NCBI GenBank assembly: GCA_963827655.1
Contig: CAWHCF010000007.1
Location: 29,376-93,375 of the forward strand
From: an uncultured Acidobacteriota bacterium
GTDB lineage: Bacteria > Acidobacteriota > UBA6911
Direction: 5' to 3'
Length of the DNA stretch: 64,000 nt
Shown here: positions 1 to 64,000 of the stretch, one piece after another
Layout: every line of letters begins with the position of its first letter
Numbering within the stretch: position 1 is the first letter of the stretch
Program-made: the position numbers and the translations under genes
The notes under the pieces: generated by a model
Told to the model about the DNA's origin: nothing
Database searches by the model: none
What the model saw: the letters and a program-made list of their open reading frames with translations, nothing else

Positions 1-2679
1 ACGGCCAACTACACCCTCGCTCTGGGACAGACTGTCACGGCGGTGACAGTCCCGGAATTCGAAGAGGTGATCACGGTGACATCGGAGGCACCGCTGATCG
101 AAACCTCGCGTGTGGAGACTAGCACGCTGGTCAACGCAAGGTCGGTTGACAATCTCCCACTCAATGGCCGGCGCTTTCTCGATCTGGCGTTCCTCACGCC
201 TACCACGGGTCAGGAACGGGAGCGGGGGCAGCTTTCGCTTGCGGGACAGCGCGGGATCAACAGCAACATCAACATCGATGGCGCTGACTTCAACCAGCCG
301 TTCTTCGGGGGGCAGCGCGGGGGGGAGCGTACGGACGATGCCTTCGTCATCAGCCAGGAAGCAATCCGCGAGTTCCAGGTCATCCGCGCAGGTTTTTCGC
401 CAGAGTTCGGACGTTCGTCGGGAGGCGTCGTGAACGCGATTACGAAGTCGGGCGCCAACGACTGGCATGGGGGGGGATTCTATTACCTGCGCCACCGGGA
501 GTTCGCCCCCCGAACGGTCTTCGGCGACGACGTGGCTCCGGTGCGCCAGCAATTTGGCGGCACCTTGGGAGGTCCCATCCGCAGGGACAAGACTTTCTTT
601 TTCGCTGCCTATGACCAGCAGGCTCAGCATCAAGCTCTGGTGGTGCGCTTCAACAATACTGCCGGACTGCCAGCGGACCTTCTTGCCCGGCAGGGGGTCT
701 TCGAATCCACCAACGACGTCCATACGCTTCTCGCCCGAATCGATCACCAGGCAACGAACAACACCCGGATCACCGGGCGCTACAGCTTCAGCCGCAATCA
801 CGCGCTGAACGGAACGTTCACGGGCGTTACCACAGGGGTGCTCGACAACAACGGCACCGAGCGGGACCTCACCCACACGGGAGTATTCAACGTCAACACG
901 CTCCTTTCGGCACGGGCGTCGAATGAGTTCCGCTGGCAGTATTCCTATGAGGAGCGGCCGCGCCTGAATAACGGCGAAGGCAGTGACTTCACGCCCACAC
1001 TGGGCCCGCAGGTCCAGGTTTCCGGATGTTGCTTCCTTGGTGGAGTTTCTTTCCTGCCCACCGTCCAGGACGACTCCCGGCTGCAATTCGCCAACAACTT
1101 TTCGTATCTCAGGGGCGCTCACAACTTCAAGGTAGGCTTCGACTGGAACCGGGCTCACACCGACCAGATCTTTCGCTCGAACTGGCGGGGAGTCTATATT
1201 TTCAATACCATCGCAAACTATCTGGATAACCTGAACCGCGTGCCAGGGGCTGCTGCCGACCAGTTTCGCGTTTTCTTCGGTCCCGGGACTTTCGATGCCA
1301 ATCAGCACGACGTCGCCGGGTTCTTCCAGGACACATGGAGGGTTCACCCACGACTCACGGTGATGGGAGGGCTGCGTTACGAGGCGGAGTTGAATCCACA
1401 GCCCGTGAAACCCAATCCTCTGCTCCCCGAGACGGCTCGTATCCCGAGTGACAAAAAAGAGTGGCAGCCGCGCCTGGGGCTGAGCTGGGATCTGTTCGGC
1501 GACAGCAAAACCGTATTCCGGGCTTCGTCGGGCCTCTTCTACGCTAGGACGCCGATGCTGCTCTTGAATCAGGCATTCAACGCGAACGGAAACCCTGATG
1601 TCGGAGTGAGCTTTACCCTGAATGCCACTCAGATCAGGCAGGCGCGCACCGTCCGTCCGGAGTTCGTCTTCCCCTTCGTCCCTGATACGTCAAGCGCGGC
1701 GAACGCTTCGTTTTTCACAGCTGCCGGCATCGCGGGCCTCAGGCCTGATGCCTCCTTCTTCGCCTCCGACTTCAGAAACCCCCGCACGTTCGGGGCAACG
1801 CTCGGGCTCGAGCGTCTCGTGGCGCCGGACCTCGCGCTTGCGCTCGAGTGGATACACTCGAACACCGTGCAGCTTGAACGGATTCGCGACGTTAACCTGG
1901 CTCGACCAGACATGGGTCTGGACAACTCCTCGCCGCCGGTCTTGCGGCCACTGTATAACGTATCCCTGCGCCCGAACCCCAACTTCAATATCCTGCGCAG
2001 CCAGGAAAGCAGCGCCCGTTCCAACTATGACGCCCTGACCCTTTCGCTCAACAGGCGTTACGCAAAAGGGTACCAGTTCCTCACCTCGTACACTCTAGCC
2101 TATAACCGGGACGACGACTCGAACGAGCGCAACTTCGCCGGCATCACGTACGAGGACGCCTTCAACATCAGAGAAGAGTACCGGTGGAGCCGCAATGACA
2201 TTCGCCACCGCTGGGTGTTCAGCGGCATCTATGACTTGCCGTTCGGAATCCTTTCCTCGGGCATTCTGACCTACAGCTCCGGACTTCCGTTTAGCGCCTT
2301 CACCGGCACAGACAGCAACCGAGATTCTCAGTTCACGGATAAACCGATCATAAGCGGGACATCGCTGTTGCGTAACGCGTTTCGGCAGCCAAATTTCTTC
2401 AATGTTGATCTGCGGGTTTCGCGGTCCTTCAAGGTTCGCGACCAGAGCGCCCTCGAACTGATTTTCGACATGTTCAACGTCCTGAATCATCGTAATTTCT
2501 TTTACCGCGTCTCCACTAACGAAAGCAGTACGGCAGCTCTGGGCTCGGTCTGGGGTCCTGGCCAGAGCCCACTCGCTACCTTCCGGACAATCCGCTCCCC
2601 GGACGGCACTTTCAACAGCGACACTGCCGGTGTCGCTTCCCCGTTCCAGCTGCAGGCGGCGCTTAGATACCGCTTCTGA
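1..2679 (+). CDS. TonB-dependent receptor (acidobacterial type), 5'-truncated by the window edge
   Basis: Frame open from base 1. Plug motifs LPLNGRRFLDL, NIDGAD, AIREFQV and GGVVNAITKSG; C-terminal QAALRYRF beta-signal. Confidence 0.93.
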   Translation, partial: TANYTLALGQTVTAVTVPEFEEVITVTSEAPLIETSRVETSTLVNARSVDNLPLNGRRFLDLAFLTPTTGQERERGQLSLAGQRGINSNINIDGADFNQPFFGGQRGGERTDDAFVISQEAIREFQVIRAGFSPEFGRSSGGVVNAITKSGANDWHGGGFYYLRHREFAPRTVFGDDVAPVRQQFGGTLGGPIRRDKTFFFAAYDQQAQHQALVVRFNNTAGLPADLLARQGVFESTNDVHTLLARIDHQATNNTRITGRYSFSRNHALNGTFTGVTTGVLDNNGTERDLTHTGVFNVNTLLSARASNEFRWQYSYEERPRLNNGEGSDFTPTLGPQVQVSGCCFLGGVSFLPTVQDDSRLQFANNFSYLRGAHNFKVGFDWNRAHTDQIFRSNWRGVYIFNTIANYLDNLNRVPGAAADQFRVFFGPGTFDANQHDVAGFFQDTWRVHPRLTVMGGLRYEAELNPQPVKPNPLLPETARIPSDKKEWQPRLGLSWDLFGDSKTVFRASSGLFYARTPMLLLNQAFNANGNPDVGVSFTLNATQIRQARTVRPEFVFPFVPDTSSAANASFFTAAGIAGLRPDASFFASDFRNPRTFGATLGLERLVAPDLALALEWIHSNTVQLERIRDVNLARPDMGLDNSSPPVLRPLYNVSLRPNPNFNILRSQESSARSNYDALTLSLNRRYAKGYQFLTSYTLAYNRDDDSNERNFAGITYEDAFNIREEYRWSRNDIRHRWVFSGIYDLPFGILSSGILTYSSGLPFSAFTGTDSNRDSQFTDKPIISGTSLLRNAFRQPNFFNVDLRVSRSFKVRDQSALELIFDMFNVLNHRNFFYRVSTNESSTAALGSVWGPGQSPLATFRTIRSPDGTFNSDTAGVASPFQLQAALRYRF

Positions 2680-2875
2680 CGACCTAACCATTCGCAGCCG
2701 TCCGGTCAACCCGCAAGTCCCCAGAAACGAATTGATTGAAATCGTCGGGCCTGGAGTAGAGTAATAATTCCTGATTGTTCGCTACGACCATGTGTGTGGA
2801 ATTCCGCCGCTGTGCTTAAGCGGGTCGACTTGATTTAGAGTCAGACAGCCGAAAAGCAATCAAGGACGAGCGAGA

Positions 2876-3016
2876 ATGGCCGACCTGAGCGAACAAGTTG
2901 CGCTCTTGACTGGTGCCAGCCGTGGGGTAGGGCGAGGTGTAGCTCTCGGTCTTGCCAACGCCGGTGCGACTGTTTTCGCGACTGGTCGAGGCATCAAGCA
3001 AGCGACATCGGTGTAA
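2876..3016 (+). pseudogene. SDR oxidoreductase N-terminal fragment (46 aa)
   Basis: Hand translation MADLSEQVALLTGASRGVGRGVALGLANAGATVFATGR... has the TGxxxGxG Rossmann motif; AAGGA upstream; stops at 3014-3016. Confidence 0.8.
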
Positions 3017-3099
3017 GGAAAGCCGAGCTTGTCTCTTATGAATGCGCGCAGCGCTTCCGGTTCGGAAGAGTAGAACATCGTATGGACGCCTTTGATCAC
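3003..3099 (-). pseudogene. VOC/glyoxalase-family N-terminal fragment
   Basis: MIKGVHTMFYSSEPEALRAFIRDKLGFPYTDV after an AGGAGG RBS; family-like sequence ends at ~3003, where it meets the SDR fragment. Confidence 0.7.
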
Positions 3100-3273
3100 C
3101 TCAACCTCCTTTTTGCACTCTCCGTCAAGATGCTTCGCGTTTCCTGGTGTCTTCGAGTCTTCGCGGTTAGTCGAAAATGCCGCCTATAATGACACAAAAA
3201 AACGCGCAGAAACCAGCCCACCAACCATCCTGACTCGTGATACCATAACAGCCAACCGTCTGAAGGGGCCGCA

Positions 3274-5263
3274 ATGAACATTTACCGGTTTGCAATTGCC
3301 CTCGCTACTCGTCTTCACGTCGAGCGCCGCATCGGCAAGTCCGTCCGCCGATCGCCCGGTCGCCGAGTGGGTCCTGAGGCTGGGAGGAAGTGTCGTCGTA
3401 GAGGGCGGGCGCAACCCGATCTGGGACGTGGCCGGCTTGCCCGCCGGCGAGTTCCGGCTGCACGCGGTCAATCTGGTCGGTGTGGTTACAGAGCCGCGCG
3501 AACTGGCCCGTCTGGGCGAGATAGTTCACCTCAAGGAGCTGTATCTCAGCGGCCGATTCTGGCACAACGTCCCGGCCCGGCAGTGCGCAGAATCTTTGCG
3601 CCCGCTGGAGGCGCTCACGAATCTGGAGAAGCTTTTCATCAGCTTGCCGGTTCAGACCGACATTCCGATCGAGGACGACGGGATTGCGCACCTGGCCGGG
3701 ATGCAAAATCTCAGAGAACTGGGCCTCGATCGGCTTAAAGTAACCGGAAGGACGCTCGGTCCCCTCAAGCAACTCCGGTTCCTCGACCTCAGCAACACCC
3801 GCCTGGACGACGAAGGGATCAAGAACCTGGAAGGAATGACCTACCTGACCAAGCTTTACCTGCGCGATACACTCATCACCGATAAGGGGCTCGAGGCGCT
3901 GCGCGGACTTCATAACCTGGAAGAGCTCGATCTTAACGGGACGCGGATCAGCGATGAAGGGCTTCGGCATCTCGCGGGGCTGACCCGATTGACGAAACTA
4001 AAGCTGTTAGGCGCCGCGCTGACTGACGCCGGGCTCGACTTTGCGACGGGTATGACCGGACTGCGCGAGCTTAATCTTTACCGAACCCGGATAACCAACG
4101 CAGGCCTGGAGAAGCTGAAATCCTTCAACCAGCTTCAGGAGATCGACGTGAGGTATACCCTGGCGACCCGCGGCGGAGTCGCTTCGCTGCACGAGGCGCT
4201 GCCGCAGTGCCGGGTTACTTTTTTCGATTCCTCCGGAGGCCTGGCAGCACGCCAACACTCTGTCCCCGCCGGCAGCGGAACGAAGGCACTTCCGCAATGG
4301 GTGCAATCGATGGGCGGCGTGGTCACTTCGGCGGGCGGGCGGATCCAGGAGATCTCACTCCGGTCCACGGCGGTCTCCGATGCGGACCTGGCAAATCTCG
4401 CCGCTCTTCGCGGGCTCGAGCGCCTGGATCTCCAGGCCACTGAAATCAGTGACGTGGGAATGCAGCATCTGTCCGGGCTCGAGGCGCTCGTCGCGCTCAA
4501 TCTCAACAATACGATGGTCTCGGACGCCGGCCTCGCTCACCTGGGAAGGCTCAAGCGGCTGCGCACCCTTAGCCTGGATCATACCCGGGTGGTTGGATCC
4601 GGGCTGGCACATCTACGGGGGTTGAACGGCCTCGAGGAACTATCCCTGTCCGGGACTGCCGTAAATGGTCCCGGGCTAACTCACCTGGCTGCGCTCACCA
4701 GTCTCAAGCGGCTTTCGCTCGGTCACTCCGAGCTGACTGATGACGGTCTCGCCCCGCTGGCCCATCTGAGCAACCTGCAGGCACTCGATCTTGCCGGAAG
4801 CGATATGGGCGACGCCGGGCTCGCGCACCTTCAGTCGCTGGTCGGTCTCACCGAGCTTTCGCTCAGCCACGGACGCTTTACCGACCGCGGGCTGCAACAC
4901 CTGGCCGGCCTCGCCAGCCTCGCTCGCCTGGCTCTGGTAAGGACCCGGGTCAGCGACGCCGGTCTGGAAACCCTCGGTGGTTTGAGAAATCTCACCAGCC
5001 TGAACCTCGATTACACCGCCGTCACCGACAAAGGGCTGGCTCACCTCGGCGCGCTCGATCGATTGGAGGAACTGGGGCTCGATAGCGCCGCCATTACCGA
5101 CGCCGGAGTCGATTCGCTCAAGCGGCTTGCGAACTTGAAGCGGCTGAATCTCTACCATACGCTGGTCTCAGACAATGGCTACCGGGACCTGAAAGGCGCG
5201 TTGCCGAACTGCCGGATCGTGTGGGACCGCGATTCGAGTCTCCCCAACCGTCGCGGGAGTTAA
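3274..5263 (+). CDS. Secreted leucine-rich-repeat protein (two ~24-aa LRR modules)
   Basis: Many LxxLxLxxTxITDxGLxxL repeats and two WVxxxGGxV caps. ATG 3274 has an RBS (GAAGGGG) and probably joins the 3290 frame through a 1-nt indel near 3300 to give a signal peptide. Confidence 0.85.
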
Positions 5264-5266
5264 TTT

Positions 5267-8200
5267 TTGATGGTGCGCACGATTGTTCTTTTGATCGGGT
5301 TGTTCACGGCCACGGAAGTCGACGTTGCCGACTGGGTGACGAGTCGTGGCGGCGAGGTCATCGACGACCGGAATGCCGGCATCATCGGCGTCAGTCTCCG
5401 CGCCAGCTGGATCACCGATGGGGACCTCGAAGTCATCGCTCGCCTCCCCCATCTCAGGACGCTGGATCTTTCCCTGACGCAGATCACGGATCTCGGCATG
5501 GAGCGGCTGAAAAACCTGCAAGAAGTTTCTCACCTGAATCTGTACCACGCCGAGCTCATTACCGACACGGCCGTTGCTCACCTCAGGGGGTGGCGCAGGC
5601 TGGAGCGTCTGAACTTGAGAGGGACGGACGTCACCGACACGAGCCTCGAGTACGTCGCGAGCTTCACGAATCTGAAAGCGCTGGACGTCAGTTTCACGCA
5701 GGTAACGAACAATGGCATTGAACACCTGGGCGCCCTGGTCGAACTTCAAGAAATCGCGCTCGGCGGCAACAAGGTCACTGGCGCCGGATTGCAGGTTCTG
5801 CGCGTCCTTCCCAAGCTCACGAAACTAAGTCTCAACGGCACCCAAAAAAGAAACTCAGGATTCTGGTCGGTTTCACTGACCGATTTCGATCTGGACGTGA
5901 TCACTGCTTTCGTCCGCCTTGAGGACCTCGATTTGGGCGGCACGAAGATCACGGATCCCGGCCTGGGCAAGCTCAAGACCCTGCCGGGACTGCGGGTGCT
6001 CGATTTGAGCCGGACCCAGATTTCAGGCAAGGGAATCGAGCAACTAGCCGCTCTTCCCAACCTGGAGCGGCTGAACCTCTGGCAGGCAAAACGGATCGAC
6101 GACGCTGCGGCCGCTCCGCTCGCGGCGTTGCCCAGGCTCGCCATACTGGACCTTGCCGGAACGGCTATTTCCGACACCGGCCTGGAAAAACTCCATGCGC
6201 TAAAATCGTTGCGCAAGCTGTTCGTTGGGGGCACCCAGGTGACGGCTGCCGGCGTGGAAGCCTTCAAACGAGCGCATCCAACCTGTGAAGTCAGCGCGCA
6301 GGTTCAGAATCAAGACGGGAAACACACAATGAAATGGGGTGTCCATCTTTCGGTCGCCCTGATAGGCCTGCTAGGCGCCTGGGCGCGACCCAACCCTCAG
6401 CTGGAGCCGGGCTTTTTCTCGAAGAATCTCTATCCCATTTTCGAGAAGGCGAACTGCCGCACATGCCACTCGGAGGATGGTATCGGATCCGCTACACGCC
6501 TCCAGTTTCCGCCCGACTCGGCCGCGCCGGACGATATTGAGGCTTTCGGCCACAGGCTCGTCGCTCTCGTGGATCGGACCAATCCTGAAAAATCACTCCT
6601 GCGCAACAAGCCGACCAACCGTGAGAAACACACGGGCGGGAAAGTCATCGCTCCCGGAAGCGAAGAAGAGCGAGTCCTTTTCACCTGGGTCGATTACCTT
6701 GCGCGTCTCGATCCGGCGCAGGCGGCCGCCGTTTCCAAGCAGCGGGACCCGACGCCTCCCCAGCCGAAGCTCCATTCCATGCGGAGGCTCACCCACAGCC
6801 AATACAACAAGACCGTCCGGGATCTTCTAGGGGACCAGACGGAGCCAGCCGACCATTTCCCGTCCGAGGACTTCGTCCATGGCTTCAAGAATCACGCCGA
6901 GTCGCAGCGGATTCCGCCTCTGCTGGCGGAAGCATATAGCGTGGCGGCCGAGAGGTTGGCCCGCAACGCCTTCAGAGGCGGCGACGTCAATCGGTTGATT
7001 CCGTGCCGTCCGTCTTATGCGACCGATAGCAGTTGCGGCGCTCAGTTCATCCGCCGCTTCGGTCTAAGAGCTTATCGCCGCCCGCTGACCGAAAAGGAAT
7101 TCCAGCGCCTGGCGGACATTTTCGCCCAGGAGACCGCGCGCACCGGGGAATTCCTGAAAGGCGCCCAGCTTGTCGTCGAAACCATGCTGCAGTCGCCGAA
7201 TTTTCTGTTCCGGACCGAACGGGATGCGCCGGGTCTCGAAGGCTACTACATGGCGAGCCGCCTTTCGTATTTCCTCTGGGACAGCATGCCGGACGATGAG
7301 CTGTTCGCGAGTGCAGCTTCGGGTGAGCTGCTCTCGCCCGCAGGAGTGGAAAAGGCCGCGCGGCGGTTGCTCGCCGATTCCCGGGCGCGCGCCGGGCTGG
7401 ACGAATTCACATCGCAGTGGCTGCGCTTCGACCTCGTCCTGAATACGGTAAAGGACCGCCGGCTCTACCCGCAGTTTACGCCCGAACTGGCGCTCGCCAT
7501 GACGGAAGAGACGAAACTGCTGGTCCACCATCTGGTTTGGAACGATCTGAATTTCATGGAGCTGTTTACTGCCGGTTATGCGTTCGTTAATTCGGAGCTG
7601 GCGTCGCTCTATGGAGCGCCGCCGCCCGAAACCGAGTTCGGACGGGTCGATTTCGGCTCCGGATCCGATCGAGCGGGAATTCTCGGGTCGGGCGCGTTTC
7701 TGGCGGCGACCAGCAAACCCGAGGACACGTCGCCGACTGCACGCGGTCTTTTCGTGCGCGAGCATTTCCTTTGCCAGCGCATACCCGATCCTCCGCCGGG
7801 CACTAACAGCAACTTGCCTCCGATCAGCGAATCAAAGCCGCAGACCAATCGGGAGCGATTGCAGGTCCACATGGCCAACCCAAGCTGCGTCTCATGCCAT
7901 AGCCTCATCGACCCGATCGGAGTCGGCCTGGAGAAGTTCGACGCGATCGGAAAACGGCGGGAAAAGCAGCTGCTGCAGTTCATACCGGATGCGGTGCTGG
8001 AGAGGCGCAGCGAACAAAGGAAGACGATGGAGCTGCCGCTGGAAACGGGCAGCAGCGTGACCGGGATTCCCGATTCCGATTTTTCGTCGCCCAGGGAACT
8101 GGGTAAAGTGCTCTCCGCCAGCCCCGCCTGCCAGGAATGCGTGGTGAAACAGCTCTTCCGATACGCCCTGGGCCGGCAGGAGACCCCCGACGACACCACG

Positions 8201-8305
8201 ACCATCAAGCAGGTGTGGGCGGCATTTCGGGACTCGCAATTTCGCTTCAAGGAGCTTATGATCTTGCTCGTGAAGACTCCTCAATTTCGCCTGGGAGGGA
8301 GTTAA
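5267..8305 (+). CDS. LRR domain fused to a c-type cytochrome / DUF1592-family (PSD/PSCyt) protein
   Basis: First ~345 aa are LRRs. Then [58 protein letters not shown] and CVSCH...DPIG...FDAIG motifs. Confidence 0.88.
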
Positions 8306-8309
8306 AGCC

Positions 8310-9633
8310 ATGCGCGTTCATCTGTCACGCAGGACGTTTTTGAAAGGGATCAGCCTGTCGGGCGTCGCCGTCCAGGTCGGACTGCCCCCGCTGGAGGCCA
8401 TGTTCAACTCCAACGGGACTGCGCTTGCCGAGCGCGATGCCGCGGGCAAGCCGATCGAGTCCGAAGTCGAGTCGCGATTCGTGCTCTGGTTCAATGGCAA
8501 TGGAATTCCCGAGAGTCACTGGATTCCGAACGCGACCGGACCGGACTACAAGTTCACTCCGTGCCTGACTCCGCTCGCCCCGTGGCGCAACGACATCCAC
8601 GTGGTTTCAGGGCTGGACAATCCTGCCGCTCGCCTTCCCGGGCCGGGCAACGACCACCATCGCGCCATGAGCTCCCTTGTCTCCGGCACGTCCTTTACCG
8701 GACGAGGCGCCGGGGGGCCATCCATCGATCAGCTAATTGCAGCCAGGATCGGAGGAAAGTCGCGCTTCCGTTCGCTCCAGATCGGCGTGTGCCAGGAATC
8801 GCACGGCGACAGCATCCACAGGAACATGAGCTGGGCAGGCTACGACCGCGCTCTTCCTCCGGAACTGGTCCCGCAGAATCTCTTCAACCGGATTTTCGGA
8901 GCTCAAGGAAGAAAGCTGGGTCCGCCGCAAGAAAAGCATTCTGGACGCCGTCGGCGACGAGGCCGCGGAGCTCCAATCGGAACTCGGCACCAATGATCGC
9001 GCGCGGCTGGACGAGCACCTGACGTCGATCCGGGAGCTCGAACACGCGATCGCCAGTCTGCCTCCGGAGTATAGCAAGATTGAGGAACCGGAGAGCGGCG
9101 GCGATCCGAAAGACTATCCACGCATTGCCAAGATCCAGACCGACCTGCTGGTCCACGCTTTAGCTACTGGGCAGACCCGCGTCGCAACCTACATGCTGAC
9201 CAAGTGCCAGAGTCTGGTCCGGCTGCCGTGGCTGGGATACACAGCATTGAGGCACCACGACTATACCCATACCAAAGCCGATTCGCCCGAGGGGCAGCGC
9301 ATCCTGCGCGACATTTGCCGCTGGCACGTGTCGGAGTTTGCCTACCTGGTCGCGAAGCTCAAGTCCGTCCCGGAGGGGGATGGAACACTGCTAGATCACT
9401 GCTGCCTCCTCTTCGTTCATGAGCATGCGGAGGCGAACCCTCACAAGAATAACGGACTGGCGGCCATCGTGGCGGGGCACACTGGCGGGCTGGTTACCGG
9501 AACCCACACGAAGGTTACGGGCAAGATGGGCGATCTCTTCCTGACCGTCGCCAACGATGTCATGAAAGCCGGCCTCGACGGATTCCCGACTGCCGACAGG
9601 GCGCTGGGTGAAATAGTTCGCGCCCAGAGCTGA
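8310..9633 (+). CDS. DUF1552 (HXXSHH-family) Tat-exported protein, one frameshift near 8904
   Basis: SRRTFLKG Tat signal; LPPLEAM, SIDQLIA and SLQIG; continues in another frame [16 protein letters not shown]...DGTLLDH. Confidence 0.85.
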
Positions 9634-9736
9634 CTCGAAATCCTGCGCGCCCCGGGTTTTTGCGTAGTTGGGGTTGCCGCGCTCGATGATTGGGTTGCGG
9701 CTTTTCTTCTGCCACAATCGGTTTCAAACCCTTATT

Positions 9737-10471
9737 ATGAAAAAGAAGACGGCAATGGCGTTTGGGCTGTCGCTCCTTTTCGTCCCTGGTTCCGTCTGGC
9801 AGACTCCATCTGGTAGCCAGGAACAAGGGCAGACTTCTCCCCTCACAACCAAGTTTCAGTTCGCTCGCGTGCAATTCAATTCCCCCATGGGTCGCCGGTC
9901 GGCGGGGTGGGCGCATGACTATCCGCGGGCCGATCGACACTTTCTCACCATCCTGGCCGAGGTGACCAAGGTACAGACGACTCCAGACTCCTATGTCATC
10001 GTGAGGCTGGATGATCCGGCCCTCATGCGATACCCGGCGCTCTATTTCAGCGAGCCCGGCACCTGGGCCATCACACCAGAGGAGGCCAGGAATCTGCGCG
10101 AATACTTTCTACGGGGAGGCTTCGCAATCTTTGACGACTTTGACGGAGCTTACCAGTGGAACAATTTCCAGAACTGCATCAAGGAGGTGCTGCCGGAGTC
10201 TACGCTGCAAGTCTTGACCGTCGAACAGTCCGTGTTTCAATGCTTTTTCCAGATAAAAACGCTCGATATGGTTCCTCCCTACGATGTGGGTGACAAGCCC
10301 ATCTTCTACGGAATTTTCGATGAGAAGGAACGCCTTCAGGTAGTGGTCAATTTCAACAATGACATCGGGGATTACTGGGAGTGGTCGGACCATTCGCTCC
10401 ATCCGATCGACCATTCCAATGAAGGATACAAATTCGGCGTCAACTATGTCATCTACGCGATGACCCATTGA
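9737..10471 (+). CDS. DUF4159 domain protein
   Basis: WAHDYPRAD, NLREYFLRGGF..DDF, NNDIGDYWE and GVNYVIYAMTH; signal peptide from ATG 9737. Confidence 0.85.
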   Translation: MKKKTAMAFGLSLLFVPGSVWQTPSGSQEQGQTSPLTTKFQFARVQFNSPMGRRSAGWAHDYPRADRHFLTILAEVTKVQTTPDSYVIVRLDDPALMRYPALYFSEPGTWAITPEEARNLREYFLRGGFAIFDDFDGAYQWNNFQNCIKEVLPESTLQVLTVEQSVFQCFFQIKTLDMVPPYDVGDKPIFYGIFDEKERLQVVVNFNNDIGDYWEWSDHSLHPIDHSNEGYKFGVNYVIYAMTH

Positions 10472-10570
10472 GATCCCGCACGCAAATGAAGAATCTTCTC
10501 GCCCGAATAGACCGACTCCTGATCAAACCGAGACCCGGCCAAGCGCGGACTGGACTTTGCACCGTCTCTT

Positions 10571-10724
10571 TTGGAGTGCTCACAAGCTTGCTTGCGCCTT
10601 GTGTTGCGGCGGCTTGCCCGTCGCCAGCGCGGTGCCGGAGATGTTCTGAGCCCACTCCGCAGTGGCGAAGCTAGAGCTTCGCCAAACTCAAGCGCGTGAG
10701 CAAGTTCTGCAAGCCGTACACACT
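10571..10724. repeat. REP-like element (TTGGAGTGC..AAGCTTGCT family), degenerate
   Basis: Shares TTGGAGTGC, AAGCTTGCT and the TGGCGAAGCT..CTTCGCCA hairpin with 35538-35627. Confidence 0.5.
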
Positions 10725-10940
10725 ATCTTGACCAATGGCCGATAACGAATGGGTACGCCCAACGTCGCGCCCTGAAATGGCGAGTCTAATGAGACTGTGC
10801 AAGGACTACGCCCGGGCAGTGCGGCGACTAGCCGTCTGCTCCCGGCGATGCTCTATGCACCTCAAGGTTCAAAGGCATGCGACTACGTGATTCCGAGGCG
10901 CCGAGGCCCGTCGCCACAGCGTGCTCCAAAGCAATGTCTG

Positions 10941-11047
10941 CGCCCCTCCAGGGCGATCTGGGGCGCGAGGCTCATAATACCCGCCCCAAAACCCCGGGCA
11001 GCGCTTCGCTTGCTCCGGGGCTAATTTCCGCCGCCCCTCCGGGGCGG
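10941..11047. repeat. GC-rich REP-like triple hairpin between convergent genes
   Basis: CGCCCCTCC(A/G)GGGCG twice, flanking the hairpin CCCCGGGCAGCG-CTT-CGCTTGCTCCGGGG. Confidence 0.55.
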
Positions 11048-11088
11048 AATTGCCAAGACCGTAAGTCGCGTGTAAGGTTCAGAGCAAG

Positions 11089-13362
11089 CTACCGCACTCC
11101 AAGCTGTTTCAGCATGACGGCTACGTCGGTAGTGGGGAGCTTGCAAGCGTAGTTTTCACACACGTACGCCGTCGCCTTGCCGTTCAGCCTTTTCACCGTT
11201 TTAAGGAAGGGTAGATACTGAATCAAGAATTGCTGTCCGGCTCCGCCATCGGCAAGCAAGACGACTTTCCCCGGAATGTACTGCCGGTGCACCTCACGCA
11301 ACATTTTCTGCGTGTCCGCGCGCTGAGGGCTGCCGGCAATGATAATCTGTTTCGGCTTGTCGAGATGAAAGTCGAGTGCCACTAACAGCTGAGGCATAGC
11401 CTGCGGTTGTTGCTTGGCCCGCTCCCCGAATAAGGCCAGCGACCGCTCCGCCATCTCACGCCATTGCCCGCTGTCGGTCATTTGCGCCAGGCGCGAGAGA
11501 TTCCACAACGCGATCGAGTTGCCCGCCGGCTCCGCGCCGTCATAGTCTTCCTTGGTTCGGAACAGAAGCGTAGAATCTTTTCCGGAAGTATCGAAAAAAC
11601 CGCCATTCTCGCCGTCATAAAACAAAGCATTCTGCTCGCCGGTCAGCTCGATGGCCAGCTTGAGCCAGCGAATATTCAGGGACGCCTCGTACAGGTCCAG
11701 CAAGCCCATCGTGAAGAATGCGTAGTCGTCGAGATTAGCCGCGAAGCGAGCCTCTCCATCACGATACCGGCGCAGGAGTCGCTTCGCTTTGGCATCGTAC
11801 AGTTTCTGATAGATGAAATCTGCGGCTCTTTCCCCCGCGCGAAGATAGGCAGGATCCTCTAACGCCTGGGAGGCTCGGGCAAAGGCCGAAATCATGAGAC
11901 CGTTCCACGAGGTCAGGATTTTGTCGTCAAGGTGAGGCCGGGGCCGGCGCTGACGTTCCCGGAGAAGTCTGGCGCGAGAATCGGCCAGATCCCGAGCGAT
12001 CTGATCGGGCGTCTGCTGGAACTTCTTCGCGGTCTCGTCAATGGGATGTTCAACGTAAAGAATATTCTTTCCTGAAAATACCTTGTGGACATCTTCCAGC
12101 GCATTGCCTTGGGACCTGATGCCGTACCGGTACTTGAATACCTTTGCCCGATCGCCTGCCAGAACCTGCTCGATCTCTTCCTCCGTCCACAGGTAGAAGG
12201 CGCCCTCTTCTTTCTCGCCGGGTTTGTCAAAGTCCACGGGACTCTCGGCATCCTCGGCCGAGTAGAACCCTCCTTCCGGATCGGTCATGACGCCGAGCAC
12301 GTAGGTGAGGGTCTCCCTGGCGGTTGCCGCGTAATCCAGATTGCGGGTGATCTGATAAGCGTCGACGTACGAACTGACCAGCAGCGCCTGGTCGTAAAGC
12401 ATCTTTTCGAAATGCGGGACGCGCCACTGACCGTCGACCGAATACCGGTGAAAGCCTCCGCCGAGATGGTCGTAAATCCCTCCGGCGCGCATTTTTTGGA
12501 GGGTCGCCAGCACCATGCGGAGCGCGTCGGCTTCGTTGAACCTGGAATGATAACGCAACAGGAAATTCAACGTTACCGGGCGGGGAAACTTCGGCCGCCC
12601 GCCGAACCCGCCATAAAGCGGGTCAAAGCTTTGCTGGAATTGTTCGTACGCGGTCTTCAAAATGGATTTCTGTGGTTCGACCCCGGTTTTGGCACCGACA
12701 GAGCTCAGCTTGAGGACCTCGGTGATCTCCCGGCTGGATTGCAGGATCTTCTCGGGATCGGCCGTCCAGATTTCTTGGATCTCGCCTATGAGTTCGCGAA
12801 ACCTGTCGGCCGGAATATAGGACCGTCCGAAAAATGGCTTCAGGTCCGGGGTCAGGAAAAGCGACATGGGCCAGCCGCCTCCCCCGGTCAGCGCCTGAAG
12901 CGCGTTCATGTAAATCCGATCCACGTCGGGGCGCTCTTCGCGGTCGACTTTGACATTGACAAAATACTTGTTGACCACGCCGGCGATCTCCTCGTTCTCG
13001 AACACCTGCCGTTCCATGACGTGGCACCAGTAACAAGAGGAGTACCCGACGGAGAGAAAGATCAGCTTATTCTCTTTGCGCGCCCTGACAAACGCTTCTT
13101 CGCCCCACGGGTGCCAGTCTACCGGATTGAAAGCATGCTGCAGCAGGTAAGGGCTCTTCTCGTTAACCAGACGATTGGGCTTCTTCCCTTTTCGCAGTTG
13201 ATCGGCCACGAAGGTTGCCGCCGTGTTCTCCGAGCCCCGGACCACGTTCGGTCGGTCTTGCGAGGACCGCGTCGTGCCGACGCTGAAAGCCACAACCGCG
13301 GCCGCCGCCAAAACCATTGATCCGAGACTTTTCCGATATGCGCGCATCCCCTTCGTCTTCAT
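11089..13362 (-). CDS. Thioredoxin-domain protein, YyaL/SPATA20 (DUF255) family, with an N-terminal signal-like segment
   Basis: [49 protein letters not shown] and [14 protein letters not shown]. Confidence 0.93.
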
Positions 13363-13387
13363 GACAAAAGTATACTAGCAACGAGGT

Positions 13388-13458
13388 TTAGTGTCTTCGC
13401 GTCTTCGTGGTTAGTGCAGCGGAACAAAAAACCACCACTGAGACGCGAAGACGCGAAG
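13388..13458. repeat. 8-mer-unit palindromic REP-like element (full hairpin)
   Basis: GTCTTCGCGTCTTCGTGGT...GAACAAAAAA...ACCAC.GAGACGCGAAGACGCGAAG; similar to 63484-63569. Confidence 0.8.
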
Positions 13459-13470
13459 TAAGATAAACCT

Positions 13471-14688
13471 GTGGATCATCATCGGCGATTTGAAAGCATG
13501 CGGTCGACACTCTTGCGCTCGAACCATTTCTACCGACCGCGGCTCGAGCGGCAGCTACCTTTTTCCGAGCTTCCATTCACTTCTAAAGCAGAGCTCGTGG
13601 AAGATCAGGCGATGAATGCTCCGTTCGGGACCAACCTGACCTACCCTGTTTCATCCTACACGCGAATGCATCAGACCTCGGGAACGGCCGGGAAACCGCT
13701 ACTGTGGCTGGACACACCCGAGTCCTGGGACTGGTTCCTCCGGTGCTGGGAGGAAGTTTACCGGGGAGCGGGAGTTCGAACGGGCGATTGCGTGTTTGTC
13801 GCGTTTTCATTTGGTCCTTTCATCGGATTCTGGGGTGCGTTTGAGGCGGCGCAACGAATGAAAGTGATGGCGTTGTCGGGCGGAGGGCAGTCCACCGCGC
13901 AGCGTCTTCGGACGATTCTAGACCGCCAGGCCACGGTCCTGGTGTGTACGCCAACCTATGCGCTGCGGCTGGCGGACGCGGCCACCGAGGAGGGTCTGGA
14001 TATTCGGTCCAGTTCCATCCGGGTCACGATCCATGCCGGCGAACCCGGGGCCAGCATTCCCTCGGTCCGGAAACGCATCCAGGACTCCTGGGGAGCTCGT
14101 ACTTACGACCATACGGGGATGACGGAAATCGGCGCCTACGGCTTCGAATGTGAAAGCCAGGCCGGCGTCCATATTAATGAAGACGAATTCATCCCCGAGG
14201 TGATTGACCCGGTCACCCTTCAGCCGGCGGAGCGCGGTGAAAGAGGCGAGCTCGTATTAACCAACCTCGGACGCCTGGGCATGCCGCTGATTCGCTATCG
14301 CACCGGGGACCTGGTGGTTCTTTCGCGCCAACCGTGCGCCTGCGGGCGCAAGTCGGTCCGTATGGTCGGGGGAATCCTGGGACGGACCGACGACATGATC
14401 ACCGTCCGTGGCGTGAATCTGTTTCCCAGCGCCGTAGAAAACATCATCCGCAGACATCCGGAAGTGGTCGAATTCTCCATCGAAGTTTCTCGCCGTCGGC
14501 AAATGCAGGAACTGGCGTTGAAGCTGGAGCTGCGAGACACGGTCGATGGGGCTGCGGTGGTAGAACGCATCGGCCGCGAGTTGCTACTCGATCTTCACAT
14601 CCGCGCCGTCATTGAGTGCGTTCCTGCCGGGCAATTGCCTCGATTCGAATTGAAGTCGCGCCGCATCCGCGTCGTCGATTCCGCTTAG
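13471..14688 (+). CDS. Phenylacetate-CoA ligase family protein (PaaK-like)
   Basis: HQTSGTAGKP P-loop, HAGEPG, GMTE, PLIRYRTGD and GRTDDMITVRGVNLFPSAVE. Confidence 0.9.
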   Translation: MDHHRRFESMRSTLLRSNHFYRPRLERQLPFSELPFTSKAELVEDQAMNAPFGTNLTYPVSSYTRMHQTSGTAGKPLLWLDTPESWDWFLRCWEEVYRGAGVRTGDCVFVAFSFGPFIGFWGAFEAAQRMKVMALSGGGQSTAQRLRTILDRQATVLVCTPTYALRLADAATEEGLDIRSSSIRVTIHAGEPGASIPSVRKRIQDSWGARTYDHTGMTEIGAYGFECESQAGVHINEDEFIPEVIDPVTLQPAERGERGELVLTNLGRLGMPLIRYRTGDLVVLSRQPCACGRKSVRMVGGILGRTDDMITVRGVNLFPSAVENIIRRHPEVVEFSIEVSRRRQMQELALKLELRDTVDGAAVVERIGRELLLDLHIRAVIECVPAGQLPRFELKSRRIRVVDSA

Positions 14689-14723
14689 TGTTTCTTCGTG
14701 TCTTCGTGTCCTGGTGGTATTTG
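14684..14723. repeat. 8-mer REP-like half element
   Basis: CTTAGTGTTTCTTCGTGTCTTCGTGTCCTGGTGGTATTTG; includes the ligase stop codon. Confidence 0.75.
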
Positions 14724-14738
14724 TTTGCGCTTTTTCAG

Positions 14739-14800
14739 TTGACAGGCGCACCCCCAGGCATAAGACAGAACGATGGTTCAATCTTCGAACAGACGTTCAA
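14739..14800 (+). promoter_or_regulatory. Putative sigma70 promoter plus tandem palindromic operator for TetR
   Basis: TTGACA (14739)-N16-TAAGAC; GAAC-N4-GTTCAA at 14768 and again at 14787. Confidence 0.5.
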
Positions 14801-15411
14801 AAAGCGGCCAAGCCCGCATGCGCCGCCGCTATGATGCCCGGCGTCTGGATATCCTGAGCGCGGCCTCCAAGGCCTTTCGCCAGCGGGGCTTCGCCGCCAC
14901 CGGCATGCGGCAGATCGCCGACGTGGCAGGACTCTCCCCCGGCAACCTCTACCACTACTTCAAAGGAAAACAGGAACTGCTCTATTTCTGCCAGGATCAT
15001 TCCCTCGAGAAGATGCTCGCGGCTCTTCGGCAAACCCGAATTTCGGGCGAGACCGCCGCGGGCAAGCTCAGGATCGTCATAGACGCTCACGTGCGCTGCA
15101 TACTCGACGAGATCGAAGGGTCGGTGGCACACCTGGAGGTCGACGGGCTCCCTGCAACCTTGCGACGGCGTCTCCTGGCGAAGCGTGACCGCTACGAGCG
15201 CGGAATTCGCCGCCTCGTGGCGGCAGGAACCACGTCGGGCGAGTTTGTCGCGTGTGATCCCAAGCTCGCCACGCTGGTGATTCTCGGATCGCTCAACTGG
15301 ACGGCGCGCTGGTTCCGCCCCGAGGGGGACCAATCCGCGCGCGAGATCGCCGAAGCCTTTGCCGATTACCTGATCCGCGGGTTAGAGAAACGAAAGGGAG
15401 TCAAAACTTGA
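14773..15411 (+). CDS. TetR/AcrR family regulator (KstR2/PaaR-like C-terminus)
   Basis: F.QRGFAATGMRQIA..AGLSPGNLYHYFKGKQEL HTH; LGSLNWTARWFRPEG. Start could instead be ATG 14818. Confidence 0.92.
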   Translation: MVQSSNRRSKSGQARMRRRYDARRLDILSAASKAFRQRGFAATGMRQIADVAGLSPGNLYHYFKGKQELLYFCQDHSLEKMLAALRQTRISGETAAGKLRIVIDAHVRCILDEIEGSVAHLEVDGLPATLRRRLLAKRDRYERGIRRLVAAGTTSGEFVACDPKLATLVILGSLNWTARWFRPEGDQSAREIAEAFADYLIRGLEKRKGVKT

Positions 15412-16004
15412 AGAGTGATTCCTGCAGCCAATGTTACCTTGAGCCTAAAAATGAGATTCTCAAGGCCGCCACCATTGCGCTTCGTCTGAACGGGGAAGAT
15501 GTCGAGGTGGCGTTTGCCCCTTACAAGACACTGCTTGAAGTCCTCAGGGAGGATCTCGGGCTCACCGGAACCAAGCACGGCTGCGAACTGGGCGAGTGCG
15601 GAGCCTGTACCGTGCTGCTTGACGGAGAACCCGTCCTCTCGTGTCTGGTCCTGGGACTCGAGTGCGACGGGCGCGAGGTCCACACCGTCGAGGGGTTGGC
15701 GTGCCAGGGAAAACTCCACCCGCTGCAGGAAGCCTTCGCGGTCCTGGGCGCTGCGCAGTGCGGCTACTGCACGCCGGCCATTCTGGTCACCGCCAAAGCG
15801 CTGCTCGACCGGGTCGCAAGTCCGACGCGCGACGAGATTCGTCAGGCTCTCTCCGGCACTCTGTGCCGCTGTACCGGCTACCTGCAGATCTTCGAAGCGG
15901 TCGAAGCCGCAATCCTGGCGTTGCGCGACGGGGTCAGGACTGATACGGCGGCTGCTTGCGCCGCGGCGGACCGAACCGTCCGCGAACGGGGAGAAGAGCC
16001 GTGA
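15408..16004 (+). CDS. (2Fe-2S)-binding small subunit, HcrC/CoxS-like
   Basis: GCELGECGACTV...SC, QCGYC and LCRCTGY. Confidence 0.92.
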   Translation: MKSDSCSQCYLEPKNEILKAATIALRLNGEDVEVAFAPYKTLLEVLREDLGLTGTKHGCELGECGACTVLLDGEPVLSCLVLGLECDGREVHTVEGLACQGKLHPLQEAFAVLGAAQCGYCTPAILVTAKALLDRVASPTRDEIRQALSGTLCRCTGYLQIFEAVEAAILALRDGVRTDTAAACAAADRTVRERGEEP

Positions 16005-18463
16005 ACGGGGCTACCCACACGATTATCGGCATACCCCGGCGGCGCGTCGATGGACGCGCGAAAGTGACCGGGCAGACCCGCTTCGCCGACGATGTCGTCC
16101 TGCCCCGCATGCTCTACTGCAAGCTCTTGAGATCGCCCCATCCGCATGCCCGGATCCTCGGCATCGATACCGCGCGCGCGCGTGCCCGTCCAGGCGTCCA
16201 ACTCGTTCTCACCGGAAAGGACCTCCCGATCGAATATGGAATTCTACCGGTAACCCAGGATGAGCAGGCGCTGTGCGTCGAGCGGGTCCGTTTTGTAGGC
16301 GACCCGGTCGCCGCGGTAATCGCGCGAGACGAACTCACGGCATTCGAAGCGCTCGACCTCATCACGGTTGACTACCAGGCGCTGCCAACCATCGCAGACC
16401 CCGAGCAGAGTCTCGAGGTGGCTGAGCCTCAGATTCACGGGTATGGTGAGGAAGGAAATATTCACAAGCGCGTCTCTTTTGACTTCGGCGACGCAGACGC
16501 AGGGTTCGTCGAGGCGGACCACATTTTCGAGGACACGTTCTTCTACCAGGGAAACACCCATCTTCCCATCGAGCAGCACGCGGCCGTCGCGGCAGTCGAT
16601 CCTGATGGAAAGCTCACAGTCTGGTCCAGCACCCAGACCCCGCACTACCTTCATCGCGCCCTGGCAAAAGTGCTGGAACTCTCTCCCGCCCACATCCGGG
16701 TGATTGCCACACCAAACGGCGGCGGCTTCGGCGGGAAGAGTGATCCTTTCAACCATGAGATCGTCGTGGCAAAGGCGGCCCTCCTTCTCGACCGGCCGGT
16801 CAAAATCTGTCTTACGCGCGAGGAAGTCTTTTACTGCCATCGCGGCCGTCACCCGGTCCTGATGGCATTCAAGACCGGCGTAAAAAGCGATGGAACGATC
16901 ACGGCCATGCACCTCAGGACCCTGATCGACGGCGGGGCTTACGGCTCTTACGGAGTAGCGAGCACGTTTTATACCGGCGCGCTTCAGACCACGACCTATC
17001 ATATTCCGCGCTACAAGTTTCAGGGGTGCCGGGTCTTCACCAACAAGCCGCCGTGCGGGCCGAAGCGCGGACACGGCACGCCCCAGCCACGGTTCGGACA
17101 GGAAGTCCAGCTCGACAAAATCGCCGAGGCCCTGTCGCTGGACCCGGCCGAACTACGCCTTCGTATCCTTGAAACACCCAACTCGGTGACGGCGAATTAC
17201 ATTCGCCTGGGAACAGTCGGCCTCGATCAGTGCATTCGCCGGGCCGTTGCAATTTCCGGCTGGAAGGAGAAATTCCGAAAGCTGCCCGAGGGGAAAGGGG
17301 TCGGCCTCGCCTGCTCTGCCTACCTCACCGGGGCGGGATTGGCGATCTACTGGAACTCGATGCCGCATTCCGGCGTTCAACTCAAGCTCGACCGTGGCGG
17401 GGGTGTCGCCGTCTTCTCCGGGGCGACTGAAATTGGTCAGGGTTCTGATGACGTGCTCGTGGCCATTATCGCCGAGGTGCTGGGGGTTCATCCCTTCGAT
17501 ATCCGCGCGGTAACCGGAGATACCGACCTGACTCCCGTCGACCTGGGATCCTACTCGAGCCGCGTGACATTGATGATGGGAAATGCCGCCATTCAAGCCG
17601 CCGAACGCGCGAGAGATATGCTTGCCGATGCGGTGGCTCGTCACCTTGACCTGCCGAAGGCACGGCTGATCTTTGCCGACCGCCGCGTGTTCGATTCGGA
17701 AGACACGGACAGAGGAGTCAGTTTCAGGGAGGCAGTCTGTCTGGCGGAGGCCATTTTCGGAACCATCGGGACGGTCGGCTCCTACACCCCGCCGCCATCA
17801 CCGGCGCGCTTCAAGGGAGGAGGCGTGGGCCCGTCGCCGACATACTCGTACACGGCGGCCGTCGTCGCCGTGGACGTCGATCCGGCCACAGGTTGGATTA
17901 CGGTGCCCAACATCTGGGTGGTGCATGACATCGGGTGCGCGATCAACCCGACTCTGGCGCGCGGGCAAGTCGAAGGAAGCGTCTACATGGCGCTGGGGGA
18001 GGCGCTTATGGAGGAACAGCTTTTTCGCCGTCTCCCGCCGAAATTTTCGAACGCGCTGGTCCACAAGTTTCCCTCGATCCTGGAATACAAGAGCCCGACC
18101 TCACTCGACATGCCGGAGATCGTCACCGAGCTGGTCGGGGTTCCCGATCCCAGGGGGCCGTTCGGCGCCAAAGAGGTCGGACAGGGTCCCCTGCTTCCGA
18201 TCATGCCGGCGCTGGCGAACGCCGTTTACGACGCGATCGGAGTTCGAATCGATGAGGTCCCGATCACCCCGGAGAAGGTCGTCAAGGCGCTCGACGCCAA
18301 GAGGGCAGGGCGGCCCGCCCGATTCGGCCCCGCGGCCTTTCCCGACATCCGTTGGCCCGAGTCACTGCGGGTTACGACACCCTGGCAAGGTGGGGACGGC
18401 CGAGCCCTGAATGAGCCGGCTCGAAAGTCGAGTCCGCGACGAGAAAAGGTGATTTTCACATGA
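16001..18463 (+). CDS. Molybdopterin-binding large subunit, xanthine oxidase family (HcrA-like)
   Basis: KVTG...RSPHPHARI, GGGFGGK, RGHG, EIGQG, GSYSSR, INPTLARGQVEG and GPFGAKEVGQG; GTG 16001 overlaps the previous stop. Confidence 0.92.
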   Translation: MNGATHTIIGIPRRRVDGRAKVTGQTRFADDVVLPRMLYCKLLRSPHPHARILGIDTARARARPGVQLVLTGKDLPIEYGILPVTQDEQALCVERVRFVGDPVAAVIARDELTAFEALDLITVDYQALPTIADPEQSLEVAEPQIHGYGEEGNIHKRVSFDFGDADAGFVEADHIFEDTFFYQGNTHLPIEQHAAVAAVDPDGKLTVWSSTQTPHYLHRALAKVLELSPAHIRVIATPNGGGFGGKSDPFNHEIVVAKAALLLDRPVKICLTREEVFYCHRGRHPVLMAFKTGVKSDGTITAMHLRTLIDGGAYGSYGVASTFYTGALQTTTYHIPRYKFQGCRVFTNKPPCGPKRGHGTPQPRFGQEVQLDKIAEALSLDPAELRLRILETPNSVTANYIRLGTVGLDQCIRRAVAISGWKEKFRKLPEGKGVGLACSAYLTGAGLAIYWNSMPHSGVQLKLDRGGGVAVFSGATEIGQGSDDVLVAIIAEVLGVHPFDIRAVTGDTDLTPVDLGSYSSRVTLMMGNAAIQAAERARDMLADAVARHLDLPKARLIFADRRVFDSEDTDRGVSFREAVCLAEAIFGTIGTVGSYTPPPSPARFKGGGVGPSPTYSYTAAVVAVDVDPATGWITVPNIWVVHDIGCAINPTLARGQVEGSVYMALGEALMEEQLFRRLPPKFSNALVHKFPSILEYKSPTSLDMPEIVTELVGVPDPRGPFGAKEVGQGPLLPIMPALANAVYDAIGVRIDEVPITPEKVVKALDAKRAGRPARFGPAAFPDIRWPESLRVTTPWQGGDGRALNEPARKSSPRREKVIFT

Positions 18464-19500
18464 TGCGGCTTCCCCTTTTTCAATATCGCGCGCCGCGCAG
18501 CCTGAGCGAGGCATCTCGTATCCTCGAAGGAGAAGGGGCGCGCGCAATGCTCCTGGCCGGTGGTACCGACCTGCTCCCCAATATGAAGCGGAGGCAGCAA
18601 GTTCCTGCTACGCTGGTCGCCCTTCGGCGCGTGAAGGGGCTGCGCGAGACGCGGGTTCGAAAAGAAAACGGACTCGCCCTTGGGCCCTGTTTGACCATAA
18701 CAGAGATTGCACGAAACTCGCGGATCAAGGAGCAATACACGGCACTGTGGCAGGCGGCGTCTCAAATCGCAACTCCGCACATCCGCAACCTGGGGACTCT
18801 GGGCGGCAATCTTTGTCTCGATACTCGCTGCAATTATTACAACCAGAGCTACGAATGGAGGAAGGCGATCAATTTCTGCATAAAAAAGGAGGGCGACATG
18901 TGCTGGGTGGCAACGGGGAGCCGCCGCTGCGTCGCGGTCTCGTCGACCGATACCGCGCCGGCGCTCATGGCGCTCGGAGCTCGACTGCGCCTGGTTTCGC
19001 AACGCGGCGAGCGTGAGATCGATCTGGTGGATTTTTATCGGAACGACGGTATCGAGTATCTGACACGCCGCCCGGATGAGATTCTGTCCGAAGTCCTGCT
19101 GGATTCTCGGGCAGGATGGCGGAGCACTTACTGGAAGCTTCGCCGCCGCGGCTCCTTCGATTTCCCGGTTCTTTCGGTCGCAGCGGCCGCCCGAATCGAC
19201 GGTGACGGAGTGGTGGAAAACGCTCGCGTCGTGATCGGGTCGGCGGCCTCATGCCCTATGATCGCCGCGCAAGCGTGCGACTTCCTCGCCGGCCGACGCC
19301 TGGACGATGAGACGATCGAGGAAGCGGCCACGCTGGCTGCGCGGGTTGCGAAGCCGCTGGACAACACTGACTTTGCCATGGGATGGCGCAAGAAGGTGGC
19401 GCGCGAGTTTGCCACGTATGCTCTTCGCGAACTCCGCGGCGACGACACGCGCCTTGCACGCGAGCGCCTCGTGCGCCATTCCTTGTTTTATCAAGGCTAG
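18460..19500 (+). CDS. FAD-binding subunit with [4Fe-4S] insertion (HcrB-like)
   Basis: AGGTDLLP; GTLGGNLCLDTRC...FC...C...C cysteine insertion typical of the 4-HBCR beta subunit. Confidence 0.9.
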   Translation: MMRLPLFQYRAPRSLSEASRILEGEGARAMLLAGGTDLLPNMKRRQQVPATLVALRRVKGLRETRVRKENGLALGPCLTITEIARNSRIKEQYTALWQAASQIATPHIRNLGTLGGNLCLDTRCNYYNQSYEWRKAINFCIKKEGDMCWVATGSRRCVAVSSTDTAPALMALGARLRLVSQRGEREIDLVDFYRNDGIEYLTRRPDEILSEVLLDSRAGWRSTYWKLRRRGSFDFPVLSVAAAARIDGDGVVENARVVIGSAASCPMIAAQACDFLAGRRLDDETIEEAATLAARVAKPLDNTDFAMGWRKKVAREFATYALRELRGDDTRLARERLVRHSLFYQG

Positions 19501-19667
19501 CAGCTGTTACTCCACCGCTAAGCCGCAAAGACGCCACGCAGCGCGGGCAGGGAGCGCGCCTGACAACAACATAAAGTCGTCTCCGCGGCGGTTCATAACG
19601 ATGTACACTTACTCGGGGACGTCCGCAGTGGGCCCTGCCCACTGCCCTGATTAAGGAGGGAACGATT

Positions 19668-19967
19668 ATGGCAGAGAACGATGAAGGCAGTTTGCTCAAG
19701 AAAGCCAGGCAGGTCGGAGAACAGGTGGCGCAGGCGGCCGCTGAAGCCTCCCGGCTGAAAGATGTGGCTTCTCATGCCGTTGAAGATGCGGTGACTGAGG
19801 CCAGGCGGTTCGCCAAACGCGGCCGTAATGCCGCCGAAGACCTGGTCGACGAGGCGGCCCATCGCATCAAGCGCGATCCTATACGCTCGGTCGCCCTTGG
19901 CTTCGCGATTGGCCTCGGTGTGGGCATTTTGACCGGATTGCTGGCATCACGCCGTACCGAGGAGTAA
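19668..19967 (+). CDS. DUF883/ElaB-YqjD-like membrane-anchored protein
   Basis: AAGGAGG RBS; helical N-terminus; IKRDPIRSVALGFAIGLGVGIL C-terminal TM. Confidence 0.75.
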   Translation: MAENDEGSLLKKARQVGEQVAQAAAEASRLKDVASHAVEDAVTEARRFAKRGRNAAEDLVDEAAHRIKRDPIRSVALGFAIGLGVGILTGLLASRRTEE

Positions 19968-20003
19968 CTATCCCGGCCGGTTATCCCGAAGCAAGATTAG
20001 TAG

Positions 20004-20044
20004 TCTTAGTGTTTCTTCGTGTCTTCGCGTCTTGGTGGTATTTG
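20004..20044. repeat. 8-mer REP-like half element
   Basis: TCTTAGTGTTTCTTCGTGTCTTCGCGTCTTGGTGGTATTTG, nearly identical to the 14684 copy. Confidence 0.75.
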
Positions 20045-20061
20045 TTTCGCACGACCGGCGG

Positions 20062-20337
20062 TCAGGCTTCCGAACTCGTCGGATCGATCATCGCTTTTAC
20101 CGGAGAAATGCGGTTGGCCGGAAATCCGCCCCGCCGGGCGTGCTCTCGCACCGTCTCTTCATCGGGCGCAATGTACACACAGTAGATCTTGTCCGGGGTA
20201 ACGTAACTGTGAATCCATTGAATCTGGGGGCCCAGTTCTCTCAGCACGTCGCAAGACTTTTGCGAAATGGCCTGCAGTTCCTTCGCAGATAGTTTTCCAA
20301 CTCCTGGAATCTCTCTCTCGATCACATACTTCGGCAT
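20062..20337 (-). CDS. DUF4242 domain protein
   Basis: MPKYVIEREIPG...QWIHSYVT.DKIYCVYIAPDEE.VREHA..GGFPANRI. Confidence 0.88.
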   Translation of the reverse strand: MPKYVIEREIPGVGKLSAKELQAISQKSCDVLRELGPQIQWIHSYVTPDKIYCVYIAPDEETVREHARRGGFPANRISPVKAMIDPTSSEA

Positions 20338-20427
20338 AGCAGGTCTCCTTTTTGTCTGCGCCTCTTAACGCCGTTTCAGGGGTCCCCATGCGTTGAGTGA
20401 GCAGAGCAGAGTCAAATTAGAAAGCGG

Positions 20428-21612
20428 TCATTTATGGCTTGCTGACTTTACTATCTGGTTGATCCACACGTCAATCCGCGGCGTGTCCCAGCTGTACGGT
20501 TTTGACAGAATATCGAGGTCTCCGTCTCCGTCCAGGTCGGCGACTCTCGACTCATGATTGCCCATCCCCTTCGAAACAAGGGTGCGGGTGAAATTGCCTT
20601 TACCATCACCCAGGAGAATCCAGCTTCGGGCCTCCGGGTGGTCGGAGGCCGCTCGCGTCCAGCGCGCCATTTCGGCGCAAAATATGTCGAGGTTCCCGTC
20701 GTTATTGCAGTCGGCTACGGCGAGGCTGTGGCCGTGGATCACATCTTCCCCGAACAGGTCGTGACCGATGAAAGAAGCGCCCGACCATTCATACCACTTC
20801 AGCCGCCCGACCCCATCGCCGACCACGAATACGACCTCGGGTCTTCCCCCCTTCTTGAGCTGACCCGCTGCAGCTCGAGAGAAGCTCTGGGTTTCATCGA
20901 TGAGGTGCGAAGCATAGCGGGTTCCTCCGTCATGTTTGAACCAGCGGCCGCCCCCCACAATATCGAGCTTTCCGTCGCCATCGATATCGGCGCCGGCTAA
21001 CCCTTCGCACTCTCCGGATTCCCACGAGAAGATTTCGATCGACTGCCAGGATCCTGCTGCTCTGGGATCGTCCGGAATTTCGGCGAGATACAGCTTCCGC
21101 TCTCCCTGATTCCAAAAAACCAGCTCGGCCTTGCGGTCGCCATCAAAGTCGCCGAATATCTGGTCGTGGTGCTTCTTGCCGCCAGATTCCTTAATGAAGC
21201 GGCGAGTCCAGGCGGAGTCAGGAGCATACCGGGGATAAGGATTTTCCCACCAGTAGACCCTGTTCCCCGAGGCGTCATCACCCATCACGATGTCGAGATC
21301 TCCGTCCCCATCTATGTCGTGGAAGGCGCCCCCGGCCTCGATGGGAAGGAATTCCTTTTCGATGGCATATTTCGTCCAGCCATTCGGTTGACGCCGGTAC
21401 CACACGAGAGCCGGAGCCTTCTCGCGGGCGCCAATCACAAAGTCGTTGATTCCGTCCCGGTCGATGTCGAGCACCAGGGAGGCCGTCTGCTGGGTCGAAT
21501 GACCCGGCGCGGGAAGGTCGCCGTTCCGGCTCGAGAGCTGACCCCACGAAATCTGCTGGGGCGCGCTGAGAACCAAGAGCGATCCATAAACCAAAACCAG
21601 CCACGGAGACAC
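20428..21612 (-). CDS. FG-GAP/VCBS-repeat beta-propeller protein
   Basis: Repeated DIDGDGDLDI-type motifs. Start uncertain; the in-frame GTG at 21612 lies inside a REP half element. Confidence 0.82.
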   Translation of the reverse strand: MSPWLVLVYGSLLVLSAPQQISWGQLSSRNGDLPAPGHSTQQTASLVLDIDRDGINDFVIGAREKAPALVWYRRQPNGWTKYAIEKEFLPIEAGGAFHDIDGDGDLDIVMGDDASGNRVYWWENPYPRYAPDSAWTRRFIKESGGKKHHDQIFGDFDGDRKAELVFWNQGERKLYLAEIPDDPRAAGSWQSIEIFSWESGECEGLAGADIDGDGKLDIVGGGRWFKHDGGTRYASHLIDETQSFSRAAAGQLKKGGRPEVVFVVGDGVGRLKWYEWSGASFIGHDLFGEDVIHGHSLAVADCNNDGNLDIFCAEMARWTRAASDHPEARSWILLGDGKGNFTRTLVSKGMGNHESRVADLDGDGDLDILSKPYSWDTPRIDVWINQIVKSASHK

Positions 21613-21636
21613 GAAGACGCGAAGAAACGCTAAGAA
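21596..21636. repeat. 8-mer REP-like half element (opposite orientation to 20004)
   Basis: CCACGGAGACACGAAGACGCGAAGAAACGCTAAGA. Confidence 0.7.
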
Positions 21637-21688
21637 CGCTGTCGAAAAACAAGAAAGCGCCGACTCGCGCCGAAGTGGTAAAGAAGGG

Positions 21689-22288
21689 TTAAGCCTGATG
21701 CTCGGGATGGGTACACCCTTTGAACTCTTTGAGGTAGGCGTTTCCCTGGTAGCGTAGATCCTTGTGGATGCCGATTTCCGAAGTATAGTAGCCGTCAATC
21801 GTCAGGTTCTTGATTCTCCGGAAGAAGCTTTCAGCGGCACTTTTGGGTTGGCGCTCATTCTTGCTGATCTCCTTGAGCAGCGCGATCTGCTGCTCCGGAG
21901 TCGCGCTGCGAAAATTTGTCGAGCAGTCACGCTGGCTTTTCTCGTCGATCGCCTTGAGTCCCTCGCGCCAGGCGGCCTTGACCTCGTCGGACGACTCGCT
22001 CACCATCAAGTCTATGAATTCGGGGACACCTGCTTCCTTTGCGCCCGGAGATCGCTCGTCGGTGGGGATGACAAGATCGGAAATGATCGTGATGGTTGCC
22101 AGCTCCTCGGCAGTGAAGAACTTGGGCCGCGATTTCTCGGCCTTTGCCTCCTGAGGCGCGCCGCGGTGCGCATGCTCCCGCGCGAGCGCGGACCTGTCGA
22201 CAATCTGGAGGGTGCCGGCCGTTCCAACACCCACCGCAATTACTTTCAACGCCTGCCGGCGGCTGACGGCATCCTTTTCGTCTGGCAT
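21689..22288 (-). CDS. Gluconate 2-dehydrogenase subunit 3 family protein (Tat-exported)
   Basis: SRRQALK signal; IPTD..SPGAKEAGVPEFID; FF..IKNLTIDGYYTSEIG. Confidence 0.9.
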   Translation of the reverse strand: MPDEKDAVSRRQALKVIAVGVGTAGTLQIVDRSALAREHAHRGAPQEAKAEKSRPKFFTAEELATITIISDLVIPTDERSPGAKEAGVPEFIDLMVSESSDEVKAAWREGLKAIDEKSQRDCSTNFRSATPEQQIALLKEISKNERQPKSAAESFFRRIKNLTIDGYYTSEIGIHKDLRYQGNAYLKEFKGCTHPEHQA

Positions 22289-22346
22289 TTTCCGAATCTC
22301 CGTCGATCAGTAGCGACATTATTGGGTTAACAGGGGGAAAAAGCAA

Positions 22347-22414
22347 GATTGCAGATTGGTCGAAGACCCGGCTGCCAGATCCAATCTGCAATCCGAAATC
22401 CGCAATCCGCAATC
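22347..22414. repeat. 7-mer tandem/inverted repeat (AATCCGC/AATCTGC)
   Basis: 13-bp IR GATTGCAGATTGG / CCAATCTGCAATC followed by AATCCG(A/C) units. Confidence 0.75.
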
Positions 22415-22495
22415 GGATGTGTCTTGATTCAGTTCGGATCCCTGTATTATCGTGTTTCGAAACCGACTCTCACCTTAGAAAGGCGCGAGGTCACA

Positions 22496-24199
22496 GTGGC
22501 ACAAGACAAATCGAAAAAAACTTACGACGCTCTCATTATCGGGTCAGGAGCTTCCGGAGGATTAGCGGCCAAGGAACTGACCGAGCGTGGCTTCGAAGTG
22601 CTCGTGCTCGAAGCCGGACCTCCTGTGGACCCGGCCAGGGATTTTTCGATGCACAGCTGGCCTTACGAAGACATGTATCGCGGCTTCGGTCCGCCGGGCT
22701 GGAAGGAACGCGAACAGTGGATGCAGAACACGGCATCGCACTTCAGCCGTCACTTCTACGTGAACGATACCGAGCATCCCTACACAACCGAACCTGGAAA
22801 ACCGTTTCACTGGATCCGGGCGCGCATTGTCGGCGGGAAGACCCTGCATTGGGGGAGGCTCTCGTGGCGGATCGGCGACATTGACTTCAAGGCGGCCAGC
22901 ACCGACGGCTTCGACGTCGACTGGCCGATCCGCTACGCCGATCTCGAACCCTATTACGATCGCGTCGAGGAGTTCATCGGGGTCGCCGGGAACAGGGATG
23001 GGCTCGAATACCTGCCCGACGGCAAGTTCCTCCCTCCGATGAATCTCACCTGCGGCGAGCAGCTGCTGAAGAAAGGCGCGGAAAAGACCGGACGGAAGGC
23101 GATCGTCGCTCGCGTGTCGATGCTTACGAGACCGCACAAGGGCCGGGCGCCCTGCCACTATTGCGGCCACTGCGGTGAAGGGTGCGATGTCGGCGCGATG
23201 TTCAGTTCCGTGGCTTCGACGCTTCCGGCGGCACAGGCGACCGGCCGGATGACGCTTCGGCCTAATTCAGTGGTGCGGCACATTATTACCGACACAAAAA
23301 CCGGCCTGGCTAAAGGCGTGGCGTTTGTCGATCGAGTCACCTACCAGGAGCAAGAGGCGTTCGCCCGGGTGATTGTCGTCGCTGCTTCAACGCTCGAGTC
23401 CACTCGCATTCTCTTCAATTCGAAAACCCGGCAGCACCCCAACGGGCTCGGCAACTCTTCGGGCGTCCTGGGGCACTATCTGGTGGATCATTGGGGCGGG
23501 ATCGGCGCCTCGGGCTTCTTCCCGGTACTGATGAGCCGCGACCCGAAACCGGAATATTGCGACGGAAAAGCAACCGGGCTCTTCATTCCCCGCTTCGTCA
23601 ACCTCAACAAGGAAACGAAACATCCCGATTTCCTTCGCGGATTCGGCTTCGAGTGCTCTTCGGCTATCGGTCGCTTTCCCGGCGCAGCCCGCAGCGTTCC
23701 CGGCTTCGGTCCTGAATTCAAGAAGCAGGTGCGCCGGTATTACTCCGCGCCGGTCGGGATGACGACGCGCGCCAACATGTTGTCCCGGTTCGAAAACTTC
23801 GTCGAAATCGACCCGGACGGCGTTGTCGATGCCTGGGGGATTCCGGTCATACGAATCCACATTCAGCACTCGGACAACGAGCGCAAGATGGCCAAGTATG
23901 CCGCCGAAACCAGCGAAGAGATCCTGCGCGCGGCGGGCGCCGAGGTCGTCTCGACCGGAGGGGAAATGACGGCGCCGGGAAAAATCATACACGAGCTAGG
24001 CACGGCGCGGATGGGAGATGATCCGAAAAAGTCCGTGCTCAACAAGTTCAACCAGGTGCATGATGTGAAGAACGTGTTCGTGACTGACGGCGCTGCCTTC
24101 GTCAACTCAGCCAACCAGAACCCGACCATCACTATCATGGCGCTCACTACCCGCGCGTGTGACTACATAACCGAAGAACGCAAGCGAGGAAACCTGTGA
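22496..24199 (+). CDS. GMC family oxidoreductase (FAD, Cys cluster)
   Basis: IIGSGASGG, VGGKTLHWG, CHYCGHCGEGC, HELGTARMG and QNPTITIMAL; GTG start after GAGG. Confidence 0.93.
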   Translation: MAQDKSKKTYDALIIGSGASGGLAAKELTERGFEVLVLEAGPPVDPARDFSMHSWPYEDMYRGFGPPGWKEREQWMQNTASHFSRHFYVNDTEHPYTTEPGKPFHWIRARIVGGKTLHWGRLSWRIGDIDFKAASTDGFDVDWPIRYADLEPYYDRVEEFIGVAGNRDGLEYLPDGKFLPPMNLTCGEQLLKKGAEKTGRKAIVARVSMLTRPHKGRAPCHYCGHCGEGCDVGAMFSSVASTLPAAQATGRMTLRPNSVVRHIITDTKTGLAKGVAFVDRVTYQEQEAFARVIVVAASTLESTRILFNSKTRQHPNGLGNSSGVLGHYLVDHWGGIGASGFFPVLMSRDPKPEYCDGKATGLFIPRFVNLNKETKHPDFLRGFGFECSSAIGRFPGAARSVPGFGPEFKKQVRRYYSAPVGMTTRANMLSRFENFVEIDPDGVVDAWGIPVIRIHIQHSDNERKMAKYAAETSEEILRAAGAEVVSTGGEMTAPGKIIHELGTARMGDDPKKSVLNKFNQVHDVKNVFVTDGAAFVNSANQNPTITIMALTTRACDYITEERKRGNL

Positions 24200-24268
24200 G
24201 CCGAGTCTGCTCTGCTACCTGAACGCGAAGGCGCGAAGTGGGTTACCTTGATACGAGGAGACGCTCGA

Positions 24269-24964
24269 ATGTTTAACCAGAAGGAAACGGCCTCTTCCAC
24301 TTCAGCGAAAGATGCGCCTGCGCCTCAACCGTCTCGCAAGCTTTATTCCATGGCCGGCCTCCTGCGCCAGGGCAGGTTCGAGGGTGATTTCAACGCCCAG
24401 GGGGAGAAGTACCGGTTCACGTTCGCGCCGCGGGAGGCGACGATCTCCAACCGGAAGCTGGAACTTTCCGGAAGCCTGAGCGTTCAAGGACCGCGCGGCA
24501 CAACCCGCACGGCGAAAAAAGTTGTGGCGCGGCTGGCGGCTACTCAGGGCGGAATCGGCGGCTCACCGGCTCGCCGCCAGCTCATCACAGGAACCACCGG
24601 GGCTTCCACTGTGTCGACGGCAGACCAGCAGCAGGAGCAGGCCAAAGCTCCCGAGCTTGGCCCAGGGTCGGATAACACACGCGCCACCGCGATCACCTCC
24701 CTGCCAATTACGGAATCGACCGGCCGGCTCGGTTTCGTCGCCGTCCTGTATCTGCGGATGCAGTCGCTCGACGGAACTGCGCTCGGCGTTCCCCTCGACC
24801 TCAAGAACGTTCAGCTCAACGCCCGGCTTGCCCCCGACAACGATCGCGATCGCGACCTCCTCTGGACATACTCCGACCTGGTCGCGGCGCTCGCCGGCGA
24901 GAAACCCGACGGGGCCGAGGCCAAGAAGCTGCTGGCGGAGCTGAATCGAGCGCTCGCCGGTTAG
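24269..24964 (+). CDS. Hypothetical protein
   Basis: GAGGAG RBS, ~231-aa ORF with normal codon usage, no family recognised. Confidence 0.75.
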   Translation: MFNQKETASSTSAKDAPAPQPSRKLYSMAGLLRQGRFEGDFNAQGEKYRFTFAPREATISNRKLELSGSLSVQGPRGTTRTAKKVVARLAATQGGIGGSPARRQLITGTTGASTVSTADQQQEQAKAPELGPGSDNTRATAITSLPITESTGRLGFVAVLYLRMQSLDGTALGVPLDLKNVQLNARLAPDNDRDRDLLWTYSDLVAALAGEKPDGAEAKKLLAELNRALAG

Positions 24965-24973
24965 CTCCTGCTG

Positions 24974-25208
24974 AGGGTTCGCGCAGAAATAAGTTCGCAT
25001 TCTGCTGCAGGCCCCCAGGCCCGCTGGCGAGGCGCGAGCGACGATGCGTACCCGGTGCGGTACGTGAGAAGCGAGCAACAAAGCCAGCGGGCCTGCGGGC
25101 CGCAGCCCGAAGGGGCGCGATCCTGAGCGTGCGCAGCTAACAGAAAGCGGTTCATGATTGACCACCGACTGTCGCGCCAGAATGTGAAGTTATTTCTGCG
25201 CGAGCCCT
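24974..25208. mobile_element. MITE-like element, 235 bp, with 31-bp terminal inverted repeats
   Basis: AGGGTTCGCGCAGAAATAAGTTCGCATTCTG vs reverse complement AGGGCTCGCGCAGAAATAACTTCACATTCTG (28/31 match); no credible ORF. Confidence 0.75.
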
Positions 25209-25758
25209 AAGAATCCAGGATTGCCTCAGCATCGATGGTGATGTCCACCTCGTCGCCGACAACGATTCCACCCCGATCCAGCGTCGCATTCCAACTGACC
25301 CCGAAGTCATGTCGATTGATCTGCGTCGTGGCTACAAAGCCGGCACGAATTTTGGGACCCTTGTCAACGCCATCTTCCCACCAGGGGGTTTGCCACTGCC
25401 CCAGATAGCACACATCCAACTTCACCTGGCGACGAATTCCCCGGATTGTCAGTTCCCCGGTCAGGGTGTAATCATGACTGCCTCGGACCTCGACTTCTCG
25501 GCCCGCGAAAGTGATTTCTGGGTAGGCTTCCACATCCAGGAAGTCCGCGCTCTTAAGATGGTTATCCCGGTCGGGTTCTCCGGTCCAAATTCCCCTGGCG
25601 TCGATGATTAGTTCGACCGAAGCCTGGCGCGGATTCTCCGGATCGAATTCCAGCGTACCGCGGACATTTTTGAAGTGTCCACGGACATACGTGACCATCA
25701 TATGTCGCACACAGAACTCAGCGGCCGTGTGCCCGGGCTCAAAAGTCCATTTCGCCAT
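25207..25758 (-). CDS. YceI family protein
   Basis: W.FEPGHT.AEF.VRHMM...VRG.F, RDNHLKSADFLD and GELTIRG. Confidence 0.92.
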   Translation of the reverse strand: MAKWTFEPGHTAAEFCVRHMMVTYVRGHFKNVRGTLEFDPENPRQASVELIIDARGIWTGEPDRDNHLKSADFLDVEAYPEITFAGREVEVRGSHDYTLTGELTIRGIRRQVKLDVCYLGQWQTPWWEDGVDKGPKIRAGFVATTQINRHDFGVSWNATLDRGGIVVGDEVDITIDAEAILDS

Positions 25759-25912
25759 GGTCGCGCCTCCTTGCGGTTGGTCACGGATCAGTAATTCCTG
25801 AGAGACTTCCGGTCGTTCTTCGCATCCTAATCTCACATATTCACCGCGAAGACTCGAAGACCAGGAAGAAGCCTACGCGGGCCGGCGTCCGAGCGCAAGG
25901 CGAACCCGAGCG

Positions 25913-26917
25913 TCAGGAACCTTGCGGCGAAAGATTCACACGGAGCCCACGCGCCCCCTTGAGCGCCTTCTGGTAAACCGCGACGGCTGCGGCCGCGTCC
26001 TGTAAAGCCGTTCCGGTGCTGTCGAAGATGATGACTTCCTCCTCGGACTCGCGTCCTGGTTTCTGCCCGTCGACTACCTCGCCAAGTTCTGCGTGAACGT
26101 CCCCCTTGCCGACATATCCCCGGATCAGCGCGTGATGAAGTTCACCCATGGTGGCGCACTGTTCCAGGACGTCGACCACCACCTTGGTCGAAGCCAATAG
26201 AGCCGGGTCGAGCTCCTGCTTCTCGGGACTGTCGGCTCCGACCGCTGCCACAAAGGTCCCCGCGGCTACGTATTCCTTTTTCACAAACGGGTGTCTGGAG
26301 GGCGTGCACGTGACACAGATCTGGCTCAGTCCGATCGCCTCAACCGGATCCGCCACAGGCGTCACTTCGACCTGGAGCTCGGTGGAAAGTTCAGCCGCAA
26401 ATTGTTCGGCCTGTTTCCGGTCGGTGTCAAAGGCAAAGATCTTTTCAATAGGGCGCACCCTCTTGAGCGCCCGAGCATGAATCCGGCCCTGGTTTCCGCA
26501 GCCACATATCGTCGCGATCCTCGAGTTCGACCGTGCCAGGTATTTGGCCGCCACGGCCGTCGCCGCTCCGGTCCGTCTTATGGTGATCTCGATAGAGTCC
26601 ATGATCGCCAGCGGATAACCGGTTTCCCCGTCGCACAGCAGAATGACACCTTGAATGTTGGGCAAGCCGAAACGCCCGGAATTCCCGAAGAAGTTCGCGT
26701 TGGCCTTGGCGGCAAAGTAGGTTCTGTCCACGGTTATAAGAGCGGACTTGATGTGGAACATCCCTCCCTCCGACTTTACGTGGACCACATCAGGGAGCGA
26801 TACCTTTCCCTGAGCGCTCAGCCGGAAAGCTTGTTCGACGACCGCGATCGACTCATCGAGGGTCAACAATTCCGCAATTTCATTTCCGTCAAGCAGAAGC
26901 GTGCCTTCGGGTTTCAT
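25913..26917 (-). CDS. Ornithine cyclodeaminase / mu-crystallin family protein
   Basis: RTGAATAVAAKYLAR, GCGNQG, AVGADSPEKQELD and FDSTGTALQD. Confidence 0.92.
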   Translation of the reverse strand: MKPEGTLLLDGNEIAELLTLDESIAVVEQAFRLSAQGKVSLPDVVHVKSEGGMFHIKSALITVDRTYFAAKANANFFGNSGRFGLPNIQGVILLCDGETGYPLAIMDSIEITIRRTGAATAVAAKYLARSNSRIATICGCGNQGRIHARALKRVRPIEKIFAFDTDRKQAEQFAAELSTELQVEVTPVADPVEAIGLSQICVTCTPSRHPFVKKEYVAAGTFVAAVGADSPEKQELDPALLASTKVVVDVLEQCATMGELHHALIRGYVGKGDVHAELGEVVDGQKPGRESEEEVIIFDSTGTALQDAAAAVAVYQKALKGARGLRVNLSPQGS

Positions 26918-27034
26918 CCGGCGTTCTCTCAGGAAGGATTATCAAAATTACAATTGTGATAATATCATCTTGTAAAAATATAGCAACTGTACTATTACTT
27001 AGCCGGTCTGAGACAAGAGAGAGGTGTGGTGGGG

Positions 27035-28003
27035 ATGGGATCCGGAGGACGATGGCTTCTGTTACTCCACCAGATTCCTCCGAAACCGGCCTACCTTCGC
27101 GCCAAGGTGCTTCGCAGACTGAATCAGCTCGGCGCGCTGGCGGTAAAGAACTCCGCCTATATGCTTCCGTCGAATGACGAGACTCTCGAGGATTTCCAGT
27201 GGCTGCGCCGCGAAATCGAAGAACAGGGGGCTGAGGCGTGGCTCTTCGCGACGGATGCCCTCTCGGGGCTCTCCGACCAGTCCATCCGCGAAGCCTTCCG
27301 GGCCCTCCGCGCCCCCGATTACGCCGAGTTGATCGAATCAGGTCACCGGCTGCTGAACGAGATACGAATCAGTCGCGACAGCAGCTCTGCGACCCGCCCG
27401 GAAAACAGCCACGAAGATGAATGGCGCAAAATCAGGCGCCGCCACGCGGAAGTCCGCCGCATTGACTTTTTTGACGCTCCTGGAAGCGAACAAATGGAGG
27501 TTCTGATGAATTCAATCGACCGCATTCTGCATGATTCGTCCAAAGTATCCTTCTCCAAGCCGTCCCTGGCCGAAGTCAAGGGGCGCACCTGGGTGACCCG
27601 GCGTGGAGTCAAGGTCGATCGAATCGCATCGGCCTGGCTTATCCGCCGCTGCATCGACCCGGCGGCCCGGTTTGTGTTTGTCGATCCGGCAAACTACAGC
27701 CACGCCACCGGGGAGATCCGGTTTGACATGTTTGAAGGAGAATTCACGCATGATGGGGATCTGTGCACGTTCGAGGTGCTTCTGGGATGGAGTGCCAATG
27801 ACGATCCGGCGCTCCGCAGGGTCGCAGAGGTGGTTCACGACATAGATCTTAAAGACGGCAAGTACCAGCGCCCTGAGGCGGCCGGGATCGCGTCTGTCAT
27901 CGAGGGCATCGCCCTTCGCCACTCGGATGATTCGCGCCGCCTCGAGGAAGGGGCCACCCTTTTTGAAGCCCTCTACACCCGCGCGCGGACCGAACATCCT
28001 TAG
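27035..28003 (+). CDS. chrB: Chromate resistance protein ChrB (N and C domains)
   Basis: [16 protein letters not shown]..., [34 protein letters not shown] and VHDIDLKD. Confidence 0.9.
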
Positions 28004-28074
28004 CGCCTTTGGGTCTTCGCGGTAGAGGCTCGGCAACCCACTCGCCAGGACGCAAGACGAAAGAGCAAACCGCC

Positions 28075-29451
28075 TTGGATCAACGGAGAGTTTCATTTCG
28101 CGAAGCGCTTCGATTCTGGATCAAGCTGGGATTCATTTCATTTGGCGGACCGGCGGGGCAGATTTCGATCATGCATCGAGAGCTGGTCGAGCGGCGCCGC
28201 TGGCTGAGTGAAGATCGATTTCTTCATGCGCTCAGCTACTGCATGTTGTTGCCCGGTCCTGAAGCTCAACAACTCGCGATTTATATCGGCTGGCTACTGC
28301 ACCGGGTCCCCGGCGGTATCGTGGCCGGATCGCTCTTCGTCATCCCCTCGATCTTCATCCTCCTGGCGCTCTCCTACGCCTACGCGGCCTTCGGCAATCT
28401 TCCCCTGGTAGCCGGCGTGCTGGCCGGCTTCAAGCCGGTCGTAGTCGCCATCATCGTCGAAGCAGTGATCAAGATAGGCAGACGCGCGTTGACCCACGGC
28501 GTGCACTATGCCATGGCCGCCCTCATGTTCATCGCCATGTATAACCAGATTCTTCCATTTCCGATGATCGTGGTGATCGGCGCCGTTACTGGAATCCTTG
28601 GGACGTGGTATCGGCCGAAGCTCTTCAGCGCAGCCTCGGGCAAGTCCGGAGCCGGCAAGGAAAGTTCGAGCCCGGGGAAGGCTGCGAATTCTTCAGTCGT
28701 TTCCGGCACCGGGGGCGCCGTCTTCGCAATCGGGGACGATTCGCCTCCTCCCGGCCACACGCTTCCCTCAGCGGCCCGCTTCTGGCGGACGCTTGGCGCC
28801 GGAATTGTCCTATGGTTGATCCCTTTTTCGTTCCTGATCGCGTGCTTCGGGTGGGAAAGTCTCTTTACTCGGCAATACCGATTCTTCACTCAGGCCGCCC
28901 TGGTCACCTTTGGTGGAGCGTATGCCGTCCTGGCCTACGTCACCCAGATCGCTACGAACGATTTTGGCTGGATTTCATCGACGCAGGCGATGGACGGCCT
29001 GGCGCTGGCGGAGACGACGCCGGGACCGCTGATCATGGTATTGCAGTTCGTTGGCTTCATGGCGGGTTGGAACAATCCCGAGCACACGGCTCGCGTCTGG
29101 AGCGCCACGCTCGGCGCGCTGGTAACCACATACGCAACTTTTCTCCCTTGCTTTATTTTCATCTTCCTGGGGGGTCCCTATGTTGAGGTGTTTCGGGCGC
29201 ACAAGGTCCTGAACGGGGCGCTCGCGGGAATTATGGCATCGGTGGTCGGCGCTATCGCGAATCTGGGGCTGATGTTCGCAGTTGCCGTCATCTGGCCGAA
29301 CGGCCTGGGCGCAGGGACGAACTGGACCGGCATCTCAATGAGCGTTGCGGCTTTTCTGGCGCTTTATCGATTCAAGGCCGATGTCGTCTGGATCATCCTG
29401 GCAGGCGGCGCAATCGGATTGGGACTTGGCGTCTGGGAATCTTCGCGCTAG
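28075..29451 (+). CDS. chrA: Chromate efflux transporter (long-chain CHR)
   Basis: [28 protein letters not shown] and AETTPGPLI; start approximate. Confidence 0.93.
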
Positions 29452-29487
29452 CGGGATGGTGATGGAAGTGCGCCCGGGAAACCACGC

Positions 29488-30328
29488 TTATTGCTCGGTG
29501 ATTTCCACGTCCAGGTATAGATCGCCCCGATTGCCGCCGGGGCGCTCTTCCCCTTTGCCGCGCAGCCGCAGCTTTGTCCCCGAACGCACGCCGGGGGGGA
29601 TGGTGACGGTGAATTTCTCCACCCCGCTGGTTCGCTCCAGCGTGACTCGTTTGTGCCCGCCTTGCTGCGCCTCCGCCCGCGACAGCGCAAGCGGCAGAAC
29701 GATGTCGTCCCGGGCCTCAGCGGCGGGAGCAAGAACGGGCGGAAGCCCAATCAGCCATTTCCCCAGACGCCTGAGCCCTGCCAGAATTCCCCCTCCAGGG
29801 GGAAGCGCGCGGGTCTGGGCAGCCTCGACCGATGCGCCATTTCGCGCGCCGCGCACCGCCGCGCGAGCCATCTTGAAAACGGTATTAAGAGGAGTAAAAG
29901 GTGTGACCACGAAAATCCCGCCGGTAACCACGGTCCGTCCGCCAAAAAGAGTCCGGTGGAAGTGTTGGCGATCCACTCGCATCCCCATGCGTTCGAACTC
30001 GCGTGTCAACTCGTCGAATACGGCACTCGCCCTCGCATTGGCAAACAGTTCGCGGAAGAGATCCTCACGGTTCTGCTGAAAACCAGCCGGCCCTCCCGCG
30101 TGCCACGCATGATCGTACTGCCGCCGTTTCCCAGGGTCGATCAGAACCGCGTACGCTTCGCTTATTTCCTGGAAACGCTGGGTGGCGTCCGAGACTTCCA
30201 GGATTGCGATCGGGATGCCACCGGATCGCCAACCGTCGGTAGGCTTTCCGGATTTCTTCTTCATTGGCGTCCGGGCGCACGCCCAAGGTCCCATAGTAGT
30301 CTCTGTTGAATCGATCTCGCGCCGGCAT
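29488..30328 (-). CDS. DnaJ/CbpA-like J-domain protein, one frameshift near 30190
   Basis: DYYGTLGV...[16 protein letters not shown] in one frame; [11 protein letters not shown]...[22 protein letters not shown] in the next. Confidence 0.85.
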
Positions 30329-30381
30329 TAACTCACCTGAAACAGGATTTTAACCGAAAAGTAACGGAGGTCCCATGATTA

Positions 30382-31359
30382 TTACCGCAGCGCCAGGACC
30401 GGGTCGGGACCGGCTCCCGCCGCGGTTTTGATCTCGCGCACCACCTTCCGGTCCTTTATCGAGATGACGTAGACGATGTCGATATCCTGAGCGGACGCGA
30501 AGGCGAGCTGCCCGTCCGGAGATATCGACAGCGAGACCGGACTTCCGCCGAGCGATACCTTGCCTAGAACCTTGCGAGTAGCAGCGTCGGCGAACTCCAC
30601 CGCGTTCTCGTGCATAAGAGCAAACACCACCAGGCGGCTGTCAGGCGTGAGCGCGACTCTCACGGGACCCTTGCCGGTCTTGATACGGTCGACGGCCTCC
30701 TTCTTGACCGTATCAATGATCGTGATCTGTTCCGCCTCCCGGTTTACGACATACAAGAGCTGGCCGTCCTTGGAAAGGGCGCTCCCCTCCGGCCGCGTTC
30801 CGGTGGGAATCGGCTTTACGGCGCCGCTGGAAAGGTCGAGAGCGGAAACATTGGAAGAACTGCTGTTGCTTACGAAAGCCCAGCGGCCGTCGCGCGCTAT
30901 CGTTACCATATGGGACGTTTTCCCTTTGGTATCGTAGTTTCCGATGACGGCGCGCTTGGCAGGATCGATTACCAGCAGCTGGTCCGGCAGTTCGCAACTC
31001 ACCAGCAGGTTTCCGGTTTTGCGATCGAGATCGATGCCGTGCGGCCGCCGGTATTTGCCCGTGGAGATCTCTCCGACCTTTTTCCGGCCGAGAACGTCAA
31101 TAATCGAGACCGTGTTGCCGCCGGTCCCCTCCTGTTCGATTTTCATGGTGCCGTTGTCGGTCGTGTATACGTACCGCCCATCGGAAGACAGGACCATTTC
31201 ATGCGGGTGGGCGCCTACCGGCACACTAGCCAGCAGTTTCCCATCGTTCGTGTAGAAACCGAGCGAGCTGCTCCCTTTGTGAAGTATCAGGAGTTCGGCA
31301 TCCTGGGCCTGCAGAGAGACTGCCGCGATCACAAGCGCAAGGAACAATCTGAGCGCCAT
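30382..31359 (-). CDS. Secreted YncE/YVTN-type beta-propeller protein
   Basis: Signal peptide; repeated G..P.G..LS.DG...YV.N blades. Confidence 0.85.
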   Translation of the reverse strand: MALRLFLALVIAAVSLQAQDAELLILHKGSSSLGFYTNDGKLLASVPVGAHPHEMVLSSDGRYVYTTDNGTMKIEQEGTGGNTVSIIDVLGRKKVGEISTGKYRRPHGIDLDRKTGNLLVSCELPDQLLVIDPAKRAVIGNYDTKGKTSHMVTIARDGRWAFVSNSSSSNVSALDLSSGAVKPIPTGTRPEGSALSKDGQLLYVVNREAEQITIIDTVKKEAVDRIKTGKGPVRVALTPDSRLVVFALMHENAVEFADAATRKVLGKVSLGGSPVSLSISPDGQLAFASAQDIDIVYVISIKDRKVVREIKTAAGAGPDPVLALR

Positions 31360-31506
31360 CGATGTGCCTCCATGTGTCAGGCTATGGTTCCCAATTCAGA
31401 GGGGGCAAACCGACCCCGAATCCCCATCCCGGAATTGGGAAAAGCGTAGCCTGACACCTTATCACGCTCGTGGTGGCTTTTGTGTTTTCGTGGTAGATTT
31501 TGATCT

Positions 31507-32922
31507 ATGGCGCTCGACGATTCACTCGCCATTAATCTCCAGACCGAGACCGTCGGAGTAACCGCCGAACTGGTCGACAGGTATAACGTTCCCGGCCCCC
31601 GGTACACGAGCTATCCCACCGCGCCTGAGTGGCTCGACAATTTCGGCCCGGCTGAATTTGAGAAATCGTTCGAGGAATCGAACGCCGCGCAGCCGCAGCG
31701 CCCGCTCTCGCTCTACATGCATCTTCCGTTCTGTGACAGCCTGTGCCTTTTTTGCGGCTGCAACGTGGTGATAAACCGCAACCATGAGGTCGCTCATCCG
31801 TACATTCAAACGCTCAAGCAGGAAATCGATCGGGTCGCCCGGCGGCTGGATCGATCGCGTCCGGTCGTGCAATTCCACTGGGGTGGCGGCACCCCCACGT
31901 ATCTCAGTCCGGCGCAACTCGAGGATCTTTTTCTCCATACCAAGGAGCGCTTTACTTTTGCTCAGGATGCCGAGATTGGCCTGGAAGTCGATCCCCGGGT
32001 CACCAGCCAGGACCATGTCATGGCGCTCAGACGCCTGGGGTTCAATCGAATCTCGATGGGGGTTCAAGACTTCAATCCGCTGGTTCAGAAAACGATTCAT
32101 CGCATCCAGCCCTATGATCTCACCAGGGACCTCGTGGATTCATGCCGGGCGCAGGGCTACGAATCCATCAATATCGACTTGATCTACGGCCTGCCCCATC
32201 AAACCTCCGATACGTTTGCAGACTCGGTCGACAAGGTTATCCAGCTGCGGCCGGATCGCGTGGCGATGTTCAGCTACGCCCACGTGCCGTGGCTCAAGAA
32301 ACAGCAGAATTCCTTCGCGCAGTCTATTCCACAGGGGATGGCCAAATTCCAGATCTTCCGGGCCGGGATCGAGCGCTTTACCCGGGCTGGTTATTTCTAT
32401 ATCGGAATGGACCACTTCGCGCTGTCTGAAGACGAGTTGTACACGGCCCAGCACAATCGCACCCTGCACCGCAATTTCCAGGGGTACACGACCAAAGCGG
32501 GATCCGACCTGTTCGCCATGGGCGTCAGCTCGATCAGCGGTCTCGAGCGTGTGTACGCGCAGAATTTTCGAGATCTGAAGGATTACTACACCGCAATGGA
32601 AGGGGGCGACCTACCCACGATGCGCGGCATTCGCCTGAACCACGATGACCTGGTTCGCCGCGCCGTTATCAACCGGATCCTGTGCCACTGTGTCGTTCAC
32701 AAGAAAGAAATCGAAGACGCCTTCAACCTGGATTTTGACGAGTATTTCGCCGATGAGCTCGTACGGCTCAAGGGTCTGGAAAAAGACGGGCTGGTAAGAC
32801 TGACGTCCGATTCCCTCTTTATCACATCCCTGGGACGCATCTTTATCCGCAACGCCGGCATGGTGTTCGATAAATACTTGCAGAAGACGCAGGACAGACC
32901 GCTTTTCTCGAAAACACTTTGA
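31507..32922 (+). CDS. hemN: Oxygen-independent coproporphyrinogen III oxidase (radical SAM)
   Basis: GPRYTSYPTA, HLPFCDSLCLFCGC, GGGTPT, IGMDHF and RNFQGYT. Confidence 0.95.
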   Translation: MALDDSLAINLQTETVGVTAELVDRYNVPGPRYTSYPTAPEWLDNFGPAEFEKSFEESNAAQPQRPLSLYMHLPFCDSLCLFCGCNVVINRNHEVAHPYIQTLKQEIDRVARRLDRSRPVVQFHWGGGTPTYLSPAQLEDLFLHTKERFTFAQDAEIGLEVDPRVTSQDHVMALRRLGFNRISMGVQDFNPLVQKTIHRIQPYDLTRDLVDSCRAQGYESINIDLIYGLPHQTSDTFADSVDKVIQLRPDRVAMFSYAHVPWLKKQQNSFAQSIPQGMAKFQIFRAGIERFTRAGYFYIGMDHFALSEDELYTAQHNRTLHRNFQGYTTKAGSDLFAMGVSSISGLERVYAQNFRDLKDYYTAMEGGDLPTMRGIRLNHDDLVRRAVINRILCHCVVHKKEIEDAFNLDFDEYFADELVRLKGLEKDGLVRLTSDSLFITSLGRIFIRNAGMVFDKYLQKTQDRPLFSKTL

Positions 32923-32926
32923 GCGG

Positions 32927-33928
32927 ATGAGCATCCGGACCACACGAGGTATCCTGCTCTTTAATCTCGGAGGGCCCGAGAGACTCGACGACGTTCGTCC
33001 GTTTCTCTTCAACCTGTTTTCCGACCCCGACATCATCCGGATCAAAAACGACACGGCGCGCCGGCTGCTTGCGTGGTTCATTGCGACCACGCGGCAGCGC
33101 AAGTCGCGCGGCCTCTACCAGCAGATTGGTGGCGGCTCGCCCCTGCGAAAAATTACCGAGGGGCAGGCCGAGGCTCTTGGCATCCGCCTGTCAGAACGGG
33201 GTTACCCCGTCAAGGTCTACGTCGGGATGCGCTGCTGGCAGCCGACGATCGCTGAAGCAGTCCGTCAAATCGAGCGCGACGGGATCTCGCAACTGGTCGC
33301 ACTTCCTTTGTTCCCGCAGTTCTCCGTCACGACGACCGGCTCCTGCTTCAACTACTTCAAGAAGACGATGGCCGCGGCCGGACTTGGGCAGAAGGTCGCC
33401 GTTTCTTATGTTGAACGCTGGTTCGACGAACCCTTGTACCTGGAATCAATGGCAGACTTGATCCGGAAGGCCATGGGACGGTTCTCGGACAAGAATCCGA
33501 AGAATTCTCATCTGCTCTACAGCGCCCATTCCATCCCGGCGCGCTATGTCGAAGAGGGCGACCCCTATCTGGACCAGACCAGGGAGACGCTGACGCTGAT
33601 CGATGAACGTCTCGGGAACGTCTCCCCCTCGACACTCGCATTTCAGAGTAAGGTCGGTCCGGTGAAGTGGCTGGGCCCCTCAACCAATAGCGTGCTTACC
33701 GAGTTCGGCAGGCGTGGCACTTCGCGGGTGCTGGTAATCCCAATAAGCTTCGTCTCCGACCACATCGAGACCCTGCAGGAAATCGACATCCTCTACCGCG
33801 GACTGGCAACCAAGGCAGGGATCGCAGAGTTTGAGCGCGCCGAGTCATTGAACCTCTATCCGAAGTTTATTGAGGCTCTGGCAAACCTCTCGATTCGAGC
33901 GCTACAACAAATGACGGATCCTAAATAG
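32927..33928 (+). CDS. hemH: Ferrochelatase
   Basis: NLGGP, IGGGSPL, LFPQFS.TT, SAHSIP, FQSKVGP.KWLGP and SFVSDHIETLQEID. Confidence 0.95.
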   Translation: MSIRTTRGILLFNLGGPERLDDVRPFLFNLFSDPDIIRIKNDTARRLLAWFIATTRQRKSRGLYQQIGGGSPLRKITEGQAEALGIRLSERGYPVKVYVGMRCWQPTIAEAVRQIERDGISQLVALPLFPQFSVTTTGSCFNYFKKTMAAAGLGQKVAVSYVERWFDEPLYLESMADLIRKAMGRFSDKNPKNSHLLYSAHSIPARYVEEGDPYLDQTRETLTLIDERLGNVSPSTLAFQSKVGPVKWLGPSTNSVLTEFGRRGTSRVLVIPISFVSDHIETLQEIDILYRGLATKAGIAEFERAESLNLYPKFIEALANLSIRALQQMTDPK

Positions 33929-33978
33929 TTCTTTCGCGGCTTTGCGCCTTCGCGGTTTGCTTTTTGCACTGAGTCCGT

Positions 33979-35391
33979 ATGGAGACCGAAACGAGAAAAG
34001 TCATCGTCATCGGCGCCGGCATTGCGGGGCTCACCTGCGCTTACCGTTTGAAGCAGGCCGGCTGTCCCGTGACCGTCGTCGAATCGACCGATTGCGTCGG
34101 CGGCGTCATGCGAAGCAGTATCGAGGATGACTTCCTGTGCGAGAGAGGGCCCAATAGCTTTCAGAACATCCCTGAGATTCTCGACCTGGTTCACGAGCTT
34201 GGTCTCGATCACGAGCTTGTCACTGCCGAAGCCCGCCTTCCACGCTACATCTTCTATCGCGGGACCCTGCATCGTGCGCCCATGGCTCCGGCCGCGCTCC
34301 TGTCGACACGGCTGCTGACGGCGGCGGGGAAACTGAGAATCGTTCGCGAGTTGTGGACCAAAGCGGGTTCAGACGGCCAGGATGAGAGTCTTTCAAATTT
34401 TGTGATACGTCATTTCGGGACCGAGGTGCTCAGGAATTTCGTCGCGCCGCTTGTTTCCGGAATCTATGCCGGCGATCCTTCTCGCTTGAGCGCTCGGTCC
34501 GCCTTCCCCTACCTGATTGATCTCGAAAGAGAATACGGCAGCTTGATCAAGGGCCTTGTGTTCTCGGCCAGGCGCTCGGCAAAACCCCGTAGACCTCGGC
34601 AGCTCTGTTCGTTCCAACAGGGCCTGCAGCGCTTGCCTTTGCGTCTTGCGGAAAAGATCGGAGCTGACAACATCATGCTCGGCGGGCAGGTTCAAAACCT
34701 CCGGGCGATACCGCGGGATGGACGGAATGCTTTCACCGTGACCTTTTCGACCGCGGAAGGATCGCGAGAACTCGTCGGGAATGCGGTCGTGATCGCAACG
34801 CCGGCTTATGAGGCCGCCGTCCTGGTGCGGTCATTCTCGACCAGCTGCGCAACCGAGCTTGCGTCGATTGAATATCCTCCTCTCGCCGGTCTTTGCCTGG
34901 CCTACAGGAAATCAGACGTTCCGCATCCCCTCGATGGCTTCGGCTTCCTGGTACCTAGAGGCGAAGGGGTACGGTTTCTGGGCTGTATCTGGAGCTCGAC
35001 ACTCTTTCGCGGAAGGGCGCCGGCTGATGCCGCCTTGTTTACTATCTTTGTTGGGGGCGCGACCGATACTGGAATTGCTTCACTGAGCGATGGTCAAGTC
35101 GTGGACGCGGCGCTTGAAGATCTCCGGACCACGCTGAAGATCACCGCGGCGCCGCGAATCATGGCGGTCCATCGCTACCAACGCGCCATTCCGCAGCCCA
35201 CCCTGGGTTACGAGGCGCGCTTAGAGCGCATCGACCAGGAGCTCGGAAAAATTCCGGGAATCTATCTTGCGGGAAACTACCTGCGAGGCGTTTCAATCCC
35301 GGACTCAGTGAAGCAGGCCAGCGAACTGGCTAATCGAATCAGCAGGGAGTCGGCGGCGCCTGGGCGAGACCGCAATTCTTTGGCATACTAG
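33979..35391 (+). CDS. hemG: Protoporphyrinogen/coproporphyrinogen oxidase, FAD-dependent (HemY-type)
   Basis: IGAGIAGL, ERGPNSF, GIYAGDP, GFGFLVP, AIPQ and AGNYLRGV. Confidence 0.93.
   Translation: METETRKVIVIGAGIAGLTCAYRLKQAGCPVTVVESTDCVGGVMRSSIEDDFLCERGPNSFQNIPEILDLVHELGLDHELVTAEARLPRYIFYRGTLHRAPMAPAALLSTRLLTAAGKLRIVRELWTKAGSDGQDESLSNFVIRHFGTEVLRNFVAPLVSGIYAGDPSRLSARSAFPYLIDLEREYGSLIKGLVFSARRSAKPRRPRQLCSFQQGLQRLPLRLAEKIGADNIMLGGQVQNLRAIPRDGRNAFTVTFSTAEGSRELVGNAVVIATPAYEAAVLVRSFSTSCATELASIEYPPLAGLCLAYRKSDVPHPLDGFGFLVPRGEGVRFLGCIWSSTLFRGRAPADAALFTIFVGGATDTGIASLSDGQVVDAALEDLRTTLKITAAPRIMAVHRYQRAIPQPTLGYEARLERIDQELGKIPGIYLAGNYLRGVSIPDSVKQASELANRISRESAAPGRDRNSLAY
35094..35346 (+). repeat. Direct repeat copy 1 (hemG 3' end); copy 2 at 41308-41560
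   Basis: 192 bp identical by eye, then 8 mismatches in 61 bp. Confidence 0.93.
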
Positions 35392-35537
35392 TTAATTAGC
35401 ACGTAATTTAGCCCGGCCCAGGCAATGAAGCTTGACCTGAAACTAGTTCGACTTGCGCACGAAGTTCACAGTTCGATCAAGTTTACCCGCCCGAGTCGGC
35501 GACTGGTCGCCACCTGGAGTGTTTGTACACTTCGCGG

Positions 35538-35627
35538 CCAAGCGGCAGCAAGCTTGCGCACTCCAAAGGTGGGCTCTTGGAGTGCGGAAGCTTGCTACTG
35601 CCTTGGTTTGGCGAAGCTGCTTCGCCA
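35538..35627. repeat. REP-like palindrome (AAGCGGCAGCAAGCTTGCGCACTCCAA / TTGGAGTGCGGAAGCTTGCT)
   Basis: Imperfect ~29-bp IR plus the TGGCGAAGCTGCTTCGCCA hairpin. Confidence 0.7.
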
Positions 35628-35739
35628 GTGGCTTCTCCGCGGTATGACCTGTCACTACGCCCGCCTACACGCGACATTAACGAGCTAGCTTCCGCCTCGG
35701 ACCGACTGGGGCCGGACGACCGCCTTGCCAATGACGTCG

Positions 35740-36678
35740 TTAGTGCCCGCCGCCTTTTTCTCTCGTCGTGACGTAGAGGTCTAGGCCACCGAAGCCGCCC
35801 GGACGATCCGACGTAAAGAAGAGCATGCGCCCATCGGACGACAGGTACGACGGCGCATCGTTCGATGTGCTATTCACTACGAAGCCAAGATTCACGGGCA
35901 TTGACCAGCTGTCAAACACGGTCTGGCGGGTGGACGCCCAGAGATCGGCTCCGCCAAGCGTGCCAGAGCGGTTTGAGAAGAAAATGATCTCCAGGCCGTC
36001 GAAACGAATCGTGGGTCGACGGTCGGCTTGCGGACTGCTGAGCTCTGATACGAGCGTCGCGGGGCCGAACGATCCATCCGCCGTCTGCGCGCTGACGTAG
36101 ATATCTTCCCCACCAGGTCCTCCGGCTCGCGTGCTCCCGAAAAAGAGCAGCGGCGTGCCCGCCTCCTCGTTCTCGAAGTAGCTCGCACCCGCGTCAAACG
36201 TGTCGGAATTGACGCCGGGTCCCAGATTGATCGGCGGCTGCCAGCCGAAGTCGTCGTGGATGTTCGTTCGCCAGGAGGCCCAGATGTCGTCGCCCCCGAC
36301 TCCCCCGGGGCGCTCGCTGACAAAGAACATCCAGTGACCGTCCCGAGAGAAGGCTGGCGCGCGTTCCCCAAAAGACGTATTGACCGGCGGCCCCAGATTC
36401 ACAGGGACGCCCCACGGGTCGTCAACACTATTGCGCTGCGAGACCCAGATGTCGCTGGAACCCAGGCTTCCAGGTCGATCCGAACTGAAGTAGAGGCTCA
36501 GCCCTTTCTTGGAAACGGCCGGCGCGAAATCGCCAAATGGTGAATTGACGATGGGCCCGAGGTTGACCGGAGTAGACCAGTCCGAAAACTTCCGAGCAGC
36601 CGCCGCATTGTACGCAACCAGGCCCAGCACTAGCAGGACAGTCAGAATGAGGCTGATGCGGTAAATGTTACGTTTCAT
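35740..36678 (-). CDS. Secreted PD40/WD40-like (TolB-type) repeat protein
   Basis: Signal peptide from MKRNIYR; repeated P.NLG..VN...D..P..S.DG..LFF.SDRPG..G..DIW. Confidence 0.88.
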   Translation of the reverse strand: MKRNIYRISLILTVLLVLGLVAYNAAAARKFSDWSTPVNLGPIVNSPFGDFAPAVSKKGLSLYFSSDRPGSLGSSDIWVSQRNSVDDPWGVPVNLGPPVNTSFGERAPAFSRDGHWMFFVSERPGGVGGDDIWASWRTNIHDDFGWQPPINLGPGVNSDTFDAGASYFENEEAGTPLLFFGSTRAGGPGGEDIYVSAQTADGSFGPATLVSELSSPQADRRPTIRFDGLEIIFFSNRSGTLGGADLWASTRQTVFDSWSMPVNLGFVVNSTSNDAPSYLSSDGRMLFFTSDRPGGFGGLDLYVTTREKGGGH

Positions 36679-37077
36679 CGATGTCTCCTTTCGGGTACAA
36701 AGTTGTCGAGAATTCTTTGTTCGATTAGTCTGCAAGGGACACCAGGAATCCGCGGTGAAAGGACAGGGGGCCGCGTGGCGAGCGACCCGCCGCAACCCCG
36801 AAGGATGTATGGTCTTGCGGGTGGCGTTGCTCTCCTTCCATTACTCGCGCTTCCGCGCTCGGGACGGTGCACGCGACCGACTTGCGACCTTCTTCGCTCT
36901 GTGGCTTGCGTTCGTCTCACATTATCCATGTGCGCGGCCCCTGTACTTTCACCACGGGCTCCCAGGCATCCAAACACTCTTACGAGTTCGGGCCTTCCCG
37001 TCTCCACCCGGTCGAGGCTCTACCGCGACGAGGTGGTCGGTGCCGGGCGTTCGCCGCTTGCTGCTTACTCATTCGGG

Positions 37078-37106
37078 AAGGCGAAAACTCGCGGCGAATT
37101 GGCTCA
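37078..37106 (-). promoter_or_regulatory. Putative ECF-dependent promoter facing the PD40 gene
   Basis: Minus strand TGAGCC-N15-TTCGC. Resemblance to kinase-associated ECF promoters is from memory, not verified. Confidence 0.3.
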
Positions 37107-37311
37107 GCCAACTTGAATTTTTTTTGACCGCAACTTAGAATCGGCACAATTGACCAAAGAAAGTGAGGACGCTTAACACACCCGTCGCGCGGTGGCGGTG
37201 TTAGTCTGGATTGACCATGTCATGCAGGTGAGGGAGACGGAAAGGTAGGTCTTGATTTGCTTTCATCTCTCTCCGCAGCCTGACCATCCGGGCTTCCGGA
37301 CAGAGGCAGCG

Positions 37312-37875
37312 ATGTCCTCCCAGGCAAGCATCACCAAACTGCTCAAGCAGTGGCGCAACGGCGATCAAGAAGCCTTTAATGAATTGTTGCCGCAGGTCTA
37401 TGGTGAGCTGCGGCGTCTGGCCAATTATTACCTGCGCCAGGAGCGGCCAGGTCACACACTGCCAAGCAGTGCCTTAGTTCATGAGGCCTACCTGCGTCTG
37501 GTAGATGAAAAAGGGGTGGATTGGCAAAACCGGGCGCACTTCTTCGGCATCGCCGCCGTGCGGATGCGCCACATTCTGGTAGAGCACGCCAGAAGCCGGC
37601 AAGCAGCTAAGCGAGATGGAGGCAGCTATAGGCTGTTGCTCGGTGAGGCGGTTCGACCGGCTGAAAGACCCGACGTTAACCTGCTTGCGCTAGATGAGGC
37701 GCTCCAGAGGTTGGAGGCGTTGGACCCGCAGAAGGTGCGCATTGCGGAGTTGCGGTATTTTGGCGGGTTGACGATTGAGGAAACGGCGGAAGCGCTAAAG
37801 ATTTCGCCAGCAACAGTCAAGCGCGATTGGAGTATGGCCAGGGCTTGGCTGCGCAGCGAGATCAGCAACACATAG
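37312..37875 (+). CDS. ECF sigma factor, Ser/Thr-kinase-associated (TIGR02999-like)
   Basis: ITKLL..WRNGD, HTL.SSALVHEAYLRL, WQNRAHFFGIAA and ELRYFGGLTIEE...VKRDWSMARAWL. Confidence 0.92.
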   Translation: MSSQASITKLLKQWRNGDQEAFNELLPQVYGELRRLANYYLRQERPGHTLPSSALVHEAYLRLVDEKGVDWQNRAHFFGIAAVRMRHILVEHARSRQAAKRDGGSYRLLLGEAVRPAERPDVNLLALDEALQRLEALDPQKVRIAELRYFGGLTIEETAEALKISPATVKRDWSMARAWLRSEISNT

Positions 37876-37877
37876 CG

Positions 37878-40800
37878 ATGACACCTGAACGCTGGAAAAA
37901 ACTGGAAGCCTTGTTCGAGGAGGCTGTGGAGCTGCAGGGGGAAGCGCGGGTGGCCTTGCTGGCGCAGGCCTGCGGCAGCGACGAGCTGTTGCGCGAGCAG
38001 GCTGAGAGATTGATCGCCGCTCATGAGAGAGAAGGCAGCTTCATGGACTCACCAATCTTTGCGGAAGCCGCGGAGCTCGCCAATCATGATCACCATGAAT
38101 CTCCGGTTGGACAGTGCATAGGCCCCTACCAGGTCATCAGCCAACTCGGTCAGGGTGGAATGGGAGAAGTCTACCTGGCTGAGGACACCCGGCTCGGGCG
38201 CAGGATCGCACTAAAAGTGCTTCCCGCTTCCTTCACCCAAAATTCGGATCCCGTGCGCCGCTTTGAGCGAGAGGCGCGCGCGGCCTCGGCTCTTAATCAC
38301 CCGAACATCCTCACCGTCTACGAAACCGGACAAGTGGACAACACCTACTTCATCGCCACCGAGTTCATTGACGGCAAAACGCTGCGGCAGCAGATGGCGG
38401 GCAAACCGATGTCAAGGGGCGAGATGCTGGATGTAGGCACTCAAGTTGCCAGTGCCCTGGCAGTGGCCCACGAGGCTGGGATTGTGCATCGGGATATCAA
38501 GCCGGAAAACATTATGGTGCGGCGCGATGGGTACGTCAAAGTCCTGGACTTTGGCCTGGCCAAACTCACTGAATCACCAGCGACGTCAATCGAGAGTCAG
38601 GCAGCCACAGCAGCTACGATTCAGCACAGAGACACGGATGCTAATGGGCACCACACACTACATGTCCCCGGAGCAAGCGCAGGGGAAAAAGGTGGATGGT
38701 CGCAGTGATATCTTCAGTTTAGGAGTTGTGCTTTATGAAATGGTGACAGGCAAAAGGCCATTCGACGGCGCCACGACGACAGACCTGATCGCGGCGATTC
38801 TCAAGACTGAGCCGCCGCCGTTGACAGATTGCTCGCTTGAGGCGCGGCCCGAGTTAGAGCGGGTCATCAGCAAAGCCCTACGCAAAGACCCCGAGCATCG
38901 CTACCAGGTCGTCGGGGACTTGCTCCGTGATCTCAAGGACCTGAAGCAAGAGCTGGAGTGGGAAGCTAAGCAGGCGCGCGTTCATCAGCGTGAGGCTTAT
39001 GCGGAAACGGCCGCCGTCACTCATCAACCGGTGAAAGAACTGATCCCGCAGGTTGACGTTGCTCGCCTGAGACACAAGCTCAGTTAAGAGCGCGACCTCA
39101 AGCGCTAAAGACTTAGCTAATTCCCTTGGGCCGCGCGCTCGCGCCGCGATTTTCCTACTCGGAGCCGCTATCGCTCTTTCCGCCTGGTTCGCCTCCTCCA
39201 ATCGCGCGCCAGTTATCACTGAGAAAGACACTTTGCTGCTGGCCGACTTCGTGAACACGACTGGCGACGCCGTCTTCGACGGCACACTCAAACAGGCGCT
39301 CGCGGTGCAATTGGAACAGACCCCCTTTCTTAATCTCTTCCCCGAGGAGCGGGTGCGCGAGATGCTGCAGTATATGGGACGCTCGCCGGATGAGCGGGTG
39401 ACGAAAGACGTCGCGCGCGAGATCTGCCGGCGGCAGGGAATAAAGGCCGTGATCGTCGGTTCGATCGCGAATCTCGGTCGCAACTATGCCATTACTCTGG
39501 AGACCACCACCGCCCAAACCGGCGAAGTAATGGCCCGGTGGCAGGTCGAAGCCGAAGGTAAAGAACAGGTGCTGCGGGCGCTGGGAAAGGCGGCCACCGA
39601 GTTACGCGAGAAGCTGGGCGAGTCGCTTGGTTCGATCCAGAAATTCGACGCGCCGCTGGAACAGGCCACGACCTCATCGCTGGAAGCACTCAGAGCTCAC
39701 TCCCTGGGACTTGAGGTGGGAAAACCACAGGGGAACACTGATTGAGGCGATTCCATTCTTCAATCGTGCGATTGAACTGGATCACAATTTTGCCCTTGCC
39801 TACGCACTATCTGGCAGCAACGTATAACAACACCAGTCAGCCGGGGCTGGCGGCGGAATACGCCGAGAAGAGCATTTGGGCTACGGGACCGAGCTAGTGA
39901 ACTCGAGAAGCTCCATATTTCTGCTTTCTACTATAGAAACGTAGCAGGGGAACTCGATAAGGCGCTTGCAGTAACCGAGTTGTTCAACCAAACCTACCCG
40001 CGTTATCCCAATGCGCATTATCTGCTTGGTAATTGTTACCGGGACACTGGTCAGTACGAAAGAGCCCTCGAACCCTACCGCGAGGCCAGCCGCCTTGATC
40101 CGAATTGGTGGCAACCCTATCGAAACCTGGGGTTGGCATTGATGCGTCTTAATCGTTTCGACGAGGCCCAACAGGTGATCGAGCGAGCCTGGCACAGAAG
40201 TTAGACGGCACCGGCTACCACACGCAGCTCTATCAAATCGCTTTTGTCCGCGGAGATCAAGCCGCCCTGAAGGCGCAGCGTGACTGGTCCGGCGGAAAAT
40301 CGGAGGAGTATCAATTACTCGATTTTCAAGCTCAGGCGGTGGCCTATGCTGGACAGCATCGCCAGTCGCGCGAACTTTTTGAGCGCGCCGCCGCGCTGGC
40401 TGAGGCGCGCAATCTGAAAGAACCCGCGGCTAGGATTTCAGTCGAGAATGCGCTTACAAAGCGCGCTCTTCGGTTTTTGCCTGCAGGCCAAAGAAGACGC
40501 TGCCGGAGATTTGGGCGCTGTCGCCGAGAGAGTTCGCGGTTGGTCTCCCTGTGCAGCCGAAGGCAGCCCTGGCTTTGGCCCTGTGCGGCAATGTCGGCCA
40601 GGCGCAGTCGCTCGCCAACGATATCGCGTTGAAGTATCCCCAGAGTACCCTTAGCCACGCGGTCTGGCTGCCGATGATCCGCGCCGCCGTCGAAATCCGG
40701 CGCGGCAATCCTGACCAAGCTATTCAATTGTTGCAGCCGGCCAGCCAGTATGAAGCCGTGGGGCAATTCTGGCCCAATTTCCTGCGCGGCCAAGCTTACT

Positions 40801-41045
40801 TGCGACTGAAAAAGGGGCCTGAGGCAGCCGTCGAGTTTCAGAAGATTCTCGACCACCGGGGTTGGAATCCTGTTTCTGCTCTCTACCCATTAGCGCATTT
40901 GGGTCTGGCGCGGGCATCGGCGGTCACGGGGGATGTGCCCAGGAGCCGCAAGCGATATCAAGATTTCTTTGCATTGTGGAAGGATGCTGATTCTGATCTA
41001 CCGATTCTGGTGCAAGCGAAACGAGAATACGAAAAACTAAGATAA
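37878..41045 (+). pseudogene. Hanks-type Ser/Thr kinase-TM-TPR protein with multiple frameshifts
   Basis: [45 protein letters not shown], TPRs and WKDAD.DLPIL..AKREY spread over at least 6 frame segments. Confidence 0.85.
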
Positions 41046-41307
41046 GTCGTTCATCGTTGCGGCTGTAAAGTCATGAATGACCTCCATCCGAATGCGACCA
41101 GAACCCTTCAATTGCCGCGACGACCAGCGTTGCCCGAGGACTTTTGACACGCGAGCTGACTCATGCGTGAGCACGGGGGCTCGGCTAATGTCGGAGCTCG
41201 CTCAGCAGCACCTTCGATGCGGCGCTGTGCTGGAAGGACGCTGTCGCAGGCAGATAGGGAGTGGGGTAACCAGGATCGACCGGAAGCCAGGGGGCGGATC
41301 GGCCAGT

Positions 41308-41566
41308 TCAAGTCGTGGACGCGGCGCTTGAAGATCTCCGGACCACGCTGAAGATCACCGCGGCGCCGCGAATCATGGCGGTCCATCGCTACCAACGCGC
41401 CATTCCGCAGCCCACCCTGGGTTACGAGGCGCGCTTAGAGCGCATCGACCAGGAGCTCGGAAAAATTCCGGGAATCTATCTTGCGGGAAACTACCTGCGG
41501 GGCGTTTCAATCCCAGACTCAGTGAAGCAGGCCGGCGAAGTAGCGAATAGAATCAGTAGGCAGTAG
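41308..41566 (+). pseudogene. Duplicated 3' fragment of hemG
   Basis: Encodes VDAALEDLRTTLKI...ANRISRQ*; no 5' part. Confidence 0.9.
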
Positions 41567-41677
41567 GCCGAGGATCGCGTCGGACGCTGAATCAATTCGC
41601 CTGCGTCCGGCACCTCGCCGGGCGTGCTATCATTGTTTTTTCTACCGACTGCCTAATGCTTACTGCCTGCCGCTTGC
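41554..41677. repeat. 7-mer tandem/inverted repeat (CAGTAGG / CCTACTG-like)
   Basis: CAGTAGGCAGTAGGC...ACTGCCTAATGCTTACTGCCTGCCGC. Confidence 0.6.
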
Positions 41678-41678
41678 C

Positions 41679-42332
41679 ATGTTCGTCGGACACTACGGAG
41701 TAAGCTTCGCGGTAAAGAGCGCGGATAAAACCATTCCGCTCTGGGTACTCTTCATTGCCGTGCAACTCGTGGACGTCTTCTGGGGCATCTTTGTCTTGAC
41801 TGGAGTAGAGGAAGTCCGGATCGTACCAGGCATTACTGCCTCGAACCCTCTGGACCTCTACTACATGCCGTACACACACGCTCTTTTGTCCGCGCTTCTG
41901 TGGTCTCTTGCCGCCGGCATCGCGTACAAGGTCCTTCGGCGCCCACAGCAGGGCATCAGAGCGCCGATGCTTGTCGCTCTCGCCGTCTTCTCACATTGGA
42001 TACTCGATCTCATCGTGCACCGCCCGGATCTCCCGCTCTACGCCAATACCGTCAAGGTGGGGCTGGGACTCTGGAACTATCGAGCGGCCGCATTCGTCCT
42101 CGAAGCAGGGTTCCTCTTCGGCGGCATGCTGCTTTACTTCAACCGGACAACGCCGCTCTCGAAAACCGGGACCTATGGGTTGGTCGTCTTTGGCGTTGCG
42201 ATGCTCGTACTCCAGGCCCAGGTGTTCTTCGGGTCGCCGCCGCCGTCTCCGATTGCCGCCGCCCTCACTGCTCTTCTCTGCTATCTGGCCTTTGCCTGGA
42301 TCAGCCGGCTGCTCGAAACGAAACGCCGCTGA
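41679..42332 (+). CDS. Membrane-bound metal-dependent hydrolase-like protein
   Basis: MFVGH, QLVDVFW, PYTHAL and SHWILDLIVHRPDLP; multiple TM segments. Confidence 0.8.
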   Translation: MFVGHYGVSFAVKSADKTIPLWVLFIAVQLVDVFWGIFVLTGVEEVRIVPGITASNPLDLYYMPYTHALLSALLWSLAAGIAYKVLRRPQQGIRAPMLVALAVFSHWILDLIVHRPDLPLYANTVKVGLGLWNYRAAAFVLEAGFLFGGMLLYFNRTTPLSKTGTYGLVVFGVAMLVLQAQVFFGSPPPSPIAAALTALLCYLAFAWISRLLETKRR

Positions 42333-42556
42333 TCTTTGAGTCCGCAGCGATGCGTCGCGGTCCACCTCTTAACGCTGCCTTCCTTTTCGTGAGCTAATCC
42401 TTCCACAGCGTGCGCAGCCATCTGTGCGCGCGGATGCCGAGCGCCTCACGACTCTGGCAAGAACCCAGTGAGCGCTCAGTCCTCCAGCGAAGCGAAAATT
42501 CCTGCCTTATAGCAATCCTCCAGGTAAAATGGCAGCCGCCGGCGTGGCTGTTAACC

Positions 42557-42588
42557 AGGGCCGAAGGCCCGGCAGTGAATAGACCCGC
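42557..42588 (+). repeat. IR arm of the GCCGAAGGCCCG family; partner at 45579-45610 (-)
   Basis: AGGGCCGAAGGCCCGGCAGTGAATAGACCCGC vs AGGCGCCGAAGGCCCGTCAGTGAGTAGCCCGC. Confidence 0.65.
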
Positions 42589-42800
42589 TAAGAGATTGTC
42601 TCAAAAACGTACCGATCCATGTGCGGACGGGCTATCAAGCCCGTCCGGCTTCCGAGGGGGACACATACTGAACTTGTTAGGCTAAGACGATACCGAGTAC
42701 GGGTTACTTGCGACGGGCCAACTTGGCCCGTCGCCACAGGGTGCTCTAAAGAATGGCTGAGCCACACTACCAGATGCGCTCTGGATCGGGTTACGACACG

Positions 42801-44891
42801 ATGGGGTATGACCTTCTTATCTGTGCAATGGCGTTTTGGCTCGCGGCCGTAACCGCGGCGAGTGCGGACGCGGACGATCCCTTCCTGTGGCTGGAAGAAG
42901 TGCATGGCGCGAAGGCGCTCGACTGGGTGAAGACCGAGAACGCGCGGTCTGCGGCGCGGCTCGAAGGCGACCCGCGCTATGAAACCTATCGCCGCGAGGC
43001 GCTGGCGATCTTCACGGCGAAGGATCGCATTTCACTGCCCGAATTTCGCGCCAAGGGCGTCGACAACATCTGGCAGGACGATGCGCATCCACACGGCGTG
43101 TGGCGGCACGCGACGCTCGAGTCCTATCGCGCGGGCAAGCCGGAATGGGAGACGCTAATCGATCTTGACGCGCTGTCGAAGGCCGAGGGGCGCAACTGGT
43201 TCTTGAAAACGGTCGAGTGTCTGCCGCCGGAAGACCGCTATTGCCTCTTGTATATGTCGGACGGTGGCGGGGATGCGGTCGAAATCCGGGAGTTCGACGC
43301 GGTGACCAGGTCGTTCGTCAATGGTGGGTTCAGGCTCGATCGCGCGAAGCAGAACGTCGAGTGGATCGACCACAATAAGCTCCTCGTCGCGCGCCCATGG
43401 ACGCCGGAGGAGGCAACGACATCGGGCTACGCTTTCACGCTGAAGGTGATCGAGCGCGGCCGTCCGCTCACGCAGGCGAAGGAAGTGTTCCGTGGCGAGG
43501 CGAAGGATGCGTTCGTCGTGCCCCGCGTCCTGCGGGATGCGGACGGTCATGTGAGGGCAACAATCGCCGAACGGCGGATCGGATTCTTCCAGGCCGAATA
43601 CTACTTGATCGACAACGGCAAGCCCCGAAAGTTGTCGCTGCCTCAGCGCGCGAGCCTGCAAGCATTGGTTGAAGGACAGTTGATTGTCAGGATGCAGGAA
43701 GCTTGGGCCGGATTCGAGCCGGGCGCCCTCTTGGCATTGGACCTTGCCGCGGTCGCCAAAGACCCCGCGACCTGCAATGAAGCGGCGCAGCTCATCACGC
43801 ATCCCGGGCCGAAACAGACCATCGATGCGGTGACTGTCACGCGCGATCGGGTGATCGTTCAGCTGCTCGACGAGGTGAAAGGCGCGGTCGAGATTTTCGC
43901 GCGCAAGCGCGGCAAGTGGGTGGCGACGCGACTCGATCTGCCGAAGGGTTCCTCGCTCGTCGTGCGGGCAGCGCAGAAGTCGGGCGCGGTGATGTTCGTC
44001 ACATCTGAAAGCTTCCTTCAGCCGACCAGGCTGTGGTGGGGGGACGCAGCGACAGGAGAGACAGGCAAGATCGCGGTTCTGCCGGCGCGGTTCAAGGCGT
44101 CGACGCATGTAGTCGAGCAAAGCTGGGCGACGTCGCGCGATGGCACAAAAATACCTTACTTCCTCGTGCATCCTAAGCAGATGAAGGCAAACGGCTCGAC
44201 GCCGACCCTGTTGTTCGGTTACGGAGGCTTTCAACTGTCGAAGCCTCCGGTGTATCTGCCTGAGATGGGCAAGCTGTGGCTCGAGCGCGGGGGTGCATAC
44301 GTGATTGCGAACATTCGCGGCGGCGGCGAGTTCGGGCCTGCGTGGCATCAGTCAGCGCTGCGCGATCACCGCCAGCGCGCCTTCGATGATTTCGCGGCCG
44401 TCGCGGAAGACCTCATCAAGCGCAAGGTGACGAGCCCTCGGCGGCTCGGCATCTATGGCCGATCGAATGGCGGCGTGTTGACGACCGTCTCGATGACGCA
44501 GCGACCCGACCTGTTCAATGCGATCGTGGTTGAAAGCCCGCTGGTCGACATGCTGCGCTATCACAAGCTCTCGGCTGGCGCCTCGTGGGTTGCGGAGTAC
44601 GGCAATCCGGACGTCGCCGGCGACCGCTCGTTCATCGCGGCCTATTCCGCCTATCAGAAGGTGAAAGAGGGCGAGAAGTATCCCGAACCCTACATCACGA
44701 CGAACACCGAGGACGATCGTGTTCACCCGGGGCACGCGCGCAAGTTCGCAGCGCGGCTCAAGGCGGCAGGGGCGCCTTATCTCTACTACGAGAATACGTT
44801 TGGCGGCCATGCAAACGACGCGGATCCGGAACTCAACGCCAAGCGCTGGGCGCGGCACTATGTATATCTGGCGCAGAAGTTGATGGACTAG
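42801..44891 (+). CDS. Prolyl oligopeptidase (S9A), secreted
   Basis: DPFLWLEE, GYGGF, ANIRGGGEFG, GRSNGG (Ser), DDRVHP (Asp) and GGH (His); start approximate. Confidence 0.93.
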   Translation: MGYDLLICAMAFWLAAVTAASADADDPFLWLEEVHGAKALDWVKTENARSAARLEGDPRYETYRREALAIFTAKDRISLPEFRAKGVDNIWQDDAHPHGVWRHATLESYRAGKPEWETLIDLDALSKAEGRNWFLKTVECLPPEDRYCLLYMSDGGGDAVEIREFDAVTRSFVNGGFRLDRAKQNVEWIDHNKLLVARPWTPEEATTSGYAFTLKVIERGRPLTQAKEVFRGEAKDAFVVPRVLRDADGHVRATIAERRIGFFQAEYYLIDNGKPRKLSLPQRASLQALVEGQLIVRMQEAWAGFEPGALLALDLAAVAKDPATCNEAAQLITHPGPKQTIDAVTVTRDRVIVQLLDEVKGAVEIFARKRGKWVATRLDLPKGSSLVVRAAQKSGAVMFVTSESFLQPTRLWWGDAATGETGKIAVLPARFKASTHVVEQSWATSRDGTKIPYFLVHPKQMKANGSTPTLLFGYGGFQLSKPPVYLPEMGKLWLERGGAYVIANIRGGGEFGPAWHQSALRDHRQRAFDDFAAVAEDLIKRKVTSPRRLGIYGRSNGGVLTTVSMTQRPDLFNAIVVESPLVDMLRYHKLSAGASWVAEYGNPDVAGDRSFIAAYSAYQKVKEGEKYPEPYITTNTEDDRVHPGHARKFAARLKAAGAPYLYYENTFGGHANDADPELNAKRWARHYVYLAQKLMD

Positions 44892-44958
44892 CGTCCGCAG
44901 AGGCTCGGCAGCAGTAAGAGACCATGAGAACTGTCAGCGCTTCCTCGTCGCAGGATCG

Positions 44959-45426
44959 ATGCCGGATATGAAACACATGTCACCCGAGAGCCGACTCGCC
45001 GATTTCATCGCCCGGTACCCGCCCGAGATCCGCGTTTTGGCCCAGGCCGCGCTCACGAAAATGCGGGCGCGTCTACCGGGCGCCGTCGAGATGGTGTACG
45101 ACAACTACAATGCGCTGGTCGTCGGTTTCGGCCCCACGGAGCGCCCGTCGGATGCGATCTTCTCGATCGCCCTTTACCCGCGCTGGGTAAACCTGTTCTT
45201 CCTGCAGGGGGCAAACCTTCCCGATCCCAAGAAGCTCCTGCAGGGCGACGGCAAGAAGGTCCGCCGCATCCTCCTCGAAAACGCCGCGACCCTGGACCAG
45301 CCGGCGGTCCGCGCGTTGATCGAACACGCGCTCAAATCCGCTGCCAGGCCGCTGGATGGGAAGGCCCCGGGCCGGCTCATCATCAAATCCATTTCTGCCA
45401 AGCGGCGCCCACGACGTCCCGCATGA
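44959..45426 (+). CDS. DUF1801-like protein
   Basis: E.VYDNYNALVVGFGPTERPSDAIFS, LPDPKKLLQGDGKKVR. Confidence 0.72.
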   Translation: MPDMKHMSPESRLADFIARYPPEIRVLAQAALTKMRARLPGAVEMVYDNYNALVVGFGPTERPSDAIFSIALYPRWVNLFFLQGANLPDPKKLLQGDGKKVRRILLENAATLDQPAVRALIEHALKSAARPLDGKAPGRLIIKSISAKRRPRRPA

Positions 45427-45911
45427 TGCGAAACTTTCGGAAACAGCAGGATGCGCCTTCCAGTCCCCCGCCCTCATAAGCTGTGAAAGAATTGGGTCTG
45501 TGGCGCGGGTCCATCAAGCCAGAGGGCTGCCGGGCAATCGAGAGCCGTTCGCCTGAATTGTTTCACAGCTTCTGACGGGCGGGCTACTCACTGACGGGCC
45601 TTCGGCGCCTCGGCAGAGCATACCGAACCGCACTCTACGCGCTGCTCCCAGATACGTTAACCGTAACAGGCTCAATGAGCCACGTCCGCACTCAGGCAAG
45701 CACTGACACTCAGCTGCAAAGCTTGCCGCGTCGTGCAACTCGATAGCAAACTCTGCGAAGCTAGATTCGTTCATCTGCGTACTAAGACCGATACGTTTGC
45801 CGTCCGATCGTCACAATCATCGAGAGGTGAACAGTCGACGGTAGATCTGTTGGAAGGTGGACTTGACCTTCAACACATGGGGAGCGACGTGAGTTTAATC
45901 GTCGTAAGAAC

Positions 45912-47585
45912 ATGACTATTTTCATCAGTTACTCGCGGCTCGACAGCGAATTCGTCGACCGGCTGATTCATGAACTGGAAGAGCGCGGGATTGATGCCTG
46001 GGTCGACCGAAAGGACAGCCGCAGAGGCACGGACTGGCGAGCATCGACCAGCCGGGCCATGCGCCAGTGCCAGGCGGTAGTGGTGGTGCTCTCGCCACGT
46101 TTTGCCGCGTCGGATAACGCCGCGAAAGAGCTATCGATAGCCGACCAATACAAACGCCCGATAATTCCTATCATGGAGGATACCGAAGAAAGGTTCTCGG
46201 ACGCCGTAGATGAAGTTGTGCAGGCACTGCACGAGTTGCCGCCGCCTCACCCGCCCGCTGAACAGATCGAACCAATCCAGGCCGCGACTCAGGAAAAATC
46301 AAGAACAGAGTCCCTGCAACACAAGAGATACTGGCTCCTGGCAACCCTGATCGTCGCGATCGGCCTGGTAATTGGTCTCCAGCAAATGGGAGTCTTTGAT
46401 TGGCGATCTCCGCGCGCGGAGCCAGACCCTCGGACGGACAGAGCCCGGAAGCATGAAAGCCCATCGCCTCATAGCGCAGTCGCGAGCGCCGGGACCAATC
46501 CTGAAGCGAGGGCCGGGGCGGCAGCCTACAAGGTTCTCGCCGTCCAGGGCGGCTCTCACGGCTTCGACCAGCGTACCCTTCGGTTTTCCCTTCGAGTGAC
46601 GGTCAGCAAAGACAGTAACGGAGTGGGTGTCAATCGCGATTTCTTTCGCCTGGTCGCCGATGGATTGGCGCTGGCCCCCACGAAATACCCGGACGAGACT
46701 TTACCACCGCAGACTGCCAAGGATTTCGATGTGGAGTTCTTGATTCCAAAAGCAGCCACTCCGGTTTTCCTCCAGGTGGGCGACGTGAAGGGCGAGACGG
46801 TCGAAATCCCCGTCGACCCGCAAACGAAGAGCGCGGCTATTTTCATCAGCTACTCGCGGCGCGACAGCGAATTCGCCGACCGGCTCATTCACGAACTGGA
46901 AGCGCGCGGCTTCGATGCCTGGGTCGACCGTGAGGACATCCGCGGAGGCACCGCCTGGCGAGCATCGATCAGCCAGGCCATGCGCCAGTGCCAGGCCGTA
47001 ATCGTGGTGCTCTCGCCGCGTTCTGCCGCATCGGAGAATGTCGCCAAGGAGCTATCGCTAGCCGACCATCACAAACGCCCGATAATCCCCATAAGTCTTG
47101 AACCATGCGCGATCCCTGCCGCACTCGAGTTTCAACTGGCGGGGTTGCAGATCATCGAGTTTACTCAAGCGGGGTTCTCAGACTCGGTGGACAAAGTCGT
47201 ACAGGCGCTGCACACGCTCTCGCCTTATCCGCTTCCTGCTGGTTTCCAGGCTGGTGAACAAATCGAGCCAAACAAAACGACGACTCAGCAAAAATCGAGG
47301 GCCGGGTCCTTGCAACTACAGGGATACTGGCTCCTGGGAACCATACTCGTCGTGACCGGCCTGGTAATTGGTCTCAAGCAAATGGGAGCCCTTGAGCGGC
47401 GAGACCCTCGGACGGGCGGGGCGCAGGAACGTGCAAGTCCGGTGCCAGATAGCGCCGCAGAGCCTGCGGCGAGCCTGGGAACCCATCCCGAGGTAAGGGC
47501 CGGGGTTCAGGGGTATCAGGTTCTCGCCGTCCAAGCAAGCTCTCACGGCTCCGGCAAGCGAACCCTTCGTTTTCCATTCGAGTAA
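45912..47585 (+). CDS. TIR-TM-Ig-like-TIR-TM tandem fusion protein
   Basis: Two IFISYSR.D.EF TIR starts with SPR..AS.N.AKEL; two YWLL..L.V..GLVIGL TM helices; beta-rich domain between them. Confidence 0.87.
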   Translation: MTIFISYSRLDSEFVDRLIHELEERGIDAWVDRKDSRRGTDWRASTSRAMRQCQAVVVVLSPRFAASDNAAKELSIADQYKRPIIPIMEDTEERFSDAVDEVVQALHELPPPHPPAEQIEPIQAATQEKSRTESLQHKRYWLLATLIVAIGLVIGLQQMGVFDWRSPRAEPDPRTDRARKHESPSPHSAVASAGTNPEARAGAAAYKVLAVQGGSHGFDQRTLRFSLRVTVSKDSNGVGVNRDFFRLVADGLALAPTKYPDETLPPQTAKDFDVEFLIPKAATPVFLQVGDVKGETVEIPVDPQTKSAAIFISYSRRDSEFADRLIHELEARGFDAWVDREDIRGGTAWRASISQAMRQCQAVIVVLSPRSAASENVAKELSLADHHKRPIIPISLEPCAIPAALEFQLAGLQIIEFTQAGFSDSVDKVVQALHTLSPYPLPAGFQAGEQIEPNKTTTQQKSRAGSLQLQGYWLLGTILVVTGLVIGLKQMGALERRDPRTGGAQERASPVPDSAAEPAASLGTHPEVRAGVQGYQVLAVQASSHGSGKRTLRFPFE

Positions 47586-47656
47586 AGCAGTAGGCAGAAA
47601 GCAGGAGGCAGATGGCACTGGTACTGCGTACTGCTTACTGCTTTGCCCCTACTGCC
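47583..47656. repeat. 7-mer tandem/inverted repeat (GCAGTAG-like)
   Basis: AAAGCAGTAGGCAGAAAGCAGGAGGCAG...TACTGCGTACTGCTTACTGCTTT. Confidence 0.7.
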
Positions 47657-48158
47657 CCTCGAGCAGTTTGTTGATTTCCTCCCTTAGTTGCTGACCCATG
47701 CTCGAACTGTATCCAATCTGAACGTGCCGGACGACCCCTTCCTGATCGATCAAAACCTGCATCGGGATCGATCGGCTCTTATACGTACTCCCGACTGTGC
47801 CCTCGCTGTCCAACAGCACGAGGGACTTCAGGTTCCTGGAGTGAGCATAGCCTCGTACCGTTTCAGGAGATTCCTGCAGATTGATGGCAAGCAAGACCAT
47901 GTTCTGGGCATACTCTTGTTGGAGGCTTTCAAGCTGCGGCATGCTGAGGCGGCAAGGACCGCACCACGTCGCCCAAAAATCCAGCAACACGACCTTCCCT
48001 CGGAAATCTGACAGCGAAACCTGCCGGCCATCCATCGCGGGAAGACGAAACCCGGGCGCCTCCTGTCCCACCAGCACTCCGGTTTGGCGACCCGAACATT
48101 TCAGAAGCGCTATACCGAGCGCAAGGCAGCACACCACCCATATCAGCTTTCTATACAT
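47649..48158 (-). CDS. TlpA/ResA-family thiol:disulfide reductase
   Basis: LSDFRGKVVLLDFWATWCGPC, SIP..VLID..G; N-terminal anchor. Confidence 0.93.
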   Translation of the reverse strand: MYRKLIWVVCCLALGIALLKCSGRQTGVLVGQEAPGFRLPAMDGRQVSLSDFRGKVVLLDFWATWCGPCRLSMPQLESLQQEYAQNMVLLAINLQESPETVRGYAHSRNLKSLVLLDSEGTVGSTYKSRSIPMQVLIDQEGVVRHVQIGYSSSMGQQLREEINKLLEGQ

Positions 48159-48324
48159 CTCGTTGTTATCCTCCGAGATCGGCAACGTTCGCCGTCCGAC
48201 AGTCACAATTATCCACGAAGTGAGGAATCGACGGTAGACTTGTTTTGAAGCCGGCTCATTGGACAGGTCCGGCAGTGAGTACATGGGTCCGACGCCCACC
48301 GCGAAGACGCGAAGAGTCAAGGGT

Positions 48325-48353
48325 TTGCATTTCCCCTAAGGAAGCGATATAAG
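48325..48353 (+). promoter_or_regulatory. Putative sigma70 promoter of the third TIR unit
   Basis: TTGCAT-N17-TATAAG, ending 18 nt upstream of ATG 48372. Confidence 0.5.
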
Positions 48354-48371
48354 GTTGACCGTCGCACGAGC

Positions 48372-49347
48372 ATGACTATCTTCATCAGCTATTCCCGGCA
48401 CGATAGCGAATTTGTCGACCGGCTCATTCACGAACTGGAGAGGCGCGGGTACGACGCCTGGGTCGACCGCGAGGACATTCGTGGGGGCGCCGCCTGGGGA
48501 GCTTCTATCAGCCAGGCCATCCGCCAGTGCCAGGCGGTAATCGTGGTGCTCTCGCCACGTTCCGCCTCATCGGATAATGTCGCAAAGGAGCTATCGCTGG
48601 CCGACCATCACAAACGCCCGATAATACCCTTACGCTTTGAACCGGGGGCGATACCCGCCGCGCTCGAGTTTCAACTGGCCGGGCTGCAGATTATCGAGTT
48701 TAACCGGGCAGGCTTCTCAAACTCGGTGGATCAAGTGGTGCAGGCGTTGCGCGCGCTGCCGCATCCTGCTGCCCGTCGCCCATCCGAGCAGCAGATCGAA
48801 CCAATCCAGACGCGTCAAAAATCACCGACCGGGTCACTTCGACGTAAGGCATACTGGCTCCTTGCAAGTATCCTGGTCGTGGCCGGATTGATCGTCACTC
48901 TCCGGCAGATGAGAATCTTTGATCGTCGAGACCGTCGGGCGAACCATGGTGCAGCGGCATCCGGCTCCAGCGGCCGGTACAGCCGCGCCAGCCCCGAGTC
49001 GTGGCGCCAATCCCGAGGCAAAGGCCGGCGTGGCGTCGTATAAGGTTCTTGCCGTCAAACTTGACCCCTACAAACTGGACAAGCGCACCCTTCGCTTGTC
49101 GATTCGAGTGACGGTCGGCAGAGACACGCACGGCATCGGTGTCGGTCGGAATTACTTTCGCCTGCTGGTGGATGGATTGGCGCTGCCGCCCACAAAATAT
49201 CCCAGCGAGGCCTTGCGCCCCCAAACCTCCCAGGATTTCGAAGTGGAGTTCGTGATTCCGAAAACAGCAACTCAGCTCGCGCTTCAGGTGGGCGACGTCA
49301 GAGGCCAAACAGGAGAAATCCCTATCGATCTAAGCGCGGTGCGATGA
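48372..49347 (+). CDS. TIR-TM-Ig-like protein (third unit), one frameshift at ~48935-48950
   Basis: TIR and TM in 48372-49043; Ig-like C-terminus in the 48919-49347 frame, homologous to the middle domain of 45912-47585. Confidence 0.85.
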
Positions 49348-49439
49348 CCGGCAAGCCTGATGCTCGGGAAGTCGTGGGGGCGTGGACTTCGCGCCTTCGC
49401 GGTTAGCGCGTCAAACCATACTCTTCATGGAGGAGCTTG

Positions 49440-49838
49440 ATGACTTCATCTGCGATCCACCAGCCTGTGCGTAGCGACAAACTTCCTAAACCCGCGGGGC
49501 CGTACTCGCCAGGGGTGATCTTCGAACGTCTGATTTTTGTTTCCGGCCAGGGAGCCACCGATCCTTCAACCGGCAAACTCGCAGGTCCGGATATAGAAAG
49601 CCAGACTGAGCAGGTGCTCAAGAACATTGCCTCAATACTTGAAGCTGCCGGATCCAGTCTCAATCACGTTTTGCGCTGCGGCGTATTCCTCACCGACATC
49701 GCGGAATTTCCCAAAATGAACGCCGTCTACTCGCGCATGTTCGGCGAAAACCGGCCCGCGCGCACCACCGTGCAGGTCGTAACACTACCGGGGCCGGGAC
49801 TTCGCGTCGAGATTGATGCGATCGCCTACATTCCATAA
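49440..49838 (+). CDS. RidA/YjgF family protein
   Basis: PAGPYSPG, FVSGQ, MNAVY, PARTTV and VEIDAIA. Confidence 0.92.
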   Translation: MTSSAIHQPVRSDKLPKPAGPYSPGVIFERLIFVSGQGATDPSTGKLAGPDIESQTEQVLKNIASILEAAGSSLNHVLRCGVFLTDIAEFPKMNAVYSRMFGENRPARTTVQVVTLPGPGLRVEIDAIAYIP

Positions 49839-49956
49839 ACTCGCCGGAAAAACGAATACCACCAGGACGCAAAGACACGAAGGTTTAACAACCCAAACTG
49901 GATAGTGATAGAGTGAGCACAGCCCGATCTTGCCCAAGTGTGAAAGAGGTGCCGCG

Positions 49957-52878
49957 ATGAGAAATTCCTCTCTGGCCGTCAAGGTAATGGTTGCCGTTGC
50001 CGCCGTCTCTTTGGGAGCGTTCAGCATCACCCGGAATCCTCAGCGGGATGCGCCGCCCGCTCCGGGGAAGTCAGTCCCGATGGCACAGGGTGGTCTTGCC
50101 CTGCAGATCCAGCTGGGCTTGAAGGACGCCAAGTCAACGGACTGGGATGGCGAGGTTAAAGTCTCGCCGGGCCAGATGGCGTTGAGAGATGCGCAGCTGC
50201 AGAAAACCGACCGAATCACGGGCAACTCCTGGCGACTGAGCTCGCGTACCGTGGGCCAGGGTCCGAATCAGCGGACCGAGCCGGTCGTCCTCTATGCCAC
50301 CACCGAGGCGCCGCCAACGGCCAAGGTCGACGTAGCTACGAAGCAGGGCAACTTCTCCTTCACCCTGGCTGAGCTCAAGTTTGGCGCCCCTTTAACCTTT
50401 CTCGGCGGCGCGGCCGCGGTCGAGCGAGTCCCCATTACCCAGCAGCTGACCAGCGCCCCCACCGAGGACGATTTCGCCGCCTGCGCCGCTGCTCCCGACG
50501 GAAGCGTCTGGTGTGCGTACGTTGGCTACCTTCGCGGCAGCCCGCTAGTCGCGGAAGACTTCAACAAGGGCAAGTTCGATTCGCTGATTACGCGCAACCA
50601 TGGCGACCAGGTCCGGCTGATGAAGTTCGACGGCAAGCAGTGGACGGCGCCGATCGATGTGACGCCCGCAGGCCTGGACGTCTGGCGTCCTACGGTCGCA
50701 ATCGATGGAAATGGCGCGGTCTGGGTAATCTGGTCTCAGGCCACAAATGGCAACTGGGACCTGCACGCGCGCAGTTACGATACCAAGGCCAATCGCTGGT
50801 CGAACGACCAGCGCGTCACGTCAGAGCCAGGCGCGGACATCCACAGTGTTGCGACCACGACCCGCTCCGGCGCCGTCTGGGTAGCCTGGCAAAGCTGGGG
50901 AAACGGCGACTTCGCCATCAAGGCTCAGAGACTGGGCGGCAGCGGTAAATCGACACCGCTTACGCGCGACTTCCCCCGGGGCAATGAATGGCAGCCGAGC
51001 ATCGCGGCGGATTCCAAGGGGAAGGTTTACGTCGCCTTCGATACCTATGCCAAAGGCAACTATGACGTCTACGTCTGGGCGCTGGATGAAAACGCGTCGA
51101 ACGCTTCCGGGGAGATCATCCCGGTTGCAACCTCCGCGCGTTTCGAGGCACGTCCGACGATGGCGGTCGATGGGCAGGATCGCGTCTGGATTGCTTACGA
51201 AGATGCCGAGCCCAACTGGGGGAAAGACTACGGGACGCGCTGGGAAGGAAAGACCGGCGCGCCGTTTTACCTGAATCGCAATGTCGCCGTCCGCTGTCTC
51301 GAAGGAGGCAAATTGCTCCAGACGAAAGCCGAAATCAAGTCGGAGCTGATCGACACGACCTATCCCCCGAGCGAGCGCCAGCGGCTCAGCTACCCGCGGA
51401 TAAGCACGGACGGCGCGGGAGCACTGTGGCTGCTCTTCCGCAGGCATGCGCTCAAGACGGGCGCAACCGAACGGTGGGTGTCGTATGCGACTTACTACAG
51501 CGGAGACGCCTGGTCCGGGCCAATCCTTCTCCCCAGTTCCGAAAATCTGCTCGACAATCGTCCCGCGCTGGTACCGATGAAAGGAAACGGATTGCTGGCC
51601 GTCTACTCCAGTGACGGCCGGACAGGCGGTACAAACACCGCCGTGAAAAACAATCTCTATGGCGCGCTGTTCAGCACCGAAGGGAGCCCGAGGAATCCGG
51701 TCCTGGTCAGCGTCCGGCCGGAAGGAGACGGCAGCACCGCTGAAGCCGTGCACGCCGACGAAACCGAAGACGTCAACCGTATTCGCGCCTACCGAGTCTC
51801 AGTCGGCGGCAAGACCTATCAGCCCCTGCGAGGCGAGTTTCATCGCCACACCGAGATCTCCAGTCACCGCGACCAGGACGGTCCTTTCGAGGAGATCTGG
51901 CGCTATGGTCTCGACGTGGCTCGGATGGACTGGATCGGCCCCGGCGATCACGACAATGGCGTGGGACGCGAATATACCTGGTGGCTCACGCAGAAACAGG
52001 TGGACATCTACCATCATGCGCCGGTCTTCATGCCGATGTTCACCTACGAGCGCAGCGTCGTCTTTCCAAGCGGTCATCGGAATGTCATGTTCGCGCGGCG
52101 CGGCATCCGCCCGCTGCCGCGCATGGGAACGCCGCAGCAACAGGAGGTGCTCTACGGCTCGCCTCAAGCCGGGTCGCCGGACATAAAGAACCTGTACGCC
52201 TATCTCAAGCACTTCGACGGCATCTGCTCCTCGCACACGTCGGCAACCAATATGGGAACGGACTGGCGCGACAATGATCCGGCCGTAGAACCGGTGGTTG
52301 AGATTTACCAGGGGCACCGGCAGAACTACGAAGAACCCAAGGCCCCCAAGGCCGCGAAAGATGCGGAGGACAGCATCGGTGGTTTTCAACCGGAGGGGTA
52401 CGTCTGGAACGCCTTCCTCAAAGGATACAAGCTGGGGTTCCAGGTCAGCAGCGACCACGTCAGCACCCACATCAGTTACGGTATTGTTTACGCCGAAAAG
52501 CCGACCCGGGACGCCATAGTGGATGCCTTCAAGAAACGCCACTCGTATGGAGCGAACGACAACATCATCCTGGACGTGCGCTGCGGCGACAAAATGATGG
52601 GGGACGAGTTCACGTCGAGGGCCGCTCCCAAGCTCGATATCCAGGCCATCGGAACGGCGCCCGTGGCGCGCATAGACATCGTGAGGCAGATCGATCGGTC
52701 GACGCCCGCCTATGTTTACGCGGTGGAACCGAAGAAGCCGAATGTCAAAATCAGCTGGACCGACAGCAAGGCGAAAGAGGGGGCTCTGAACATGTACTAC
52801 GTCCGGCTCATGCAGGAAGACGGCAAAATGGCGTGGGCCAGCCCGATGTGGATCAAGTATGAGCCCGCGTCGCGATGA
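49957..52878 (+). CDS. Secreted protein with propeller-like repeats and a C-terminal PHP-like (DUF3604-like) metallohydrolase domain
   Basis: Signal peptide; GEFHRHT, GDHD, GHRN, SSH, VEIYQG and SSDH metal-ligand motifs. Confidence 0.75.
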   Translation: MRNSSLAVKVMVAVAAVSLGAFSITRNPQRDAPPAPGKSVPMAQGGLALQIQLGLKDAKSTDWDGEVKVSPGQMALRDAQLQKTDRITGNSWRLSSRTVGQGPNQRTEPVVLYATTEAPPTAKVDVATKQGNFSFTLAELKFGAPLTFLGGAAAVERVPITQQLTSAPTEDDFAACAAAPDGSVWCAYVGYLRGSPLVAEDFNKGKFDSLITRNHGDQVRLMKFDGKQWTAPIDVTPAGLDVWRPTVAIDGNGAVWVIWSQATNGNWDLHARSYDTKANRWSNDQRVTSEPGADIHSVATTTRSGAVWVAWQSWGNGDFAIKAQRLGGSGKSTPLTRDFPRGNEWQPSIAADSKGKVYVAFDTYAKGNYDVYVWALDENASNASGEIIPVATSARFEARPTMAVDGQDRVWIAYEDAEPNWGKDYGTRWEGKTGAPFYLNRNVAVRCLEGGKLLQTKAEIKSELIDTTYPPSERQRLSYPRISTDGAGALWLLFRRHALKTGATERWVSYATYYSGDAWSGPILLPSSENLLDNRPALVPMKGNGLLAVYSSDGRTGGTNTAVKNNLYGALFSTEGSPRNPVLVSVRPEGDGSTAEAVHADETEDVNRIRAYRVSVGGKTYQPLRGEFHRHTEISSHRDQDGPFEEIWRYGLDVARMDWIGPGDHDNGVGREYTWWLTQKQVDIYHHAPVFMPMFTYERSVVFPSGHRNVMFARRGIRPLPRMGTPQQQEVLYGSPQAGSPDIKNLYAYLKHFDGICSSHTSATNMGTDWRDNDPAVEPVVEIYQGHRQNYEEPKAPKAAKDAEDSIGGFQPEGYVWNAFLKGYKLGFQVSSDHVSTHISYGIVYAEKPTRDAIVDAFKKRHSYGANDNIILDVRCGDKMMGDEFTSRAAPKLDIQAIGTAPVARIDIVRQIDRSTPAYVYAVEPKKPNVKISWTDSKAKEGALNMYYVRLMQEDGKMAWASPMWIKYEPASR

Positions 52879-53330
52879 TCCGTCAATTTCGACCCGAGGA
52901 TGCTCGAGCCTGTTTTGACCTGATACGAGACTGCATCCTTCAGGATACTCACACCCCGTCCGGCACCCTGGAAAAACTCTTCCACGCGGAATCCCCGGAA
53001 TCTATTTCAGGCCGGGCGCGGCTCTACTACCTGGTAGTCTACGAGCTCGAGAACGATATCGCCGGCGTGGCTGGACTGGACATGAATGAGATCCGGTTAT
53101 TGTTTGTGGCGCCGGACCATCAGGGGGAAGGGATTGGCCGCGCGCTGCTGCAGCATCTCGAAGCGCTGGTTCCACCCACCTTGTTCAAGGAGATCTTTGT
53201 CTATTCGACACTCTCCGGTGAGACTTTCTACAGTCACTGCGGCTATAGGTGCCGAGGCGAGCATGTCTTCTACGTGGACGACGAGCCGCTCCCGACCCGC
53301 TTCATGGTGAAGACGCTCGGCGAACCTTAG
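52875..53330 (+). CDS. GNAT family N-acetyltransferase
   Basis: LFVAPDHQGEGIGRALL; FY...GY. Confidence 0.9.
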   Translation: MIRQFRPEDARACFDLIRDCILQDTHTPSGTLEKLFHAESPESISGRARLYYLVVYELENDIAGVAGLDMNEIRLLFVAPDHQGEGIGRALLQHLEALVPPTLFKEIFVYSTLSGETFYSHCGYRCRGEHVFYVDDEPLPTRFMVKTLGEP

Positions 53331-53342
53331 CGCGTGAAATTC

Positions 53343-53420
53343 GGGGACAGGCTCCCAATTGCGTGGTAGAAGATCCAGTCGTTTGGCCGTTCTTAATAAC
53401 GCAATTGGGAGCCTGTCCCC
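53343..53420. repeat. Perfect 22-bp inverted repeat between convergent genes (REP-like or terminator)
   Basis: GGGGACAGGCTCCCAATTGCGT - 34 nt - ACGCAATTGGGAGCCTGTCCCC. Confidence 0.85.
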
Positions 53421-53424
53421 AATT

Positions 53425-55393
53425 TTACTCGGGTTTCGGCACGTCAAGCGCCGGATTGCGCGCGAAGAACCCGTTCGGCATCAGCTTGAACCCCGCCCGG
53501 TGCACGTTCATGACGGGCCATTCCTCCGGGCGGGCGATGTGGGTCACTCCCATCGTGTACCACAAAACCACGTCTTGATTCTCCAGGGGACGGTTTGCGG
53601 CGGTCCACTTCGTGAGCCCTTCGCCGCCTTTGCTCTGGTTGATGTAGTAGCCGGCCGCGTGGATTTCCTCGGCGTTGTATGGAGTAACCCAGAGGTGCGC
53701 GTTGAGGAAGCCTGCTCTCTTGCGGACGGAGGCGCTCAGCGCGGCATACGATTCCGAGTTCTCGCCTGGCACAAGCATGTAGCCTACCGGCTGGCCTAGA
53801 GAGCTTCGGGTCGAGGGGTTGATCACCCTCCACTTGCGGCTCGAGGTCAGATCACACATCCTTTGGGCTTCCTGCTCCCGCCGCAGCGGCTTCTCTGTCA
53901 TCACGAAAGCATTCTCATACGGGTTTTCGTGTCCGGGCGGGAGAGCTTCGGTGTTCATCTCGACCACGGTATTACCGCCAGTGCCGTCCACATCCAGGTC
54001 CAGCCGGAAGTTGAAAAAATGCTGGTGGTGCACGGCCGCGATGCCTTCGGCGACCAGGTGCCCATAATGCTGCGCGTTGTGTGGATTGCCCGAAACGGCC
54101 GTAGATTTTACCCCCTTGGGTTGCATGATTCCGGTGAGCAGCGCTTCCATCTCCAGCGTCCCGTCCTGGCGAAAGACCCAGTTGAAGCCATATTCGTAGT
54201 TCCCCACGGTGGCGATCCAGGACAACACCAGTTCCCGCGCCCGCCTCGACTCGTTGTGTCCGCTGTCGAAGTCAAAATGCTTCCACAATAGCCCGCCGTC
54301 GCGCTCATACATGGCCAGCGCCCTGGGTGCCTCGAGCGGCCGGCCCTTGTCATCGTTGAAGATGACATCCCGGAAAACGGCGTTGTTGGGGGCGTCCGTC
54401 AGCCGCTCCAGAGCGTTGGCAGAACGGCCGATGTTGTACTCTCCGGCGTCGAAGGCGTTGCGGAAAAACCAGGTCGGGCCTGGATCGCCGTAGGGCACCA
54501 CCATCTCTGAAAGAGAAGCGCGGTAGAGCACCGGGCGCACTCTTCCTCCGTCCTCGTAGCCCACAGTGTAGAGGATGAGACCTTCCCTCGGGTGTAGCGC
54601 GTAGCGGAACCTCCATTTCTGCCAGCTCACTTCGTGGCCGTTCAAAGTGAAGCTCGCGCCCTGCGGCTGCGCGATTTCGAGCGGCTTGGGCGCTTCCCGC
54701 AGCCGGCCCACGGACTTGACGTCCAGGTCATAGGTTGCAGTGGCAACCGGAACCACGCCGGTATCCACCAGCTTGAGGACCTTCCTGGCGCTTACGTCCA
54801 CGAAAGCAACCACGCCTTCAATGGGCCGGGCATAAGCGTTCTTGGCAGTTCCTTTGTAGTGGGGCACGGCGCGGAAGATTCTTCTCCCTTCTTCTTCAGG
54901 AAAGCCGAAATAACCGGCCGACCAGGGGTCCAGTTGCACGCCCCCAAAATCGGTGATGCCGCGCTTGCGCATTGCCTCTTGCCATTGCGGGTCGGCGCGT
55001 ACGATTTCCTGCATGAGCGCGTAGTCCTCAAGGAGCATCGGCGGTTGCGCGCCGGGAATCTCTTTGAACGAGAGGACACGTCTGCCCTTGAGGTCCACGA
55101 CGGCTTCAAACGTCTTGTTGGCCGCTCGCTCGTAGATCACCGTGAAGGCCTGCCGGCGCATCGCGCTGCCCGGCCGATAATTGAGCACTTCGTCCTTCGG
55201 CGGCTCATGCAGCACAATCATCGGAAAACGGCTGGCGTCTGTCACCTTGCCGCCGGCTTTCAATATCTCGACGGCAGCGGCGATTTCCTCCTGGCCGAGC
55301 GGATCGAGAGGATGCGCCGCGTCAGCCGCTGAAAGGCGTGAGAGCGACGGACGACAACGCCAAAAGAAATAGAGGAACGCATTTGATGGTCAT
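53425..55393 (-). CDS. Copper-containing primary-amine oxidase, signal peptide out of frame by 1 nt
   Basis: HPLDPL, SEMVVPYGDP, TVGNYEY (TPQ site), HQH and GVTH..RPEEWPVM. ATG 55393 has a GAGG RBS; frameshift near 55335. Confidence 0.9.
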
Positions 55394-55416
55394 TGCAACC
55401 TCATTCCTTGCGAGAT

Positions 55417-55457
55417 TCTTAGCGTTTCTTTGTGTCTTCGTGTCTTAGTGGTATTTG
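55417..55457. repeat. 8-mer REP-like half element overlapping the aminotransferase stop
   Basis: TCTTAGCGTTTCTTTGTGTCTTCGTGTCTTAGTGGTATTTG. Confidence 0.75.
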
Positions 55458-56611
55458 CTCAGCGCTGCTCCGATGCGCTTGAGCCCTTCGCGGATGTTCT
55501 CCATTGAAGTGCCGAACGAGAGCCGCAGATAGCCCTCTCCTTCGCGGCCAAAGGCCGTTCCCGCCAGGCAGGCGACACCCCCCTGATCCAGAAGATAGTC
55601 GGCGATTTCCTTGGAAGTCTTGCCGAACGAACTGACGTTCGGAAAAGCGTAAAAAGTGCCTCCGGGCTTCTGACAGCGCACGCCCGGCACCGCGTTCAGA
55701 CCGTCCACAACGACTTCACGGCGGCGGCGGTATTCCTCGATCATGGGAGGAATCGTCTGCTCGCGAGTCGACAGAGCGGCGAGTCCGCCTCTCTGCGTGA
55801 ATACCGGGGTACACGAGACCGAGTTGATGACCAGCTGGGTAATTCGCTGCGCCAGCTCCGCGGGCATGAGACCAAAGCCCAGGCGCCAGCCGGTCATGCT
55901 GTAGGTTTTTGAAAATCCGTCCAGAATGATGGTCCTGGAAGCAAGCGTGTCGAAGCTCGCAATCGACGCATGGCACCCTTCGAAGATGAAGTGGCTGTAG
56001 ATCTCGTCGGACAGGATCCAGGCGTTTCTTTGCAGAAGAAGTTCCGCCAGACGCGCCAGACTCTCGCGCGATTCGACTCCTCCGGTGGGATTGCTGGGGG
56101 AGTTCAGTATGACCAGCCTGGTGCGGGGCGTCAGATGGGCCTCGATATGATCGAAATCAATCTGGAAAGAGTTGGCTTCTCGCAGCGGATACGGCACCGG
56201 GGTGCCGCCCGCGAATCCGATCATCGATTCATAAATCGGAAACCCGGGATCCGGATAGAGAACTTCATCGCCTTCATCGACCAGGGCCAGGATGGTATAA
56301 AACATGATTGGTTTTCCACCGGGTGTAACCACGACCTGATCCGGAGAGAATCGGAGACCGCGGCGAGGCCCTTCGATCTCGGCGATCTGGGTGCGCAGAT
56401 CCAGCAATCCCGGGGACGTGGTGTACTTGGTCAGGCCCGAATGGAGAGCGTCAACTCCGGCCTCAATGGCAGAATCGGGAGAAGGAAAATCAGGTTCGCC
56501 CAACTCGAGATGCAGAATGTGCTTTCCTTGACGCTCGAGCGCCTGCGCGCGCGCAAGGACTTCGAAGGCCGTTTCGGTGCCGAGCCGGCTCATCCTACCC
56601 GCTAGTCTCAT
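55445..56611 (-). CDS. PLP-dependent aminotransferase class I/II (aspartate aminotransferase-like)
   Basis: LGEPDF, NSPSNPTG, SDEIY, GFSKTYSMTGWRLG and YLRLSF. Confidence 0.94.
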   Translation of the reverse strand: MRLAGRMSRLGTETAFEVLARAQALERQGKHILHLELGEPDFPSPDSAIEAGVDALHSGLTKYTTSPGLLDLRTQIAEIEGPRRGLRFSPDQVVVTPGGKPIMFYTILALVDEGDEVLYPDPGFPIYESMIGFAGGTPVPYPLREANSFQIDFDHIEAHLTPRTRLVILNSPSNPTGGVESRESLARLAELLLQRNAWILSDEIYSHFIFEGCHASIASFDTLASRTIILDGFSKTYSMTGWRLGFGLMPAELAQRITQLVINSVSCTPVFTQRGGLAALSTREQTIPPMIEEYRRRREVVVDGLNAVPGVRCQKPGGTFYAFPNVSSFGKTSKEIADYLLDQGGVACLAGTAFGREGEGYLRLSFGTSMENIREGLKRIGAALSKYH

Positions 56612-56638
56612 GGTTTCACCTCGCCGGGGGATTGTACA

Positions 56639-58189
56639 ATGAACAGCATGTCAAACCAGAATGTTCAATATGCCTGGAAGTACCACGACGGCACGAAGCA
56701 CTCGTATCAGAGCGTCCGCACCAACCCGCACTTCCTCGATTGGGCGAACCGGCCAAGGCCGTTCAAGGTCTACCCTTCCCTCGAGCCCATCCTCTTGCCC
56801 AAAGATATCGCTCAAACGGGACGCCCGGCGCTCTCGGTCATCGGTCTCGCCCAGCCGGACACGACTACGGATGCTCCGGTCAGTGCCGAGGATCTCGCCG
56901 CGGTTTTGCACTACTCGGCCGGTCTGACGCGGCGCCGTGCTTACTCGGGAGGCGAGATTCAATTTCGCGCCGCCGCTTGCACCGGCGCGCTGTATTCGGT
57001 GGAACTCTATGCCGTTTGCGGCGACCTGAAGGATCTCGACGCCGGTGTCTATATTTACGATCCCGCCGACTCTGCGCTGCGCCGGCTTCGCGCCGGCGAT
57101 TACCGGGGATGCCTGGTCCGGGCCGCGGCGGGCGAAGCATCGGTCCGGCACGCTCCCGTGACGCTGGTCTGCACCGGAACGTACTGGCGCAATGCCTGGA
57201 AATACCAGGCCCGAACCTACCGGCACTTCGGATGGGACAACGGAACCATCCTGGCCAACCTGCTGGCCATCGCGGCTGGGAGGAATCTGCCGGCGAAAGT
57301 ACTGAACGGATTCGTCGATTCGGAGGTCAACCACCTGCTGGGGCTGGATACCGATCGCGAAGTCGCCCTGAACCTGGTGCCGCTGGGCCGGAGTCCGGCG
57401 CCAGCCGCCGAATTCACGGGCTCGGTTCCATCGCTCTCGCTCGAGACCCTCCCCTATTCGAGACGCGAAGTAGATTACCCCGCCATGCGCGAGATGCACG
57501 CCGCCTCGAGCCTGGCCAATCCCGAAGAAGTCGCCGAGTGGCGCAAGGGTACGCTCGCGAGCCCTGCGCCGCAGCCGCCTGATGGCGTGATTCCTCTGCA
57601 GCCGATTCGGGAAGACGAGTTGCCGAAAGACTCGATCGAGCAAGTGATCCTGCGGCGCGGTTCGAGCCGCCAGTTCGCGCGCGAATCGATTTCGTTCGCC
57701 CAGTTCTCGACGGCGCTCTTTCACGCGACCCAGGGGGTTCCGGCCGACTTCGTCAATCCTCCCGGCTCGCAGCTCAACGATCTGTACGTGATCGTCCACG
57801 CGGTTGAGGGGCTTGAGCCGGGCTCATATGTCCTGCACCGGCGCCCGTGGGCGCTCGAGCTGCTCCAGCCGGGGGACTTCCGCGCCAGGGCGGGATACCT
57901 GGGCCTGGAACAGGCGCTCCCCGCCGACTGCAGCGCGGCGATCTTCTTCCTCGCCGATTTGAATCGAATCCTCGACCGCTTCGGCAATCGCGGCTATCGC
58001 GCGACGCAGCTGGAAGCGGGCATCATAGGCGGGCGGCTCTACCTCGCCGCGTACGCGCAGCGTCTCGGAGCGACGGGATTGACGTTTTATGACGACGAGG
58101 TGACGGATTTCTTCTCGCCTCATGCGGCGGGAAAGAGCGCGATTTTTCTTGTGGCGCTGGGCAAAACCGGGAAGGCTTCGTGGCTGTAA
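56639..58189 (+). CDS. SagB/ThcOx-family dehydrogenase (tandem nitroreductase folds)
   Basis: YHDGTKHS, RAAACTGALY, WKYQARTYRH, RRGSSRQF, YRATQLEAG and GLTFYDD. Confidence 0.87.
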   Translation: MNSMSNQNVQYAWKYHDGTKHSYQSVRTNPHFLDWANRPRPFKVYPSLEPILLPKDIAQTGRPALSVIGLAQPDTTTDAPVSAEDLAAVLHYSAGLTRRRAYSGGEIQFRAAACTGALYSVELYAVCGDLKDLDAGVYIYDPADSALRRLRAGDYRGCLVRAAAGEASVRHAPVTLVCTGTYWRNAWKYQARTYRHFGWDNGTILANLLAIAAGRNLPAKVLNGFVDSEVNHLLGLDTDREVALNLVPLGRSPAPAAEFTGSVPSLSLETLPYSRREVDYPAMREMHAASSLANPEEVAEWRKGTLASPAPQPPDGVIPLQPIREDELPKDSIEQVILRRGSSRQFARESISFAQFSTALFHATQGVPADFVNPPGSQLNDLYVIVHAVEGLEPGSYVLHRRPWALELLQPGDFRARAGYLGLEQALPADCSAAIFFLADLNRILDRFGNRGYRATQLEAGIIGGRLYLAAYAQRLGATGLTFYDDEVTDFFSPHAAGKSAIFLVALGKTGKASWL

Positions 58190-58328
58190 CTGGGTCGTCA
58201 GCAGCTTCTTGCGTCTTTGCTCGCTGATGTGGATAGTTATTCATCACGGCCATGCTCTTGATCTTGGCAGCGCAAAGCTGAGGCGATAGAATGGCCATTA
58301 GGATGAGCTTAGGAGAGTTTACCGACTT

Positions 58329-58667
58329 ATGAGCAAAGGATACGTCACCAAGATCAACGGCGCATATCGGATCACGGGCACGCGTGTTTCGCTCGATTCA
58401 GTCGTCTATGCTTGGCACAAGGGGCTTTCGCCGGAGAGCATCCTGGACGATTTCCCTGCGCTCACCCTGGAACGGATTTACGGTGCGATTGCCTTTTACC
58501 TCGCCAATCAAGACGAGATTGATGAATATCTCCGCCAGGGCGAAGTTGAGTACGAAGCACTACGCCAAAAGCATCTTGAGCAACTAATGGCCACCAAGCC
58601 TCAGCTCTATCAAAAGCTCGTCACCCACAAGCAGCGCAAGGGGACGCCGGCCCCTACGTCTGAATGA
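58329..58667 (+). CDS. DUF433 domain antitoxin
   Basis: [36 protein letters not shown]. Confidence 0.9.
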
Positions 58668-59012
58668 AAATCAAATTTCAGGCGGACGCCGATTTCAACC
58701 AACGAATCGTGCGGGCGGTGCTCAGAAGGCAGCCAGCCATTGATTTTCGACTGCCGATGAGAGGCACATCCGCGACCTGAATGATCTTGACGTCTTGGCC
58801 GCCGCTGCCAGCGAAGGCCGCATCATTGTGACACACGACCGCAGCACGATGCCGGTGCATTTTGTCACCTTCATGGCCAGGCAAGACAGTCCCGGCGTGT
58901 TTATCTCTCACAAGACTTAACGTTGAATGTCGCGGTCGAAGAATTCATCACGATCTGGGAAGCCTCGGAAGCTGAAGAGTGGATTAACACCATTCAGTTT
59001 CTTCCGTTGTGA
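58664..59012 (+). pseudogene. DUF5615 PIN-like toxin with frameshifts
   Basis: ATGA overlap with the antitoxin; [16 protein letters not shown] / DLDVLAAAASEGRIIVTHDRSTMP / IWEASEAEEWIN in different frames. Confidence 0.78.
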
Positions 59013-59066
59013 CGGTGTCCGGTGCTTCGACCAAGTTAATGAAGAGAGAAGGTAAGGGAAGGTATT

Positions 59067-59126
59067 CACCGCGAAGACCCGAAGAGCAAAGTTGGCTAGC
59101 CTTCGCGTCTTCGAGTCTTCGCGGTG
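59067..59126. repeat. 8-mer REP-like full hairpin
   Basis: CACCGCGAAGACCCGAAGA...CCTTCGCGTCTTCGAGTCTTCGCGGTG. Confidence 0.85.
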
Positions 59127-59151
59127 CTGTGGGTCTTCTACACGGTCAAGC

Positions 59152-59433
59152 CTACCCTTTGTTTCTTATGAGCCTCAGACGGGTTTGCCTGGCACAGTGC
59201 CTGATGTAGGCGACCTCAACCAAATCGTCGGAAACGATCCGATATATGACGCGGTAGGTGTTTCTGGCAGCTAGAAGCGCGCGGTATCCCTGAAAGGCAT
59301 CGAACATGGCCGGTCCGAGCTCCGGGAAATCCCGCAGCAGCTCCAGTTTGCTGATGATCTGATCTTGAATGGCGGACGGGAGGGCTTGTAGTTCTTTTTC
59401 AGCCCGGGGAAGGAGTTTAACCTTTCCTGCCAC
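59152..59433 (-). CDS. RelE/ParE family toxin
   Basis: AEKELQAL, L..FPELG and YRVIYRI...VEV..IRH. Confidence 0.88.
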   Translation of the reverse strand: MAGKVKLLPRAEKELQALPSAIQDQIISKLELLRDFPELGPAMFDAFQGYRALLAARNTYRVIYRIVSDDLVEVAYIRHCARQTRLRLIRNKG

Positions 59434-59701
59434 GCTTGGCCCTTCTGGCCTTGAACTCGTCTAGCTCCAGACCCTTTCCAGCTTTGGAGTCCCGCTCGGC
59501 TTCTGCAAGTCTTTCCCTCCAATCGGGCTGGCTCATTTCCTCCAGCGTGGCCGTCATTCCCTCGTAGTCTTCAAAGTTAACGAGAAGCGCTGCCGGTCTT
59601 CCTCTTTGAGTTATGATCACCGGGTCCCGCGTTTTTTTCACGCCCTCGATAATCTTCTTCGCCTGCGATTGAAGCTCGGAGATTGGAATGATCTTATCCA
59701 T
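59417..59701 (-). CDS. Phd/YefM family antitoxin
   Basis: ISELQSQA..II..V.....PVIITQRGRPAALLV..EDYE. Confidence 0.92.
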   Translation of the reverse strand: MDKIIPISELQSQAKKIIEGVKKTRDPVIITQRGRPAALLVNFEDYEGMTATLEEMSQPDWRERLAEAERDSKAGKGLELDEFKARRAKRGRKG

Positions 59702-59809
59702 AAATGCAACTATAGGTTTGAATCAATATCCAAGTCAAGGCATAGGCTGGCTGAACGCGTCGAAAGACCGCCGGAAGATGGAGCTGTTCTTGGTTGTCGG
59801 CAGGGATTT

Positions 59810-59868
59810 ACCGCGAAGACCCGAGGACGCAAAGGGTGTAAGCCTTCGCGTCTTCGAGTCTTCGCGGT
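59810..59868. repeat. 8-mer REP-like full hairpin
   Basis: ACCGCGAAGACCCGAGGACGC...AGCCTTCGCGTCTTCGAGTCTTCGCGGT. Confidence 0.85.
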
Positions 59869-59878
59869 GAGAGACTGG

Positions 59879-62800
59879 TTAGAAGTACAACTTCAGACCG
59901 AACTGGATGATCCGCATCGGCGTGCGCAGGCTGCGGATCTCGCCCATGCGGGTGCCATCGGGGGTAAGTGAAGTGTTACTCGTGAACCCGATGCCGTTCG
60001 GCGCGCCGAAGTACGGCGTGTTGAAGGCGTTGATGAACTCGCTGCGGAACTGGAACCTGACCGTCTCGGTGATGTTAAAGTTCTTGAACATCGAGAAGTC
60101 GAGATTCCGCTGTCCCGGCGAGTCGAGGATCGCGACGCCGGAATTGCCATAGCGGCAGAGGTCCGGACGCGTCGGGAGATTGCACGTGACTCGCTGAAAC
60201 GCCTGCGGGTCGAACCAGAGCGCTCGGGTCGGATTGTCGATCTCGCCCGAAGCAATCCGATCGGGCCGCACGTTGCTGTTTCCCGTATTCAGGTCCTGTC
60301 CCTGTCCGATGGTGAACGGGAAGCCGCTCCGGATCGAGAGGATCCCGTTGGTCTGCCAGCCGCCGATGGTGTGCCGCAGCCATCCGTTCTGCAGGTTCTG
60401 GCCCGGGAGTTCCCACACGAAGTGCGTGACCCACTGGTGGGTCTGATCGAACGAGTAGCGGGCCCGGGAAACCCCGCGGTCGCGCGCGTTCTGGAGCGAT
60501 ATGTATCCCTCCTGCCCCCCGTTCTCCCCGTCCCCGTGCGATTTGCTGAACGTGTAGGAAGAGCCGAACGCGAGGCCGCGCGAGAAGCGCTTGTCCACCT
60601 TCGCCTGCAGGCCGTGGTAGAACGACTCGCCATAGCTGTCGATGTAACGGATGTTGCCAATTGCCTGAACGCCGAGCTGCGGCGTCGCGGGATCGTAGAC
60701 GTTCTGGAACGGACGCAGCGACTGCGTGTTCGTGTTCGGCGTCGGATCCGGCGAGTTGAAGTTGGCGATGCTGTTTCCGACGTGGGAGCCCTTTGAGCCG
60801 GCGTATCCCACGGTCAGCGCAAACTGGCTCGGCAGCTCCCGCTGGAGGTCGAAGCTCCACTTCCAGACGTCGCCGTCCTTGGTATCGGGCGGCAGGTAAG
60901 AGAGGTTGATCGGCCGGACTGTGGCGGTCGCACCGCCAGCCTGGAAAAACGGATCGTTCAGGGTCAGGATCGGAGTACCCGGAGTGTACTGCCGGGTGTT
61001 GGCCGGATAAGTCGCGCCATCGGCCCCCGGGACCTGCAACGTCTGCGCAATGATAGTCGGCGATTCAAACAGCAGGCTTCCCGACTTCGGCGGCATCAGG
61101 TTGAAGATGGTGAAGGTGTTGAGGTGGTTGATATTGTCGAACCACCCGCCGCCGACCCTTAGCACCCACTTCTCCGTGGGGCGCCAGGCGATCCCTATCC
61201 GGGGCATGAAGAATTTCACGTCCTGCTGGAAGAGCTGGACGGCGCCGCGCTCGTCGACGAACTCCGGAAATATCGTCGGGATCGTGGCTCCGCCGGGAGT
61301 CTGGTAGCCCTTGCCGCGGCCAACCTCAGTTCCGACACCGGGGAAATCCAGGGTGCGCCACAGCCCTTGTGCATCGATGGGAACGCCGTTGAAATCGAAG
61401 CGCAACCCCAGGTTGACCGTAAGCCTGGGCGACACCTTCCAGTCGTCGTGGATGTAGGCGCCCCAGCGGTTCGAGCGCGGGAAGGTAAGCGGGATCCCTT
61501 CCGCCGACTCGCTTTGGCTCGGCAGGCCGAGCAGGAACGAGGCGAAACCCAGACCGCTCTGGTTGCCGCTGAATGTATAGCGGCCCTCTTCCAGGTTGGC
61601 GGCGCCGCGCTCCATCGAAATCCGGTACATCTCGAACCCGAACTTCATGTTGTGCTTGCCCCGGATCCAGGTGAAATGGTCGCCGGCCTGGATGGTGTCC
61701 ATGGCGTCGTAGCCGTTTCCGTTGGTCAGCTCCTGGAGCGTGAATGCCAAACCGGCGAACTGCGGGATTCCGTGCTCGCGCGGCGTAAGCTTGCGGTTGT
61801 TATCGCCGAAGACCCGGATCTGGCCGACGCCCAGCGCGTCCATGTCGAAGCTCTCGTCGTCGGTCCGCGGATTCGAGGTCAGGTCGTCGGAGATATTGAA
61901 CCCCACCCGCACCTCGTTGATCATGGTCGGATTGATCGTACGGATCCAGGAGGTGGCCAGGTTCGACACATCCGAGTCGCGAAACACCGGGAGGTTCGGG
62001 TTGATGTTGGTGGAGGTCAGCCCCGAACGATCCATGGCCAGGCGGCCGAACACCCAGTCTTTCTCGCTGAAGTGGTGGTCGACGCGGGCGAATATGAAGT
62101 TCGTGTCGATCGGCTGGTTGACGCCCTTGCGCGCGCTGATGTCGAGCGGGTCCACCGGGCGGAATTCCGCCTTCGGGATATAGAGATTCATTACGTTCAC
62201 CGAGCCCGGATGCAGGCGCGACTGCGGAATGACGTTGTTCGCGAACGGCTGGCCGGTAGCGGGATCGTAAATCACGATCGGGTTGCGGAAAAGGCGGCCG
62301 GTCGCCGGGTTGACGGTGCCGCGCAGCAGCTCGGAGAAGTCGCCGCTGCGGAACGCGTCGTTCGGCCACCAGGTTTCCTGAACCGCTTCAACACGCTCGC
62401 GCCGCGACTCCCAGTTGAAAGCCCAGAAGGTCTTGTTCTGGCCGTTGTATAGCTTGGGAATCGTGAGAGGGCCGCTCAGGACCAGGCCGAACTGGTTGCG
62501 CCGCAGCGTGTCTTTCTTCCTCCGCTGCTGTCCCGGGGCAAGCTCGAAATTCAGGAAATAGTTCTCGGCGTCGAAGACGTCGTTGCGCAGGAACTCGAAC
62601 AGAGTGCCGTGAAAGGCGTTGGTGCCGCTCTTCATCGTGATCGCGGTGTGAGCGCCGCCGGCGAACCCATATTCTGCGGTGAATGCGTTGGTCTGGATCT
62701 TGAACTCGTCGATGGCCTCGATCGAAGGGACGAAGTTGGTGATGTGAATGCGCGGGTCCTTCGCGTCTACGCCGTCAAGCGAGACAAACTGGTGGATTTC

Positions 62801-63370
62801 GCGCTGGCCGTTTGCGATCACCGAGAAGCCCTGGCCGGGAATGGGAAACCCACCCAGACCATCGGCGGTTCCGGTGCGGATGCCATACTGCACGCCCGGC
62901 ACGAGCACGGCGAGCTGAACCATGTTGCGGCCGTTGAGCGGAAGATCGATGATGCGCTTGTTCTCGATCACGCCGCCCACGGTGGCGTTTTCCGTGTTCA
63001 GGGTAACGGCGGCGGCCGAGATCTCGACGGTTTCCGAGACCTGCCCGATTTCCAGCCGGATATCCTGGCGGACTTGCGCCGCAGTCTCGACCCGGAGGCC
63101 CTTTACCGTCTCGCCTTTGAAACCTTGCATTTCTACTTTGATTTCGTAATTACCAACCTGCACCGAAGGAAAGCTATAGTTTCCGGTTTCATTCGTCTGG
63201 ACCGTGCGCGCGACTCCCGTGCCCGTGTTGGTCAGGATGACGGCCGCGCCAGGAACCACGCCACCGGTAGAATCCGTGACCAGGCCCTGAATCGACTGAG
63301 TCGTCGATTGCGCCAGAACCAAAATGGGCAGAAGCAGCATCGCGCATACAAAATTAGCCAATCTCCTCAT
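59879..63370 (-). CDS. TonB-dependent receptor with a carboxypeptidase-regulatory-like N-domain
   Basis: Signal peptide; G.VTD.TG.VVPGA, LPLNGRN, KSGTNAFHG.LFEFLRND; ends RIIQFGLKLYF. Confidence 0.95.
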   Translation of the reverse strand: MRRLANFVCAMLLLPILVLAQSTTQSIQGLVTDSTGGVVPGAAVILTNTGTGVARTVQTNETGNYSFPSVQVGNYEIKVEMQGFKGETVKGLRVETAAQVRQDIRLEIGQVSETVEISAAAVTLNTENATVGGVIENKRIIDLPLNGRNMVQLAVLVPGVQYGIRTGTADGLGGFPIPGQGFSVIANGQREIHQFVSLDGVDAKDPRIHITNFVPSIEAIDEFKIQTNAFTAEYGFAGGAHTAITMKSGTNAFHGTLFEFLRNDVFDAENYFLNFELAPGQQRRKKDTLRRNQFGLVLSGPLTIPKLYNGQNKTFWAFNWESRRERVEAVQETWWPNDAFRSGDFSELLRGTVNPATGRLFRNPIVIYDPATGQPFANNVIPQSRLHPGSVNVMNLYIPKAEFRPVDPLDISARKGVNQPIDTNFIFARVDHHFSEKDWVFGRLAMDRSGLTSTNINPNLPVFRDSDVSNLATSWIRTINPTMINEVRVGFNISDDLTSNPRTDDESFDMDALGVGQIRVFGDNNRKLTPREHGIPQFAGLAFTLQELTNGNGYDAMDTIQAGDHFTWIRGKHNMKFGFEMYRISMERGAANLEEGRYTFSGNQSGLGFASFLLGLPSQSESAEGIPLTFPRSNRWGAYIHDDWKVSPRLTVNLGLRFDFNGVPIDAQGLWRTLDFPGVGTEVGRGKGYQTPGGATIPTIFPEFVDERGAVQLFQQDVKFFMPRIGIAWRPTEKWVLRVGGGWFDNINHLNTFTIFNLMPPKSGSLLFESPTIIAQTLQVPGADGATYPANTRQYTPGTPILTLNDPFFQAGGATATVRPINLSYLPPDTKDGDVWKWSFDLQRELPSQFALTVGYAGSKGSHVGNSIANFNSPDPTPNTNTQSLRPFQNVYDPATPQLGVQAIGNIRYIDSYGESFYHGLQAKVDKRFSRGLAFGSSYTFSKSHGDGENGGQEGYISLQNARDRGVSRARYSFDQTHQWVTHFVWELPGQNLQNGWLRHTIGGWQTNGILSIRSGFPFTIGQGQDLNTGNSNVRPDRIASGEIDNPTRALWFDPQAFQRVTCNLPTRPDLCRYGNSGVAILDSPGQRNLDFSMFKNFNITETVRFQFRSEFINAFNTPYFGAPNGIGFTSNTSLTPDGTRMGEIRSLRTPMRIIQFGLKLYF

Positions 63371-63483
63371 ACAAAAAAGCTCCTCTCAAGTCCGCGGGCC
63401 AGGGATTTAATTGAAAATGATGCAGGAAATGTAGCTAACGGTCGCAATGGTGTCAAGTCCAAGTCGCACCATTACGGGAAAGA

Positions 63484-63569
63484 TTCGCGTTTCCTGGCGT
63501 CTTCGCGTCTTGGTGGTTAGTGAACAAAAACCAACCACCAAGACTCAAAGACTCGAAGAAACACTAAGA
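63484..63569. repeat. 8-mer REP-like full hairpin
   Basis: GTCTTCGCGTCTTGGTGGTTAG-TGAACAAAAA-CCAACCACCAAGACTCAAAGACTCGAAGAAACACTAAG. Confidence 0.85.
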
Positions 63570-63577
63570 GGCAGCGT

Positions 63578-64000
63578 TTAGAAGTAGAGCTTCATCCCGA
63601 ACTGGATCACGCGCATCGAAGCCCGCAAGCTCCGGATTTCGCCCATGCGCGGAGCGTCCGGGACGAACGAATTGATGCTGGTGAACCCAATGCCGTTCGG
63701 AACACCAAACTGCGGTGTGTTGAAAGCATTGAAGAACTCGGCGCGGAACTGGAGTTTTCCCTCATCGCCAATAAACGGCAGCCGCCAGTTCTTGTAGACC
63801 GAAAGGTCCAGGTTGCGAGCCCCGGGCGACTCCAGGATGCCTTGACCGGCGTTGCCGTAATGGCACAGGTCGAGCCGGCCCGGAATGTTGCAATCGACGC
63901 GGCGGAAGACGCTCGGATCGAACCACTTCTCCCGTTTGGCATCGCCGAAGAGGCGGCCATCGTCTACACGGTCGGGCCACACTTCCCCGCCCGTGTTCAG
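63578..64000 (-). CDS. TonB-dependent receptor, C-terminal part (5' end beyond the window)
   Basis: YGNAG..IL..PG..NLD.S..K, LQFRAEFFNAFNTPQF; ends QFGMKLYF. Confidence 0.92.
   Translation of the reverse strand: MNTGGEVWPDRVDDGRLFGDAKREKWFDPSVFRRVDCNIPGRLDLCHYGNAGQGILESPGARNLDLSVYKNWRLPFIGDEGKLQFRAEFFNAFNTPQFGVPNGIGFTSINSFVPDAPRMGEIRSLRASMRVIQFGMKLYF

What the first reader, a model, noticed from the sequence alone, without database searches (positions are those of the whole stretch)
45912..49347. Triplicated TIR-transmembrane-Ig-like unit: candidate receptor-like (Toll/IL-1R-style) bacterial TIR system
Seen: one unit (N-terminal TIR, one TM helix, Pro/Ala linker, ~100-aa beta-rich domain YKVLAV..RTLR.S.RVTV..FRL..DGLAL.PTKYP..DF.VEF.IPK) occurs three times. 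All three TIRs keep the Glu in S.N.AKEL, the position of the catalytic Glu in TIR NADases. Established: TIR domains are activated by oligomerisation, consume NAD+, and serve in bacterial anti-phage defence (e.g. Thoeris). Inference: a cytoplasmic TIR tethered to an extracytoplasmic DUF4352/Ig-like domain could sense a periplasmic ligand. The two complete ectodomains differ, which may reflect different specificities. I recognised no ThsA, CBASS or STAND partner nearby.
Basis: partly seen in the sequence, partly recalled or inferred. Interest (0 to 1): 0.8.

Follow-up and report, generated by a model that had tools for sequence, protein, structure and literature searches.

The report
Membrane TIR proteins with outside sensor domain
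A soil acidobacterium carries three old tandem copies, two of them damaged or fused, of an unnamed membrane protein that joins an NAD-cleaving TIR domain inside the cell to a small beta-sandwich domain probably outside it, a layout like an animal immune receptor whose function is untested.

Summary
The repeat is real, but it is not three clean genes. Units 1 and 2 form one 557-aa ORF (45912-47585). Unit 2 keeps only 23 residues of its beta domain. Unit 3 is split by one extra A at 48942/48943, which a syntenic relative and one bridging metagenome contig lack.

Each unit has a TIR_2 domain with the Glu that aligns to SARM1 E642, one hydrophobic helix, a disordered linker and a 10-strand beta-sandwich. 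The sandwich has no Pfam hit. It folds like YcdA and MPT63, and 17 of 102 profile relatives match DUF4352.

TIR-TM-beta(x1-3) recurs in 26 of 149 cluster representatives, all unnamed. Related TIR-TM proteins end in PASTA, TonB_C or FGE-sulfatase domains. Flank charges in 18 of 26 put the TIR inside. Both support a receptor-like topology, though the window's own subfamily is ambiguous.

Paralogues are old (dS 0.5-0.85) and constrained (dN/dS 0.18-0.32). Gene context is housekeeping, with no ThsA, CBASS or STAND partner.

Best reading: a clustering-activated membrane TIR NADase with an outside sensor. A defence role is plausible through Mpr (TM-linker-DUF4352) but unsupported by context.

The parts
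45800..45911 (+). Upstream region of unit 1, homologous to the region upstream of unit 3, so the duplication included the 5' region
   Evidence: The alignment of the two upstream regions with L011 and L012 has many invariant columns and a 54-70 nt indel.
45912..46832 (+). Unit 1, first 307 codons of the 557-aa ORF. TIR about 45912-46286, with an approximately 20-aa deletion relative to units 2 and 3 and Glu codon 46128-46130. TM helix 46338-46394, disordered linker, beta-sandwich about 46521-46820.
   Evidence: The beta-domain model has pLDDT 88.6.
46833..47585 (+). Unit 2, fused in frame to unit 1 with no start codon. Complete TIR about 46833-47231 (Glu codon 47049-47051), TM helix 47331-47387, linker, 23-residue stub of the beta domain at 47514-47582, then a stop.
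   Evidence: The junction is bridged without gaps by a 458-nt contig of an independent soil metagenome (X3 record 23). The same fusion occurs in P0001, P0002 and P0018.
47649..48161 (-). TlpA/redoxin-like gene lying between units 2 and 3. The listed ORF runs to 48320; the start at about 48161, before a signal-like segment, was judged by eye. Not shown to be functionally linked.
   Evidence: Pfam AhpC-TSA 2.4e-24 and Redoxin 4.9e-24. The same position is conserved in L011.
48200..48371 (+). Upstream region of unit 3, a divergent intergenic region shared with the redoxin gene and homologous to the unit 1 upstream region
48372..48941 (+). Unit 3, 5' part. Complete TIR (Glu codon 48588-48590), TM helix 48846-48902, Arg-rich juxtamembrane stretch.
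48942..48943 (+). Frameshift site in unit 3. One extra A (AA where relatives have A) splits the gene.
   Evidence: X2 contig record 20 (48360-49000) lacks one base at 48942. L011 encodes a contiguous 324-aa protein, and P0003-P0006 are contiguous.
48943..49347 (+). Unit 3, 3' part in the other frame. Linker and complete beta-sandwich (about 49021-49344), stop at 49345-49347.

Best explanation
The locus holds three old tandem paralogues of an unnamed family of single-pass membrane proteins. Each has four parts in order:
- an N-terminal cytoplasmic SARM1-type TIR domain;
- one transmembrane helix;
- a disordered Pro/Ala linker of about 40-60 residues;
- a C-terminal, most likely extracytoplasmic, DUF4352-like beta-sandwich.

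Proposed mechanism: the outer domain, alone or on binding a ligand at the envelope, clusters the protein in the membrane. Clustering brings the TIR domains together, their NAD+-cleaving sites become active, and NAD+ is depleted or an ADP-ribose-derived signal is made, which changes growth or kills the cell.

Shown here: the domain composition and order, the folds, the conserved NADase Glu, purifying selection on all three TIRs, recurrence of the architecture, and the damaged state of the locus (units 1 and 2 fused, unit 2 truncated, unit 3 frameshifted).

Inferred: the topology, the enzyme activity, activation by clustering, and the biological trigger.
For: TIR domain:
- TIR_2 scores above the Pfam cut-off.
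- In the full model the TIR reaches pLDDT about 80. Foldseek's best hits are the SARM1 TIR and SPARTA TIR-APAZ, at E about 1e-6.
- A profile of 12 TIR-TM-beta-beta proteins hits the SARM1 TIR at 6e-16. Its invariant Glu column falls on residue 642 of the full-length SARM1 chain.
- The window's Glu sits in the same column via P0019.
- A Glu between betaC and betaD is reported as critical for TIR NADase activity (PMC7075850, passage read).

Beta domain:
- The model has pLDDT 88.6 and pTM 0.80.
- Best PDB matches are 4r4g YcdA (TM 0.72) and 1lmi MPT63 (TM 0.63).
- The ESM Atlas points to DUF4352/DUF1942/DUF5067 clusters at 0.92.

Recurrence:
- The beta profile finds 314 representatives at E<=1e-3.
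- Of the 102 given to Pfam, 26 carry TIR_2, 17 DUF4352, 3 Pkinase, 1 CHAT and 1 EAD1.
- In my own tally of 149 representatives, 26 are TIR-TM-beta(x1-3) and 60 are TM-beta.

Topology:
- In 26 TIR-TM-beta representatives K+R averages 3.42 on the TIR side and 2.12 on the beta side. The TIR side is more positive in 18 and the beta side in 4.
- Related TIR-TM proteins, one of them in this genome, end in PASTA, TonB_C or FGE-sulfatase domains.

Selection:
- Paralogue TIRs have dS 0.51-0.79 and dN/dS 0.18-0.32. The two beta domains have dS 0.85 and dN/dS 0.31.
- The sister-strain protein P0018 differs from the window's fusion at 10 residues, 9 of them in linkers (counted by eye).

Precedent:
- Mpr of M. 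smegmatis is TM-linker-DUF4352 with a predicted periplasmic DUF4352 that is needed for phage D29 resistance in vivo (PMC9262609, passages).
- That DUF4352 promotes oligomerisation, and phage escape maps to a minor tail protein (PMC12596739, abstract).
Against: - No Pfam or PADLOC model hits the window's beta domains.
- In the window's own subfamily the stretch after the helix is as positive as the stretch before it (unit 3: 4 K/R before; 6 K/R and 2 D/E after). The positive-inside rule therefore does not decide topology here.
- In the 557-aa fusion, a TIR1-in/beta-out topology would place the well-conserved TIR2 outside the cell, where NAD+ is not expected.
- None of the three units is a clean stand-alone gene in this assembly.
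- Neighbouring genes are housekeeping: S9 peptidase, DUF1801, redoxin, RidA, GNAT, amine oxidase.
- The family was not found in 60 relatives of the same family or class at E<=1e-10.
- Only 1 of 400 other Acidobacteriota genomes and 0 of 301 Chloroflexota genomes gave a full-length TIR-TM-beta match.
- No enzyme, topology or phenotype data exist.
Confidence: 0.55

Rival explanations
1. The protein is an envelope or environment sensor unrelated to phage. The TIR-TM-ectodomain proteins of Acidobacteriota would then be ordinary outside-in signalling receptors, comparable to PASTA kinases, that use a TIR instead of a kinase as output. The window's copies would be lineage-specific members.
For: - Context is housekeeping in the window and at the one full-length relative, G382 (class A PBP, peptidase, amylase, PdxA).
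- The same genome has further SARM1-like TIR-TM proteins, one of them with PASTA.
- The same beta domain also follows Ser/Thr kinase domains in 3 of 102 relatives.
- G000 has 15 TIR matches at E<=1e-3.
Against: - A CHAT and an EAD1 partner (1 each of 102) point to conflict systems.
- The only studied TM-DUF4352 protein found in my searches is a phage-resistance factor (PMC9262609, PMC12596739).
- Single-gene TIR systems, one with a TM segment, defend E. coli (PMC11350192, passages).
- Narrow, patchy distribution and frequent breakage are more typical of conflict genes.
Confidence: 0.25
2. The locus is a decaying remnant. In this strain it no longer has a function, and what remains is a fused, truncated and frameshifted gene array on its way to loss.
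For: - Unit 2 lacks its ectodomain.
- Unit 3 is frameshifted here. Judged from the protein P0010, it is frameshifted at a different place in a sister strain.
- P0001 and P0002 end at yet other points after TIR2.
- P0011 and P0012 end inside the beta domain.
Against: - All three TIRs and both beta domains show dN/dS 0.18-0.32 over dS 0.5-0.85.
- The 557-aa fusion has the same length in a sister strain, with changes almost confined to linkers.
- The fusion is kept at about 78% identity in P0001 and P0002.
- The single extra A of unit 3 may be an assembly error, because the only contig that bridges the site lacks it.
- Contigs of an RNA library lie on unit 3, which is weak evidence because DNA can be present in such libraries.
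Confidence: 0.12
3. The helix is only a tether. The beta domain stays in the cytoplasm, or the helix merely holds the TIR at the membrane in an inactive state. Activation would come from release or from cytoplasmic events rather than from an outside ligand.
For: - The stretch immediately after the helix in the window's subfamily is Arg-rich.
- This reading would remove the topology paradox of the TIR1-TM-beta-TIR2 fusion.
- An amoeba TIR NADase is kept harmless by an N-terminal membrane helix (PMC13142454, passages).
Against: - Family-wide charge bias puts the TIR inside and the beta domain outside (18 against 4 of 26).
- 60 of 149 relatives are TM/signal-anchor plus beta domain with almost no cytoplasmic part.
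- Sister architectures carry PASTA and TonB_C.
- The structural neighbours YcdA (putative lipoprotein) and MPT63 (secreted) are extracytoplasmic by their PDB titles.
Confidence: 0.08

Closest known systems
SARM1-type TIR NADase domains (SARM1; bacterial TIR effectors such as SPARTA TIR-APAZ)
   Same: They share the fold and give a sequence-profile match (6e-16 for the wider family). The Glu aligns with SARM1 residue 642.
   Different: - The window's subfamily lacks the insert between betaC and alphaC that the wider family shares with SARM1.
- Unit 1 also lacks about 20 residues around alphaD/betaE.
- There are no ARM/SAM or APAZ partner domains. Instead there is a TM helix and an outer beta-sandwich.
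- Activity is untested.
Mpr (multicopy phage resistance) of Mycobacterium smegmatis: short N-terminal region, TM, flexible linker, DUF4352
   Same: Both have a TM helix flanked by charged residues, a flexible linker and a C-terminal DUF4352-type sandwich predicted to lie outside the membrane. In Mpr the DUF4352 is required in vivo and promotes oligomerisation (PMC9262609 passages; PMC12596739 abstract).
   Different: The cytoplasmic part of Mpr is a short segment with reported nuclease activity, not a TIR. The window's beta domain does not reach the Pfam DUF4352 model. Homology to Mpr itself was not tested.
Thoeris ThsB and single-gene TIR defence systems of E. coli
   Same: They have a TIR with the conserved Glu. 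PADLOC ThsB models and Pfam ThsB_TIR match the TIR part weakly. One E. coli single-gene system combines TIR and TM (PMC11350192, passage).
   Different: No ThsA or other partner lies nearby. The matches cover only the TIR. No defence-island context was found.
IL-1 receptor / Toll-like receptor family
   Same: They share the logic of one membrane pass, a TIR inside and a beta-sandwich or other sensor outside, with activation by TIR clustering.
   Different: - The order is inverted: here the TIR is N-terminal and the sensor C-terminal.
- The TIR is of the enzymatic SARM1 type, not the adaptor type.
- The ectodomain is not an immunoglobulin-superfamily domain by any test here.
- This is an analogy, not family membership.
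PASTA-type Ser/Thr kinases (kinase-TM-extracellular sensor)
   Same: They have the same modular plan. Relatives of this TIR carry PASTA after the TM, and relatives of this beta domain follow kinase domains (3 of 102).
   Different: The output domain is a TIR, not a kinase.

Membership tests
TIR domain (Pfam TIR_2, PF13676) | Profile match above the curated cut-off | tested here: met
   177.2 bits in the 557-aa ORF (2 stretches) and 99.6 bits in the 223-aa ORF, against a cut-off of 28.
TIR domain (Pfam TIR_2, PF13676) | Flavodoxin-like alpha/beta fold superposable on solved TIRs | tested here: met
   The model of orthologue P0004 has strands and helices in TIR order. Foldseek gives probability 1.00 to the SARM1 TIR and SPARTA TIR-APAZ. 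Unit 1 lacks about 20 residues of this fold.
NADase-type (SARM1-like) TIR | Conserved Glu between betaC and betaD at the position of SARM1 E642 | tested here: met
   The Glu is invariant in 12 wider-family proteins and aligns to chain residue 642 of SARM1. It is present in all three window TIRs. Its importance is taken from PMC7075850 (passage). That E642 is the catalytic residue is recalled, not taken from a call.
NADase-type (SARM1-like) TIR | NAD+ cleavage on oligomerisation | not testable with these tools
   This needs an enzyme assay.
DUF4352 (Pfam PF11611) | Profile match above the curated cut-off | tested here: not met
   No hit at E<=10 for either window beta domain or for P0009.
DUF4352 (Pfam PF11611) | Same fold as solved members, and linkage by sequence profile | tested here: inconclusive
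   - Best PDB matches are 4r4g YcdA (E 1.4e-3, TM 0.72) and 1lmi MPT63.
- 17 of 102 profile relatives match DUF4352 at E<=1e-3, best 7.6e-11.
- Only 1 of 10 TM-beta relatives matched, and that below the cut-off.
- That YcdA is a Pfam DUF4352 member is recalled, not tested.
Thoeris | ThsB-type TIR together with a ThsA (SIR2/Macro-SLOG) gene | tested here: not met
   ThsB models match only the TIR, and weakly. No such partner was found among the ORFs scanned between 33979 and 63370.
Mpr-like TM-linker-DUF4352 phage-resistance proteins | Single TM, flexible linker, C-terminal DUF4352-type domain | tested here: met
   Helix, disordered linker (pLDDT below 50 over residues 178-210) and sandwich.
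Mpr-like TM-linker-DUF4352 phage-resistance proteins | Short N-terminal segment with nuclease activity; phage resistance | not tested
   The N-terminal part here is a TIR. No Mpr sequence was compared and no phenotype is available.
IL-1R/TLR receptors | N-terminal ectodomain, TM, C-terminal adaptor-type TIR | tested here: not met
   The order is the reverse and the TIR is SARM1-like.

The most novel reading that the evidence does not exclude
These proteins are bacterial outside-in TIR immune receptors. The DUF4352-like ectodomain detects a phage tail or the envelope damage of adsorption or injection at the cell surface, as escape mutants suggest for Mpr. This clusters the protein and switches on a cytoplasmic SARM1-type NADase before phage DNA is expressed. 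That would be a bacterial counterpart of IL-1R/TLR logic built from an enzymatic TIR. TIR-TM-PASTA, TIR-TM-TonB_C and TIR-TM-FGE-sulfatase would be sister receptors for other surface cues.
Probability: 0.2. Interest if true: 0.85.

Novelty: new variant of a known kind. Interest (0 to 1): 0.55.

Why it matters
Known bacterial TIR systems sense infection inside the cell, or through partner proteins. A TIR NADase wired through the membrane to an outside sensor domain would be a different way of triggering TIR signalling. It would also be a direct functional parallel to animal TIR receptors. The family is small enough to test, and intact orthologues of 323-324 aa exist. It also links two separately studied modules: the SARM1-type TIR and the TM-linker-DUF4352 module of Mpr. 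For this particular window the value is lower, because the copies are fused, truncated or frameshifted.

Tried and rejected
- **Beta-domain homodimer (complex prediction, 2 copies, alignment A4):** no verdict, score 0.00. It is not used either way.
- **Beta profile against PDB sequences:** only two chance-level hits, E 0.038 and 0.84.
- **Pfam at E<=10 and PADLOC on the beta domain:** nothing usable. The one Pfam hit was DUF1869 at E 0.24.
- **Programmed frameshift in unit 3:** rejected. I saw no slippery heptamer at 48936-48948 by eye, and orthologues are contiguous.
- **Joint 45864->48343 in run X3 as a deletion variant with a single unit:** rejected. The side is only 37 letters, and the 13 extra letters resemble the L012-type upstream variant of unit 1, which is closer to the proximal upstream of unit 3.
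- **Stretches of the window without laid contigs:** no inference drawn.
- **First attempt at the metagenome scan with alignment A1:** failed for lack of a conserved stretch. It was repeated with the 5-row alignment A2.
- **Metagenome scan:** of 38 loci only L011-L013 are family members. The other 35 match the TIR part only, at 22-50% identity, within query residues 1-167.
- **Genome-collection scan:** 7 loci, none matching beyond query residue 148.
- **Earlier findings:** not open.
- **Supplementary files of PMC11350192 and PMC7075850:** not seen. Their lists of TIR architectures could already include this one.
Full report
**1. What is in the sequence**

The stated span holds three homologous modules.
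- The direct-repeat scan gives a 300-nt family with copies at 45908, 46829 and 48368 (79-86% identity). It also gives further families covering the linker and the C-terminal domain.
- The ORF map differs from 'three units':
  - One ORF of 557 aa (45912-47585) contains unit 1 and unit 2 in the same frame.
  - A redoxin-like gene lies on the minus strand (47649-48320; Pfam AhpC-TSA/Redoxin).
  - Unit 3 is split into a 223-aa ORF (48372-49043) and an overlapping 142-aa ORF in another frame (48919-49347).
- Pfam finds TIR_2 twice in the 557-aa ORF (2e-52) and once in the 223-aa ORF (2.3e-28). It finds nothing in the 142-aa ORF.

**2. State of the three units**

*Unit 1* (codons 1-307) has a TIR, a hydrophobic helix, a linker and a complete C-terminal domain. 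Its TIR lacks about 20 residues that units 2 and 3 have.

*Unit 2* follows without a stop or a start codon. It has a complete TIR, a second helix and a linker, then stops after 23 residues of the C-terminal domain.
- The domain profile matches only positions 1-41 of 120 there.
- The fusion is not an assembly artefact of this genome:
  - The same in-frame junction is present in P0001 (493 aa), P0002 (482 aa) and P0018 (557 aa).
  - A 458-nt contig of an independent soil metagenome crosses the junction without gaps (run X3, record 23).
- The three relatives end at different points after TIR2.

*Unit 3* is broken by one base.
- The syntenic metagenome locus L011 (redoxin gene, unit 3, RidA, start of the 982-aa ORF) encodes a contiguous 324-aa protein.
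- P0003-P0006 are also contiguous, at 323-367 aa.
- The only laid contig that crosses the site (run X2, record 20) lacks one base at 48942. No independent data confirm the window's extra A, so it may be a strain mutation or an assembly error.
- A sister-strain protein (P0010, on a 285,623-bp contig that also holds a 557-aa fusion protein, P0018) reads through this site. Judged from the protein alone, it leaves the frame about 90 nt further on.

**3. The TIR**

- The model of the intact orthologue P0004 (5-row alignment, mean pLDDT 68.9) gives these segments:
  - a TIR with pLDDT about 80;
  - a helix at residues 157-177;
  - a disordered stretch at 178-210;
  - a beta domain at 213-316.
- Foldseek against the PDB puts the SARM1 TIR and SPARTA TIR-APAZ first, at E about 1e-6 and probability 1.00.
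- A profile of 12 wider-family proteins (A7) hits the SARM1 TIR at 6e-16 over the whole domain. Its invariant Glu aligns to residue 642 of the full-length SARM1 chain, counted from the printed alignment.
- The window's Glu is in the same column through P0019.
- A Glu between betaC and betaD is described as critical for NADase activity in bacterial, plant and SARM1 TIRs (PMC7075850, passage).
- That E642 is the catalytic residue of SARM1 is my recollection.

**4. The C-terminal domain**

- Modelled alone with a 10-row alignment, it is a confident 10-strand sandwich (pLDDT 88.6, pTM 0.80).
- Its best PDB matches are the putative lipoprotein YcdA of B. subtilis (4r4g, E 1.4e-3, TM 0.72) and the secreted MPT63 (1lmi, TM 0.63). 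No match reaches E<=1e-3.
- The ESM Atlas lists DUF4352/DUF1942/DUF5067 clusters at 0.90-0.92.
- Pfam does not hit the window's domains, even at E<=10.
- A four-row profile (A5) finds 314 cluster representatives at E<=1e-3, 78 of them at E<=1e-10.
- I gave 102 of the 150 listed to Pfam. Of these, 26 carry TIR_2, 17 match DUF4352 (best 7.6e-11), 3 carry a protein kinase, 1 CHAT and 1 EAD1.
- The domain is best described as a divergent relative of DUF4352, not a member by Pfam's own criterion.

**5. The architecture recurs but has no name**

- I made a crude tally on 149 representatives, using an HMM of the window's TIR, an HMM of the beta domain and a Kyte-Doolittle helix scan:
  - 60 TM-beta;
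  - 34 beta only;
  - 13 beta-beta;
  - 12 TM-beta-beta;
  - 26 with TIR-TM followed by one to three beta domains, the commonest form being TIR-TM-beta-beta of about 480-520 aa;
  - the remaining 4 were 2 TM-TM-beta, 1 TM-TM-beta-beta and 1 with no feature called.
- In 7 of those 26, the scan also called a second 'TM' inside the TIR. I take that for a hydrophobic strand.
- Ten such clusters carry only the names 'hypothetical protein', 'TIR domain' or 'TIR domain-containing protein'.
- The window's one-domain subfamily is narrow:
  - 17 hits in the 5.8-billion-protein search, 6 of them near full length.
  - 7 hits with the beta region alone.
  - No match at E<=1e-10 in 60 relatives of the same family or class.
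  - 3 of 38 metagenome loci are family members.
- With the wider profile, 17 of 401 Acidobacteriota genomes (G000 included) match at E<=1e-15. Only one genome other than G000 matches over the full length. None of 301 Chloroflexota genomes does.
- In G000 the beta domain occurs only at the three units.

**6. Topology**

- In the window's subfamily both flanks of the helix are positive. Unit 3 has 4 K/R before it, and 6 K/R with 2 D/E after it. The positive-inside rule does not decide.
- Across the 26 TIR-TM-beta representatives the TIR side is more positive: 3.42 against 2.12 K+R on average, 18 cases against 4.
- Most relatives without a TIR are a short N-terminal tail, one helix and the beta domain.
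- Proteins with the same SARM1-like TIR and a helix end in the following domains:
  - PASTA (G000 contig 32);
  - TonB_C (G293);
  - FGE-sulfatase (G187).
- I know PASTA and TonB_C as extracytoplasmic domains.
- Together this favours TIR inside and beta domain outside. No dedicated predictor could be run.

**7. Selection and age**

- Nei-Gojobori estimates between the window's paralogues give dS 0.51-0.79 and dN/dS 0.18-0.32 for the TIRs. The two complete beta domains give dS 0.85 and dN/dS 0.31.
- The duplications are therefore old, and all parts, TIR2 included, have mostly evolved under constraint.
- Window against L011 has too few changes to be informative.
- P0018 differs from the window's fusion at 10 residues, 9 of them in linkers (by eye).

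**8. Context**

- The ORFs scanned around the locus encode the following:
  - an amine-oxidase-type flavoprotein;
  - a PD40 protein;
  - an ECF sigma factor;
  - a Ser/Thr kinase;
  - an S9 peptidase;
  - DUF1801;
  - the redoxin;
  - RidA;
  - a 982-aa protein without Pfam hits;
  - a GNAT;
  - a copper amine oxidase;
  - an aminotransferase;
  - a nitroreductase-like protein;
  - a large outer-membrane barrel.
- PADLOC hits only generic domains: the kinase, and RidA matching part of PD-T4-2_B.
- The one full-length relative sits among a class A PBP, a peptidase, an amylase and PdxA.
- There is no sign of a defence island in these two places. Two places are too few to exclude one.

**9. Literature**

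- No paper in the searched library joins DUF4352 and a TIR in one protein. Subscription papers and supplements were not searchable.
- Mpr of M. smegmatis is the relevant precedent:
  - It has one helix flanked by charged residues, a low-complexity linker and a DUF4352 predicted to be periplasmic. [quoted passage not shown]
  - The DUF4352 promotes oligomerisation, and escape maps to a minor tail protein (PMC12596739, abstract).
- E. coli single-gene TIR systems, one with a TM segment, protect against phages (PMC11350192, passages).

**10. Reading**

The most likely reading is a clustering-activated membrane TIR NADase with an outside sensor (0.55).
- The trigger could be phage (novel case, 0.2) or another envelope cue (rival, 0.25).

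Unexplained points:
- With TIR1 inside and the beta domain outside, the conserved TIR2 of the fusion would be outside the cell. The alternatives are:
  - TIR2 is made from an internal start. An in-frame GTG at 46785-46787 follows AGGTG at 46774-46778, seen by eye.
  - TIR2 serves outside the cell as an interaction domain.
  - The topology is different from what I infer.
- Unit 3 is interrupted at two different linker positions in two sister strains.

Noticed in passing
L012:1670-1960; window about 42547-42582: A dispersed repeat of about 190 nt has more than 40 matches across G000 contigs (76-94% identity). In L012 it sits where the window has the S9 peptidase and DUF1801 genes. The window keeps a 36-nt identical piece at the same boundary.
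   Followed up: partly
window 42753-45426 versus L012: The S9 peptidase and DUF1801 genes lie between the membrane-protein ORF (41679-42332) and unit 1 in the window. They are absent from the closely related metagenome contig L012, an insertion/deletion difference directly upstream of the TIR locus.
   Followed up: partly
G000 contigs C32:69226-69996, C26:3713-4498, C41:223691-224164, C45:41021-41395, C10, C46: The same genome holds many further TIR proteins, with 15 matches at E<=1e-3. These include:
- SARM1-like TIR-TM proteins with PASTA or unknown C-terminal domains;
- a soluble TIR with a lipocalin-like tail;
- one protein with an N-terminal ectodomain, several helices and a C-terminal TIR.
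   Followed up: partly
proteins P0030-P0032, P0039, P0046, P0047, P0051, P0056, P0062, P0066, P0068: A subfamily of TM-beta proteins, mostly about 200 aa, has a strongly conserved W-W-x-T-L-P-G motif before the helix and Q-x-G-x-F after it. The window's units also have Q-M-G/R-x-F after the helix, so helix plus beta domain may be one inherited module.
   Followed up: no
window 46826-46845, 49328-49350 and 48368-48385: The end of unit 3 (…gcggtgcgATGAcc) and the start of the units (gcATGACtat) share ATGAC. The unit 1/unit 2 junction equals an overlapping stop/start arrangement minus 8 nt. This would explain how the in-frame fusion arose (by eye).
   Followed up: no
window 49930-52878: A 982-aa ORF downstream of RidA has a signal-like N-terminus and no Pfam or PADLOC hit. 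Its start is conserved in L011.
   Followed up: no
window 34705-35354 and 41308-42548: L012 positions 1-650 match one place in the window (94%) and positions 390-1631 match another (98%). The overlap at 390-650 means part of the flavoprotein-oxidase region is present twice about 6.6 kb apart.
   Followed up: no
window 37252-38708: An ECF sigma factor gene is followed, with overlap, by a Ser/Thr kinase ORF. The kinase's catalytic domain gives strong but generic PADLOC PD-T4-6 matches.
   Followed up: no
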